Assembly: GCA_045837725.1 (NCBI GenBank)
Contig: JBEWZL010000126.1
Span: 124,001 to 188,000, forward strand
From: Vermamoeba vermiformis
Lineage: Eukaryota
Length of the DNA stretch: 64,000 nucleotides
Direction: 5' to 3'
In this document: piece after piece, positions 1 through 64,000 of the stretch
Position numbering within the stretch: the first letter of the stretch is position 1
Layout of the letters: each line of letters opens with the position of its first letter
Position numbers and translations under genes: made by a program
Notes under the pieces: generated by a model
The model's database searches: none
The model's input: only the letters and a program-made list of their open reading frames with translations
Told to the model about the DNA's origin: nothing

Positions 1-237
1 GGGTGTTCTAGTCGCGCGAGGTTAAACAAATCCAATTTCGGACATCCGCGGCTCGGTTCTATTGCAAACTAGAATACCGAAGACTGTTTTTATTTACAAA
101 ATATTGCTATTGTATTTGTACATTACTATAAGCGTCTCTAAGAGGAACGTGAAAGCTCCACGAATACCAAAAAATATTTTACAATAATAGGACGATACGG
201 TCCCGTAGAATAGACGACTGGTTATTACAACATGACA

Positions 238-1105
238 CTAATTGTCAATTTTAGTGTAGTGAGGTACGACTCTAAAGACGAAATAAGAATTTAGCTATCG
301 ATCTAATCGATTGGTTTAGCGTTTCCTGCTTACCGCTTGATACGTGGGTTGATAAGACTTCGTCCTGCCTTCCGTTTAACTCCTTTAGGCTGATTCGCGG
401 CTCTGTTGTTATCTACAGTCAACGTGTCGACCATCGCAGAGGGCTGTGATTGCATCGAGAATGTTGCAACAGGCAAGCTGGATTTGACCTCAGTCTTGAA
501 ACCTGTAACGATCTTAGCTTCGTCCGTATATTCATAGCTGCACTTACCGTTATTTCTCGCAGAGCCGCCAGCACGCACTTGATCAACCAACGAGAAGACG
601 AGTTGAACAAACGCGGAGTCATTATCAGGAGCGCGTCTAAGAACGGTGAGGTAAGCAATTTTGAAGAGCAATCCGACAGAATTCACTTACGCCAACTCGA
701 AAGTAACCGAGGTCTGTTGTTTATCATCAAAAGAGCACCAAATAGTCATCGTAAGCTGATCTTCATCCATTGAAATGAACAAATCATCGTTTCCAAGCGC
801 TTCTTTAATTTTCTCGAAAAATATTTGCCAAGAGAGGCTCTCCATATCGAGGGCGCGTTTCTGCACCAACAATTAGCAAATCTACGAATTTCAATGATTT
901 CCTTAAAATAAATTCAAACTACCTGCTTATCCAATGCATCTAGCGAATAACTTGACGCCCATAGCTCTTTGTCGTCCAAGCAAGCACAGCTGACCTTCAG
1001 CTTGGCTTTTCTTGCCTCGAGCTTACAGATGTAGTTCTTACCCAGCGAGGTGACCTTAGCGTAGGTGCTGTCTACAATTATCAAATAATCCTCTGCTTTT
1101 GACAT
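238..1105 (-). CDS. PAXX-like NHEJ accessory factor (XRCC4/XLF superfamily), 4 exons
   Basis: ORF pieces 914-1105, 687-872 and 330-686 join in frame at GT-AG introns. An N-terminal beta-rich head, a helical stalk and a disordered tail end in KRKAGRSLINPRIKR, resembling the PAXX Ku-binding motif (GESLINPG). The last short exon (VVPHYTKIDN*) is predicted. Confidence 0.6.
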
Positions 1106-1389
1106 CTACAGCTGTTATTTCATTTGAATATTGAAGGACGATTCAAATTGTGTAACGGATAGATTTGAGATTTCGCGGGCCAACAGTCACATGCCCAGTC
1201 CCGTGCAAAGTAAGGCGAATCAGCTGATGCTAGAGCACGACGTATTAACGAAATCTAATGAAGGTCCGCGGACCTCATAATTGGAATTGGTCCACCCAGG
1301 CAAACTCTTTGAAATCTGCGTTGTGTTTCTATTTTTGTCGAAGATTTTGGTTCAAAGCATTTAGTTTTATCAATTCGCACATTAACAAC

Positions 1390-4059
1390 ATGAGCGGACG
1401 TAAGATTACTCTCGCCGAAGTGGCCCAACACAACAAAGCCGATGACTTGTGGATTGTCGTCGCAGGCAAGGTGTATGATGTGACAAAGTTCTTGTCCGAA
1501 CATCCCGGTAAGTTCGTACTACGATAACGTATTTATAAATGATATATTCACCACAATTTAAACATTTTGGCACGTAATTTCGAAAGTGCAACGTTTCTTC
1601 AAAGAGTTTTTTTGGATTCAAATTACGTATTTAAAAATAATTTCAAGAATGAAGCCTTGTAGAATTAGTTATGAATTTACTACGATGATTTTTCGTAATA
1701 TTTCCAATGGAATCATTTATTTAAATGGATTTGTCTCCACAGGTGGCAAGAAGGTCCTCGTTAATGTCGCTGGCAAAGACGCTACCAATCAATTTAATCA
1801 ATTCCACAAAGCCGATGTATTAGACAAATACGCGCCCAAGCTTTACATTGGAGACGTCACCGAAGGAGATGCGCGTCACTCCAACTTGGATAACAAGAAA
1901 TCTGTTCGTACTAACCCCGAAGGAATGACAGTCGCTCCTATGCAATTTGCTGCTGCTTTAGGAGGTAAGCTCAACAAATAGTCGACAATTATGCCTTAAA
2001 TACAGTAGTTAGATGAATAGCCGCTATTTAAGTGCATATTTTACGTTATTGCTCAGAAAGTTTTTAGAAGGCGTTCTAATTAATGAAATACGTTGCTAAT
2101 GTAGTTTATAATAGAGGGCACGTTCGGCGACCTCGTTCCGTTTGGGGATCCGTCGTGGTACCAAACCTGGCACTCAACTTATTACAACGAATCTCACAAG
2201 AAATTCCGTGCTGCAGTCCGCGAGTTTGTTGAGAAGAACGTGATGCCGTTTGTTAACGAATGGGACATGAAGAAACATTTCCCTAGAGACTTGTTCAAAA
2301 AGTCGTATGAGGCTGGTGCGTGGATCTTTCATAATACCGCGATTCAAAGGAGTTTTCTAATATTCGATTATGGACTATAGGTATTTTGCCGAGCGGTGCT
2401 GGTGCTCCTTGGCAGACTGAATACGCTGGCACTCACATCGCTGGTGGTGTCAAGCCCGAAGAGTTTGATTACTTCCACGAGTTGATTGCCGTCGATGAGA
2501 TGTGCCGCTGTGGTGCTGCTGGTGTTTCCGCCAGTTTTGTTGGTCTTAGCATCGGTAAGCGAACCACACATACGCTGGATCTGCTCGCGTCCCTGGTCTT
2601 ACTAGTCAATTAGGCTTGCCTCCTGTCTTGAAGTTTGCCAACAAGGCACTCAAGGATAAGGTCGCTGGTCCTTGCTTGAAGGGTGACAAGATCATCTGCT
2701 TGGCTATCACTGAACCGTGGGCCGGATCTGATGTTGCTAACATTCGCACTGAAGCCAAGTTGACCGCTGACGGCAAGCACTACATTGTCAATGGCGAGAA
2801 GAAGTGGATCACTAACGGTAAGCGTTATGTCCAAAAATTAGTGGCCGTGCGCGGATGTGGAACAAGTGCAGTTCTAGCTAAAGTAGTGACCCGAACACGG
2901 CGTTGCAAAGCGTCTCGGGCACGACCACACTAACAAGAATGCACCGCTTCCCGTCCGATCAGCGAAGTTAAGCTTGTTCAGGCCTTCTTAGTACTGGGGT
3001 AGGAGACTACCTGGGAATCGGAGGTGTTGTGCTCTTATCTTTTTGCATTCGGCTCTTATTCCTTTTTTTGTTTTCGTGTGGGATTCTTTCTTTTTCCTAT
3101 TGAGATCCGGATGCGACATCCGCTCGTGGTTTACTTTTTTTTAACGTTACCAAATAATTAACTTCCGTATTCAGGTGTCTACGCCGACTTCTTCACCGTT
3201 GCTGTTCGCACTGGCGGTCCTGGTATGGAAGGCATTTCGCTTTTGTTGTTGGAGAAGGGTATGCCTGGCATTACCACCCGTGAAATGCACGTCAGCGGTC
3301 TCTGGGGCTCCGGCACCACTTATATTACCTTTGAGGACGTCAAGGTTCCTGTTGAGAACCTGATCGGCAAAGAGGGTCGTGGATTCAAGTACATTATGAG
3401 GTACGCATGACTATAATATTACGATCTAGATACTAAACTGACTGTTTTGTTTCTTATTAGTAACTTCAATCACGAGGTATGCATGACTATAATATTACAT
3501 TCATAGTAAACTAACTGTCTTAGCGATGGGGCATTATTGTTCAAGCCATCCGTTGTGCTCGTGTTTGTTACGAAGAGTCCTTCACTTACGCCCACAAGAG
3601 AAAGGCATTCGGCAAGAGATTGATTGACCAGCCTGTCATTCGTAACAAGCTGGCTCACATGGCGTACGTATTATTATTCCAAATTTTCGAAATTATGGCA
3701 GTAAATTGATCCGGTTAAATTTTAGTCGCCATATTGAGGCTTCTCAAAACTGGCTTGAGAACGTAACCTATCAAATGACCAAGATGGGTGAACAAGAGGC
3801 TAACATCAAGCTTGGTGGCCCTATTGCCCTCTTGAAGGCTCAAGCCACGCTCACCTTCGAGTTGTGCGCTCGTGAGGCCGCACAGGTTATGGGTGGTATT
3901 GCTTATACTATGGGCGGTCAGGGCGCTAAAGTTGAGCGATTAAACCGTGAAGTGCGTGGTTGTGCTATTCCTGGTGGCTCCGAAGAAATCATGCTCGATC
4001 TCGGCATGCGTCAAGCCATCAAGATCTACCAGATGACCTCAAAGATGTCAAAGTTGTGA
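1390..4059 (+). CDS. Cytochrome b5 domain-acyl-CoA dehydrogenase fusion, multi-exon
   Basis: N-terminal [15 protein letters not shown] cytochrome b5 heme motif. ACAD motifs [35 protein letters not shown] and IPGGSEEIM lie across spliced exons. Confidence 0.93.
2917..3035 (+). rRNA. 5S rRNA gene located in intron 2818-3174 of the acyl-CoA dehydrogenase gene
   Basis: 119 nt. Helix I GGGCACGAC/GTTGTGCTC; conserved CCCGTCCGATC, box A AGTTAAGC (2966-2973), loop E TTAGTACTG and ACCTGGGAA. Followed by a T5 run. Confidence 0.95.
3040..3044 (+). terminator. Pol III oligo-T terminator of the intronic 5S gene
   Basis: TTTTT a few nt after the 5S 3' end, with further T runs downstream. Confidence 0.7.
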
Positions 4060-4487
4060 AGAGGCACGCAAGTACTCCGCTACCACGACTTGAATAGTGT
4101 TTATTAGTAACCCCATATCTCGCAGTGTATTATTTGACAATAATACGAAATTTTTGCAAAGATTAGATTTTCTATAACGTTCGAAATTTAAGTTTTACGG
4201 ATACTATTAATAACAGGCATCTTGCTACACACAGCATAATATCAAAGTAAATAGTACTGTTAAGCGGGCCGAGCAATGGTAAGCAATTTTCAAGCCCGTT
4301 TATTCGTACTTATTCGTTATACACGAGACCAAAATTAATTTTATTGCAAATAACGTGCAATTTCATGTGCCAATCCAAATTTAGTGCAAAATCTTTTAAA
4401 ATTTATTTGCACGTGGCCGAATCAACTATAAATTTGAATGATTACGTCCGTTTATTCAACTCACAAACCAAACAACAACAACACAAT

Positions 4488-5145
4488 AATGAGCAAGCTA
4501 ATTCTCATCGCACTCATTGCTTTCGTCGGCATTGTTTTCGCTGACATAGAGAGAGTAAGATACCAGCTCCCTGCCGGCGTGATCTACAATGGTCCTCTGT
4601 TTTCTGGCTATCGTGGTAGAGTTCAGCGTGCTATTTTCTCCTTCGCGGAATCCTACACGACCTGCAACCGCAACAAAATGATTGAAGTCTTCGACGAGGA
4701 TGTGCTCTTCTCGTACCTCTTCGCCAGATACCAAGGCCTTACAGCTGCTCTGACCGACATAGATAGTTACTGCGTGCCCACCTCTCGCCCCAACAACGTC
4801 TCTGTCTTCTTTGAAGCTGATGGGTTCTCAATCGATCCAGCCACCCGCAACGTTGGCGTGAAGGTTCAATTCAGACAAACAACTCAAGCTGGCGTTCGCT
4901 CGGTAGTCAATGATATTTGGTTTGGCAAGACCAACTTCTGGGGCGACCAATTTACCGAGTTCACTGAATGGTTGTCAGATTCCGTTCGATTCCTCCAACA
5001 ATACGGAGTGTTGAACTACGACGAAGGCGCCAATCCTCTCTTGCCGTGGCCTACTTATGTACCTGGTCGTGAAGGTTGTGCTCGCCGTGTTACGCACACT
5101 TGCCCAGATGCACCTTGCCAACCTTCTCAATGCGTTCGTCCCTAA
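4488..5145 (+). CDS. Secreted SnoaL/NTF2-like fold protein, intronless
   Basis: Signal peptide MSKLILIALIAFVGIVFA; SnoaL-like pattern FAESYTTCNRNKMIEVFDEDVLF; Cys-rich C-terminal tail. The fold call is by pattern only. Confidence 0.55.
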
Positions 5146-5456
5146 GCCTGTATATAAAGCGAACGCTGTATTAAATTATTATACCATTGTAGATTATGTA
5201 AAAACAAATCATTATTATTACTCAGTTTCCTCGTTCATTCGTCTTGCGGATAGCAAATAACCAGTTTTGGTTCCTCTAGTAGTAGAGTACTACTATATAG
5301 TAGTAGTACCCAATTTTTTTTTGCTATTATTCTTTAGTCGCACAAATGGCCATTTAACAGACTCAAAAATGAGACTGGCGTTGTGTCCACAATACGTCAA
5401 TTAGAATAACACAATGAAGTTTGTTCTATCTACCTTACAAACTTGTTCCATTGAAA

Positions 5457-8400
5457 ATGGCAACAACAACACCCGAAGACATCGATTTAATTGATGATAT
5501 ATGGCAGAGGATATTTAGTAGCCTAGATTACAGGTGCAGAGTTTCCCTCTTTCGGGTAAATCTGCTACTCTTTTGAAAAATAGGAATATTTTCTATATTT
5601 AGTATTATTTCAAATATCAAGGCACCGAATTTTCTTACTCCGGCTGTATCTTGTTATTTTTCTTCGAAATAATCAATTAATTATAAATTAATTGAATAGC
5701 CGTTTTAAAATTGCTTTTCTTTAACAACCATTTCTCATACTATTGAAAGATCTCAAAACGATGGAAAGCGCTGGCCTCTAACCCCGTTTGTTGGACATTT
5801 CTGGATGTGACGCTTCCCAGCGAAAGAGAACCGGAAGCTAGCGAGCGAACAGCTCTGTTTTGCAAATTCGTCGCTAAGTATTGCTCTTTGACGACGAAGA
5901 TCAAAATAGAGAAAGAGGACTCTTTCATGTTTTGGACGATCATGCAGGCCCTCTTTCCACTCCGGCACTTGCGCTACTTGAAGATGATTGTCCGTGGAGG
6001 TGGCGCTTATCAACCTCTAAATGGGTCTTTATTTCCAAAACCAGATTGGTCGAATCTAATTTACCTCAATTTGCAATTGCACGAAGCACAGCTTTTAAAT
6101 GAAGGGTGGGCTTGGGTCAGACTGACCGAAGTATGAACCGAATTCAGCTTTGTAATTTCACTCACAAATGTTACTTTAGGGTGCGCCTAACCTAGAAGAA
6201 ATCCACTTGGCTCAAACGCGACCAAGAATGGATCGCACTTCGTTCGTAAATGGGTTGGCGAATTGCCAGAAATTGAAACTATTGACGATGCCAGATGTAT
6301 CGCGTCTAACGACTGGCGCCACAAATCCAGGCCCTCAAATTCAGCAGGTGGTCGTTATGGAGTCTATTTACGAACTCTTGCCGGATCTACAAACTGTTAT
6401 TATTCCGACTATTGAGAAAGGTCTTCGAGTAGGAGGCTTTGGGCAAGGATTTGGTCCTGCCACACTCTTTGGAGCCCCGCAAGCATTCGGTGGAGGTTTT
6501 GGGCAAGGATTTGGTGCTCCTGCCAATTCAACACTGTTTGGAGCCCCACAAGCATTCGGCGGAGGGTTTGGGCAAGGATTTGCTCATGCCAATCCAACAC
6601 AGTTTGGCGGAGGCTTCGGCGCTCCTGCCACACCGCCTCTGTTCGGCGGCCCACCACCATTTGGCGAACAACAACAGACTGAAAAGTTATCGTTAGAGTA
6701 CCATGGCAACACTCTTGTGGTCACCGAGGAAATTCTTCGATCACGCGACTTGGAAATCGTAACGAAAATTGGACACCTGCTCAAAAAAACAAACTACGTT
6801 GGCTATTTTATGCGGAGACTTAACAGTGCCGGTGGTTTAGAACAACTGACAGCTCCATTGATGCACTATTTAATCAACGAACTGAAGCTAGATATTAACC
6901 GCAGCTCTGCACAAGCGGATCCGTTTGCAGTTGATGTATTTCGTGTGGAAGCATTTTCACCAGTAAGTAGAAGCGATATCAAAAATCAATATTAACATGT
7001 TATCTTTTACTGCAAGGTCTATCCGCTAAGTTCCGTATTGGATGATGTCGAACAAGTTCAGTTGATGCTTGACTTCGGAGCAGATCCGAATTGCCCTGAT
7101 GGAGTCCCACCGTTGGGGTTTGGTACCATATCTAAAGATAGCTGCATTCTTCTACTTGAGCGTGGAGCGGATCCTCTGAAGCAAGTTGACCGGGCACCCG
7201 TAATATGCCGCTGGTTTACAAAATTTTCTGACCAAGGTACATTTGACATAATGAAAGCCTCAAGTTCTGTCGAACACTCATATTTCTAATTTTCATCCAG
7301 ATCTTGCCGAGATTTTGACGGTGGTGTTAAACAAAGGATTAATTGAGGTTAATCAAAAGATAGATGGTTCGAAAACTCTCCTTGATGTAAGTATAGTTTT
7401 ACTCTATCGAATTAATAAAGCTTATGTGAGTTCTGATGATTAGTTTGCCGTTGCAAACGAGCACTCGCTTACAATTCAAGAGTTGCTTGCACGCGGAGCA
7501 AGATGGACACCGCGAGCGATGGATAAGTTGATTCATTGGGATCTTAATAAGGTGAGGCAAAGTATTCGCGGGTAATACAACTAACACTCTATTTATTAGT
7601 GTTCTGATGTCATGACGAGCGGCAAGTTTGATGTTAGTCAATTGCTTCTCGGTACCGCGTTGACGGCGATACAACGTGACATGTATCCACTTGTGTAAGT
7701 GCCCATAATTTTGGTAGAACTTATTGGTTTAATCTAATTGAGCAGTCGTGAGCACCTTCAGAATCTTCCTCGCGATCTTGATCAGAACGGTTTTGGAGTG
7801 GTGCACTACCTTTCATTGCTACAACAAAATGCCATGCCGAGTCAGGCAAAGACTGGAATTACAGGAACGTTTTGGGGCGAAGATAGTGCTACTGTAGCAC
7901 CCATCGAATCTGCAGAACAAAGTCTTCGTGAACTGGATAAAATGATCAAAGAGCTCAACCTGGACGTCAACTTAAAGACGTCTAATGGAGAGACACCCTT
8001 ATTGTTAGTATGTAGCGATGTCAAAGAGAACGTCGGTGTTGTAAATGCATTGCTCGATAACGGCGCAAATATCAACGAACCAGTAAGTATATTTTTCGGA
8101 GTAAGGTATTGATCGCCTATTTAACGTACAATTCTTATCGAAGGACATTCACGGATGGACTCCACTTCACGCAGCGCTATTTGGAGGCAAACGTGAAACG
8201 GCGCAATTGCTCTTGTCGCGTGGAGCGAATATTAACGCACAAGACAAGCTCGGTATCACTCCTGTGATGGCGTTTTCACTCTCGTCTAGCCTTGATGATA
8301 ACAAGATCTTACCACTCTGGAATATAATCGTCGAACATGGCTTTGACGTCGCTCTGCCTGATAAAGTACGTCAATCAATTTCCTTTCGTATTACTAATCA

Positions 8401-10919
8401 ACGTGTAGATCTTGCACCGATCAATATTACATCATCTTACTGCTTTCGGAACCTGCAAATGCGTCGAGATCCTCTTGGACAAAGTACCTGGACTTGATAT
8501 TAACTGTCGGTACGTACACAAGACCTTTGCGGGCCTTCATTAACGAACTACTGCTCAGTGACGTGCATGGATTCACGCCGCTACATTATGCAGCCCGAGC
8601 TGAGGACCAACAGATGATGAAGTTATTGGTCGAGCGTGGTGCAGACACCAACGCAACGAGTACCGTTCTGAAGTTGACACGCAAGTAGTTAATTTAAGCT
8701 AAGAATTATTTCTAACTGACGCTTTGTAGCCTTCGCCGTCTTACTGGCGCTGTACAGCCAAACGTCTCCTTACACAATCTATGTAACACATTACGGCCAC
8801 ATGAATAGAGACAAAACATTGGATGAAAAAGTGGATATTATTGTTGACCCAGATGCGTAAGTCAATTTTCCGTAGTAAGTCGCAGGGCTAATTTTGCTTA
8901 GCACTGTGGCCTTATGCAAACTGAAGAAACCAGTGTGGTGCGTTGACAAAGTCAGCAATACTTTCTCGTAAGTTATCACCATCGGTGCCATATCTTAAAT
9001 TAACCCTATGCAGTTTCCGCAGCGAACCTGGTACAATTTCACCGCGTTTTATTCCTTGGCCGACTGATTTGTCCCTCACGGATCGATTTGGAAATAACTC
9101 GTTGCATACGGTAAGCCGAACTATGTTATTCTAATTTAACTTGACATGGATATTAATATTTTTGCAGCTGGTAATGGTATCGGGATGTGGGCAGCAGAAC
9201 AGTCCGCTTAGATCAGGAGGCCTTTCAAAAGAGTGGCACAAATTGTGGTCGAAGCCGAACAAGCGCGGAACAACTCCGTTTCATATGTAAGATTGATCTA
9301 GTTCTGTAATCGTGAACCTATGATTAATTACGACGGTTTTAGGTTTGTCCAGAATTACGTGTAGGTTTAGGCCTTAAACGATTGTCGGTTCTTACCTTTC
9401 TTTCTAGTCCCCCAGAAATCGATTATTTGACCGAGTTATTGACGTCTGAGCAACACGAACTACTGTATAGCCTCAACAACAAAGATGAGCACGGCAAAAC
9501 CGCCCTTGAATACTTACTCGACAACGGCCACGTTCATGCCATCGCCAATAAGCTGTTCAATATCAAAGGTTTGAATTCTACCTAGCAGCGCACGAAAATA
9601 CCGTCGAATGTTCCAATGAATTAACATCGCTATTTTTCTGTAGGAATCAATTTTACAAGCCCTTCCGTTCTTCCTCCACCCACATCGTTGCTTCACTCAA
9701 CAATTGCTCACCGTAATGTGAGAACGGAATTGTTGACCAAGCTGGCTGAGACAGACCCGAGCGCGTTGAATCTGAAAGTCAATGGAAAGACTCCGTTAGT
9801 GCTATTTGTTGAGAAGGTACTGTGATACAACTTATTTTCTCTCGCTGACACTTTGTGCGAAGCTGTTGACTGATCCTGACCTATTCCGAGAAGACTCGTT
9901 GTTGGACTGTTTCTTGGAATGCAAAGGTACTCGTGCTTATCGATTTAGCGTGGATATTCGAACTGACACTTGTTTCTCAGTGGATCTGAACGCTCAAGAC
10001 AACGAAGGAAACACTGCTCTCCATTACGCATGCTACTTCTTTCATCTTGGTGCTTGGGACAGTTATCACGTGCAAAGCCACACATTGCAGGGGTCATGTG
10101 TGTTCAGTGTGACCTTATTCAAGCTTCTTGAAGGTAAAAACTGAGAGCGAGCAGATCTCCATTTTTTCTTTCCTTTTCCCAATATATTTCGCAGCGAAAA
10201 AAAAAAAAAAGAACGACAAAAAAAGAAGCCGGGGAGACGAAGAGCAGGTAGAAATAGAGTCCAGGGGGAAGGGAAAATTAAAAGAAAGGAAAAACGTGGG
10301 GCTGAAACCAAGGGCAGAGGAAAAAAGGAATAAAGAACAGAAGCCATTGGGGAAAGAAGGGATAGAGAAAGACCGAAAACCAAAAAAAAGAATAAAAAAT
10401 GAAAAGGAGAAAAAAGAAGAAAAATATAAAAATGCTAGGAGAAAGGAGGACACACCCTAACGTTAAAACCTTCAGGGAAACGCAGAAGAGAGGACCCAGG
10501 GAGGGAAGAGAAAAAAAGAAAAAAAAAAACCAGAGAGGAAAGAAGGGGGACGCAAAAACCTGGGGGGGAGTTTGGGGAAGTAGTTTGCTTAGATTACTCA
10601 ACAGACGATAGCCTGGGCTACTATTGAGCTTATTTATGAGAAATGGGAGCAGCCATGTCCAAATTCTGGTACGTCTACCGTGTAGACTTCCAGTTGGTTA
10701 AGGAATATTGTCATTAATATAATAATTCATTTAGGAGGAGCACGAGTTGATATTAAGAACAATGAGGGCCAGGCACCGATCGACATTCTGCCAAATCTGC
10801 TCCAACTCGACAGATCTCTTGTGCGATTGGTCAAAGAACGAAGAGACAAAAAATTAATGGCAACAGTACCCCAATCAACGGAACACTCATCCGTGTCTCA
10901 AACAACATTCGCATTCTAA
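5457..10919 (+). CDS. F-box + ankyrin repeat protein, copy 1 (many introns)
   Basis: F-box LIDDIWQRIFSSLD...|ISKRWKAL. Multiple ankyrin repeats (GETPLL, GWTPLH, GFTPLHYAA, GNTALHYAC) in spliced exons. The last exon ends at TAA 10917-10919. Confidence 0.85.
6432..6662 (+). repeat. Coding tandem repeat (~60-70 bp unit, about 3 copies) encoding GGFGQGFG-x-TLFGAPQAF
   Basis: Repeated GGAGG(C/T/G)TTTGGGCAAGGATTTG...GGAGCCCC(G/A)CAAGCATTCGG is directly visible. Confidence 0.85.
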
Positions 10920-11394
10920 TGACGTGCCTGTTTGGATCCAAACACAGGTAAAGAATTGATAAAATAAATGTTTTTTTTATCGGTTGCCCTGAGGTCTGAA
11001 TCGTGCTCATCTGAAGTCGGTTTGTTTCTAGCTGACAATTTCAATTTTTCTAGTCACTAGAAGTAACGATGCACAAAGCGGATGTGTACTCCGTTGTCAT
11101 GTTTCGGATCGCTGCGCCAACTTCAGATATGCACGAAACTACCCAAAAGGCGGTTTCGATGTTGTGACTAGAAACAAGTCACTGTAAAATCAGTAATTTT
11201 TACTTTTTATCTAATACCTTTTTAGGTGTAGAAGAATAATGAATTCGTACAAACATGTTTCAGGTACTTGAGACTATTTAAGTAGTTCATTACTGTAACG
11301 AGGGGTATCAATTAAATTTTTACAAAAATGGCGCCAAACAAACTTGACGTCAATGTGACACGCCAGAAGTGCCATTGTCCCATTTTTGACCACT

Positions 11395-14300
11395 ATGGAA
11401 CCAACAGCGGATGAAGCTGTCGATTTAATCGATGATTTATGGTGTAGAATATTTAATGGCTTGGACTGCAAGTTGAGGGCTTCACTCTTCCAGGTAATCC
11501 GGATGCGATCTGCCAGCAATGAACCAATTCGCAAATTGATTATTTTACGTAATATATTTAGGGTTTAAATAATTTTCTACGGAAATTAGAGCCCAAATCT
11601 TAATTTATTCTTGGTATTAATTTTGTGTTTCAAAAGGTTTGCAAGCGGTGGAAGGCGGTCGCATCCAACCCACGTTGTTGGACAACACTGGATGTCGAAT
11701 TTCATACTCAATCAGAGCCAAGATTAAGCAAAATAGTAGCTTCGTTTTGTCAATTCATAACCAACTACTGCTCTATGGCGACGCACGTGTGCATTACAAA
11801 AAAAGACGCTTATCATTTTTGGACGATTCTAATGACCTTGTTTCCACTTCGGCAACTGCGATATTTGAAGATCAGCGTCGACAGCAGAGACTACCGCGCT
11901 CGCCAAACCTTTGGATCTGCTACGTTTCCAAAGCCTGATTGGTCGAATCTGATTTATCTCAACTTGAATTTACCACCGTACAATATCTCTATTGACGGCC
12001 AGCAATGGGAGAGATTAACAGAGGTACGCTTCATTAATTAGGGTGTTCATTGTTTAATTAATTTAATAAGGGAGCCCCTAATCTTGAAGAGCTATATTTA
12101 AGTTGCACAGCAGTGGCAATGGGGAATCAAACTGCGCTGCTCAATGGCTTGCAAAACCTTCAAAAACTGAAGATATTGTACGCGGACTGGCACCAGAGTA
12201 TCGACAACGAGACTATTGTGAAGCATGTGCCTCAGCTACAAACGATAATTTCTACCAAGTCGCAAAATGATCAAGGAGGCAATTTTTTCAACCAGCCGAT
12301 GTTTAGAGGTCCAATTCCATTCGGAGGTCCTCCGCAACCTGTTGGCACACAAAACCAATCAAATGGTCCCAAGTACATCGGCAGCACTCTTGCGATTAGT
12401 TGCGATATGTTGCGGTCACGTGACTTGGAGATTGTGAAGAAGTTTGGGCACTTGCTATCGAAATCAAACTACGCTTTCTACTTCTCCGAGCAATTGGCCA
12501 CTATTGACCCCCCTGCACCACTGAGTGTACCTTTATTGCACTACTTGTTCAAAGAACTGAAGCTAGATATCAACTGCTGCACAACTCGAAGATCCGATCC
12601 GTTCGCGGTGGACTTGGTTCCAGCATTATTACCACCAGTCGCAGTAAGAGTACCCACCATCAAAGCATAACTAGTACTAATTGTTATTGCCAGTGGTATC
12701 CGCTAAATACAGTTCTGGATGACGTTGAACTGGTTCGAATTCTATTGGACTTCGGAGCAGATCCGAACTACCCAGCTGAAGGAGACTCACCATTAGGATT
12801 CCACAAAACTTCCAAAGAAAGCTGTATTCTTCTACTTGAGTACGGTGCAGACCCCCTGAAGAAAGTTGAAGGGTTGGCCGTAATGCGACGTTGGTTTGAC
12901 ATGTACTCCGATGCGGGTATATTGCGCTACTATTTAGTTGCAAATAATAGGTGCTTAATTAATTTGTGCCATTTTCAGAACTCATGGACGTGCTACTCGT
13001 TGCGTTAAACAAAGGTTTGGACATTAATCAGATTCTTGACGGATCGGACACAATTCTTGACGTATGTAATCTGTTAAAATATTTTCGGCAATGCCTAATG
13101 ATTCATACTAGCTCGCGATCACACGTAGACATAAGCGTACTGCTCAAGAGCTGCTGAAACTTGGAGCTCGTTGGACTCCTCCTTCGATGGACAAACTGAT
13201 ACTTTGGGACTCTAATTGGGTGCGTTATTCAAAAGCTAACGAACTGCTATAACTCTTGATATTAATATAATCCCAATTTGTAGTGGTCTGAAGTAATCCA
13301 AAGAGGAGATTTTGATGTTAGCCAATTACTTCTCAGCACTGCGTTGACAGCCGTCAAGTTGCGTCTTTATCCAATGGTGTAAGTACTCACATACCGCATA
13401 TCTTTCCGAAGAGTAGCTCTATAATACAAAATATCTAATTTTTTTTTTACGGCATGAAAGTCGAAAGTTCCTTCAAGATTTTCCGCGCGATCTTGACGAG
13501 CAAAATAGCTTCAGTTTAACACACTACATTTCATTACTGTTGCAAAGCAATACATATGGTTTAAACAGAAAAGTCAATCATAAAAAAGAAGGCTTTGGAT
13601 TTGGTGCACGTCCTACGACAGCCTCTAAAAAATCGTTCGAGGAAGTCAAAATTGAGTCGTCATCAACGGAATGGCAGTTATTGGGCCAAATGATCACCGA
13701 ACTCAATCTTGATGTCAATATGAAGACATCTACTGGCAAGACACCGTTGTTGTTAGTGTGCGAGAGTGAAAACCAAGTTGAAGCTTTCTTGAAGATATTA
13801 ATCGAAATGGGCGCAAATGTCAATGAGCCAGTAAGACCTATCGCCGAGTAAAGGCGTTCAAGTATACTTTCTGATGTCAAACTCGTAGGATCTTAATGGA
13901 TGGACGCCACTCCACGCAGCCTGTTTTGGAGGCCACTACAGTACGATGCAACTGTTGCTGTCACACGGCGCAAACATCAACGCACAAGATAAGCTTGGCC
14001 TCACCCCTATTATGGCAAGGGTATTATCGTCACACCATGGAGACCTATCGGATTTTATTGCCGTTGATTTCGACGTAACGCTCAAAGATAAGGTTGGTTT
14101 AGATCTTTCAAATGGCATTCTAACGAACTCTCAGTACACTCATAGATCGATCTTACACTTTCTCGCTGCTGTTGGGGCATATCAAGAGATTGCACTTCTA
14201 TTGGATAAGAAGCCTGAACTTGATATCAACTGTCGGTACGTGCCGGTCCAAACGATTACATTTTCGTGACATTTGCACTTAGTGACGTGCACGGGTTTAC

Positions 14301-16072
14301 TCCGCTTCATTATGCAGCAAAAATAGGCCACAACGACACGATGAAACTGCTCGTTGAACGTGGTGCAGATGTGAATGCCATGAGTGACACTTTGGCTTTG
14401 ACACGTAAGTACAAATACTTTATGAACTGATTCTGACGGTTAATTTGACAGCTATTGCGGTGTATTTAGCAAAACACAACCCAAAACATCCTTATCATCA
14501 GTACATCGAAACGTACATGAATATCGAGGCTACTACTGGTCACGTCATTGATGTTTATGTAGGAGCCAAGGAGTAAGTGGATCTTGTGCTACTTACGACA
14601 CTAACGACAACAAATTAAAGAGTTGGATCTCTTTGCAAGCTTACGCTAGCGCCTTGGACCGTAGTTGGTGGTATTAATAACGGGCGAGTGTAAGTTCGGC
14701 AAAAGGAAATTCAGTTTCCGTGGGTACTAGTACTAACACATTCAGTTTCCGATCGTCTCCGCCCACTTCTGGTGACAACCATTTTCTGCCATGGCCCACA
14801 AATTTATCGCTAAATGATCCGTTTGGAAACAACTTGTTGCACATAGTACGGTTTTTTTTTCTGGTTTTAAACGGATCTTGTACATCTAACGGTCATCACT
14901 TTTACAAAGCTTGTTAGAACACATTGCGTAGCATCTCTCATCAAGGAAGAACCAGAATTTGCTGAGTTTCACAAACTGTGGTCGAAACCAAACAAGCGCG
15001 GAACAACGCCATTCCACTTGTAAGATCCGATCTAACCTTTTCGAATCTCGAACTAACGTTATGTTTAGATTTGCCATGGATAATCAGTAAGTATATTTGG
15101 GTCATACAGTTTCTCTATTAATGTTTTGTAGGCTGTCACAGTTTGACAAGAACAATGAAATCGAATTTGTCAACAATTTTTTGATTTCACAACAACGCGA
15201 GCTGCTCTATAGCTTTAACAATAAGGATGAGCACGGAAAAACCGCTCTTGATTATTTCTTTTGCCATTCAAGTGTTCATCAGATCGCGGCAACGCTGGAC
15301 GAGATCCAAGGTACCAACTGCGACATCCGTTGGTTTTTCAAATTTGCTGATAAGTACTATTATAGGTATTAATTTCATGAGTCCTTCGGTCTATTCTCAA
15401 CCCACTTCGTTGCTTCATTCGGCTGTCAGTGGTGCAACTTTGACCAAAACTTTGTTGATGAGAGTCGCCACGATGGATCCCGATGCGTTGAATATGAAAA
15501 TCAACGGAAAAACCCCATTTATGATCTATATCGAAAAGGTAAGCAGTTTATGGCTAAAACGTTGCACCGAAGAAAAGAACTCTAACGATTAGCAGCTGTT
15601 AACCGACAATTTCAATGAGCAGCAAAGTGCGTTGTTGGATTGTTTCCTAGAATGCAAAGGTACTCGTGTTTATCGATGTAGCTTGGATATTCGAAACTGA
15701 CACTTGTTTCGCAGTGGATCTGAACGCTCAAGACAACGAAGGAAACACTGCTCTCCATTACGCATGCTACTTCTTCCATCTTGGTGCTTGGGATTATTAC
15801 ATGCAAAGTAATGCACTGGAAGAATCATCTGTGTTCAGTGTGACCTTATTCAAGCTTCTTGAAGGTAAAAACTGAGAACGAACAGATCTTCGATTTTTTT
15901 TTCCTTGTTCCCAAATCATATTGTTGTTAATATCATAATTCATTTAGGGGGAGCACGAGTCGATATTAAGAACAATGAGGGCCAGGCACCGATCGATATT
16001 CTGCCAAATCTGCTCCAACTCGACAGATCTCTTGTGCGATTGGTAGAAGAGCAAAAACGAGACAAAACTTAA
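11395..16072 (+). CDS. F-box + ankyrin repeat protein, copy 2 (tandem paralog)
   Basis: Same exon order and motifs as copy 1: LIDDLWCRIF...VCKRWKAV, FPKPDWSNLIYLNL, GKTPLL, GFTPLHYAA, GNTALHYAC. Confidence 0.85.
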
Positions 16073-16366
16073 TGCGACAATATTCCAATCAATAGCTGAA
16101 AATACAATAATCGGAACATAATAAAAACTGGATGAGCACGTTGGTAAAATACTTGCCGTCGTAAAACCGAAGATTGGCGATTCGATCTGAAGTTGAAACA
16201 ATAGAATACCGATTGCTTTTTAAAGCTGCATGTTGTCAATAGTTATCGCGAGGTGCGACTTGATAAAATGTAAGCTATTGCTAGAATGTACGGCCACGTG
16301 ATTTTTTCTATAGTCACGTGCTCGCAAAAGAAACGACAAATTTTTTGATGAATTTATTTAAAGCTG

Positions 16367-16708
16367 ATGGAGAACAAGAACGACGACGAAGAAATATTTG
16401 AGATATTATTCCGAGTGTGGGAAAACGGCAAACCAACATATTTAACTGATAGATGCTTGTTGCGTCTTTTTGGTGTACGAACAATTAGTGATGGCGATAT
16501 CCTGCGGATTCCTGCTTCGAAGACTCTGCAGTGGAAAATAGCAAAGAGGGAAGCATTGTTTGAAGCACGGATCGCCGATCTCGAAGACATCCGAAGCAGA
16601 AAAAACATGACAACAAGTTTCCTGATCACAGGAGGCGATGACACTATTATTGAGTGCTGGTTAGTAAATCTACGAAACACGAAAAGAGAATGTAAAAAAA
16701 CAGTGTAA
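16367..16708 (+). CDS. Hypothetical 113-aa protein, tandem copy A
   Basis: Intact ORF, and the frame is preserved in the paralog at 17234-17575. Confidence 0.65.
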   Translation: MENKNDDEEIFEILFRVWENGKPTYLTDRCLLRLFGVRTISDGDILRIPASKTLQWKIAKREALFEARIADLEDIRSRKNMTTSFLITGGDDTIIECWLVNLRNTKRECKKTV

Positions 16709-17233
16709 ATACTCATGCAAAATGTAAATCCTCGCAGTAAAGACTCTCTAGTCTGCAAAAATTTTAAGATCGGCGGATGAAAGTGGTTTATATCAAATCC
16801 TCATCGTGCAAATTAATTCATGATCCGTATAACTGCAATACAGTTAGCATTCTGTATCATGTTATTGTTTTGAGGATAATCGCAAGAGGGAGAGCTTCAA
16901 CTCTAAAATCCGCATCCAGTCGTTGACACAAACTGCGTATGCAGCACCACAACCCTCATTCAAGGCCTATTTGAGGAATGTTAAATATGCGTACAATTCG
17001 GTTTGCAGCCAGTATGCATAGTAGTTGCTAAATCGAAGGAGATTGGTGATTCGATTCAGAGTTTACAATAGAATGCCGATTGTCTATTTTAAGATGCGTG
17101 TTGTCAATAGTTATCGCGAGGTGCGGCTTGATAAATGTAAGTTATTGCTATTAAAATATACGGCCACGTGTTTTCTATAGTCACGTGCTGCAAAAGAAAC
17201 AACAAAATTTTTGGTGAGCTTATTTTAAAGCTG

Positions 17234-17575
17234 ATGGAGAACAAGAACGACGACGAAGAAATATTTGAGATATTATTTAGAGTGTGGGAAAACAGCACAC
17301 CAACCTATTTAACTGATCGAGCCTTATTGCGGTTTTTTGGTGTCCGAACAATTAGTGACGGCGATATACTTCGAATTCCTGCATCCAAGACTCTGCAGTG
17401 GAAAGCAGAAAAGAGGGAAGCATTGTTTGAAGCGCGGATTGCCGATCTCAAAGACATCCGAAGCAGAAGAAACATGACGACAAGTTTTTTGATCAGAGGA
17501 GACTACAATATGATTATTGAGTGCTGGTTAGTAAATTTACGAAACACGAAAAGAGAATGTAAAAAAACATTGTAA
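17234..17575 (+). CDS. Hypothetical 113-aa protein, tandem copy B
   Basis: Same length as copy A with no indels, and many differences are synonymous. Confidence 0.65.
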   Translation: MENKNDDEEIFEILFRVWENSTPTYLTDRALLRFFGVRTISDGDILRIPASKTLQWKAEKREALFEARIADLKDIRSRRNMTTSFLIRGDYNMIIECWLVNLRNTKRECKKTL

Positions 17576-18002
17576 ATACTATCGATTAAAGACAAATTCT
17601 GCAAAGTAACGAATCCGCTCCTCTTGTACTACTTAATTATAATTTCAAATTTAGGTTTTACAACGTCGAACTGCATTTTAACAGCTAAGATCTGCAAAAA
17701 GCCAGATCCGCGGGTAATATTTTACTCTATTGGTTCGCGGGCCAATTTGGAGGCCAACCACAATTTTAGTTAACAACGAAGCATTTGGAAGCATTGAACA
17801 GGCAAATAGAATCAAAACCTAATTATGGATTTGTCACCAACGCGAAGTAAAATTCTCGCAATGTCCAAATTTAGATTTTTGTTCGTTATTGAAACTGGAG
17901 TTTATCCGCCAAATTCAGAACTTACTCGTTAATGAACTGAGCAACACAAAATAATAATAATCACGCACGTATTTTTCAAATCTTCGCTGTGCGCTATTCA
18001 CG

Positions 18003-20985
18003 ATGGCACAAGAGGTAAGAACGGACACGTTTCAATCCAGATCTATTTTGAATTTATATTTAATAATTCCATTATAATAGAAGAAAAAAATTGTGGCTAT
18101 CATAGGCGGAGGATTTGCAGGCGTGCATATTGCGAAATATTTGGACAAAGACGATGATTTCAAAGTGATCCTGATTGACAATAAGGAATATTTTGAATAC
18201 TCACCGACTATGTTAAGAGCATTATTCACACCAGAAGAGGCTTCGTCGTTAATAGTTCATCACAGCAATTATTTAATTAATGGCGAGTTCGTACTCGGAG
18301 TTGCAGAGGAGTTACAAACCAAAAAGGTACCCAAAAACGGTTATAATTATTAATTATAGGATTATTTAAATTATATTGAAGCGTTCCGGGTAAATTTGAC
18401 GATGATTATGCCGTTGATTGCAAGATCAACATTTTTTACGCTTCTCACTAAAACTCCGAAATTACCACAACAATATACGAGCTATCAATATAGTTATTAT
18501 GTTATTTCTTCTTGATTTGCTTTATTTTTCAGCATCCGATGAAATCAATCTCCCTTTTAATCTCCCGATTATCTCATGAAACAAACGTCTATTTTGATAC
18601 ACATAATTTAAAAAAGATTCGCTGAAATTTTAAAATAGCTAATTAGAGTACATTCATAGGTTAAAGTGAGCGGCCGATGGATTGACTTCGATTACTGCGT
18701 GGTTTGTACTGGATGTCGCTTTGATAGCCTTTCACTGAAAGAAGAAAGCCTGAACAAAGGCTTATTTAATGACGAGCAGTCATTAATGCAAAATAAGCGG
18801 TATGTTAGCATTTTAAATGTGTCGTTGTGAATTATCCTGATTTGTTTTTTTCCCTGATCGCAGATCTTCCGTGCAGCGCAGCCGTCGCCTATCATCTCCG
18901 AATCCTAAAAGGGCTTCAGTTAACTTATCTTCACCTGCTCAATCACCATCGACACAACGGTCACTTAGTCCAACAAAAGCTCGCGGCAGATCGCCCTCGA
19001 CCGAGCCAAGTCTGACCAATAGCATTACTCCTCGTCGCAGTATCTCGCCGCGAGATATCGAGAGTATGTCTAATTCGTCTCGCGAGGACAGTCACGGGTC
19101 ACGGGATTCATCTCCGAGACCAGATCTAGCCGACACGATTTCAATGCTGTCGTCACCCCGTGGCAGCGATGGCCAAGTTAATTCAAAGAGGCTTAGTGTT
19201 GAGGCTAGAGTAAGGGCTGATACAATCACTTTGCAAGATCCAAAACGAAGATTCAGCATGTTCGACGTGGTTTATGAAGACGTGATTGAATATCGATTCT
19301 TCAAAAATTATTGCAAAGAAAGGCTGTGCATGGAGAATTTGTTGTTCATAGAGGCAGTTGATGAGTATCATCGATTATTCTATACTTGCACGAAGCGAGT
19401 AAGTTTTTGAATCAAGTTTATTAGCTGATCTAAATTTTATCTAAATTTTGCCTTTTTAGGAAATGCGACAGTTAATCAATTTTGTCAAAATATCGTATTT
19501 AAACGAGGGCGCTAAGTTCGAGGTTAATATGAGCTCAATCTACCGCGAAAATTTATTGAAGCAGATCACCGAGATCGAGAAGACTCCCGACGATCAATTG
19601 GTCTTAGATGAAAAGTTGTTCGATCAAGCACGAGCTCATGTCGTAGCCAATCTCAACGACGTGGTGTCAAGTTTCACTGAAGATATTGAACGATCCAGCA
19701 AGACCGTGCACGTGGACTACAGAATGCCGTCCATGCTCACTTCGTGCGAGTCCGTGAAAAGCGCCAAATCGATCGTGATTATCGGCGGTGGTCCCCTCGG
19801 TGTCGACGTGGCGGGCAGGATAGTATCGCAATATCCCGATAAGGTAAGTACTTCTGTCAAGTCTTATAAATCGGTCACTAATCGACCCTTGACAGCGTGT
19901 CACAATTATTCACGGCAAACCATCTCTCATTCATTACTTGGGAAAGAAAGCCTCAAAAGTTGTCACAAAGTACGTACCTAATCAATATATATAGTGGTAC
20001 TAAAATTTAGCCATGGATATGAAATAATGGTTGTGTGATCGGTGAGCGGATCTAACATATATTTTTTCACGATTAGTTTTTTGGTGGAAAGAGGCGTGCA
20101 ATTACGACTGAATGAACGGGCAGCAAAAGTCATCGCGTTGAATGCAAAACAATCAGTGCTGACTGACCGCGATGAGCTCTTGGAGGCAGATCAAGTGTTC
20201 ATTTGTGGTGGATCCGTCGGCAACACTGACTTTATGCACAAGTACTTTGGTCACGTGCTCACTGAACACGGAAAAATTCAAGTGAATCAGCACTTGCAAG
20301 TCAAAGGGCACACGCATTTGTTCGCTGTGGGAGATGTGACCGACATCCACGAAGAGAGATCGCACGAACGAGCGATTAGACACGCCGATCTATTTTTGGC
20401 TAATATTATGAGACTAGAAGCAAAACGAAATCTTAAGGCTCATTCACTGGTAAGAATAACTGAATCAGATCTCGCAAAAATTCAAAATTTCAGAAACTGA
20501 TTTTTTATTTTTAGGAGTTATTTAAGCATAAATATATTATTTCGCTTGGAAGTAATGGTGCTATGATGGTTGCAAAAGATAAAACTGTGACTGTTGGCGG
20601 TCACATTGCAAAACTTCATGTGAGCACCGAAAAGAAATTTTTGTCGGATCTGAAGGCAGCAGCGCACAAAAAGAAAAGAAAACGAAGAGTTTCTGCCCTT
20701 AGTAGTGGCAGCGACCGAAGTAATTCACCGGTTCGGATCACATCCAACACGAATCTAGTGCACCGAAACAGTTTTGACGAGTTAGAACTCTCTACGAGCG
20801 TTCAAAGTCCACGCGATCGTGCTCAAGATATTTTAATATTAAAAGAGAGCACTAGTCCGATACAATCTCCGAAGAAAAAGAAATTGACGACGAGTTCGAG
20901 CAAATCCACGGATGGGCCTGGAAGCCACGAAAAAGTGATGCAAGCGCCGAGTATTGCTAGTATTCCTGAAGAAGTAATGCAGTAA
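18003..20985 (+). CDS. AIFM2/FSP1-like pyridine nucleotide-disulfide oxidoreductase with an internal RGS domain
   Basis: FAD motif IIGGGFAG, FDYCVVCTG, NAD motif IIGGGPLGVD and FAVGD. Between the first and second dinucleotide motifs lie a Ser/Pro/Arg-rich linker and an RGS signature (FFKNYCKERLCMENLLFIEAVDEY...YLNEGAKFEVNMS...LFDQAR). Confidence 0.85.
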
Positions 20986-21389
20986 TATTGGCATTGTTTT
21001 GTTGTAATATAGAAATGTAAATAGTGGACCAAATGCGTTTAATGCAACTTTGCACTTGTTTATTTCGTGAAGTACTTGCCAGAAAATTTAATCTAACAAC
21101 TATAAATATTACGCAACTAGATAGACTCGGCGTAGTCCAGCATCGTTCTGTCAGAAGGCTGTATGTCACCCGCTGACACTTTGACCTGTCAATTTTTCGT
21201 TGTCGAACAGCTAACTTAGTCAAATTGTACCGTCCTGTCAGAAAACTAATCATATAGATCTGACTACTAGGGTAGCTCTCTGTAGTGGCAAACTTATAAC
21301 CGAACTACTTGTTTTGTCATCTTTAAGTACGGATCTTAGCTGTAACATCAGAATTGTTTTGATCATGGTGCTTTTCCTGCAAAATTTAT

Positions 21390-24375
21390 TTATTTACAAA
21401 CGGCGCCAGTACACAGTCGCAGCCATTGTGGCAAAGGACACGCAAAACTATTTCCAGAGATATTACACTCTGAAGGCGGATCTGTATAATCAACAGCCGA
21501 GGTGAAGTTATTATAAGCAATATTAAGGCTGAATAGGACCGTCAAAGTTGGAGCTGGCAGCACAAATTTTCCGCTAAAATTATTGAACTGCAGCTCCACC
21601 GAATCGCCTTCCCACGCACTCGGCAGCTTATCAAGGCCACCAGTCAGATAATTATACGCGAGTTTCAATTGTTTTAGGCTCAGCGGAATTTCCGGAATTT
21701 CTCCGGAGAGTGATGTATTGTAGAACACCATAATCGAGAGTTGTGAAGCGGATGCGAAGCTCGGCAAAGTTCCTTCTAACATGTTGTGCAATATTCTTAT
21801 TGTTTTAAGAGTTGTTATCGTTCCTAACTCCGGAGGCACTGTTCCCACGAGATTGCAATCGAATAGGTATAAATTCGCCAAATTTGTCGCGTTAATCCAT
21901 GCTGGCAACGTCCACGGATCGAAGAAATTTCCTTTTATGTTAACTTCTTCCAGTTCTGTCAAATTGAAGACTTCTGTGGGAAACTGTCCTTGGAACTTGT
22001 TATCGCGCAATATAAAGCTCTTCAAATGCACCAATCCTCGGAATATTTTTGGAATTGTTCCGCCAATCTCTGTTTGAGTAAACTGCAGATCCGTCAACAT
22101 CGTCAATTCTCCGAGTGATTCGGGGAGTGTTCCGGTCATGTTGTTCGGTTCAGTGAATTGCAATGATACGACCCGATTGTTCGAGTCGCAGTTGACGCCT
22201 TGCCAGCTACACACTGAAACATTTGTCAGCCAATTACCGCTCGTTATCCAATTAGGCCCGCCAGTGGCATAATAAAATTCTTCTAATATCGTTCTTTCTC
22301 TTGCTATGACGTCGATTGGAGGACCCGGATCTGCGATCGGTACCGCGATCGGGATCTGGATCGGGATCGGCACTTCAACAGGGACAGGTGCTTCGGGGGT
22401 GAATATAGGACTAATAGGGTTTAGTTGAGGTTCATTAGGGCTGTTAACTTGTTGTTGCAATGACGACCAAATGAAGTACGCTCCGACTGCCACACTGACC
22501 GCCAACACCAAAATGGCCCCACCAATCATAAGCCAACGAAATTTGTTCCGCTTCACGAACGGTTTTTTCCGCTCTTTGACTGAAAACGAATTACTTTGTG
22601 ATTGCTGCTTGTATCTTTGCTGTTGTTCTTTGATAGTGAATTCTTTGTACAACATGTCCATGAGTTGCGTGACTTGACTGACACTCGATTTGAGCTCGTT
22701 AATGTCTTTGAAATTTTGTTTGATTGATTCGCTCAAGTACGGCAGCAATGATTCGTAGTCGACGTGAAGAATTCCTATTCGAAAAAAAAACAATTAAATT
22801 TGTGTTCAGATCCAATCGATGCGATTGCATTTCTTGCAATATCAGACTTTCCAAATTTGGTAATAAAATGTGCGGATTGGTTGTCTGCTACGCCAATTTA
22901 AATGCTTCAACGTGTCAATTTCAGTCTAGGAAATGAATACATTCCAAAAATATTTTAATCGTACCAATATGTAATAAATCGTTATTTGCGTATTAAATTT
23001 TAAAATTTGAATTCGATCTGGGGTCGTACCATTGATTAATTGGACTGCTTGCGGCACGACTTTTTCTATCTGTTGCGCGATATATCCAACGAATCTTTTC
23101 TTCGAATTATTGTTGCCTTTAACTCCGTCTTTGAACTTGTACTCGACACCATCGATTCGCAGAAGCGCTTCTCGAGGATCCACATCTGGAAAAAAAAACC
23201 AGTTACGTTTAAGTGATATGAAATCAAATTTTATGCCTTACTATCGCTTATATATCTAATTTGTTCTTTTAAGTTGATGTCCGACGCTTTGTAAAAGTTC
23301 AATGCTCGGAAGTTTCCGATCACTTCTGCGTTGCCGTTGTACAGCACCATGTATTGCTCGTTGTCTTCATAATTCCTATAAATATGCGAATAAATAACAT
23401 GTACGATTTATATAGTACTATCATTACGTACGTCGGTGGCTCTAACTCGCCGACTGAATCTGATCCAGAACCAAGGAAATTTAGATGGTAGGTACTGCAC
23501 GTAGTTAGCGATGCAAAAACTTAATATTCGAACTTACGTCATAGGTACTATCATGCTATCATCAGAGTCAATATGTTCGGCACTATAAGGGCTTCGTTCG
23601 TTCGCAGTGCTAAGATTTTGATTGGATGGCGAGTCGTCGCCGTGTGGATCTAACGAAACAAAGGATCTTTGGGCATATAATTGTTCATATTGTAGAGGCT
23701 CGGTTGTATTGGATTCATTAATTAATAAATCAGGGGTGGATGTCCAAGCCACGGGGATAATCGGAACTGATTTTATGAATTGTTAGAACGTTTATTGCTA
23801 AGATTTACTAGGCTATTAATATGACATATGAAAGCTTATTAGATTCGCAGCGGATCTATTATTTGAAATTTTTTATTTTCGAAATCTGTCGTTAATCTTA
23901 CCGTCGTCGACTTCGCTTTCCTTCTCACTAGCATATCTTTTTTTGGCTAATAATTGAACCAATCCTGATGTGCCTTGGTTCAGCAACCTCCCGCCATTGA
24001 AACATTTTACTTCGAATCTGATCAACCGCTCTTTGATACTCCGAAAATCAAATAATCCAGCGTTGACTTTAATTTGTATCACGAGGCCTTCTATTATTTT
24101 AGTATTTGCATTGGTTTGTAGTTTATAAGGCAATCTTTTTGCCCAAATTAACGCTCGATTAATTTTTATCTCTTTAGATCCTTCACAATTAATAAGTTCC
24201 ACTTGGTATTGCCATGCTTCGTTAGTATTGTCTTTCGAAAGGGTTACTCCGAGTGTCGGATTTGACGTTTGGTCGACATGGAATTGATTATCATCCTCGC
24301 CACTGACCGGAATAAATAACTTGAAGTTGGTTAGCACATATATTTGTTGCATTGCATTGCATTACTACTGTCATA
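21390..24375 (-). CDS. MYRF/MrfA-like membrane-tethered factor: beta-rich N-domain, peptidase S74 autocleavage domain, coiled coil, TM, LRR ectodomain
   Basis: Exons splice in frame. GNAEVIGNFRALNFYKASDINLKEQI (SDINLK at 23267-23284), GYIAQQIEKVVPQAV, LHVDYESL, TM WLMIGGAILVLAVSVAVGAYFIW, LRRNT NW...VCSWQGVNC and GTLP/GTIP-type LRRs. The start codon is uncertain (24352 or 24375). Confidence 0.8.
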
Positions 24376-24569
24376 AAAATTTGACAACACAAATCGCAGC
24401 AAACTCCGGTTCGAGAAGTAACCGCTGATTGACAACAAAAGAAATCTCCGAGTAGTTTTTCGGGTTCATTGTTCGTGAAAAGAAAACACCGCACAAGTAT
24501 TTGTTATCAACTGTCCTATTACATTGTAGCATCAGACTTCACGCTATCAAGCAGTAACAAATTTTCGAG

Positions 24570-25789
24570 ATGGGGCTTTGTTCTTCACGGATCGAAGAGC
24601 AGACAAACAGCGTCGATTTAAAAGTGAGTCGTTTAATTACGCCTTTATAATTGTATGAATTAAATGATGCATCGGACAACGATCAACTCGATAACGCCAC
24701 GATCTCTCTTGAAAAAATACTAATTAAATATTCAAAAAATCAGGTAAATTCTCCAGCCTCATTAGACCACTTAACACGCAATGGAATGCCATTAGTAATC
24801 AAAACACTATTATTAGGAAGTCCTGGGTAAGTTTTTTCATTGACTAGAGAATCTTCGATTGAAAAATTCAAAGTGGGGGAAGATATTTATTTAATTCTTA
24901 TAATTATAGGTGTGGTAAAACTGCATTAATGACGAGGTAAATTTATCGTTCTTCGATGATCAATAACATTAGAAAAATAGCCTCCGAAACAGATCTAATC
25001 AAATCCATTTAGATACGTTAAACAAGAGTATATGGACTCTTATAAAGCAACAATAGGCGCAGATTTCTTATCAAAACAAATTATTGTCGGAAAATCAGCC
25101 GCGTCCATTCAAGTAAGTGAAAAGCTTCAATTAGATCCGCCTTTAAACTTTAATTTCCTCCATATTTTACTAATAATAGTATAATATAGATTTGGGATAC
25201 AGCTGGGCAAGAGCGATTTAATTCACTTATTAGCGCTTTTTACAGAGGAGCCGATTGCGTAGTACTAGTAAGGAGTCAATTTAATCGATTAAAATTGCTT
25301 ATACGAATATTAATTTGTTATTATATTTAGGTGTTTGACTTGACTGAAAGAAAAACATTATTTGATTTAGAAACAGTCATCGAGACATATCAAAAATTCA
25401 GCTCAAATCCAAAGACGATATTTTTCATTGCCGGAAACAAGTCAGATCTCGTTGATCGTTGCGTGGTATGTCTATAATATTAATATATTATAGTCTTACT
25501 TACATTGCTTTGGTTAGGTCACAGAATCAGAGGTTCAAAATTGGATCAAAGCAAAAAGTTTAACGAACACGCATTATTACGAAACTAGTGCTAAGTCTGG
25601 TAAGTATAAATGATATAATTAGTGTTTTAATAGATAATTAATACGGGCATTTGATTATAGGAGAAGGAGTTGAAGCATTATTTTCGCATTTAGCCCAATT
25701 AGCGTTGCAAAACATGTAAGTAGCCTTTCCTTGCACTATAGAGCGTATTAATCTAATATCGTACATATAGAAACCATGATTCGAGCTAG
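24570..25789 (+). CDS. Rab-family small GTPase (Rab7-like motifs) with N-terminal MGLCSS extension
   Basis: G motifs [38 protein letters not shown] and ETSAK are spread over about 9 exons. The predicted C-terminus is QNINHDSS*. Confidence 0.88.
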
Positions 25790-26134
25790 TTTGGCGATAG
25801 TTGGGTTTGTACAAAGTGTAAATAATAAATTATTTATTTATGATGTTAAATTAAGTGATAAGGAGCGGTCAAACTACGATTTATTAAATAATAAGAATTA
25901 AGCCAACAGCAGCTGGCGCCAGTTTAACAGTGGATGGATCTACCGAAGAACTGAACTAACTGTGGGACTTCAATTCAGCTTCTGGAATAAGGAGTAACAA
26001 CTATGTTACGTCTAAATTTGAGAAAGAAAGAACAGCAACGTGTTTATAAAAGTATTAGTACAGGAGATGAAGCAGCTAGGCTTGTAACGGCCAAGTGCTA
26101 GTCATCAAATTAACAAAAAAGGTAAAGGAGTTGC

Positions 26135-27796
26135 TTATTTATCCTTCTTAGCTTTGGCTTTGCTAGCGCTAGTTCCTTGAACTCCTTTAGCGCTCTTGCC
26201 GTTAGCTTCAGATCCCTTCTTCGGATCTTCAGTCTTGCCACCAAAGAGTACTCCAGTAGCTACAAATTGTAATTAATACGGCACATTATTATTATAAATA
26301 AAAGTCGTCAAATAAGCAACAGAAATAATGCAAAATAATTGATCGAATTTTGGATCCGTAATAGAGGGCAATTGAAAGAAGTATTTGTTATGTATATATG
26401 ACGTACCTTGCTTGATAATTTCGGCGAACCAATAAGTATTCAACAAGCTGCTAATGACACCCATGGTAAAGAAGATCTTCCACATGATCTGATGGTACTC
26501 AGTCATTTCGCTCAATCGAGAGCTAGGAATCTCCCAAAGGAGATACAAGTAGTAATTTCCACCAATCATACGAATGACCAAGAACAACAGAGCAAAGCAG
26601 ACGGAAATGTAGAATTGGATCTTATGGAACGTATCGCCTTTGAAAAAGGAAATATTAGCGATCATATATTGATATTATAATGTATAATGGTATTATATAC
26701 CTCTCTTCTTAGTAGGATGAGATTTGAGCATTTCCATCATGACGAACGGATTCATAAACACAGTGGTAGCTTCGTACAACAAATAAGTCAAAGCGAAGTA
26801 GTGTAACATAGGCGGGAACTATATATAAACAATTAATAAGCGCTCTGCATAATCGCGTAATTATTTCAGACGGGCGCATCCAAAACGAATCTGAGTATTT
26901 TACTTTGGGTTGCGTTTCGTCTTAAGACTCCTTATAATACTCTAATTTACTTACCTGAACACCAAGAAACACGATTCCGCAATAAACTGCGTGCACTAAG
27001 AAGCCGTAACCAATAATGGACAAGTGCTTAATGCAGATCAACAGATCCCAAACAAAATAACCACCAGAAATCGCCGTTACTAGGTTGGATATATATGAAG
27101 TTTGGAAAATAACGTCCTATATAAGAAAACGTTATTAGATTGCTCTCGAAAAAATTAAGTCCGATCCGTAATATTTTATGACTTTAAGACAGGTCGTAGC
27201 GCGGTGTTATTATTGTCGTTATATGAATTGACAATTATAATGTATATATTAATTGCTATAAGATTAAATAGTGAAGTGTAGTGATAAACGCAAGTGATTA
27301 TGGAAATTATGGTAAATTACAGAATGACAGTTGACTTACCTTGGGTAATACGCCTTCAAAATAGAGACCATAAATAGACAATGGAAGGACTATGCAAGCG
27401 TGAACCATCGAAGCAACTCTACAAATAGACAGATGGCGGTCAGATATTTTCTTTGCATTCCAAAAATTGATAATTTTACGTATTTAACGAGGATATTATC
27501 ATGATTATCGGTATATAATATTAAAAATAATTAATCGGCAATTTGATTATTCAGATCGACCGTCATCTGAATTAATTTTCTAACCGCCGGCGGTGACTCT
27601 TCTCCAGATAATTAACATACCTTGTAGACCAATCAATTTGACTTGTTCTAGGCAAGTGCGCATATGTAGATGATAGGCGCTTGCTCAAGGACTCTCCAAC
27701 CACGTAGACGATCGTGAAGAACAAAGCGCTGGCAGCGATGCGAGGCAGAGTCGTGGATAAGTACTCCGCGTAATATTTATCGTGCACGCTGGCCAT
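26135..27796 (-). CDS. TLC (TRAM/LAG1/CLN8) domain membrane protein, TMEM56-like
   Basis: WSTR|VASMVH, GYFVWD, FLVH, YEATTVFMN, FLVIRM and LLNTYWFAEI motifs; C-terminal KKDK* dilysine ER-retrieval signal. Confidence 0.85.
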
Positions 27797-28227
27797 GGTT
27801 TTATGTTTAATCAATCAATTAAGAATGATTTTGTTGTGCTGTGTTCTTCACTGCAAGAGATCTGCTGAAAAATTAGTTTGTGTGCAATCTTGCGAGTCGT
27901 TGCCACTGTTGATATTGTAACAGCCATAGAAGATGCTAGTATCAACGAAGTATTGCTCGGTACTAGCTATCCGAAGTTTTTAGCTCGATTTTGGATCGAG
28001 TTTTCCAAATCAGACTCGAATCCGTTCTTCCTTGGTCAGATTTCCGCACTAATGGCCACTAATTCCTTGCGATAATGTACTTTCTCCCTTTTGGTCGTTA
28101 AATTTCGCTAGCCCAGAGTTCAAAAAGAATGGCGCAAAAAAATTCGTCATAACTTTTTAATTGAACACTTAAGCTCCATAAAGGATTGTAAAAATAGTAA
28201 TATTTGTAAATAATATAACCTTCAAAA

Positions 28228-30356
28228 ATGGTGCTTGAAGCTACTATGATTTGGTGAGTAACAATTAATTTTCGGAGTGCTTCATCCGAATCAACTATTT
28301 GCGAGTGCCTGTATTAATCACAGCCTATTAGTATCGATAATTCCGAATGGATGAGAAACGGAGATTTTGCTCCCAATAGATTTGACGCACAAAAAGAGGC
28401 TGTCCATTTGGTTGCAGGAAGCAAGACTCAGTCAAATCCAGAAAGCAATGTTGGTCTAATTTCAATGGCTGGCCGCAAGTAAGCATAAATATCATTATTA
28501 TAATTTTTTGGGAATTATAGGAGGCTCAGGCAATTTAGAATTTTATTCACAATATTTTTCAAAAATAGAAAAACTTTTCGTCATCAAGCAAAATAATTTT
28601 TGTCGTGTAATATTTCGTTCGTATGTAATAATGTAGGCTAATATTTATTTTTTCTTCGTTAGCGTCGATGTATTAGTCACTTTGACTCAAGATCTTGGTA
28701 AAATTATGGCCGCCATTCAAAGCGTCAAGGTTGGTGGCGACTCAGACTTTGTTTCAGCTCTTCAGATCGCTCAGGTAAATAATTAAGGCTTAATTATTGA
28801 ATTACCGATTATTACGATTTTATTCAATTTTGGTTGGTAAATTCAAATTAAATTCAGAAATTACTTCCAACCACTATACTTATTTCATATCAATTCAATT
28901 ATCAGCATCCAATTTATCGCCCTATAATCGTTTTTCCAATTCGACGCTGGATGCGCAAAGTTTTTTTGTAACGGGCATAACTTAGTCCCAGCAACGATTG
29001 TGGATTGAAATATGCATCACAAGTCATATATACTAATCTAATGCATTTATAGCTCGCTTTGAAGCACCGTCAGAACAAAAGACAAGAACAACGAATCGTC
29101 ATGTTCGTGGGCAGTCCAGTCAAAGCCACCGAACAAGAACTCGTCAGACTTGGTGCTCGTATGAAGAAGAACCAAGTCGCCGTCGACATTGTCAACTTTG
29201 GCGAAGAAGTGTCGAACAAACAGAAATTAGAAGCCTTCATCAATGCTGTAAATAGCTCTGAGAACAGGTACGTGTCTTTTTGTTTTGTTTGCCGGAAAAT
29301 TTATAGAATTTATTTTATTCGCACGTACGTCGCTACGTTTTATCATCCCATAATAGTGTTGTGAGTGATTCGTTGCGCGTTTGACATTTAAAGAATAGAA
29401 ATTCCTTTTTTGGAAATAGATCTTTTGAGGGAGTCTTGAGAGACGAGTGTGTTAATTAATACGCATGCAGTTAGCATTAGGACTCCTATAAACACATCTT
29501 GATAACGCTCTTTATTATTTTGTCGGATCTTGACCTAATTTTTTTGTTACATCCAGTCACTACATTGAAGTCCCTGCTGGTCCTCATTTGTTGTCAGACG
29601 TTTTGCTCACGTCTGCCCTCGTTGCTGGTGAAGCAGGTCTCAGCGGTGCCTTGCAAGGAATGGGTGGTGCCGGTGGCGGTGGTTTTGAGTTCGGATTTGA
29701 TCCCGCTATGGATCCCGAACTTGCCTTGGCCATGCGTTTGTCTTTGGAAGAATCACAGCGTGGTGCTCAACCTCAAGGAGGAGATCAGCCTGCTGCTGAG
29801 GCTAAGCCCGCTGAATCAGCTCAACCTAAACGTAAGTACCTGTCTATGGCACTATCCCAGTTCAGATCTGCAAATGTTTTCTCGCTTAGCTTATGTAGAA
29901 TACCGTACTAATGGCAATATTACTGTTATAGCCGCCGAGGCCATGGAGACAGATGATGACGATGAGTTGTTGCAACAAGCCTTGGCCATGTCACGTCAAG
30001 AAAACAAACCACAGCCGCAAGAAACCAAGCCGCAAGCACAACCCGTTGATGCTATGGAGGACGATGACGACGAAGAATTGAGATTGGCTATGCAAATGTC
30101 ACAACAATCAAGTCAGCAGGTAAGCAACCGAGATAAGCAAGAGCACGAATCCGGATCTTTTTTCTACCCACCGCGTTTGAGGTGTACTAACAATTTGCCA
30201 ATATAGACTTCGAGCCAAACTCAACCACCACAACAGAGCGGAGATTTTATGGCTAGTGTGTTGTCTTCATTGCCGGGCGTCGATCCAAACGATCCGAACA
30301 TTAAAGGCATTTTGGAGGCTATGAAGAAGGACGAGAAGAAAGAAGATAAGAAATAA
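28228..30356 (+). CDS. RPN10: 26S proteasome ubiquitin receptor Rpn10/PSMD4
   Basis: [57 protein letters not shown], further UIMs and LPGVDPND. Confidence 0.96.
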
Positions 30357-30905
30357 GCTTACCAGTTAACTTGCAATTTACATGTAGATCTCATTAAACA
30401 ATTTAAACCTTTTTTGATTGCAAGCGCTATTTTTGTTTGATTCGTAAACGAGCCCAATGTTTGACAAATTATGGCGTAAATAGCCTAGCACACGGCACTA
30501 ATTAAAATAAGGTATGTTATCACCGGCCTATCCGTAGGTTTTTCTCCGACCACAGCATCCACCCTCCAAGATATCCATTGGCCAAAAAATATCAAACAAA
30601 TCGATGAAATTAGCGGAAATTATTTAGTATTAATATGCGTACGTAGATCTTCAAATACTTGTTGCAGTAAATTTCCGATCAATTTTAGTGGACCGTCAAA
30701 AAGTTCAACGACCGATTTTAAACGCGTCATTCAATCCTATGGACTGGATTAGGAAATGTCAAATTGTTAACCCGGATCTTTAGGTTTGGATGTGCAACCC
30801 GATATCTGTGGTGTGATTTGCTTCTCCTAAATTCCAGGAAGTTCATGCGCTATTATTTAATTTAATCGGGTTGAAGTTATTGCAAATATCAATTTACCAG
30901 TAGCA

Positions 30906-33898
30906 ATGGCGACAACAAAGAACGAAAAGCCCAATGAACCAGTACGTACCATTGTTGGTATACTTTGTTAGGCCGACGACGCTAATTATTATTCATTACA
31001 GATTATCCTTCATTTTGAGTGGACAGCGAAAAAGAATGAAGATGTTGTACGTACACAATTGGATCCACATTTAATTTCGAGACGGGTGATTGACGCAGTA
31101 TTTTACAGGACACCGCTATCGCTGCATTGAAAGTATCGACGGATCATCAGTTAGCTCACTGCCCTGGAGTAGACACATACGCTTTCAGACGCGTAAATGC
31201 AAATACGATTCGTCTAACGGAGGTCTATCGTGACACGAAGACGTTTTGGTCGCACATCCCCAGCGGATCTTACGTCTCCGACAAGCTACAGTTTTTATTC
31301 GACACATCAATTCGTGACCATGCAACTGGTGTTGGTGTCGGACAACTTCCTGAAGGCATTGAAGCAACGGTGAAGCTGATTGGTGGTCATTCGTCCCCGC
31401 TCATGGCAGGATTTGTGCTCAACCCGTCATTTTCTCCGCTCAACATCAAGCCTGTCTTGCTCACTATGCTTATCAAGAATGGATTCGAAGAGAGCTCGCG
31501 AGATTTTGTTCTGAAAGCGTTGGATCCGCTCGTTAGTGCAGCAGCAAAAAATCAAGAAGTTCGAACCTGCGCAGTGTTTCATAATGAAAATGACGTCCAG
31601 CTCACCGTTATCTCGGCCTCAGATTCGGCTATCGCTTCAATTCTCACTTCAGCCAACTTGGATCCGCTTCGCAACCAGTTTCAGCTTGCTACAGAGCTCT
31701 GTGGTAACATTAGTGCGGAGTCTCACGAGCAGATATTGGCAACAGGTCTCGCCTTTGATACGAAGAAAGAACTAGATGCTGGATACATCCTTCACCCTGC
31801 TTGTTTTATTGCCACGAAACCCGAGTCGAACACGTCCTTGCAGCCATCGTCCCTCTCAGCGCCACCAACAACGGAGTTATTTACGCTTGTCATAGACCCT
31901 TATACGAAGGAGGCAACAGCTATTCGATTCGCTCAGAGTGCCCCAGGTCGTTCACCACATCAATACAAAGCAGGCACGCCTAGTCAAGTAGTGACGACTG
32001 AAGGGACCCTCGAAGTGCCCTTACTCCACATTGTGCGCAAACTTTCAGGCTCTGGAGGAACCGACCTTGAAATAGCCATTCCTAAACTCTTTGGCCTATT
32101 GGAACGATTGCGCTCGTGGCAACGGAGTGTTCTTCTGTTCAACCGTTTGTTTGACCATGGCGAGCAATTGACCGAAGAAGAACAGTACTTTGTCGAGACG
32201 TTTGTCGAGAATTTGAACAATGTTGGATATCCTCAACGAGCCAAAGACAAGCGCGTGAACATTGATGGCTTGGACGAGTTCATTCAGACGATTGAATGGG
32301 CCATGCGCGAGATCATTGAACCTGCCCGTGCCTCACTCGCAACAGCACACCAAGTCACGTACAAAGGCTTAATGGAAGCGTTTCCGATTGGCTCAATTGT
32401 CGTTGGACAAGCTGCTGGTCTCGGCGGGGCTCTGGTGGCCTATCGTGTCTTCGATTGCTACATGAGCACGCAGCGGTCCATGTTCGGCACGAGCAAGTAC
32501 ATCTTCACTCTTGGCCTCGAGTTCGTGGTCAACTTGGGCGCTCATTTTTGCGTGTGCAACTTTGAAGACAAGATTGAAGAGTTTGAAGGTGAACGTGACT
32601 TGGCGAGTCTGCCTTATGTGCCCTTGACATCACGTGCTAATGAACGATCAATGTTGATTTCTCGTGGCAAAGCTGTGGCCGAGCTTGGCGTCAAACCAGT
32701 GTACCGATCGTACGCGTCTGGTGCTTTCTTCGCTCATCTTGCAGGCAGCTCTAGCGGCGCAGCAGCTACCACTGGCGTGCATCAAGCAGGCTCAGGACGA
32801 TGCATGGTCGATAATGAACGAGGTCTGTTGCTTGGACACGCCCCTGGCGTTTCATACGATGGTGCAGGCATCGCTATTCAATCAACGATTAAAGTCTATC
32901 GTGTCGCTGTTCGTGCGTCACATGAAAACGAATCTGAAGCTGCCAAACAAGAACGCATTAAGAACGCACGACTACGCTTGTTCAAACACCTGCCAAGCCA
33001 CTTTGAAGTCATAACTTGGCCCGCGGTCGTGGCCTACAGCTTCACATGGAAGACTTGGGGTCACGTGCTCACGAGTGGCCTCAGCGAAGTTCAATTCAGC
33101 GACGAGCCGTGGAACCAACTTGTGCTTCCAAAACGAACCAAAGAACTTCTGTTTGCATCAGCTCTCTTCAATCTGAGCGGTGCTCCAGGCGTCGGTGATT
33201 TGATCAAAGGCAAATCTCAAGGCGCTTTGTATCTCTTGTACGGCCCTCCAGGCACCGGAAAAACTCTAACAGGTACGGATCCAAATTTCAATTTTATCAG
33301 GCAGGGGTCTTATTTAGTATTTTTTGCAGTCGAGGCTATTTCCGAGAAGTTCAAATTGCCACTTTACACGGTGTCTCTTGGTGAGCTCGGTACTGGTGCC
33401 CAAGAAGTTGATGCAGCGATCAACAACATCTTAGCACTTTGTGCACAATGGAAAGCAATCGTGTTGCTCGATGAAGGTGACGCATTGCTGGAACAGCGAG
33501 AGAAAGGCAAGCTGCAAATGAATTCATTGACTGGCGTGTTGTTGCGATCGTTGGAGAACTTTGACGGACAGCTGTTTATCACCTCGAACAGACTTCAACA
33601 CATTGACCGTGCTGTCCTGTCACGTGTCACTTTGGCTGTCAAATACGATGAATTAGACGCAGCTGCACGTGCTTGCATTTGGCGCAACACGCTCACTCGT
33701 GCGGGAGTGGACTTGTCAAATTTAGATACCGATGCTCTGGCTCAGTACGAGATCAGTGGCCGAGAGTTGTTGCACATTGTCAAGCTCGGATTGGCACTGG
33801 CATTCTATCACAAGTCACCGTTGACGCAAGAGCTCATTGTTGCTGCGTTAGAAGAGAGTCTCGAATTCAGATCTCACTTTCCTACAACGAGTTATTAA
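30906..33898 (+). CDS. AAA+ ATPase with a long N-terminal region (possible dimeric alpha-beta barrel/ABM-like domain)
   Basis: Walker A GPPGTGKT, Walker B LLDEGD, sensor TSNR and SRV. There are two short 5' exons and an in-frame intron near 33273-33329. Confidence 0.85.
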
Positions 33899-34103
33899 TT
33901 CTGGAGTTTTTAATAAAAAAAGCTTAATCAGTGGCACAATAATTTCACCATGTCTTCAGTGAGATGTGAATTCGATACCGAATCTTAGCTTGTTTAGAGC
34001 GTTAGTAATTTTTTCTATGTAATGGTACATTTAATTTTCGCTATTCGCAAAGCGGAGTGTAATCTGAACTTTTACTTATTGTAGCCTGCTTGTGATTATG
34101 AAA

Positions 34104-36194
34104 TCATGGTGCTTGTGGTGTTTGTTCTGAATCTAGTTTTTCTACGTGGCCGTCTCTTACTCGCGCGACCATGTCGAACTCGGATATATTTGTGCACTTC
34201 CTAAAGAACCAAGAACCTTCTTCGAGAGCTGTTCTGACCATTTCTTCATCGACGTCTTGGTTGCTCCAATTCTTATAATGAACGCTGTGATAAATGAACG
34301 GTTCCTCCGGCATTATTCGCTTGACTGCGTTGATCACCACGTGTTCGTCGGGCACTAAGCTATTTCTATATGAAAATAAGATGTCCCAGAAGTCTTGTGA
34401 CGACACGAGTTTTTCTATGACAGATCTGCTGAAGACTTTCCACTGCGAGGCTTTGATCATCGGATTAACATACTCTGGATAGATTGGCTCAAACTTAGGG
34501 TGCAATGCTGCTCTATAATGAGAACATTCTTAAATTATTAATAACGGATCTGTGAAAAAATTGAGATCTGTACTGACCTTATTGAGGAACCACAATCAAC
34601 CCAAACATCATTATATCGATATCTAGAGTCAAATATAGTACACGAATCATTATGACCTTGCGAATAAGCCGTTGTAAACGGACATTCGATGACCGATTTG
34701 CCGTTCAACTCTTTGACACGTTGTTCGATGACATCTGCTGGCACAATGAAGCCATCAGTGTCGCTCAAATTAATCATGTAGTCCCAGCCCTCCATCTTGA
34801 GCAGTTCTAGCCATGCGTTAACTTCGAGGTACACCAATGAAATACCTCCCCAATTGCCCAACCAACGAGTCGGCAGCACTTTGACATCAGGATTGTTCTT
34901 CATCACTTGCTCGTATTCTTTTGCTTTGGGTGCGTTGTAATCGTATGTAGAGTAGATAATGGTGTCCGGGTGTGATTTGTTCTAAAAATAGAAAGTAAGG
35001 ATCTGACAGACACCGAAGAAAAATTTTAACCAGTAATAATATGCCATTTTAACTTGTATAAACGTGTTATTCTTTTTAATAGAAGGCTGTTGTGTAGCTG
35101 TTGTGAGGTTCTTTACGGAGACTTACGTGGATGTGATCGAGTGAGATCTGTAGAAACAAAGGCGAATGAGCACTCATGAGTAGATAAGCTATTTTTGGAT
35201 TATCGTAGTTCGGTTTGTACACTACTCTAGCTTGATTCTTGAACTCAAGTGTCAAACTCGCCATCCACAAGTCATTTTCGGTCAACACGTTGTACGTGAG
35301 ATACGGCGAACTGTTCTGCATTAGCACGCAAAAAAATACTCTAATAAGTACTTACATGTTACTCAGGATGGATTTGAGTCTTAGATCCTCGAGATAAGTA
35401 TGACCAGGGCACAGACTCCTTTGAAAAGTCTCAACGCACGTCAATGGTGCGCGGTATATTCCTCCTTGTTGAACACGTGCGTAATGGTAGTATGATTCAA
35501 TCAGCTCCGTACTGTTGTCGCACGCTACAAAAAAAAAAGACAAGGCGTTAGATTGAGTAATGATTATCTTGAACTCAAATAACTACTACGGGCTTATTAT
35601 TTTTGGAATCGTTATTACATGTATCAAAACTGTGTTGCAGATCCGCTGAAGTGTCAAAATGTCAATGACTTACTTATATTGAGGTTTATAGGCTGGTGCT
35701 CCTCTTTTTCAACAAAGACTTCTGGACTTAAATATGCGCGTATATAAGCTACATTGTCAAGGTCTTCATCGCTTCCGATCAGATCTGGCACCTGGATCTC
35801 TAGTCCTGGCACATGAGAAGGTAAAGGTACTTCTATCATTGTCGGAAAATTCATTTCTTCAGAGGCTAATTCTTCTTCTTCGTGTGTTATGAAGAATTTG
35901 GTGTTTAATACGAGACCGACCAACACTAATGCCAGCAAGAATACAAATAACGACTTCGTTGCTATCTTATCGCTACAAGCAATGCAGCGCCTAATTAGAG
36001 AACTGTCAGGGAATATGCACGCTGTAATTATAATCCAATGTAAGAACTTGAAATTTGCTTTAATCAACAAAATTTTCACGTACGGAGTCAATTGATATGA
36101 TCATCTAAATAACTCAATTTGCAATCTGTTTTTCGTCGTTATTTATTAAGATTCACATGGTAAACATTACTTACGTAGATATACCGGCATTCAT
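34104..36194 (-). CDS. Glycosyltransferase family 14 (Core-2/I-branching or xylosyltransferase-like), type II membrane
   Basis: N-terminal TM, then IAYLLMSAH, WGGISLV, WDYMINLSDTD, SQW, PDE and FFRK motifs. The start is approximate. Confidence 0.72.
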
Positions 36195-36967
36195 GTTAAA
36201 TCTCCTGCAGCGTAAACAATTAAAGCGTAAGGCAATGATGCAACAAACGAGTCTTTGAAACGAGATTAATAAGCATTTGGAAGAAGTGTCGATTTAAATA
36301 ACAAACAAGACAAATTAATCAAACTTTCTCCGAATCGTCTTCAATATCTCCAATTATGTAAGCATACGCCGATCAAATTATATACTTTAAACGAGTATTT
36401 GCTTGTTTTTACCTTGATTCTGCGTCGCAGTAGCAAGATGTCTTTTGAATTTCGATTGCAACATTGGTTCAAGTTGTATTTCCTTAAAATAGACCGTACA
36501 TGGAAATACTGCGAATCATTAAAAACTTGAATTAATTTTAATTATTTAGCAAGGAATTAAATTATTTTTCAATATCAACGCGATGTAACTTACCAACAGG
36601 TTGATGCACCTTGACCAGAATTACTGGAATTTTTCGATCGGGTAATTCTTCAGGGCAACAAAAAAATCTGAAATAAACTGCTAATGCTTTCCTAAATCTT
36701 GTAATTCAGTTACGAAGGCTTTGAGATTTTTGTAAAATTCTTGGCGGGAGGTTGAAGATTTGTTGCATCCACCAGGCTTTACGGCTTGTGTTGCATCATT
36801 ACAACAGATGCTCTGCTTGATTCGAATCTTCTACGAAGCTTGAATGACAGTTGCACATTAATATCTCCTCCGCCTTGTATTTGCGCACAAAATAAATTCA
36901 AAAATAAAAATTAAAATGTACTTAATTTCATTTTATTTCTTCGTGATGAAATGTACATGCTTATCAA

Positions 36968-39900
36968 TTACTTGACCATCGATTTTAGGATAGCGCCACT
37001 GGTTCTCGAAAATCAATTGATCAGTATTGTACGTCTCGAAGTTTAAGTCCCTCTGCGGAAAATAATCGCGCTTGGCAAAATAGGGCTCTATCAACTGTTG
37101 AATAGGATTATCCTTCTCTATAACAAACTATTAATACTTCTAATCTTCAAATATAAACTAACAACGTACCCAAATTAGGCAAAACCATTTCTTTCCATTC
37201 ATGAAAAGGATACTTCTCAAAGCTGAAATCCGTTAACTCTTCAATGGTGGTAATCCATTGATCGAAGTTCAGTCTATACGGGCTATAGATATTGAAGATT
37301 TTGCCGTTCAAGCGTTGAATTTGAGATCCAGCTGCAACAATGATCTTGGCTGTAAAATCAACTGGCGTCATTTCAAGCCTTGCGTCAGTGAAAAATGGCG
37401 CCTTCTGAGTCGCAATTATTCCGCGTAGCAATCGATTATCAAAATCGTCTGTTGAGTAGTCAGATCAATTAGTCAAAAATAGATCCGTATATATTTTTCT
37501 TGCCTTCGTTGCAATAGCCTGTTATTGACGAACTAGATATCATACCAGGTCTCAATATTATGGTCTTAAGACCTAATTTGTTAGCCTTGTAGACCAACTT
37601 CTCGGCGACAAATTTGCTCGTACTGTCAACAGTTAATAAATTCATCGGCTCGATTGAACATTAATATAACTCTTACTTGTACCCTCCAAATGCATTTGCT
37701 CGCTTATTGAACTCTTCAGCAAAATCTTCGTAGTTAAGTTCAATTTCCCTGCGATAATTGTCGGTCCAACAGGCACTAGTAGTAGACACGTGGACTAATG
37801 ACTTGACTTTGTCCGTCCATGCCAAATCAATCACATGCTTTGTACCGATAACGTTGGCTATCTTAAGCACTGAATAAGGCAAGACTGAATTGACTTGCGC
37901 AGCTGAATGGTAGATCTGATCCACGGATGTAGAGAGCTCTTTGTAAACTTCTTCTGTAAGCCCTAGTTTCTCTTGCGAAATATCGCCAAGTACCTTGAAA
38001 CTAATATTAACATTTTGGATCGAATATGATATTAGTAAAGACGTACTGGTTTGACGATCTGATCGTATTTTTCAAGCCACTCCATCTTTGCGTAGGCAAA
38101 ACGAGCCTTGATTACATCAAGCGGAGTTGTGTTTGATCGATCTTTTGCGGGTCTAATCAAGCAGTAAATTGTTGAAATTTCGGGTTGAGTTGTCAAGAGC
38201 TCGTACAACAGTTGGGTGCCCAAGAATCCGGTGACACCTGTCAACAGCACAACTCTAACAACCTCTGCCACTATCTTTGTTATTCTTTGTCATATCTATT
38301 TTTGGAGTGATCTCGTCAAGGATTTCAAGTTCTTTTCGAATGTCAAATTGAAGTGTAGGGTCCACTTTCGACGTCGTCACGAGCTTTGATAATGATTCAA
38401 TAGTTGCATTCTAACGGAAATATGTTAGCGCTTGCCATCTATGTTACATTTATACTACCTCGTTGAATAACGCGTTCATTGGAAGATCGACCTTGTAGTC
38501 ACTTTTGATCATGTTGCGAAGCTTTACGGCACTCAACGAGTCAACACCAGCGAACGTAAGTTTTGCTAAGAGAATATATTAATATATTAATATGATGTAG
38601 TCGTCATTGTTATCTTATGCAAAAATACTTACTGTTCGTATCTGCGGCTGGTGACGAAATTCCGAGCTCCTCTAACATTTGCTTGATTTTCTGTACGATC
38701 TCCGCACTATTACTTTCATTATTGACCTGATTAACCTTTTGAGGCTCTTCTCCCAAACGTTCATAAGCTTCGGAAATCTCCTTTTGGAATTGCTTCTCGA
38801 GTAAGTGCCTCATGATTTTCCTATCGTCACCTTTGATCAAGGGCTCAGGCACCAAAATAACCCCCAATGGTATTTCATGAGGTCGTAGATGCTCTTTTCG
38901 AGCTATTCTGTGTAACTCGTTGTTGATCAGAATTGTCGCATCCGGAGTCTTCAGCGCTTCTTCAAACGATTTCTTTTCAGTGAAATGTTTCTGAGCCCAC
39001 ATTTCAACGACAGTACGCTTTGGATGAATAACACAAAGCTAAATCAAGCATTAACATCGATTGAAAGTCTCGGATGACATGACACGTGTCAAAGAGAGCA
39101 TGACCTTGTGACAAGAATTTACGTACCAAATATGATTTCAACGGGTTACCGTGAACATAAATGTCTTCGATGAACGGGCTTTGCACGTAAAATCCCTCTA
39201 ACCGAGAAGGCCTTCATAACGACGTTAGTACGTACTTTTATCAACATTGTTATTCGAACTTACGCGACGAATTCTCCTTGCGCTAACTTGAAAATTGACT
39301 TCTTGCGGTCTATAATATGAATCTCATCGTTGGGCAATAGTTCAATAATATCGCCTGTATGGTACCATCCGTCGATGAACACTTCACCGCTGCAAAAAAA
39401 TATGTCAATTCTAGTTTTCATGAACGGCGAAATTTCTATCCTTACGTTCGACTAACATCACCATAGTATCCGTTAGACTAAAGAAACTTATTGTTAGTAT
39501 ACTAATCAGGCCTAATTTTGATTTGTCACGAGACGTACTTTGTATTCTTTTTTAACGCACAGCTCGCCTCTTGGATACGGCAAATCTTTGCTAGAATAGC
39601 CTTCCCAATCCTCTAACTTGTAAACTAAGAATAGAAAATAGGTCACAATAAATTATTTTGGCAATTACTAAGCTACCTAGCCTCGAGCTCAAATATCCAT
39701 TGGTTGCGATTGTTCCGACTTCAGAAGCGCCATATGACTCATATACTTTAGCTTTCGGAAATAAGCGCTTCATAAGTGCAAAGACCTCGGGACCAATCGG
39801 TGCTCCTCCAGTCATAATTTTGTCAACACGGGTGCCGAGAATCGTTGAGAACTTGGACAAAGCTATTTCATTCGCTTGTTCGAGCTGAAAAATAGCGCTA

Positions 39901-41703
39901 CTAGTGCCAAAACTTGCGTCACGTCAATCCAAAAATAATAATTTTAATAATTCATCAGATCAGATCCCAAACGAAATAAATCGCATTTTGCGGACTTACC
40001 GAGTGGCCTTGCTGCATCAAATCATTGACAGCGGCTTTAAACTCTGCATAAATCTTGTTCCAGAAGACAGGTGTGGCAGCAACGCTACTAGGCTGAAGGA
40101 TCTGGATGTCCTCGAAGAGCAGATCCACGTTCTACAAGCCGAGTCAGTATATAATTAAATTATGCCAATTATGCTATAATAACTAAATGCTCTAAATATA
40201 TGCTTACTCTTGAATAGATTGCCGTTCTGAGTCCGCAAACAACAGCGCGGAGGTCAGTTTCTCGCTCACTATTGCTCCATCGTAAGGCAACACCATAACA
40301 CCCATGAGTAAGATCAGTATCAAGCCATTTCCTAGCATACTTCTCGGTGACTACTACTCCTTTAGGTACTCCAGTACTGCCGCTAGTGTCTGAAAAAGTG
40401 ATAAGTACACGTTCAAAAAAACGAGTAATTTCAGGAATTTTTAGTCGTTAGAGCGTTTTTTTTGGCATTATATTTTGTATATATAAGTGTTTTTTAGCAT
40501 ATTATACGACTTACAAATCAAAGTCGCAACATCGTCCGGTTTTGTATTGCCAACAAGCATGAAGCTGTTGTTCTTCTTGCCCATTCGTTCAATTTCGCTA
40601 AATGAATATATTTTCAACCCATCTTTGATCAAATGTCCGTATTTTTCTTGAATTATTGCTTTTGTCAAGACAGAATTTGGTATGAAAATTAAGAACGAAA
40701 TTGACGGCGTGTTTTTGCTAACAAGCAACGCATTTTCTATTGTAGTGTCGTCGCATACTAATCCTTTCATTTTTGTATGATTTACGATGTGCGTGACTCC
40801 ATCAACACCTAAAGTTATTACGGATCAGATCAGGGTTCAATTTTTAAATTCGTTATTATGCTTTAGTCCTTACCCAAGTTGTACGGTATAACAGGACCAA
40901 TAATATTATTAACGTAGCACGAAAAAGTAGCGATGTACCAATCAATGCTATTGCGTCCAAATACTCCAATGAAGTCTTTTAGATCCACGAACTGCCGTAA
41001 ACCAAAACCAAAATTCTTTATGCGCTCAAACACTTCTTGATAAGTGAGCCATTTAAATTCCCTTTTAAATTGGCCGTTTGAGTCGATTTCTCGGTACCCT
41101 AAGCACGGTCTAGACAAGTGTTAAAAAATAAATCAGTTAATTACTTTTTACGTTACCTTTTCGCCCAGAACTTGAATGCGTTGCTATAATTAATTAGCAT
41201 TAGTCGTTAAGATACTCCTAAATAAAATATACTAACCAAAGCACTGCGCAAACGCTGTCACCAGATCTGACTTCTTTCTTAATCTTCTCTACATGCGATT
41301 TCTCGTATATTAACTCGTGCTCATGGTTGATTGTTGGTTTGCATTCCACACAAACATAATAATACTCCTTGCAATCTACGCACAGAATATTAGAGCTACC
41401 CCGATCTTCAGTTGACACGATTATGCATCATATAGCACTGAATAATATGAAAAAATGTTGATAATGTCATTCCGAGTGCTATTATTATTGTGAGAATAGC
41501 ATGCCTGCTAAATTTTTAAATTATTAATATTTTTGTTATTAATTATTAATGTTGATTACCGAGACAAATATACCGTGGCTTCGACTTATAAATGAACTTA
41601 TTGCAATGTACGCATTTTACGCGATTTTCTGGTCCATTGATTAGTGATCAGGGTCGGTGTAAGATCTCGGCTGCTTACCAGTACCATCAACAACGGACAA
41701 CAT
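36968..41703 (-). CDS. Carboxylic acid reductase-like NRPS-like enzyme (ZZ zinc finger-adenylation-thiolation-thioester reductase)
   Basis: CVHC...YICLDC...VCVEC...[38 protein letters not shown]; carrier motif GVDSL; reductase [16 protein letters not shown] and NVIGT. Confidence 0.88.
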
Positions 41704-41920
41704 GATAATTATAGTACTATATAAAACAATAAATATTTACACTGCACTTGTGGTAAGTGCTGTAATTTACAAAATTAATTTGTTTGGCGAACAAAGCGAG
41801 AATTTGACCACCAGGCTTTATTTTCCTTAAAAACAACTGCCTGAGTTCGTTGGTTACGTCGGTTGTGGTTTTAAATTATTAACTATCAAAAAGAAAGTAA
41901 GGTCGTATCGTTTATTGTTT

Positions 41921-43538
41921 CTAACAAACTATTCCTAGAATAAACAATACGGCTACTGCTTGAGACAATCGAGTTGCTTGGCCACCACTTGTGACGCTGC
42001 TAGTATTTGGAGTTGAACTAGGATTGCCATTGGGTTGATTGGCTGAGTCAGGAGTATTTTCCGATGGTGCTGGCGGAATGCATTGTATGGCAATTGTAAC
42101 GTCATGTGGAGGAGTGCCGAATCTCGTCGTTTCAAAGCTAATGTAAGTCGTGTCATTGACAACGGACACATTTGTCACGTTAGTCGAGACAGGCAGTGAG
42201 GAGCACTGTGACACCGGATCTTTAGCAGTGCAAACGAGACTTGCGTCAAAGTCAGTAAAGTTGTTGCACGATGTCAACGTGGTTGGGCAATCGTAGTAGT
42301 CTGGCTCGATGAAGCAGCGAGGAATGGAATGAAGTTCCATATCTCCGTCCACTAGAATGTGCATGTCCGTGATCGCAATCGTAGCGCCGAAGAAAGTTCG
42401 CTGATAGGGCCCATCGAAGGCACCAACGATAGCCCATGAGCCTGACCTTCGTTGCACGATTAAGACCTTGTTACCTATTGCGGCGGATACCAAGAAAGTG
42501 TCGGTGTTGAAGGCCACGGAAGTATAGCCAAAAAGACCCCAGAATGCTGTTGAGTCTTGTTGGTTCCAGGCACCAGTCGCATTCTTCGTAAACAAGAAGA
42601 CTGTGTTATCGGTCGCCTTGCCCGCCATTACTGCGTCATCTCCGTTCCAAGATAAAGAGTCCGCATTAAGACCGAAGTGAAGTGAGTCTTTGATGGTCCA
42701 GATCCAGGAAGTTGCGTTTGAAGAAAGTTGGTAAATGTAGATATTGTTTCCGTCACCAGCCACCAAGTGATTATTGTCGAACTGAAAAGTAGCTTTGTTG
42801 AAGACAAAGCTATAATAATTATTACCCACAGGAGAGGAGATTTCAAGATGCTCGGAAAAAATAAACTTGTTCGTCATTGTCCAGTTGCCATTCACCAACT
42901 GAAACTTGTACATTCCTGCAGATTTGGCTTTGGCTATCCAGGAACCAGTTCCGAAAGCGTACGTGCTTATGCCAACGAAGGATCCATCAGATTGGAAACG
43001 GCCATATTCGAAGGTGATGCCTGCTTGCCAGGTCGGTCGTTGGACCTCAAGGATAGTGCCGTTTTCGGAAAACTTAAATAGCTCCAAAATCATCCGATAG
43101 CTGTGTGTCATCATATTCCAGCGGCAGTATGTCATTGAGGCCCATTCTCCATTCGTGTCCAGATCGGACCAGTTTTCCATCCCGATTGATACGTTAGGAA
43201 AAGTATGAAGGATCAATAACTTGTATCCTCCAGTAGAATTGCGCTTCCATACGCTCGTATTAAAGCCTAAAGGTCCAAAGGCCACAATCATATCTTTGTA
43301 CGCTTTGAACGATGGCCAATACCAGCCAGGCTGATTTCCCGCAAGATCCCAGATTCGGGTGTTCACTTCGGCGGTGAATGTCTTTAGATACAATAAGAAC
43401 GTTAGAGATATATTCAAATTCAATATAAATATGACTCGTTACCTCCAGCGTTCCATTGACGGTCAGGATCTGTGGTAAAGTTTCGCTACGAACACAAGCT
43501 ATGGCCACAACCAAAAGCAGTAAATAAAGTGACTTCAT
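41921..43538 (-). CDS. Secreted, probably GPI-anchored surface protein (beta-propeller-like)
   Basis: Signal peptide, one intron, many N-glycosylation sequons, FG-GAP-like FFGATIAI, a Ser/Thr/Pro stalk and a hydrophobic C-terminus. Confidence 0.7.
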
Positions 43539-43872
43539 CGTGCTTGCTTCTATGTGTATATGATATTGTTTATAAGAACGTTCTGCGTTTAAAACTTGTC
43601 ACTGCTATTGATTTTCCGAAAGAATCATGCGCAAGATCCGGTTAAATATCCGGTGATCTTCGAGCCAAGACCAAAAAACCTATTATGATCTTAAGCAAAA
43701 TAGTTAAAAGAACTATCACCGATTGATTCGACGATGAAACATGGTTTTGGAAGGCTTCTCTCTGATTGAAAAAGATTTTTTAATCTTAAGAAAATGGCAC
43801 TTTGTATAACATCTAGTGACCGTTGATAGTAATCGACTTAACATCTAATCGGTTCGCACGCAGTCACTCGTA

Positions 43873-44961
43873 TTATACACTTACGCGCTCCAAGTCGAAC
43901 AAGATCTCCTCAAAAGACGGTCGATCTCGGAAGGGCTTGCAACCAACACTTTTGCATAATCTCTGCAAGTATAGGGTTGCAGTTGACAGGTACTGGCAGA
44001 ATCTTGTTTTGATGCGCTACCATTGTGATGACTTGAAGTGGCGTGTGACCAGCAAACGGTGCCTGCACATTAGTCTATTAGTCACTTGCGGAGGGTTTAT
44101 CGCTTTTACTCTTAGACTATACTTACTCGCAATGTTATCAACTCCCACATGACGACGCCGAATGACCATACATCCACTTTCTCGCTGTAACTCTCTTGTC
44201 GTAACACTTCAGGAGCCATCCATTGAGGTGTACCGACACGTGTCATTTTTTCAGTCAAGAACTTGACACGACTCATGCCAAAATCAGCGACCTTGCAATT
44301 CCATTTCTCGTCGATCAAAATGTTGTGGCTCTGCAGACAACTGTTAGCAAACATGATCTAACTTCGAAAGAGCAAAACGAACCTTCAAATCGCGATGAAT
44401 AATTGGTGGGTCACACGCGTGCAAAAATGCCATGCCACGCGCAATTTGTTTCATAATGCGGACGCGCAAAGGCCAGCTGAGTTGAATCTTCTCTTTTGAT
44501 TGCTCGGAGGATGCAAGATATTCCACAACGAGGCCTCTTGACATGAACTCCTTCATGATTGCAAAGTTGGGTGCTTTGACGCTCAGACCAATGAACGTGA
44601 GAATATTTGGATGATCAAGCGTGCTGAGTAATGTGCACTCTTTGATCAAATCTTCAAACACTTCTTGCTGCTCTGACACCGACAGTGACACGCGCAACTT
44701 TTTGATAGCGACGGGTGTCTTCTTCCACGTGCCTGTATAGATTGTTAAGCACGCAATACACATTACAAGAACTGTTATTATGTACCTGAGTAGACCTCAG
44801 CAACGTGACCTCGACCGACCATTGTATTGAGTTTCAACTTCACTGGCCAATACAATCCTCGCTTCAGTTCGAAACGTCTGGATCGCACAATGTTTCATGT
44901 CACTGTTACGCGATCTGGTAAACATTTCTGCCTCGTGCAAACTAGTCCATGAATATACCAT
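43873..44961 (-). CDS. Tyrosine kinase-like (TKL) protein kinase
   Basis: [33 protein letters not shown] and DVWSFG. Both ends are approximate. Confidence 0.88.
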
Positions 44962-45072
44962 ATGCTCTCGATGCCACCTGTGCCATTCTTATTCCCAATT
45001 AAAGACTGAAGGCAGCTATAGAATGTCATAACAACGTGAAAGTGTCAGGTCAACAGTGCATCCACGTCGTCA

Positions 45073-45744
45073 TTCTAAAGAGGCCAAATTAATCGTTGCA
45101 CGGTTATATTATCTAAAAGAAGGTACTTACACGTTAGATTTAACATCGTAATCACCAAATTTGCAGAGATCTCATCGAGCCCGATCACCGGATCGATTTT
45201 GACGAAGTGCTCTTGTAGACGCGCATCAGTCTCGAGGTCTATGTCGTCAATAGCGACCCAAGAAGTCACTTTTTCATTGCCCTATTAGTAGAACGTCAAT
45301 ATCAATCTCAACCATTTGCCGTTAATCGATGAAGATTTTCGAATCGACGGCACGTGCAGCTTACCTCTTGCTTATTCCAGTCTTGTACCCAGGTTACTAT
45401 CTCGTCTTGTCGTGTCTTATGTCTCAAAGATGGCGTTGTGGATAATATTTCAGGTATTCCCGCGTTTTGAAGCATCAATTTTAAACGATCTAACGAGTTA
45501 CGAAAATATCTAAGGCCAAATAATTATAGTTAATAAATAATAATAATATATTACGCAATAGTAATATCTGGAGACTATTATTTTGGCGTAACGTTGATAA
45601 AATTTACCTCCACGTTGAAGACACAACAATATGCGCGCCAGTCTCATCAATGATGCGCTTTAATTGCTGCATAGCCACTTTACGAAATCCTTCGCGAGGG
45701 TTAATAAGCAAGACGCCGTCAACGTCAAGAAACAACACCTTCAT
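45073..45744 (-). CDS. HAD-superfamily phosphatase (HAD_SAK_2-like)
   Basis: MKVLFLDVDGVL, IIDETGAHIVVSSTWR, WVAIDD and DPVIGL. The 3' end is uncertain. Confidence 0.75.
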
Positions 45745-46106
45745 GATCTTCGTTACTCGATCGAGCTATGTTTCTTGCACGACGGAATAGTATTTGCACG
45801 TGTGCCGTATGGTATGTGTCACTGTTAAGTATTCAACTGATGCGGTGGCGAATGAGAAATGTGTAAATTGCCTTTTGCGATGAATTTCAGCCCAAAATAA
45901 ACCGAAGAAATTTTAGTTTAGCTTGTGACCGTTATTTGTAATTGAAACAAATTGATCTTTGGTGCTCTGTACAGCAAGACTTTGTTTGTATTTTTAGAAT
46001 ATTTGTTATCGTGATTGGGCGTAAATCGAGAAGAACAAGCCTCATCTCGTTTTACCAACGAATCGCGAACATAAACTCAGCAAATTGTTGGAAATAATAC
46101 AATACA

Positions 46107-49100
46107 ATGTCGACACCCAACAACAATAATACAGCATCTGCAAGTGCTCCACAAATTAGCACTTCGAGTAGTAACGTGGGAGCGGCTAATACTGACAGTA
46201 TGTTGAAGTAGCGCTTCAATAATTTATTCTGATATTAATTCCTCGTGCAAATGAATCATCTGCCATACCGATGCCTATTACAGCGGGTGATAAATTATTT
46301 TACTATTTTTCGGCAGATTTCTTGCAGATTGAACTACTCCTCTAATTTGCTTTAGGTCCTATCTTGTCGAGCGATATTTTTCACGAAGGCGATGTCATCA
46401 CATTACGCAAATATAAAGGCGACGGCTTATGGAAAGTAGAAGTCAACGGACACATTATGCTGATTCGCATCCCCGAAGTTCAAATAAAGCGGGTTGCAAA
46501 CGAAGACGGCAAGGGAATGAAAAAGCGAACAAGCATGGTACGTTTAAATTATATAAATACGATGAAATTTAATTATTATCAATACACACTTCCCGAGATA
46601 AGTGGCGAGATTTTTGAGAGATCACACGTAGAACAAAAAAATTAGCTAATAATAGAATAATAATAAATTTATGCTCTACGTGGCCCTACCATCTATGTCA
46701 TAATTTGGCGGTTCATTTGACCAAATTACGGACCCCGATCGAGTTACATTTTCAAAATTGCTTGTAAAAATTGCTCCTTTTGTGTCGTGTACATTTTCTT
46801 TTTGATACACTTGTTAATGTTTCCATTGTAGATGTCATTGATCGGCAAACGTAAGTCCAAATCAAAATTGCTTGGTGAACCAAAGATTGAAGTTGTGCCC
46901 GAAGGATCCAATGCCGCAGGAACCCCCGGTACTCCTACCACCTCCACTAGCATTAGTGATGACTACGGTAAGCTATTCATATCTATACTACATCTAATTG
47001 CACAAATTATTTCGAGTTTTGGCGGTTGTATGTAGCTCGTACAAGCACATACCTGTCACGAGATGAATTACATTGAAATTCTTTATTTTCATGCCATATT
47101 TCAAAAGTCTTTATTGTTTAAGATGCTGATAAGTTATATTTATCCTTGCTATAATATACAAAGCTTTTTAAAAGTATAACTGAAATCATGCGACACGCGA
47201 TCCAACTGCCATTAGATCTGCGTTAGCAACAATACCTTTTGCATATTTACATATTCTACATTATTTACCCGACGAGCTGAATCAAATGCATAATTGTTTT
47301 CAAATTCTATGTATCCCCTTATGCTTGCATGGTCGGCTGATCTAATGTACAGAAAAATACGCCTTAGACAAGCAAGCAAAGAAGAAAACAATGCGCAAGA
47401 GCATGATGAAGATCCCTTCATTACCTACCAAATTGCCTAATCAAGCGAGACTCACTGCACAACAGGTACGCACCTTATTTTTTTTTCAACCATTTTTTGG
47501 ATCTTTTCACCTTGCTTTTACAAATTCATCTGATATTTGCTATATGGCTCAAAATTACAAAAATATTCATGCGCGCGAACATTCAACTGTTAAGCAACAA
47601 ATTGTTTTGGAAAATCTCATCGCATCTAGCCGTTACGCGTTGCACAAAATTTGATTTGTCTATCCATTTGCTTTATTCATACCGGATATATATGATTTAC
47701 ATTGCTCGTGGTCTACTTGTGCCCCCGTGGTTAGCACTTAGAATCCTGAGGAATTTCATTTCGCGGGTCGAGATTTTCGCAACGAAGAAATTTTCGGCAT
47801 TTACGCCCAATTTTGTTTGTTTGTACATAGTATAGCGAATTTTATTTGTATTATATTTATTTTATGCGGCTACTAGCGAATCAACCCTACATCCAGTTTT
47901 GAGATTCGTTGCGAAATATAAATCCACGAGCAGAAAAGCAAATGGACAAAAAATCAACCAGAAAAATTCAAAGAAATTTTAGTGGACCTCCAGTAATATT
48001 ACCAGCATTTTTGAAACGCACGCGGTTACAAATAGAAAACCGGAGAGTAAGATCACCCTGAATTTGTGCAATATTAACGTTTACAAACAATAATATCTTT
48101 TTTATTCGTATATTTAACGGGATATACAAATTCTAACATAAGTTGCTGCTCTTGGGGCGATCTTGGACGAGAACACAAGATCGCTTCGGAATAATTATTC
48201 TTGGTTAATTAATGTCGCCTTTATTACTTAATTTACCACGAGCCATATAGCAATATCGATTTATGATGCTTTTTAACATCAGAAATTCTTAACTTTAAAG
48301 TATCTTCGTGAAATATGACTTACGAGTTTTCATCTTTAGGACTTGCGAGATCTGCGCGAAGAAATCGAGCTGTTGCGCGTTGACATCGATTTATTGGTCA
48401 AAGCAGTTGGTGAGGCCAATCCTGAGACTATGGAAGACCCTGTCTTGTCAAAAGTTTCAAAGGTACGTATTGACAGCAAGAAATCTAATTTTTCGTACGA
48501 TTTTTTTCAGAGAAACCTGTTGACCACGTGGTCAGCTTATAAACCGTTGAAAATCTATAAAAACACTTGCAACGCGATTTGTGAGTCGGAACCAGGACTC
48601 ACACCGAAAGATTTGCACAAATTTTAAAAAACTTAATCTCTTTATAAGACCATCCAAAAGCCACTTAGCACTCGTAATATTTATTAACTTGATTATGCAG
48701 CTCACACCTAACGAAGCTCTGCTCGAGAAAATGTTATCGAACGCGTTCCAAGTCACAATCACGAACCCTACAAGTGGCGAGCGTGAGACAAAGTCGATTG
48801 TTTTGGCAGATCAGCCTCAGCTCCGTTGGCGAGATTTGCTCATCCCGAGCATCAATCTCAACTCGTACTCGGCCACTGAGAAACAAAAGTTGACCACGCT
48901 CGAGTTCAACTTGTTCCCCTACAAAGACGTCGAAGAAAACAAGATCCAAGAGGGACTTAACCATTTGTTCGGTTTGGTCATTCACATGTTCCACGATCTC
49001 GGTCTTATCAAAGAGTTCAGAATCCCTGAAACGACTTTGTGGAGGTAAAATTTTGACGAGATCTGCCTCGTTCAGTGCGCATTTGCTAATTATGGAATTT

Positions 49101-50221
49101 TTTCCAGATTCGTGTTCGCGTGTTCTCGTCGATACAGAGCTGTTCCTTTCCACAGCTTCTACCACGCTTTCAATGTGACACAGACTTTGTATCATTTCTT
49201 GACTGGCTGCGGTGCTTCAAAGGCCTTCGGTTCGTTGGAATTGCTGGCCATGGTTATTGCTACAATGTGCCACGATATGGATCATCCTGGTCTCAACAAC
49301 GATTTCCAACGCAAGGCTCACACGCGCATTGCTCAATTGCACAAAAAATCTATCTTGGAAAATCACCATTACTTGCAGGTACGTTGCAAAATAGCGGATG
49401 TGGATCGACTTTGGTGAACTAATTCTGATTCGTTTAAAGGCTATGGGTATCTTGGATAAGAATGAATTTAACATTTTGATCAATATGCCATCCGAACAAA
49501 GAGACCAAGTGCTTCTCTACGTTCGTGACTTGATTTTGGCGACAGATCTGTCTATGCACGGTTTAGTCATTAGCAAGTTGAAAGAGCGTCAAAAGGTCGT
49601 CAGCCGTTTGCTTCAAAAACAAAACTGCCACTTGTTGCTCGATCAAGAAGACAAGATCTTGTTGATGTGCTCGTTAGTCAAGTGCGCTGATTTGTCAAAC
49701 GAAATTCGCGAGCAATCTTTGGCCAAACAATGGGCCAAGCTGGTGCTCGTCGAATTCTTCAAGCAAGCCGATACTGAAAAAGAATTGAAATTAGAGACTG
49801 CTGCATTTATGGACAGGTACGCACTTTTTTCATTTACAAAAGGATCCGATCCTGGATCACGCTAACTTTGAATGATATGATATCAAGTGCTCGTACTAAT
49901 ATTGTTGATATCTATAGGACGAAGATTATCATTTCTAAAGAACAGTTGAATTTTATCGAAAAGTTGTGTATGCCCCTCTACACCGCGACAGTGGCGATCT
50001 TCCCGAAGATGGACAAGTGCATCAAACAAATGCAATCGAACAGAGACGAGTGGGATCGATTGTTGAACTCGTTCTTTGTCGATAAGTCCACGCTGTCCAA
50101 TCAGAGCATTTGGGAAGGCGACAAGAAGGAGAAGACACCTGAAGGCCAGAACTTGTCAACGACACTCGCCTCACGTGCTTCCAACTCGTTGCAGCCAACG
50201 ACCAAGGACAAGAAGAAGTAA
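46107..50221 (+). CDS. Class I cyclic nucleotide phosphodiesterase with an N-terminal SH3-like segment
   Basis: FHSFYHA, HDMDHPGLNN, ILENHH, ILATD, KCADLSN, EFFKQ and QLNFI. The upstream exon FHEGDVITLRKYKGDGLWKVEVNG resembles SH3. Confidence 0.9.
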
Positions 50222-50772
50222 TCTAAAAACGATTATCAAATTTATTCTATTCTAGCACTGCGGTGTTAGAATGCGTTGTTTGATAGTTAGTTTTTTTGTA
50301 ATTATTTCATTTTAGTCACGAACCAAAACCCGCAATATTGTATTTTTTAAAACCCTATTCTTGTCGCCAGTTTTAAAAAGGCTGGCGATAAGAAATTACT
50401 AAATAATAAAGTAAAATTTGTTGAACGCGATCTGATCTGGATCAGAGCGGATCCACTTCTTCGTTCAAGCTAATCGTTGCGTTTAAAAGCCATAGTATTT
50501 AACGCACAGCTAAGTCTTGTGGTTCATGAGATCATGCGCGGGCTTGTGACTTGCTTTGGTAGCCCTCCGATGATTGGCTGGTTTTTTGCTTGATAAAATT
50601 AATAAAACCGAAGCCTTTTTGTTTTCGTCTTCAAGCGTTTATTATTCCACTACTGCACCATCATAGCACCACCGAAGGTCGTTCATACGACCGTTCGTAG
50701 TCGTAGATGACTGGAACGTAAGGTAAGTCTCGAAACTGCACCGATCAAACAACAAATCCACCGAAAATATTT

Positions 50773-50835
50773 TGTTCATGATGTTTTTAGACTAGAGTTT
50801 ATGAAAAGGATGATTTTAATTTTTCGCTGAAGCCA
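50773..50835 (+). ncRNA. Box C/D snoRNA, snR78/SNORD52-like (LSU rRNA guide)
   Basis: C box ATGATGT 50778, guide TTAGACTAGAGT (antisense to conserved LSU ACUCUAGUCU), D' ATGA 50801, C' near 50809, D CTGA 50827. A perfect 12-bp flanking stem pairs 50765-50776 with 50835-50846. Confidence 0.85.
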
Positions 50836-51007
50836 ACAAAATATTTAAAATTAATTAACAATTTTTTGATATTTTTGAATCCCATCTGACTCGTTTGTTG
50901 TAGGATCCTGCGCGCGATGTAAGAAACTCTTTGGCGTAATCTCAAGGATGATTGAGCGAGAGGTAAGCATCACAACATTTCAAGCGAACAAAAATTGTTT
51001 CGGGATC

Positions 51008-51081
51008 TGCAGATGATAAAAATGGAATTACCGTCTGATTTTTGTGAAGACGAAAGCTTCTCTGGCACCAGAGATGATGCA
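51008..51081 (+). ncRNA. Box C/D snoRNA, snR77/SNORD65-like (SSU rRNA, double guide)
   Basis: C box ATGATAA 51013, guide TGGAATTACCG (antisense to 18S CGGUAAUUCCA), D' CTGA 51035, C' GTGAAGA 51044, second guide CTGGCACCAGA (antisense to 18S UCUGGUGCCAG), D ATGA 51074, and a terminal TGCA/TGCA stem. Confidence 0.88.
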
Positions 51082-51540
51082 TTACCCTCATTATTCTCTT
51101 ACATTTAAATCAATCGTCTTGATCGTTCAATATCTAATGACTTGTTTTCTTGACAGATGATTTCCAGCTCGATCCGCCTCGGTTGGCCACGGACTTGCTT
51201 ACATCAAAGCAGCTGATGCCAGTCGCATTGATGAAGGTTGATTACCCTTCTTCTGCGTGCTGTCACCTGCTCGCACATTACAAGTGTCCGTCCGATCCTG
51301 CTAAGATCTGACGTCGCTCGTGTTACTAATAAAAATGTTTCATTCAACACAAACACGTTTCAAATTTTATTCGCGTAGTGTAATTTGTTTGCACCTGCAG
51401 CAACAGAGGCACGTCCAAATGAGTCATACAATAACGTTTTTTTATTTTCTACACTCTTTGTCGTACAGTTTATTATAAATACTAGTGTCTATATATTATA
51501 AAAGTCATCGATGTGTGGCTGTGACTAGCTATATGATGAC

Positions 51541-53617
51541 TTAATCATCTTCCTTGTTGGGCGGGAACAGTGACAGATCTGTCCAGTAGTTGATCATCTC
51601 CATAATGTCATCTTTTTTGATCTATATTATAGTATTAATATCACTTACTATAATATATGACAGTAACATACGTTTGGATGTTCATAAGTGAATCCGGTGG
51701 CTTCAATGGCAGATCCATCGGCGTACAACTCGTTGTCTTTCATCACTTCGGGCGAGACACGAGGACTTAGCGGGGTCGATTGAATATCATATTTCTAATT
51801 TAGGTCATGAGTACATACTACGGTATATTAATAAGGAGGTATTGTGGGATATACCTACAGAGCAGAGGTCGATCCAAGGTCCCATGTGAGTGCTGTTGAT
51901 ATCTTCGACAACTTCGTTCATTGATAGCTGTAACGCATAAATCAGTAACTAATAGCATATGATATGATTGTAGTGAATTTAACATTATAAGATTTAAGAT
52001 TAGAAGAGTCGTGCCGAGGTTCGGGATCTTACCTTAGCGATACCGGCCAACAATGAATTGGTAGACTCAGTCTTAATATTCAAAATTTCTTCTAACATTT
52101 CGTTGATTTTGCCTTGAGTAGTGTCATTCTTATCGCTCAAATTGAAAATGACACCTTTGTCTTTCAAATTTGCTACGTGCCCTGTCATCAACAAGTCAGT
52201 TTAATCTCACGTTATTAATAATATAACAATTAGTTATGGCACTTACAAATAGCCTTAGCAACATCGTTTACGTGCACGGTGTTCAAGTGCAACGAATTAG
52301 GCCATAAAAATTTCATCTTTTCGTCCATCCATTTGTATAATCGAGCCAAAGTCACTCGCGGCACTAATAAATACAATAATTAATATTATAATTTGCAGAA
52401 ATAATTTAGAGTTTGGTAGTATCGAACTTACTAATTCCGTTTGAGTCTCCAGGTCCATAAATAATGCTTGGACGAAGAATAACGTACGGAATTCTAAGAA
52501 AATAAGGTATTATTAAATATTATCGCTCTAATAGTCAGTTCCGTACTTTGACGAGGTCAATAAATTCTCGCATTTGACTTTCCAATTCGCAATTGGTGTC
52601 CAGGGCTTGACTTTCGACTTCTCTTTAGCAGGTTTCTATAATAAGACACGTCTTGTTAATATATTGTACTAAATTTGTATTATTTTTAGGCTATACGTAC
52701 TTTCTTCTTGGGGTTGTAAACTTCGGCGGTTGATACTTCGATAAACTTCTTAATTGGGTGCTTGGCGGCCTCATTCACTACTGTTTGAAATACGCCGAAA
52801 ATTCTATCTTGATAGACCTGGAGTAAAAGGGTAATAATAACAGATTTCGGAACAGATCCGATTGTTTGATCCGAAAAAAGAGATTGAAATGAAGGGATAA
52901 TTGATTAATGCTAATTAGCATGCATATTTGTTGTTCGGGGTGTAGGGAATTTGAACCGGATCCAAAAAAAGTAAAAGCAAAATTCGGCAAAGTTTCGGCT
53001 CGTGAGTCGGATCCAAGCCGAAACAGTTCGTAATACTTACTGCGTCATATTCTCCGCGCTTAGACTCTCCAGCTACATTAATAACAAAATCAAAGTCACC
53101 TTGTGGAGCCTTGAATACTTTGGCGGCAGTTTCTGAAATAAAATTTAATTTAGAAATTTCTATACGGGCGTATCAGTTAAATATTCCTTAATATTAGAGT
53201 GATTGGAACTATTGTAATGCGCACGTATGTAAAATATAGCGATAATAAAGTTTGAATTTATCTTTGAAATGACATTTGACGGAATGGATAAAAATTTATT
53301 TTTTATACTGGCGCTGCATTATTCAAAATAATACCGGTAATTAACATTCTATCGCTAAAGTAATTGCCTAATAAATTTAAAAGCTATTTTTGACGGACAA
53401 ATTACCTGGCATGCTTAAGTTGCCTTGAATAAACTCCACTGCAGGATTTTTCCATTGCCTTTTGATGTTTTTGGCCTAAGTGAGCCATGCCAAACGTCAA
53501 TTTGTCGACAACACGAATGAATTTGCATAGATCCTTTTCCACCAGATACAGGACCAGATTTCGACCAACAAAGCCGAGGCCTCCCAAAATAAGTACTTGA
53601 GGTTTGTTGTCAGCCAT
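51541..53617 (-). CDS. NAD-dependent epimerase/dehydratase (extended SDR)
   Basis: VLILGGLGFVG, VINVAG, FIEVSTAEVY, ILRPSIIYGPGD and TVHVNDVA across about 9 exons. Confidence 0.88.
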
Positions 53618-53951
53618 TTTTAAGCAATTTAATACACTCGATCTGTTGGTGACACGAACAGGCCGAAAACAAAAAATGACGGCAAAATGACCCGTAGCGA
53701 ACACCTTGAAATTTCCATTGAAGAAAAGACGAACTGAGAATACCGTTGTTATTGAGCCGTAGTAACAGCTAATTATCGAGGATTTTCCGTCAGTAATAAT
53801 TTGAACAGGATCAAGATCTGGTTTGTGTCTCTCGTAAAATATTGTATCAAACTATTTTACCATTAACCAAGGTTTATTTGATCGTTGGTAAGCGATATAA
53901 AAGCTAATAGTAGCTGCTTAACGGTAGCAAATGACTTGTCGTTAAGCTTAG

Positions 53952-54847
53952 TTACTCATCGTCGCTGCTGTCAGAGTTGCCTTGTTTGGCTGCTAACTGC
54001 TGTCTTTTGATCTTTTCAGCACGTTTTTCCGCCTTGGTCTTCTTGCCGCCCTCTTTTTTTCCGCTGAGGAAAAAATGTTAGTGACCTGTGCGCGTAGTCA
54101 TGTTTGAACTATTGACTTACGAAGAGGGAGGGTTCTTGACGATGTACGAGGCCATCTTATGGTTCATGTCGGCGACTGTTACTTCACCGCAAGCCTTGCA
54201 CTTCAATCGGATCTCGCCTTTCGACGTGATCCCGATCGTAGTTTCGGGGTTGCGATCTCGTTTGCAAATGACGTACTTCTCAATGAAACCGTCCAAGATC
54301 TAGTAGTTTTAATTAATAAAAATATTATATTTTAAAATAGACTGCTTGCCTTCGCAAGAGATTCAGCCGAGTGAGCACCTGGAACGACGTAAGGATCTTG
54401 CTCAGAAGTGCGCGTGCCAAGCTCAATTCCTAAGTACTTCATCAAGTCTGCGATATTTGCGATTAGACATTTGTTAATTAATCAATATTTCCCCCAAATG
54501 ATTGTAAAGTGGGGTTGCGAAGATCGCGAGAACAGTCAAAAACAATTTAATTCGATTTTATACTCATAGATATTATTTTTTATGAATAAATATAGTACTA
54601 ATTATCTACGTACACGCTGGAGGGCGATCAAGACTCTCAGCAATTTCGTTCAGGTTTGTAATTACAGTTCTTCCATTTCCACGGCCTTCAACCTGCAAAA
54701 TAAGCATTAGATTGATATTATCATAATAAGATAATCAATATAACATACTTTGGCTAGAAGAAATGGCATCCAGTAGCGATAGCCGAGTCTATGAGGGACA
54801 TCTCGGGGAATCGTCTCCTCTCCTTCGTGCTTCTTTAAGTTCTCCAT
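53952..54847 (-). CDS. eIF5 N-terminal (eIF2B_5) domain protein lacking the W2 domain
   Basis: YRYWMP, VEGRGNG, TVITNL, LDRPP, KYLGIELG, GAH, LDGFIEKYVIC..NPET and CKACG; stops after a short Lys-rich tail. Confidence 0.82.
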
Positions 54848-55177
54848 TTTGATAAGGCGCCATACAGTTAATTAAAAATAAGTAGGTGATTGGGAAAGTT
54901 ATGAGTTGGGTTGTTGTGTTACGCGGGTGTGAAACTGAAAAAATCAAAAACACTGCGTTATTTCCAATTTATAGTAGCGTTAGCAATAAAATTGATAATT
55001 TGCACATTAATCATTATTCGATCTAAGGCGTACTTTTGGCTTCGAAGAACCAGTAGGCGGTTCAGTCGTCGACACTTTGGAAAAAACTTAAATTAATTCA
55101 AAATTTATTTAAAATCGTAAGTTAATCTTAATTGTACACGATGCCTTCTCTAAGTGCTACGCTTACACGTACGAGAA

Positions 55178-55468
55178 CTATTTCTTTTCGGTAGATGGCT
55201 GCTGCGCAGAACTGTCAACCGTCCGATCAGGCAGCCTGATTGGCTCGAGCACTTCAAAACCAAGTTTGCCACTTGTTAGATTCAACATTCGAGGACGAGG
55301 AATGCTAGGTTCTATAATAATAGTCACATTAGTTACTGGAGTCCTTTGTATTCAAATGAAGATCTGGCTGTTTGATAAGGGCTTACCCTTGGGTGTTATT
55401 GGGACCGATTTAGCTACTGTCGGGGTTGTATTGGGGACGTTCGCTTTCGTATTATCAGAATCAGCCAT
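55178..55468 (-). CDS. Predicted 71-aa disordered microprotein (2 exons)
   Basis: ATG in an AAC context, a canonical 75-nt intron 55312-55386 (GTAAGC...CTAAT...TAG), and an open spliced frame MADSDNTK...STEKK*. Confidence 0.55.
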
Positions 55469-55698
55469 GTTGTTGCTAGTAAAATGTAATCAAAACAATT
55501 TAAGGCCAGCCGCACGTTCGAAACTATTCGCCGTTGAAATTTCTCTTCCCGTTTGACTTAGTTTGCAAGTCCTACGAATAGCAATAATGTTGAAGATTTC
55601 AATGAATAGTGGTGCTTAATAGTAATATGAGTTTTAAGAAGCGAATTGGTCCAGATTTGAATCCAGATCGTTTAGCCTCGGCGGTTGCTCCAAATATC

Positions 55699-56758
55699 TT
55701 ATTCTACTTGAAACACTTCCACCTCTTCTATTAGATACTGAGTATATGGCCCTGTTCCTCGCATACCAAAGTGTTTTGGTGATTCATAAGCGTAACTTCC
55801 TTGGATCCGACAATAGCCTTCATTCGGAAACAAGCCTATTTGGTTAAAAATGATTACAATTACTAAAATATTACTTCCGTGGTTATAACGTTTCACGAAG
55901 AGGCCTTAATACTTAAATTATCGATAATTGTACGTACTTAAATCAAAATTTTCTGTATCATAATTTCCAAAGCAAGGACCAGTAGACGGTGAAGAGTAGA
56001 TTCCAGCATTATTCTTCGCACTAAATTTAGAGGGCACTGAATACGTCACTGCAAATAACCAAGACTGCGGTGAAGGATAGATAAAGCCTGAATCGTTCCA
56101 GATGCGCTCGGTAAATCCGCCGAATATCAATTGCTGTTGCGTCTTGACTACTGTTAATGTTGGCCCTTTGTCGTCACATAAATGATGAAAATCTTGCGCT
56201 AAATTGCCGTCGCGACTTCCTTAAATGGAAATTAATTTGGATCCACTTTTCATGAAAGACTGTAAAAATATCTTACTTCGATATAGCAGCTGTCCTGATC
56301 TTATTCCACATTCTGATAGGAATTGTAGCAGTGCCTCGGTCAGTATTGTCGAATCTAGAACTAATTTTGGTATTACGACTTCATAAAGTCCATAATAATT
56401 TAACTCTTCTTTTAATATTTCTTTCTTCGTTAAGCAATGTGGCCAATGAAATTTTCCGGTTTGCAAAAACGTCAGAATCGTTTTGAATGGTTCTGAAGGA
56501 CGATCGATAAAAAAATATCCGTCTGTATCTTTTATAATTGGATGACGACCGCTAAACATGGCCTCCAACATCGTTCCTTAAATAAATATATTAGTGTTAA
56601 TTTATTTAAAATTCATATTGCAGAATGGGCGCCATTTTACACTTTGAATTGGAGACTGTCAAGTTACCTTCGTATTTGCATAGTGTAGTTCTGTACGTGG
56701 AAAAATACTCTCCACCAACATTTAATTTCAGAATAGATTCGCTGATTATACTGTTCAT
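55699..56758 (-). CDS. BTB/POZ (KCTD-type) + TLDc domain protein
   Basis: LKLNVGG...TTL...MLEAMFSG...FFIDR (BTB); LLYR|GSRDG, FHHLCDDKGPTLTVV, IFGGFT, GPCFG and IEEVEVF (TLDc). Confidence 0.9.
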
Positions 56759-57888
56759 GACGACGAAGCAAATAAACAAAAGTGACCGTTTTTGCTTCTA
56801 GTTATCGGCCGATAACTAAACACAATACTTTAGTTTCAAGCTGTATATGAAAATGCGATATCAATATCAATTATTTGGGGCCGGCTTGGTTGGCGTTGAA
56901 GAACTGTCGTAAGCTTTGATCTTAAGATCCAATGATTTTGTTAACACGTAATAATTCGGAAAAAATATTTATAATTATCTAGTACTGTTCTACATTATTA
57001 CAATCCAACTTGTTGTGTCGGATTTGACGTTGTGGAAAATTTTATGATTTGTACGTTCCGGTTAGTAAAATCAACTTTTTAACCTCCATTTGGAAAAGGG
57101 TATTAATACTTTTCTAATAGGCGCCAGATAATTATTTGGACGTTTATGACCAGCGCCCATCGAAGTAATTGAGACTGAGACTTCAATTCGATGCGACATT
57201 AGTGCACGCGTATGCGTAAATTTCAATTTAATTAATTTGCTAATACTTTGCAATAGCATAAGAAATCACGAGTCATTCCGGAGTGACATTTAGATTGACA
57301 TTCTACAGTTCCTGCAGGAATTTGCGTTTCAATTCCAAATTAGTCCAAGTCTCACGGTTGCATCGATGACGAAGCTACTATATCAAAAAAGAATAGGCAC
57401 ATTATTTATCTCCAAGTTATCTCGTGCACAATGGACAGCGGAGGTCGAAGAATTTCGCCGTGTTCGAGGGATTTGAATAGCTTCGGTAATTATCATCCAG
57501 GATAGTCCATATATAGGTATGTAATTACTGTGGTATTAATTTACTGTTGCCGTTGATCTTGTTTGAAATTTGTACGTTGCAGTACACAACAGCGAAAATT
57601 CACAAATTGCATCCAGTTTTCTTGTGCAATGCGACTTGGTTATTTAATGCTCACTATGAGTCATTTAATGAAACAGTGACCAAGAAGTATTATTCATTGT
57701 TAATTTGACCTCTTTTGTGTTTGCAAATTAAATTCGCTGTCAATTACAGTTGACAATTTTAGTGTGATTCCAGTGGGAATAAAATTCGCTCCTCGTTTCT
57801 CTTTTTTCATTCACTCACACTAACCAATTCAATCGAAGCCACAAGAGAGGTTTATAAACTTAGTCCCAAAGTCCTCTTGCTAGATCTG

Positions 57889-60800
57889 ATGGCTTACACG
57901 ATGCGCAAACTTGTACTTTTATCGTTGCTGTTTGTAGTGCTCATCGCTTCTATCCACGCAGCATGCACTAGTAGTAGTAAGTATCATTAATTAGGCCACG
58001 AAGAGCTCTTTCTAATACTTCTTTTTCCAGACAAACCAACTGGATCGCCAAATCCGAAGTTTTTGGATGTTCCTGTTTCTGACCAAATCCTCAACTATGT
58101 TGATACTTTATTCCCGTCTGGCAAGACACCTCACTCAAGCGTCGCTGCTTCAACTGATATTTTAGTGAAGCTTATTACCGTAAGTGAAACCAAACTTTTT
58201 TTGTTGTGTACGAAGAGGATGTGTTCTGAAAAGCATAACAAAAGTTTTCTTCTTTTGCTAACTCCATTCCAATGCTATGTAGGACTCTAACATCACCTTC
58301 ACTTTCGTTTCGGAAGGCGCCGGTAACAGAAATCAATTTGGCTACTTTTTGTACGACCCCACATCCAAGGTAGCCCCGACCAGAGTAATGATCTTCCCCG
58401 ATTGCACTTGGGTACAGGAAGGAGGTTGCATGTACTCCGGTTCCAGCGTCAAAGTTGGACCTATTCCCGCAAAATCGCAAGTCGGTTTTTGGATCAAATC
58501 CGACGGCTACACAAACAGCAACGGATACGTCTATTACTCTGTGCATAACACTAGCACTCCTGTGAAGAGTCCTGATGGTCTTCGTCACACTGCTTGGGTC
58601 GGAGTTGAAAACAACATCACCCTCATCGGATTCGAAGATCTTTACAACCTTGGTGACAAGGATTACAATGACGGTAAGTGCGAAGAAACCTAACGGTTGG
58701 ATGACCATTCAAAATTACACGTTAATTTGCGTTGCAATTTCATCGTTTGACATTTCCCAAAAAGATCTTCCGACCGCAATTACTAACACGTGCTTTTCTT
58801 GAATAGTTATGTTCTTCATGACTATTGAGGGAAGATACAACGACGAAGATATTCCTCAATACGAAAACGGAACTTTGCAAGTTTGCTCAGATGCAGAGAT
58901 CACAACGTACACAGAATACCAATGCACTCAATATGCCGCCTTGACTGCTCGTAACCCTTCTAGCTGCATCGGATACCTTCGTGTGCCAACTGGATGGACT
59001 TTAGCCCCCGACACACTTGACACACGAAATGCCGTTGTTGCCGCAACAGCCGCCGGAGTTTCTTTTGGATCTCAATGCGTCGTTTTGGCAAGCGGCAAAG
59101 GAGTGAATGTAAAGACTGGTTTGGATTGCGGTAGCGGATTATTGAAGGTCTTCAAGTCGGATAACAAATGTTTCAACGTGGATTGCGAGTACACGATGCT
59201 GATCAAGGGTCAAACTATCGGACGTAAGTACTCTAACACCACTATATGCTACTCAATTCATTAATTGACCTAACTGAATTGTTTCTAGAATGTTCTGGTT
59301 CACAAGATCTAACTTGCAACCCTGCGACCAATGCCAAGTTGTTGTCCCGATTCCCCACCACTCAAGTCGACATCCCTGTCTACCCTAGCCAATATAACGT
59401 CTACTTGAGCAACTTGGTTGGCACTGCCGCTTCAATTGATCTCCCCGTCATCGTCAAGGTTCCCAGCTCACCCAAGGTCGACGTCATGGTATTGGTTGAT
59501 TTGAACGGTTTGAGTGCCAGCTACCTTTCCACTTTGCGCACCCAAGTTTCGACCTTGTTCTCCAGCATGAATTCAAAGAGCTACAATCCTTTGATGGGTA
59601 TTGCTACTATCGACGCCACCGGCAAAGTCAACGTGCTTACTACATTAGCTTCGTCTGCTACTACTATCACCAACGCCCTCAACAACATTCAGACCAGCAG
59701 CGCCACCGCATCTGCTACCCCTATCACTCAAGCCTTGTTGAACAACATCTACACTAACACTGGCCTTGGTTGGAGACAATCTGGCACTTACAACTCGGTC
59801 TTGGTCATCACCAGCAAGCCTTTCTCCGCCGCCGTCGACTTGGGTTCTACCTCACGTGCTACTCGCGTGTTCCCTGTCTTCTTGGCTCCTTCTGCTGTTA
59901 GCGCTTCTTACATCAGCTTGGCTGCTGACCAACCCTTCGCCTTTGCTGACACGATGGCTGATTCCTACAACAACATCGCCACTAAGGCAATTGCGCTCAT
60001 TGACACATTCGTAAAGACCATTAAGTTTGACACTGCTGTTGATTTGACTCCTAATGGCTTCGTGTCATCTTTGCCCACTACTATGACCGGTGTCGCCTTC
60101 AGCCAAACTTTGAACAGAACCATAACTTTGCGCTACCCTAGCGGCACTGTCTCGATCCCTTCAGTACCTTTTGAAGTCAACGTTGCCGTTTGGGGCTTCG
60201 GTACCTTGGCCATTAATGTTAATGTCAACAGAGCCCCGACTGCTGTTGCCAAGCCTCCTATCAACTTGAACGAAGACGATTCTACGACCTTCTCCGTCGC
60301 TGGTCAAGACGCTGACAACAATGTCTTGAACGTTGTTTACTTGAGCGTGTCTCCTCCTTCCGAACAGTCTGGCTTCAAGACCTCATCTGGCAGTGCTATT
60401 GTTTTCAACACAGCTTCTTACACCGATTTCTCTGGCATCTACGTTCCTTCTTCGAACTACTACGGCACCACAGTGCTTTCTTTCCTCGTTCGTGACGGAT
60501 GTGTCAACAGCACCATCGGTACTTTGACCTTCCAAGTTGCCAATGTCAATGACGCCCCTGTTGCTCGTCCTATCTGGCGCACTATTGACGAAGACACCAA
60601 CGCCGTAATCTTCTTCAACAACACCATCATTACCGACATTGACAACGATTGGAGCACATTGACCGTCCTCGTTCAAGAGTTCCCCTTAAAGGATCCTACT
60701 CGTCTTGCTAACGGCAATGCTGCTGGTACTTCTTGGACTCCCTTGACCGAGTTGGCTGTTGCGCCTGTCACAATCACCAACAAGTACTTGCGCTACACTC

Positions 60801-63800
60801 CTTCTGCAAACTGGAACGGTCAAGTCTCCTTCAAGTACTCCGTGCAAGATCCTTCTTCTGCATTTTCAACTAGCACTATTACCATCAAGGTCAACCCCGT
60901 CAATGACGCTCCTGTTTCGGAAAACATCTCGCTGCGTACTAAGGAAGATACTCCGATTACGTTCACTCCTACTGCCTTTGATATTGATGGTGATGTAATT
61001 ACGTACGAGATTGTCACTTTGCCCAATACCGGCTCTGTTGTCCGTACCATCGACAATAGCAACATTGTTGTCGGAAAGTTCGTCTCCAACCCTGCTAATT
61101 GGACTATGAAGTACACTCCTCCTGCTGACCAATACAGCGCAACTACGCCCTTGACTACCTTCATTTTCCGAGTCACTGATCCTAACGGCGGTGTTTCTCC
61201 CAATTACACTGTTTCCATCTTTGTCGATCCTGTCAATGATCCTCCAACCGCTGACAGTTTTGAGGTTACCACTCAAGAAGACACCAATGTTGCTATTCCT
61301 TTTGCCACTAGAGTTCATGACGTTGATGACGTTCCTTCAACCCTTAAGGTGTACATCAAGAGTCCTCCTATGACCACTTTGGGTCGTCTCGTTGACGGAT
61401 CTACCATCACAACTAGCAACGTGCTCTTGGCCGGTCAAACCGTCACCTTCCAACCCTTCCAAGATCAAAATGGCGACGTTACCTTCACTTACTACGTCAA
61501 GGATGCTGCTGGTTTGGTGTCCAACGACGCTACTGTCAAGGTCACTGTCACCCCTGTCAACGATCCTCCTCGCTTGACTGCTCCCACTACTTCTTACGTC
61601 TCAAAGGTCTTTGGCAGCGTCTCAGTCACTTTGTCCATGACTGACCCGGATCTCGGCGCTGCTGAACAATTGACTTTGACGGTCACCAACAACCAATTGG
61701 GCACTCTTGTTCCCAACTTGAACGTCACTACTGGCTTCTCTGTTGGTACTTACGTTGCCCCTGGCACCACTCCCAACTTGGCTAACTAGCTGGCCTAACA
61801 GTGAGGACGGATCAGCTCTCGTGACCGTTCTTACTTGGAACCCTACCGTCACTCAAACTCCTGGTACCACTGGCACTTTCACCGTTCGAGCTACTGATAA
61901 GCTTGGAGCTGCTTCCAACAGCATTGTCATTACTCTTGGCATTGCTGACAACACTCCTCCTACCGTCACTACACCCAACACACCGACTATTGACGAAGAC
62001 ACCTCCGCTACTGACATTCGTTTGTTCGGTACTGACGTTGATGCGATTGACACTGCCAACCTGACTTTGACAATTTCTCAATTGCCCGTTAATGGCCGCT
62101 TGAAGCACAAAAATTCTTACATCACCGCCCCTGGCTTCAAATTGACGACTAGCGGTGACGTTACCGGCACTTGGGCCTTCGTTGATTACGAGCCTAACAA
62201 GGACTACAACGGCGTTGACAGCTTCAAGTTCTTCGCTTCTGACAAGGCTGGTGCCTCATCTCCTGAAGCCACTGGTCAAATCATTATCACTTCTATCAAC
62301 GACGCTCCTGTTGGCAGCAATGTCACTGTTCGTGGTCCCGAAGACACTCTTTTCACCATCACTACCATCACTGCTAGCGATGTTGACGGTGACGCTTTGA
62401 CCATGCAAATCGTTTCAGCCCCTGGTTCAGCCGCTTCTTTCAGCGCTGACGCCAACACTTTTGTTGTGACTTACCGACCTCCCGCCAACGCTCACAGCAA
62501 CCCTGTTGGAGCGCCTTACACTACCTTCACTTATCGTTTCACTGACATTCACGGTGCCACTTCTCCAATCTACACAGCGACCATCATCGTCGATCCTGTG
62601 AACGATCCTCCCGCTGCTGAAGACTTCGAGGTTACTACTCCTGAAGACACCAGTGTTTTGATTGACTTCTCGAGCCACGTGTCAGATATTGATGGCGACA
62701 CTCCTCTCACTATCAGCGTTAGATCTTTGCCCGAATACGGTTCGTCTGTACTCTGGCACTGACGGCGCTTTTACTACCGTCATCACTGCTACCCCTGCCA
62801 ATGCACCTCAACAAAAGCTCCAGTTCAGACCCAAGTTGAACGCGAACGGTCAAACATCATTCATCTACACTGTGACTGATCCTTCTGGTGCCTCTGACAG
62901 CGCAGTTGTCACGATCACTATCACGCCTGTCAACGATCCTCCTGTCTCGCAAAACGTTGTCCTTCGTACTCTCGAAGACACCACTCTCAACTTCACTTTG
63001 AGCGGTAGTGACATCGAGAACGATCCTGTCAGCCTCGTGATCTTGTCTGTGCCTGCCACTGGTGACTTGACCAGTGCCGCGGATAGCTTCTACATCAGAG
63101 AGACTCCTTACTCAATGAATACTCCAGCTGCCTTCAGCTACATTCCTCCTCAGAACTTCTACACCACCAATGATGCTCCTCTCGTCTTCCACTTCTACGC
63201 CTTTGACGGCACTGACCGCAGTGTCTTGAACTACACTGTGACCATTTACGTCGATTCAGTGAACGATCCTCCCACTAGCGCCGACGAGTTCATTAAGACT
63301 CAAGAAGACACTCCAGTCAGCTTCACTTTGTCTGCTCTTGACGCTGAAGACGATTCCTCGCTCGTCGTTGCCGTTGTCACCGGCATCACTGACGGAGATA
63401 ACCGTGGCATTTTCTACACTTCATCTGACAAGTCCAAGCGAATTGTTACCGGAACTGTCTTGACTAGCCCAAGAACCGTTTACTTCGTGCCTGCTCCCGA
63501 CGCTTACAGCAACCCTAGCACTGTTCCTTTGGCTTCACTCAAGTTCCAAGTACGTGACACTGAAGACCTTGTCAGTGTCGCCGAATACAATGCCCTTGTC
63601 TACGTGACACCTGTCAATGATCCTGCTGTTTACAACGGCGCCAGTGAAGTTACTATCGATGAAGACACGAGCATTGATTTGGCCTTGATGAACCAAGTCA
63701 AGGACGTGGATGACACTGTCAACACCGACATGACCGTGAAGATCACTGCAATTACCGGTCGCGGAACTTTCTCCGAGTGCGCTCAAGATGTCAACAACTG

Positions 63801-64000
63801 CAATCGTACCACTCTCACCGTCGGTCACGTGCTCCAGAACCCTGAATGGCGCTTCAGCTTTGTTCCCTTGAAGGACGAGAATGGCAACAAATACGCCTCG
63901 ATCACGTTTGTTATTAACGACGGTCACGACGACTCCATTCCTTACACCATCACTGTCAATGTTCGACCTGTCAACGATCCTCCTGTCGTGAACCCGTTCT
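57889..64000 (+). CDS. Giant secreted/surface adhesin-like protein (DUF4114-like, VWA, many cadherin-like/Big_9 repeats); runs off the window; two apparent +1 frameshifts
   Basis: Signal peptide, GFEDLYNLGDKDYND, VWA-like KVDVMVLVD, and more than 10 repeats of about 110 aa bounded by VND(A/P)P...EDT. The frame changes near 61784 and 62741. Confidence 0.85.

Follow-up and report, generated by a model that had tools for sequence, protein, structure and literature searches.

FSP1 (AIFM2) has been studied closely as a quinone reductase that acts at membranes and prevents lipid peroxidation, and the timing of G-protein signals is governed by RGS proteins. Many RGS-homology domains are without GAP action, among them those of Axin, of the sorting nexins SNX13, SNX14 and SNX25, of the GRKs and of D-AKAP2. 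DEP domains are membrane or receptor docking modules.

The vertebrate FSP1/AIFM2 structures (PDB 8jsc, 8wik and 9ift) present, in this order, the FAD-binding GxGxxG, the TG motif, the NAD(P)H-binding GxGxxG and the GD motif. PMC10643123 and PMC10516921 describe roles for E156 and E160 in this enzyme: the E156A mutant is inactive (PMC10516921), E160K and K355E/G were recovered in a loss-of-function screen, FSP1 no longer functions when E160K reverses the charge, and the alanine mutants other than E164A and K43A did not rescue cells (PMC10643123). On the RGS side, the RGS-RhoGEF of Entamoeba histolytica (EhRGS-RhoGEF, PDB 4gou) has its RGS domain joined to an enzyme module; according to PMC3641396, it is an RGS of the canonical kind with GAP activity on G-alpha in vitro. 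In the literature searched, which included RGS domains in fungi, we found no RGS domain placed inside a flavoprotein, nor DEP fusions of such proteins.

The window, that is, the whole 64-kb stretch of DNA that was analysed, carries a gene in which an RGS domain interrupts a flavoprotein of the FSP1 type (Table 1). The first-pass annotation had proposed a single gene whose splice phases join the parts in frame, and the span that it gave coincides exactly with the CDS that we derived. All seven introns (66, 333, 64, 61, 52, 107 and 65 nt) have GT-AG borders, and the 2,235-nt CDS keeps its frame to a single, terminal stop, with neither internal stop codons nor frameshifts. The same protein exists in a relative, P0001, as one uninterrupted ORF of 736 aa, on a public contig of 2,486 nt that leaves no room for introns. 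Residues 9-744 of the spliced protein align end to end with residues 1-736 of P0001 at 89.7% identity, and all 10 gap columns belong to the linker or to the C-terminal tail, with none at the seven exon junctions. The transcript-like evidence, which comes only from this relative, leaves the locus unsplit, and the locus is one gene for one protein. The start codon, which gives the N-terminus MAQEKKK, was chosen by reading; P0001 is truncated at its 5' end and so does not confirm it. No second copy of the gene was found elsewhere within the window.

Table 1. Coordinates of the RGS-flavoprotein gene and of its parts (positions in the window; residues of the spliced protein).
Feature	Position	Strand	Residues (aa)	Remarks
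RGS-flavoprotein gene, whole CDS	18003..20985	+		8 exons, 744 aa
Exons	18003-18014, 18081-18326, 18660-18799, 18864-19398, 19460-19843, 19896-19969, 20077-20449, 20515-20985	+
First FAD-binding segment	18093..18725	+	9-108	spans intron 18327-18659
GGGFAG	18105-18122	+		within first FAD-binding segment
VVCTG	18699-18713	+		within first FAD-binding segment
Ser/Pro/Arg-rich linker	18726..19251	+	109-262	154 aa; spans intron 18800-18863
RGS domain	19258..19693	+	265-389	HMM envelope; split by intron 19399-19459
Connector	19694..19762	+	390-412	leads back into flavoprotein; holds family-conserved Tyr-Arg
NAD(P)H-binding domain and second FAD-binding segment	19763..20670	+	413-640	introns 19844-19895, 19970-20076, 20450-20514
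NAD(P)H motif GGGPLGVDVAGRI	19784-19822	+		Asp at human FSP1 E156, Arg at E160
GD(V) FAD-binding motif	20330..20338	+		GDV at aa 549, retained (human D285)
AKLH	20608..20619	+		His in column taken as human FSP1 K355
C-terminal tail, low-complexity	20671..20982	+	641-744	after polybasic KKKRKRR (20668-20688)

The two halves on either side of the insertion form a flavoprotein of the FSP1/AIFM2 type with two dinucleotide-binding domains. The Pyr_redox_2 profile of Pfam recognises exon 2 (profile positions 3-46, E 4.5e-6, 26.7 bits where the cut-off is 26.1), exon 5 (E 0.021) and exon 7 (E 3e-13, 50.3 bits), and reaches 124.2 bits on P0001. The six best PDB sequence matches of P0001 are FSP1 entries (E 2.8e-30 to 2.5e-25), residues 1-96 of P0001 aligning to FSP1 8-104 and residues 403-584 to FSP1 130-317 (E 2.8e-30), and exon 7 of the window gene finds FSP1 on its own at E 3e-16. 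In a Foldseek search with the full-length P0001 model, FSP1 came first (E 3.9e-23), the alignment crossing the insertion with a target TM of 0.80. The order of the motifs is that of the vertebrate enzymes, and the likeness is visible around the NAD(P)H domain (VTIIHGK...VERGVQLRLNERA against VTLIHSK...LQKGVQLLLGQRV). Identity to P0001 amounts to 96% in the first FAD-binding segment (pLDDT 93-98 in the P0001 model) and 89.5% in the NAD part, the P0001 model having pLDDT mostly above 90 over the NAD(P)H-binding domain and second FAD-binding segment.

The type II NADH:quinone oxidoreductases (NDH-2; Ndi1 and the enzymes of Caldalkalibacillus and S. aureus) share this fold class (Foldseek E between 1e-17 and 1e-14) but are more distant than FSP1 and, unlike the window protein, have no signalling domain; PMC10643123 proposes for them the same Glu/Glu/Lys proton relay as for FSP1, which the window protein has lost. 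Compared with FSP1, the window protein also has a tail of about 100 residues with a polybasic run. This tail is its least conserved region (80.8% identity to P0001; pLDDT below 50 over P0001 656-733) and gave no match in the exon-wise Pfam scan or in the PDB sequence search with exon 8.

The point of insertion is a surface connector that joins the first FAD-binding segment, past its TG motif, to the NAD(P)H Rossmann domain, and both flanks are fully kept: about 280 extra residues (linker and RGS domain) are set into what is in FSP1 a connector of 23 residues, and they replace nothing. On the far side of the RGS domain the connector, 95.7% identical to P0001, aligns with the connector of about 23 residues of canonical relatives, with its Arg invariant in 12 of 12 rows (alignment A3). 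Of the 155 rows compared, 127 have a connector of 20-29 residues, against 305 in P0001, 155 in P0002 and 173 in P0005. The latter two are relatives of about 30% identity that carry an RGS domain at the same site (alignment A1), so that three lineages only about 30% identical share the insertion site. P0002 and P0005 do not have the linker, only some 12 residues standing at that place. In the window protein the linker contains 36 Ser, 20 Arg and 13 Pro among its 154 residues and is predicted to be disordered, the equivalent part of P0001 having pLDDT below 50 in the full-length model. It holds nine [ST]P motifs against 3.7 in shuffled versions (at least nine in 5 of 2,000 shuffles) and four [RK][RK]x[ST] motifs against 1.3 (at least four in 60 of 2,000, a modest enrichment).

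That the insert is an RGS domain of canonical fold is indicated by a profile match, a PDB sequence match and the predicted structure, which agree with one another. Using a profile built from the N-terminal RGS domains of nine relatives, from which the window protein was excluded, we obtained 24.4 bits for its residues 276-387, with 4.3 bits as the highest score among 200 shuffled inserts. Exon 4 alone matches the Pfam RGS profile weakly (E 0.13, 13.1 bits) because an intron splits the domain. On the uninterrupted P0001, the same profile (PF00615) gives 25.2 bits (E 2.4e-5), 1.3 bits above its cut-off of 23.9; P0002 lies above the cut-off (31.2 bits) and P0005 below it (18.9 bits). The PDB sequence match of the P0001 insert is EhRGS-RhoGEF (E 3e-6); the ENL and EVN of the insert stand opposite EENL and QVN in that protein. 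In the full-length P0001 model the RGS domain has a pLDDT of just 50-78, and the Foldseek matches of this model are exclusively to flavoproteins, none to the insert, which was therefore modelled alone. The resulting AF2 model (pLDDT 87.9, pTM 0.77), whose input alignment of relatives with clear RGS domains steers it, is all-helical, and 12 of its 12 Foldseek matches in the PDB at E of 0.001 or less are RGS domains (EhRGS-RhoGEF, RGS8, RGS16, RGS2, RGS1 and RGS4 among them), with a TM on the target of up to 0.86. It superposes on the R4-like RGS8 with an rmsd of 1.3-1.5 A over 112-121 columns and on EhRGS-RhoGEF with 1.7 A. The window protein resembles EhRGS-RhoGEF in joining an RGS domain to an enzyme module. 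Unlike the solved RGS domains, to which its identity is only 14-25%, the RGS domain of the window protein is nested in the chain of another domain and is not terminal. Compared with P0001 it is gapless and 94.4% identical, so that it is conserved as strongly as the flavoprotein.

The architecture drawn in the first-pass annotation stands on these results: the linker that it put at about 150 residues is of that length, both a profile and a structural match exist for the region at about 19250-19675 where it had placed the RGS domain, the flavoprotein is closest to FSP1 by sequence and by fold (both measured on P0001), and the modelled flavoprotein of P0001 still superposes on FSP1.

The cofactor-binding motifs are kept: the two GxGxxG (the NAD(P)H glycines as GGGPLG), the GD motif (Gly in 122 of 122 and Asp in 121 of 122 rows of alignment A2, both present in P0001) and G505, in the column of human G244 of the second NADH motif (Gly in 120 of 122, P0001 included). 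By contrast, the three residues on which proton transfer to quinone depends in FSP1 are replaced, and only in the lineage of the window protein. The E156 column of alignment A2 has Glu in 121 of 122 rows, P0001 being the sole Asp, and the E160 column in 112 of 122, with P0001 as the sole Arg; the window protein has the same Asp and Arg. The His of AKLH lies in the column that we take, from the family alignment and the FSP1 C-terminus, to be that of human K355; Lys occupies it in 113 of 122 rows, P0001 has the sole His, and a Lys stands two residues upstream. The PDB sequence search with exon 8 returned no FSP1 alignment for the K355 position. An altered catalytic motif (GVD..GR) had already been remarked on, correctly but too mildly, given these column counts. 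Ordinary redox chemistry would be less likely in the window protein because the FSP1 proton-relay residues are lost; activity with the altered relay may survive, since Asp still provides a carboxylate, His is still protonatable, and two residues ahead of the His there is a Lys.

A direct coupling of heterotrimeric G-protein signalling and redox chemistry, as first proposed from the DNA, is one way in which this architecture may be read. The best explanation overall, which we hold with evenly balanced confidence, is an RGS-bearing protein of the FSP1 type that serves mainly as an FAD/NAD(P)H sensor controlling the RGS domain. The RGS domain would bind GTP-loaded G-alpha at the membrane and probably speed GTP hydrolysis, and the flavoprotein of the window lineage would be mainly a module that binds or senses FAD and NAD(P)H, not an efficient quinone reductase. 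Its redox or nucleotide state would shift the FAD/NAD hinge that bears the RGS domain and so set the availability of the latter; the linker motifs suggest that phosphorylation may add further control. This direction of control, from the state of the flavoprotein to the availability of the RGS domain, we put forward tentatively and with somewhat less confidence than the explanation as a whole. In P0002 and P0005, which keep Glu, Glu and Lys, an active reductase under the control of G-alpha would be the more likely arrangement.

The direction of control could also be the reverse for the window protein itself, the flavoprotein still reducing quinone (or another acceptor) with NAD(P)H and the RGS domain serving mainly as its docking site for membrane G-alpha in the GTP-bound state, in place of the N-myristoylation of FSP1, so that receptor activation would lead to local quinone reduction or oxidant production. 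The retention of every cofactor-binding motif, the flavoprotein model of P0001 (pLDDT above 90, superposing on FSP1) and the preservation of E156, E160 and K355 in P0002 and P0005 all speak for such a recruited enzyme, and the window protein, which is without the MGxxxS myristoylation motif described in PMC10643123, would need another membrane address; other relatives bear DEP domains instead. We nevertheless consider it rather unlikely, as all three relay positions are changed in the window lineage, one of the changes is of the kind that abolishes FSP1 function (E160K; PMC10643123), and the window protein and P0001 stand on a long branch (1.03; the median for end branches is 0.68).

The sensor explanation also supposes that the RGS domain acts on a G-alpha subunit, and its fold could instead bind another partner or the membrane, with no link to heterotrimeric G proteins. 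GAP-inactive domains of this homology are common, the Pfam margin on P0001 is slight with P0005 under the cut-off, and the Asn of ENL is not kept, P0002 having Gly and P0005 Thr in its place. The EVN loop Asn, which we take to be the equivalent of RGS4 Asn128, the contact of the helix 5-6 loop to the G-alpha switch regions, is on the other hand the same in all three inserted forms (N330, alignment A1) and at least 90% conserved in alignment A3, which includes the relatives with N-terminal RGS domains (N92). The best fold matches are moreover R4-type RGS domains solved with G-alpha (RGS8, RGS16, RGS1 and RGS4, rmsd 1.3-3.4 A), with rgRGS domains ranking lower and SNX13 appearing only at E 7.5e-3; the closest sequence match, EhRGS-RhoGEF, is a proven GAP, and the DEP and RasGAP domains of sister fusions are also G-protein modules. 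We therefore regard a scaffold of this kind as improbable.

That the locus is a pseudogene or consists of two or three adjacent genes wrongly joined across introns, for which the weak RGS match of the window exon fragments and the start codon chosen by reading might be invoked, is very improbable in view of the single, intron-free ORF of P0001 with its gapless junctions, the identical order of parts in P0002 and P0005, the intact reading frame and the inability of a flavoprotein half to fold alone.

The architecture is not unique to this genome, a few distant relatives sharing it. Trees are compatible with a single origin of the insertion: FastTree needs two changes, on an unresolved fork, and in a quick IQ-TREE tree the four rows concerned form one side of a branch with an SH-aLRT of only 53. 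Further inserted forms were sought in two ways. Querying a word index with the P0001 RGS region returned nothing beyond P0001 itself, and a profile built from the three inserted forms gave nine matches, in which canonical flavoproteins of 340 aa predominated and no new RGS-bearing protein appeared. The same junction has accepted other sequence, with inserts of 63-107 residues that are not RGS domains in P0043, P0058, P0040, P0102, P0140 and P0107 (a domain scan of the first three gave no RGS).

In other relatives, RGS, DEP, RasGAP or kinase domains are found at the protein ends. Among 33 long relatives scanned with Pfam, 10 had RGS, five DEP, three kinase and one RasGAP domains. Nine uncharacterised proteins of public protein sets (P0028, P0041, P0059, P0064, P0093, P0097, P0108, P0110 and P0116) combine RGS and Pyr_redox_2 in one chain; their RGS domains can be aligned with that of the window protein and their flavoprotein cores belong to the same eukaryote-looking subfamily. 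They differ in that the RGS domain lies wholly N-terminal to an uninterrupted flavoprotein, and they form a separate clade (SH-aLRT 100). Of the two in which the relay was checked, P0028 keeps the relay Glu and Lys and P0116 has no equivalent of E160. Taken at its widest, the window protein would be one case in an undescribed eukaryotic family of fusions with RGS, DEP, RasGAP and kinase domains, in which an FSP1-like branch has become a redox/NAD(P)H sensor wired to heterotrimeric G proteins and the hinge of a disabled scaffold sets the rate at which G-alpha is switched off; in this full form we think the proposal quite unlikely to hold.

With an RGS domain nested at the hinge of a flavoprotein, nature provides a system in which to ask whether G-alpha inactivation is gated by the redox or NAD(P)H state, or whether receptor activation brings a reductase to the membrane, and the relay-intact P0002 and P0005 can be compared with the window lineage, in which the relay is replaced. 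If the sensor explanation is true, it would give metabolism a direct input into G-protein timing. We regard the finding as a generator of hypotheses and not as a demonstrated mechanism; it also brings to view a wider group of FSP1-like proteins that have RGS, DEP, RasGAP or kinase domains as fusion partners.

The Atlas cluster nearest to P0001 consists of 59 Mucoromycota proteins, of which 100% have Pyr_redox_2 and 98% RGS; the same two domain families are thus present, the comparison being one of domain content and not of domain order. As a separate observation, a neighbouring gene of the AAA/DUF7025 type has its nearest Atlas clusters mostly in Ascomycota.

RGS domains and flavoproteins each belong to textbook families; the nesting of the one inside the other, between the FAD and NAD(P)H parts of an FSP1/AIFM2-like protein, is real and of interest, and its function is putative. 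Reading positions 17500-21500 with their stop-to-stop frames, we derived a plus-strand gene of eight exons, whose seven introns (66, 333, 64, 61, 52, 107 and 65 nt) are all bounded by GT...AG and whose spliced coding sequence of 2,235 nt encodes 744 residues with a single, terminal stop. The limits of this coding sequence are identical to those proposed in the first-pass annotation, 18003-20985. Using exon 5 as a query against longer proteins, we recovered P0001, a close relative of 736 residues that is 93% identical across this exon and comes from a public contig of 2,486 nt, which therefore leaves no space for introns. Residues 9-744 of the spliced model are 89.7% identical to P0001, and the ten gap columns between the two proteins fall in the linker (six) and in the tail (four), with none at an exon junction. 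The start codon is putative, as P0001 is truncated at its 5' end and hence silent on the start. The leucine-rich-repeat gene of the opposite strand is convergent with the 3' end of this gene, the two stops lying about 400 nt apart.

Positions of the exons, domains and motifs of the RGS-flavoprotein gene and of other genes in the window
Feature	Position	Strand	Evidence or content
Exon 1	18003-18014	+	reading and frames
Exon 2	18081-18326	+	Pyr_redox_2 E 4.5e-6, profile 3-46 (Pfam by exon)
Exon 3	18660-18799	+	reading and frames
Exon 4	18864-19398	+	weak RGS fragment E 0.13, profile 6-39 (Pfam by exon)
Exon 5	19460-19843	+	Pyr_redox_2 E 0.021, profile 133-159 (Pfam by exon)
Exon 6	19896-19969	+	reading and frames
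Exon 7	20077-20449	+	Pyr_redox_2 E 3e-13, profile 194-285 (Pfam by exon)
Exon 8	20515-20985	+	reading and frames
RGS domain	19258-19693	+	mapped from profile match
GGGPLGVDVAGRI	19784-19822	+	motif with the D and R replacements
AKLH	20608-20619	+	His in the assigned K355 column
Cytochrome b5 and acyl-CoA dehydrogenase	1562-4056	+	exon-like ORFs; b5 domain, then dehydrogenase middle and C-terminal domains
Leucine-rich repeats	21393-22793	-	467-aa frame, LRR_1 E 6.1e-10
AAA ATPase and DUF7025	31094-33895	+	934-aa frame without introns
AMP-binding and NAD_binding_4	37676-39923	-	pieces of a carboxylate-reductase-like gene
TKL-type protein kinase	44347-44796	-	piece
3'5'-cyclic nucleotide phosphodiesterase	49049-49862	+	two adjoining ORF pieces; PDEase_I profile 1-78, E 1.6e-25, and 79-201, E 2e-26
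BTB_2 domain	56224-56577	-	piece
Bacterial-type Ig and cadherin-like domains	59237-61786, 61722-62759, 62662-63999	+	three long ORFs in shifting frames, the last exiting the window

The insert in this FSP1-like protein is an RGS domain. Pfam recognises RGS at residues 267-373 of P0001 (25.2 bits, E 2.4e-5), a small margin over the cut-off of 23.9, and the 160-residue insert stretch matches the RGS domain of Entamoeba EhRGS-RhoGEF (4gou) at E 3e-6, with ENL over EENL and EVN over QVN; a review describes this Entamoeba domain as a canonical RGS with G-alpha GAP activity in vitro (PMC3641396). The insert stretch was aligned with eleven relatives and then modelled (pLDDT 87.9, pTM 0.77), and all 12 Foldseek matches of the model at E <= 0.001 were RGS domains, including 4gou, RGS8 with and without G-alpha, RGS16, RGS2, RGS1 and RGS4 in 1agr (rmsd 1.3-3.4 A; TM on target up to 0.86), with rgRGS and SNX13 domains placed lower, it being understood that an alignment of clear RGS domains steers such a model. 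We also built an independent RGS profile, which excluded the query and drew on nine relatives that carry the domain at their N-terminus; it gave 24.4 bits for residues 276-387 of the spliced window protein and a best score of 4.3 bits for 200 shuffled-insert controls. The domain so mapped has a span close to the one claimed at first pass (about 19250-19675), and its match on exon 4 is weak because the intron at 19399-19459 splits it.

The six best matches of P0001 among solved structures all come from FSP1/AIFM2 (E 2.8e-30 to 2.5e-25), residues 1-96 aligning with FSP1 8-104 and residues 403-584 with FSP1 130-317; exon 7 of the window by itself matches FSP1 at E 3e-16. We modelled P0001 with AlphaFold2 from an alignment of 122 of 157 proteins, long multi-domain proteins and fragments being excluded, and obtained pLDDT values that mostly exceed 90 across the two flavoprotein parts, drop to 50-78 over the RGS region and lie below 50 at residues 134-259. 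Foldseek of this model against the PDB ranked FSP1 first (E 3.9e-23, TM 0.80 on target) with alignments that span the insertion, so that the modelled flavoprotein closes around the insert, a point the first-pass annotation had referred to a structure model. The N-terminus of the gene model, MAQEKKK, is without the FSP1 myristoylation motif, and after the enzyme core stands a polybasic run, KKKRKRR, that may have a nuclear or a membrane role.

The stretch that joins the first FAD segment to the NAD(P)H domain is 20-29 residues long in 127 of 155 family members examined, compared with 305 residues in P0001, 155 in P0002 and 173 in P0005, the last two being distant relatives of P0001 (only 29-31% identity). 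According to a three-way alignment, these three proteins have a common insertion site: linker and RGS start immediately after TG-x-R-[FY]-[ND], and the chain resumes at a conserved Tyr-Arg and a helix toward GGGP-x-G. In P0002, Pfam places RGS at residues 146-230 (31.2 bits), between a FAD part from 27 and a NAD part from 282; in P0005 the match (18.9 bits, residues 162-265) is below cut-off. The Ser/Pro/Arg-rich linker of 150 residues is restricted to the lineage of the window. Between the window protein and P0001, identity is 96% in the first FAD segment, 95.7% in the connector, 94.4% in the RGS domain, 89.5% in the NAD(P)H part, 87.4% in the linker and 80.8% in the C-terminal tail; by these regional values, the RGS domain is constrained at least as much as the enzyme scaffold. 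Inserts of 63-107 residues occur at the FAD/NAD junction of six further relatives (P0043, P0058, P0040, P0102, P0140 and P0107), and a Pfam scan of the first three recognised no RGS in them; the junction thus seems tolerant of insertions in general.

Both GxGxxG motifs are intact in the window protein and in P0001, and P0001 retains the positions of the GD Asp (D in 121 of the 122 rows of the family alignment), of the Gly equivalent to G244 (G in 120) and of the FAD-binding Asp past the first beta-strand (D in 113). Three proposed proton-relay residues of FSP1 (human numbering) are replaced in both proteins: E156 of GxGxxGxE, which is E in 121/122 rows, by D; E160, E in 112/122, by R; and K355, K in 113/122, by H, P0001 being the sole row with each replacement. 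P0002 and P0005 retain E, E and K. The K355 column is the one we take to be equivalent from the family alignment and from the FSP1 C-terminus; a direct search of solved structures with exon 8 gave no alignment to FSP1, and a Lys stands two residues ahead of the His. On these alignments, the relay change is specific to the lineage of the window and not to the nested architecture. In published work, FSP1 E156A is inactive (PMC10516921), E156, E160, E164 and K355 form a proposed proton relay to quinone, E160K and K355E/G were recovered in a loss-of-function screen, and the alanine mutants, E164A and K43A excepted, did not rescue cells (PMC10643123). The unique D, R and H, together with these mutants, therefore make the earlier remark that GVD..GR may alter catalysis well founded.

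Using HMMER over 1.84 billion representatives, we collected 3,554 relatives at E <= 0.001, took the best 150 of these and ran Pfam on 33 of the longer proteins. RGS was found at E <= 0.001 in ten of the 33, once nested (P0002) and nine times ahead of an uninterrupted flavoprotein (P0028, P0041, P0059, P0064, P0093, P0097, P0108, P0110 and P0116). Fusions to signalling domains are recurrent in this FSP1-like subfamily, the 33 containing five with DEP, three with protein kinase and one with RasGAP (P0006 RasGAP; P0017 kinase; P0037 and P0038 kinase and DEP; P0026 and P0068 DEP; P0022 DEP and NmrA), and other scanned relatives have an FMN_red, GST or NmrA domain or two copies of the flavoprotein. 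Trees of the insert-free flavoprotein core were built with FastTree (138 of 158 rows after coverage filters) and with quick IQ-TREE (47 of the 138). The N-terminal-RGS proteins form a separate clade (support 100), and the four nested rows fall in a weakly supported group with RasGAP, kinase, FMN_red and GST fusions; by themselves the nested rows make up one side of a branch with an SH-aLRT of only 53. The tree allows a single origin of nesting and does not demonstrate it; the shared insertion site argues for such an origin. The nearest ESM Atlas cluster (score 0.97; 824-aa family, 59 members, most commonly Mucoromycota) has Pyr_redox_2 in all and RGS in 98%, and the pair, whether nested or not, is therefore already in public protein sets. 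The literature searched, with most subscription journals outside its coverage, yielded no nested RGS-flavoprotein, lineage relay loss or signalling-fusion family of this kind.

The RGS domain would bind GTP-bound G-alpha; since it is attached to the connector that links the FAD part to the NAD(P)H part, G-alpha binding could affect, and be affected by, the nucleotide or redox state. We tentatively favour the reading of the window protein as a cofactor-binding reporter flavoprotein rather than an enzyme of quinone turnover; P0002 and P0005 are more likely to be active reductases controlled by G-alpha. The linker contains nine [ST]P motifs (3.7 expected; at least nine in 5 of 2,000 shuffles) and shows a mild excess of [RK][RK]x[ST] (four, 1.3 expected; at least four in 60 of 2,000 shuffles), which is weakly compatible with phosphoregulation.

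Elsewhere in the window, the phosphodiesterase gene (cAMP/cGMP signalling) is located downstream of the RGS-flavoprotein gene at a distance of 28 kb, and the cytochrome b5 and acyl-CoA dehydrogenase ORFs look like a single fusion gene, a second redox fusion. The nearest Atlas clusters of the AAA/DUF7025 protein are mostly from Ascomycota; this hints at a fungal window and, taken with the Mucoromycota cluster of the flavoprotein, at an early-diverging fungus. The long ORFs at the end of the window (Big_9, Cadherin_4, Cadherin_5 and SibA-like Ig domains) have a GC content of 0.46-0.50 and a GC skew of -0.15 to -0.23, unlike the rest of the window with its GC content of 0.34-0.49. They may belong to a giant adhesin-like gene whose frame is broken by introns or frameshifts, or may be foreign DNA.

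What the first reader, a model, noticed from the sequence alone, without database searches (positions are those of the whole stretch)
50640..51350. Unannotated non-coding host gene with snR78-like then snR77-like snoRNAs in consecutive introns
Seen: an ORF-free gap holds two canonical introns, each containing one box C/D snoRNA with perfect rRNA antisense guides and terminal stems. Known, from recall: these guides match yeast snR78 (human SNORD52) and snR77 (human SNORD65), the first two members of the fungal snR78-snR72 cluster, in the same order. Inference: either an ancient snoRNA linkage retained in a protist, or a convergent arrangement in a GAS5-style host transcript.
Basis: partly seen in the sequence, partly recalled or inferred. 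Interest (0 to 1): 0.75.

Follow-up and report, generated by a model that had tools for sequence, protein, structure and literature searches.

The report
Two-snoRNA non-coding host gene in amoeba
This is a short, spliced, non-protein-coding gene of an amoeba whose two introns each carry a small RNA that guides methylation of ribosomal RNA, an ordinary kind of gene whose only unusual point is that the two RNAs sit in the same order as in a well-known fungal cluster.

Summary
Window 50662-51335 is a three-exon transcript with two GT..AG introns, 50723-50903 and 50963-51156. An RNA-derived contig (X1) is joined at both predicted junctions.

Each intron holds one box C/D snoRNA:
- snoRNA1 (about 50765-50846) has an antisense element matching the SNORD52/snR78 family. 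It forms 13 contiguous pairs with a conserved large-subunit rRNA site.
- snoRNA2 (about 51008-51082) matches snoR77Y/SNORD65/snR77. It forms 12 pairs with the small-subunit GCGGTAATTCCA site and has a second 11-pair element 5 nt upstream.

Both score below Rfam's gathering thresholds (24.6 of 45 bits; 31.7 of 52 bits).

The spliced RNA has no ATG ORF over 31 aa. In a related metagenome contig (L030) the snoRNAs are 91-95% identical but the exons only 43-55%, which is the signature of a non-coding host gene.

The organism is an amoebozoan. Two genes have Echinamoeba exundans as their closest named relative (76-79%).

The fungal cluster snR78-snR77-...-snR72 is already published as one snoRNA per intron of a non-coding host gene. 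Only two members are present here.

The linkage is rare elsewhere. It appears in 3 of 130 metagenomic snR77-like matches: one relative of this window, one fungal cluster, and one contig of unknown origin.

Ancient linkage is possible but unproven. Verdict: real, a new member of a known kind, moderate interest.

The parts
50592..50640 (+). Possible promoter region: an A/T-rich TATA-like stretch (50592-50607), then a pyrimidine tract CCTTTTTGTTTTCGTCTTC (about 50614-50632) that could be a 5'TOP-like start
   Evidence: Read from the sequence. This is inference only: no 5'-end data, and X1 shows no depth in the bins from 50400 to 50658.
50662..50722 (+). Exon 1 (the 5' limit is a minimum; the true start is unknown)
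   Evidence: X1 contig 1 covers 50662-50720 and joins to exon 2 with 0 mismatches.
50723..50903 (+). Intron 1, 181 nt, GTAAGT...TTGTAG
   Evidence: The joint is seen in the X1 contig.
50765..50846 (+). snoRNA1, box C/D, snR78/SNORD52-like, including its 12-bp external stem. C box 50778-84; D' guide 50787-99; D' box AUGA 50801-04; C' box 50810-16; U-rich D-side element 50813-26; D box CUGA 50827-30
   Evidence: - Rfam: SNORD52 24.6 bits, E=0.014, sub-threshold.
- Stem.
- 13 contiguous pairs with LSU GACTCTAGTCTAG of L140; the +5 rule points to a U.
- 17 of 22 eukaryotic LSU contigs have a site that pairs over 13 nt.
- 91% identical in L030.
- Covered by reads of related species R.
50904..50962 (+). 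Exon 2, 59 nt
   Evidence: X1 contig. Only 55% identical in L030.
50963..51156 (+). Intron 2, 194 nt, GTAAGC...TTGACAG
   Evidence: The joint is seen in X1, X22 (3 reads) and X23 (2 reads).
51008..51082 (+). snoRNA2, box C/D, snR77/SNORD65/snoR77Y-like. Stem UGCA 51008-11 / 51078-81; C box AUGAUAA 51013-19; D' guide 51023-34; D' box CUGA 51035-38; C' box GUGAAGA 51044-50; second antisense element 51062-72; D box AUGA 51074-77
   Evidence: - Rfam: snoR77Y 31.7 bits, E=0.0011, sub-threshold.
- 12 pairs with SSU GCGGTAATTCCA in 5 of 5 SSU sequences; the +5 rule points to a U.
- 11 Watson-Crick pairs with SSU TCTGGTGCCAG in 5 of 5.
- 95% identical in L030.
- In species R, similarity breaks off at 51003 and 51082.
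51157..51335 (+). Exon 3, with an AATAAA signal at 51328-51333 (the 3' end is approximate)
   Evidence: X1 contigs reach 51312. AATAAA is read and is kept in L030. The exon is 43% identical in L030.

Best explanation
An RNA polymerase II gene of an amoebozoan, related to Echinamoeba, makes a short, spliced RNA (probably polyadenylated) with no coding function. Its real products are the two box C/D snoRNAs released from its two introns, one per intron.

Each snoRNA would form a C/D kink-turn and assemble with the methyltransferase complex (fibrillarin, Nop56, Nop58, Snu13). It would then pair with pre-rRNA through the element upstream of box D'.
- snoRNA1 directs 2'-O-methylation of the large-subunit U equivalent to yeast Um2421 / human Um3904.
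- snoRNA2 directs 2'-O-methylation of the small-subunit U equivalent to yeast Um578 / human Um627, in the GCGGUAAUUCC loop.
- snoRNA2 also pairs, through a second element upstream of box D, with the rRNA segment 5 nt further 5'. This either helps binding or methylates a neighbouring G.

The snR78-like then snR77-like order is more likely an independent or unresolved arrangement than a proven relic.

**Shown:** splicing, anatomy, complementarity to generic eukaryotic rRNA, and conservation of the snoRNAs but not of the exons.
**Inferred:** snoRNP assembly, the methylation itself, polyadenylation, the start site, and the non-coding fate of the exons.
For: - **Splicing.** Both junctions are in an RNA-derived contig. 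Junction 2 is also in raw RNA-seq reads of a related species.
- **Family.** Sub-threshold but specific Rfam matches to SNORD52 and snoR77Y.
- **Boxes and stems.**
- **Targets.** The snoRNA1 guide forms 13 pairs with L140 LSU, with the +5 nucleotide a U. The snoRNA2 guide forms 12 pairs in 5 of 5 SSU sequences, with the +5 nucleotide a U. The contigs were confirmed as eukaryotic rRNA. 17 of 22 LSU contigs keep the snoRNA1 site.
- **Equivalent sites are methylated in an amoebozoan.** In Dictyostelium they are Um571 (CD21 = snR77) and Um2687 (CD22 = snR78) (PMC8817022 Table 1, passages).
- **Non-coding host.** The longest ATG ORF is 31 aa. Against L030, snoRNAs are 91% and 95% identical, exons 55% and 43%, and intron flanks 51-70%. 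No shared ORF.
- **Organism.** Echinamoeba exundans is the closest named relative for two genes, at 79% and 76%.
Against: - Neither snoRNA reaches Rfam's gathering score.
- The boxes are degenerate: snoRNA1 has D' AUGA, and snoRNA2 has C AUGAUAA and D AUGA.
- The snoRNA2 terminal stem is only 4 bp.
- Shuffled guides reach the observed pairing in 1-4% of trials.
- The organism's own rRNA could not be examined.
- No small-RNA data show mature snoRNAs. The reads over the snoRNAs may come from unspliced precursor.
- The 5' end is unknown, so a link to the upstream phosphodiesterase gene (stop codon at 50221) is not formally excluded.
- 1 of the 2 full-length LSU contigs (L160) lacks the snoRNA1 site.
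Confidence: 0.85

Rival explanations
1. The adjacency is a retained ancient linkage. The common ancestor of Amoebozoa and fungi (or an earlier one) already had snR78 and snR77 in consecutive introns of a non-coding host gene. This amoeba keeps the first two members of what became the fungal snR78-snR72 cluster.
For: - The two families, their order, the strand and the one-per-intron non-coding-host layout are the same as published for Euascomycetes, Basidiomycota and Rhizopus (PMC3596301, passages; PMC2780460, passages).
- The spacing from the snR78-like RNA to the snR77-like C box is similar. By the measure it is 233 nt in L007 (fungal cluster I: 78-77-76-75), 254 nt in L119 and 242 nt in L030, the window's relative. 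In the window, 224 nt separate the start of the guide core from the C box.
- Both families are traced to the last eukaryotic common ancestor (PMC3511168 table).
- The adjacency is rare in other sampled loci, so it is not a general by-product of clustering.
Against: - Only 2 of 7 cluster members are present. The gene ends after exon 3, and no other cluster member was found in 64 kb.
- By the loose search (within 1000 nt), 3 of 130 metagenomic snR77-like matches have an snR78-like RNA directly upstream: L030, L007 and L119. Of the 130, 86 have at least 400 nt of upstream sequence.
- One further contaminant locus, L184, has none.
- Two loci (L059, L087) have the families in the opposite order inside dense clusters. 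This shows that co-clustering arises in other ways.
- Dictyostelium box C/D snoRNAs are intergenic except one (PMC8817022).
- The title and abstract listing of PMC3511168 report ongoing intragenomic mobility of snoRNAs.
- By my rough estimate (inference), a genome with a few dozen adjacent snoRNA pairs has about a 10% chance of matching one of the roughly 12 ordered yeast cluster neighbours.
Confidence: 0.2
2. The three 'exons' are not a separate gene. They are either spliced 3'-UTR exons of the upstream cyclic-nucleotide phosphodiesterase gene, or they encode a micropeptide (24-31 aa ORFs).
For: - The 5' end was not mapped; X1 coverage starts at 50662.
- The phosphodiesterase ORF ends at 50221 on the same strand.
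- Short ATG ORFs exist.
Against: - An AATAAA-containing stretch follows the phosphodiesterase stop codon at about 50404-50412.
- X1 shows no depth in the bins from 50400 to 50658, although the tool warns that a hole proves nothing.
- The exons are 43-55% identical with indels in L030, and no ORF is shared.
Confidence: 0.07
3. The snoRNA-like elements are decayed or non-functional copies, or chance box-and-guide combinations.
For: - Degenerate boxes and sub-threshold Rfam scores.
- Modest shuffle statistics.
- The U-rich D-side element of snoRNA1 has no convincing target (56 of 300 shuffles do as well), and it changes next to box D in L030 and in species R.
Against: - The snoRNAs are 91-95% conserved while the surrounding intron and exon sequence has diverged.
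- Similarity in species R breaks off at the snoRNA borders.
- Both guides hit known, widely conserved methylation sites in the correct +5 register.
Confidence: 0.03

Closest known systems
Fungal snoRNA gene cluster I (snR78-snR77-snR76-snR75-snR74-snR73-snR72) in its intronic form, as in Neurospora crassa, Basidiomycota and Rhizopus (PMC3596301, PMC2780460)
   Same: - snR78-type then snR77-type snoRNA on one strand.
- One snoRNA per intron.
- Short, poorly conserved exons without a long ORF.
- D boxes CUGA or ATGA.
- Metagenome contig L007 shows the fungal form with similar spacing.
   Different: - Only two snoRNAs; the transcript ends after the second intron.
- The organism is an amoebozoan, not a fungus.
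- The second element of snoRNA1 shows no convincing target, whereas N. crassa CD5 combines the snR78 and snR72 guides.
Animal non-coding snoRNA host genes (UHG, GAS5 and the SNHG genes)
   Same: - A spliced transcript whose introns each carry one box C/D snoRNA.
- Exons are less conserved than the intronic snoRNAs.
- No meaningful ORF.
- A pyrimidine tract is present near the presumed start.
   Different: - Different snoRNA content. From recall, not tested here: human SNORD52 and SNORD65 lie in two different host genes.
- A 5'TOP start, polyadenylation and nonsense-mediated decay are not shown here.
Rfam SNORD52 / snR78 / snoZ157 (clan CL00063) and snoR77Y / SNORD65 / snR77 (clan CL00057)
   Same: - The same antisense cores: AGACUAGAGU before D', and UGGAAUUACCGUCUGA.
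- The same predicted target nucleotides.
- The same box order (alignments).
   Different: - Scores of 24.6 and 31.7 bits are below the gathering scores of 45 and 52.
- Outside the guides and boxes the sequences are unrelated, as is usual for distant snoRNA orthologues.
Dictyostelium discoideum CD22 (LSU Um2687) and CD21 (SSU Um571) (PMC8817022)
   Same: - The same supergroup, Amoebozoa.
- The same two target sites, with the methylations measured by RiboMeth-seq.
   Different: - Dictyostelium box C/D genes are reported as intergenic mono- or polycistrons, with only CD38 intronic.
- Whether CD21 and CD22 are neighbours is given only in supplements that I could not read.

Membership tests
Box C/D snoRNA (methylation guide) | Box C (RUGAUGA) near the 5' end and box D (CUGA) near the 3' end, able to form a kink-turn next to a terminal stem | tested here: met
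   - snoRNA1: AUGAUGU / CUGA with a 12-bp stem.
- snoRNA2: AUGAUAA / AUGA with a 4-bp stem and a 3-nt bulge, a geometry that fits a kink-turn.
- Both snoRNAs have degenerate boxes: snoRNA1 in D' and C', snoRNA2 in C, C' and D.
Box C/D snoRNA (methylation guide) | An antisense element of 10 nt or more ending next to box D or D', with the target nucleotide opposite the fifth position | tested here: met
   13 pairs (LSU) and 12 pairs (SSU), each with a U at +5, against eukaryotic rRNA contigs. The organism's own rRNA is not available.
Box C/D snoRNA (methylation guide) | A stable 60-100-nt RNA bound by fibrillarin, Nop56, Nop58 and Snu13, with the target methylated | not testable with these tools
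   No small-RNA or RiboMeth-seq data were available. RNA-seq reads of species R cover the regions but do not show mature ends.
Rfam SNORD52/snR78 clan CL00063 | Score at or above the family gathering threshold | tested here: not met
   24.6 bits against 45. The L030 copy scores 27.2 bits.
Rfam SNORD52/snR78 clan CL00063 | The D' guide targets the LSU U equivalent to yeast Um2421 / human Um3904 | tested here: met
   The guide core is identical to the SNORD52 consensus (alignment). It pairs with GACTCTAGTCTAG in L140 LSU. Site equivalence comes from the tables in PMC3511168 and PMC8817022.
Rfam snoR77Y/SNORD65/snR77 clan CL00057 | Score at or above the family gathering threshold | tested here: not met
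   31.7 bits against 52.
Rfam snoR77Y/SNORD65/snR77 clan CL00057 | The D' guide targets the SSU U equivalent to yeast Um578 / human Um627 | tested here: met
   UGGAAUUACCGU-CUGA is identical to the family consensus. It pairs with GCGGTAATTCCA in 5 of 5 SSU sequences. Equivalence comes from the literature tables.
Non-coding snoRNA host gene (UHG/GAS5 type) | A spliced transcript with one snoRNA per intron | tested here: met
   Both junctions are in the X1 contig, and junction 2 is in X22 and X23 reads.
Non-coding snoRNA host gene (UHG/GAS5 type) | No conserved ORF, and exons less conserved than the intronic snoRNAs | tested here: met
   Longest ATG ORF is 31 aa. Exons are 43-55% and snoRNAs 91-95% identical to L030, with no shared ORF. 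Exon 1 is missing from L030.
Non-coding snoRNA host gene (UHG/GAS5 type) | A 5'TOP start, polyadenylation and rapid decay of the spliced RNA | tested here: inconclusive
   A pyrimidine tract and an AATAAA signal are seen in the sequence only. There are no end-mapping data.
Fungal cluster I (snR78-snR72) | snR78 followed directly by snR77 on the same strand | tested here: met
Fungal cluster I (snR78-snR72) | Followed by snR76, snR75, snR74, snR73 (and snR72) in the same transcription unit | tested here: not met
   - The gene ends after intron 2 with AATAAA.
- The whole-window Rfam E-value scan finds no such family.
- My own box-plus-guide scan of the window finds only chance-level hits.
- By contrast, L007 shows snR76 (40 bits) and snR75 (57 bits) downstream.
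Fungal cluster I (snR78-snR72) | Occurs in a fungus | tested here: not met
   The closest named relative of two window genes is the amoebozoan Echinamoeba exundans (79% and 76%). Fungal hits are at 38-39% and about 62%.

The most novel reading that the evidence does not exclude
The snR78-then-snR77 arrangement, in consecutive introns of a non-coding host gene, is a surviving piece of a snoRNA host gene that already existed in the common ancestor of Amoebozoa and Opisthokonta. That would make it one of the oldest preserved gene linkages between non-coding RNAs. It would also show that GAS5/UHG-type host genes predate the split of these supergroups.
Probability: 0.2. Interest if true: 0.65.

Novelty: new member of a known kind. 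Interest (0 to 1): 0.4.

Why it matters
It adds an amoebozoan example of a non-coding, one-snoRNA-per-intron host gene. The one amoebozoan snoRNA survey I read (Dictyostelium, PMC8817022) reports almost only intergenic snoRNA genes. My searches for Vermamoeba or Acanthamoeba snoRNA host genes found nothing relevant.

It also gives a concrete, cheap test of whether snoRNA linkages can survive for more than a billion years: look for the 78-77 pair in other Amoebozoa and in early-branching relatives of animals and fungi.

For annotation, it explains an apparently empty gap and predicts two rRNA methylation sites in this amoeba.

Tried and rejected
- **Whole genome.** Not held. The organism's own rRNA and a genome-wide search for snR76-snR72 homologues were therefore impossible.
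- **Rfam at gathering thresholds.** Only the 5S rRNA gene was found.
- **Sequencing-run search.** No run holds more than 0.09 of the sampled words. Only X1 and the raw-read runs X21-X23 of a related species were laid.
- **Earlier findings of this scan.** None for this genome, by sequence or by words.
- **SNORD75-like hit at 28839-28896(-).** 23.5 bits, E=0.081. On reading it lacks convincing boxes, so I rejected it.
- **Box-plus-guide scan hit at 27714.** This is ordinary sequence, not a snoRNA.
- **D-side element of snoRNA1.** Its best pairings are G-U rich and no better than 56 of 300 shuffles, so no target is assigned.
- **SNORD70 match to snoRNA1.** 25.4 bits, E=0.37. It rests on the stem and boxes only, so I rejected it.
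- **Protein atlas on the phosphodiesterase exon.** It gave the family but no useful taxon.
- **Acyl-CoA dehydrogenase search.** It placed the organism only after the cluster look-up.
- **Arabidopsis paper PMC7464842.** It gave nothing on the linkage of snoR77Y and snoR37.
- **Supplements of PMC8817022.** These hold the genomic positions of CD21 and CD22. They are closed and may bear directly on the linkage question.
Full report
**1. What is in the sequence**

The gap after the phosphodiesterase gene (stop codon at 50221) holds two canonical introns:
- intron 1, 50723-50903 (181 nt, GTAAGT...TTGTAG);
- intron 2, 50963-51156 (194 nt, GTAAGC...TTGACAG).

Joining exon 1 (start unknown), exon 2 (50904-50962) and exon 3 (51157 to about 51335; AATAAA at 51328-51333) gives an RNA whose longest ATG ORF is 31 aa.

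**2. Expression and splicing**

No public run holds the region well; the best share of sampled words is 0.09. I laid four runs on 50400-51500.

- *Run X1 (Logan contigs, labelled a guessed RNA run).* One 151-nt contig lies on 50662-50720, 50902-50960 and 51155-51187. The tool notes both joints can be read 2 nt to the right. That gives exactly 50722/50904 and 50962/51157, with GT..AG ends. The three pieces carry 0, 0 and 1 mismatches. A second contig covers 51162-51312 with 6 differences.
- *Runs X21-X23 (raw RNA-seq of a coded organism R).* Most laid reads are under 99% alike, so R is a related species. They cover snoRNA1, exon 2 and snoRNA2. They show junction 2 in 3 reads (X22) and 2 reads (X23).
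- *Borders in species R.* Similarity breaks off at 50760, 51003 and 51082, which are the borders of the snoRNAs.

Not shown: junction 1 in species R, the 5' end, the poly(A) site, and mature snoRNA ends.

**3. The two snoRNAs**

*snoRNA1:*
- perfect 12-bp stem, 50765-76 / 50835-46;
- C box AUGAUGU (50778-84);
- antisense element ending at D' box AUGA (50801-04);
- C' box AUGAUUU (50810-16);
- D box CUGA (50827-30).

*snoRNA2:*
- 4-bp stem UGCA/UGCA (51008-11 / 51078-81);
- a 3-nt bulge, then C box AUGAUAA (51013-19);
- antisense element ending at D' box CUGA (51035-38);
- C' box GUGAAGA (51044-50);
- D box AUGA (51074-77).

PMC3596301 (passages) states that fungal cluster snoRNAs use CTGA or ATGA as box D.

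Rfam finds nothing here at gathering thresholds. In E-value mode on 1.3 kb it finds exactly the predicted families:
- snoR77Y at 51007-51085: 31.7 bits, gathering score 52, E=0.0011;
- SNORD52 at 50774-50833: 24.6 bits, gathering score 45, E=0.014.

On the whole window the E-values are 0.053 and 0.67. The alignments show identity in the boxes and the guide cores.

**4. Targets**

No genome is held for the window, so its own rRNA could not be used.

I searched bacterial and archaeal assemblies for a place where the complements of the two snoRNA2 elements lie within 20 nt of each other. This gave at least 43 contigs, all with a 28-nt match, meaning a spacing of 6 nt in the pattern. Nine of these contigs were checked, and all nine carry eukaryotic SSU rRNA. 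Two (L140, L160) also carry a full LSU rRNA.

Results against these rRNAs:
- snoRNA2 D' element: 12 pairs (11 Watson-Crick + 1 G-U) with GCGGTAATTCCA in 5 of 5 SSU sequences. The +5 nucleotide is the U.
- snoRNA2 D-side element (51062-72): 11 Watson-Crick pairs with TCTGGTGCCAG in 5 of 5. The +5 nucleotide is a G, 17 nt upstream of that U.
- snoRNA1 D' element: 13 pairs (11 Watson-Crick + 2 G-U) with GACTCTAGTCTAG in L140 LSU. The +5 nucleotide is a U.

L160 has a divergent sequence at the LSU site. A wider sample of 22 LSU-bearing contigs was selected on flanking sequence only. In it, 17 pair over 13 nt, 2 over 7 nt and 3 over 4 nt.

In the shuffle control, shuffled guides reach the observed score in:
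- 8 of 300 for the snoRNA1 D' element;
- 11 of 300 for the snoRNA2 D' element;
- 4 of 300 for the snoRNA2 D-side element;
- 56 of 300 for the snoRNA1 D-side element, for which I assign no target.

The literature tables equate these sites:
- SSU: Um578 (yeast, snR77) = Um627 (human, HBII-135) = Um580 (Arabidopsis, snoR77Y) = Um571 (Dictyostelium, CD21).
- LSU: Um2421 (yeast, snR78) = Um3904 (human, U52) = Um2411 (Arabidopsis, snoR37) = Um2687 (Dictyostelium, CD22).

Sources: PMC8817022 Table 1, PMC3511168 and PMC2780460 Table 1; I read passages only.

**5. Non-coding host**

One metagenome contig, L030, is a relative with the same layout. It starts inside snoRNA1. Identity to the window by segment:

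| Segment | Identity |
|---|---|
| snoRNA1 | 91% |
| snoRNA2 | 95% |
| Rest of the introns | 51-70% |
| Exon 2 | 55% |
| Exon 3 | 43%, with indels |

Both splice sites of intron 2, the acceptor of intron 1 and the AATAAA signal are kept in L030, which starts downstream of intron 1's donor. No ORF is shared. This inverse conservation is the hallmark of UHG/GAS5-type host genes.

A TATA-like stretch and a pyrimidine tract lie upstream of the first covered base. Whether transcription starts there is inference.

**6. Organism**

- For the AAA ATPase ORF (31094-33895), the best named relative is a transcriptome protein of Echinamoeba exundans, at 79% identity. The next named relatives are at 43% or less (Mastigamoeba, ichthyosporeans, chytrids and others).
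- For the acyl-CoA dehydrogenase exon, a cluster at 76% also contains an Echinamoeba exundans protein. Fungal hits are at about 62%.

So the window is from an amoebozoan near Echinamoebida.

**7. The linkage question**

PMC3596301 (passages) defines fungal cluster I as snR78-snR77-snR76-snR75-snR74-snR73-snR72. It states that in Euascomycetes, Basidiomycota and Rhizopus all of these are intronic, in transcripts with little coding potential. PMC2780460 (passages) calls the Neurospora hosts UHG-like. The layout seen here is therefore the published fungal layout, but truncated to its first two members and found in an amoebozoan.

To see how common the adjacency is, I scanned metagenome contigs for snR77-type RNAs, using a C box followed by the 16-nt guide plus D' box. 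Of the 130 matches, 86 have at least 400 nt of upstream sequence.

*snR78-type element within 1 kb upstream: 3 matches.*
- L030, the window's relative.
- L007, where Rfam also finds snR76 (40 bits) and snR75 (57 bits, above threshold) downstream. This is fungal cluster I.
- L119, a GC-richer contig of unknown origin. Its snR77-type RNA also carries the CTGGCACCAGA element.

*snR78-type element downstream: 2 loci.*
- L059 and L087 have one 0.9-1.2 kb downstream, inside dense clusters of other families. The order there is the opposite.

*One more locus.*
- L184, from a bacterial assembly, has none.

The adjacency is therefore rare. Among these loci it is seen in the window's lineage, in a fungal cluster and in one unplaced contig.

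*In favour of common descent:* the same order, the same strand, a similar spacing (224-254 nt) and the same host type.

*Against it:*
- only two members are present;
- no further member lies in this window;
- Dictyostelium snoRNA genes are intergenic;
- snoRNAs are known to be mobile;
- a rough chance estimate (my inference) is about 10% per genome that some adjacent pair matches one of the roughly 12 ordered yeast neighbour pairs.

I put ancient linkage at about 0.2.

**8. Verdict**

The feature is real. It is a non-coding host gene with two intronic box C/D snoRNAs that should guide two widely conserved rRNA methylations. It is a new member of a known kind, in a supergroup where such host genes are little documented. 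The evolutionary reading is open and cheaply testable.

Noticed in passing
window 51062-51072 (snoRNA2), and loci L001-L120: snoRNA2 has a second antisense element directly upstream of box D. It forms 11 Watson-Crick pairs with SSU TCTGGTGCCAG, only 5 nt upstream of the D' target. The +5 rule points to the G 17 nt upstream of the methylated U. That is one position 5' of the yeast Gm562 / human G611 equivalent, which in yeast is guided by snR40 (PMC4344503, passages). Among 96 unique metagenomic snR77-type RNAs, 16 carry such an element in the register that would hit the Gm562 equivalent, and 6 carry it in the window's register. Dictyostelium shows no methylated G there (PMC8817022 Table 1).
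   Followed up: partly
window 2917-3035 (+): The 5S rRNA gene (104.7 bits) lies between two exons of a cytochrome-b5 / acyl-CoA dehydrogenase fusion gene on the same strand. tblastn of P0258 places one exon at 2580-2861 and the next at 3171-3476. The 5S gene therefore sits inside an intron of about 310 nt.
   Followed up: partly
L059 and L087 (metagenome contigs): These are dense clusters of many box C/D snoRNAs. An snR77-type RNA comes first and an snR78/Z157-type RNA follows 0.9-1.2 kb downstream. Between them lie sub-threshold matches to families including U31, SNORD24, snR61 and snR60/Z15. The two families are thus co-clustered in the opposite order in other, unidentified eukaryotes.
   Followed up: no
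L184:1440-1690: A contig filed under a bacterial metagenome-assembled genome carries an snR77-type snoRNA inside a GT..AG intron that begins right after an ATG. This is a eukaryotic contaminant, and it has no snR78-type neighbour.
   Followed up: no
L121-L183 (genome contigs): Sixty-three contigs in bacterial and archaeal genome assemblies match patterns drawn from eukaryotic rRNA. All nine that I checked carry eukaryotic SSU rRNA, most with 5.8S or LSU rRNA as well, and two hold group I introns. This points to eukaryotic contamination of those assemblies.
   Followed up: partly
window 50360-50392 and 50427-50455: Two inverted repeats lie between the phosphodiesterase stop codon and the host gene: TCGCCAG...CTGGCGA, and a GATCTGATCTGGATCAGAGCGGATC palindrome-like stretch. 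Their role was not examined.
   Followed up: no
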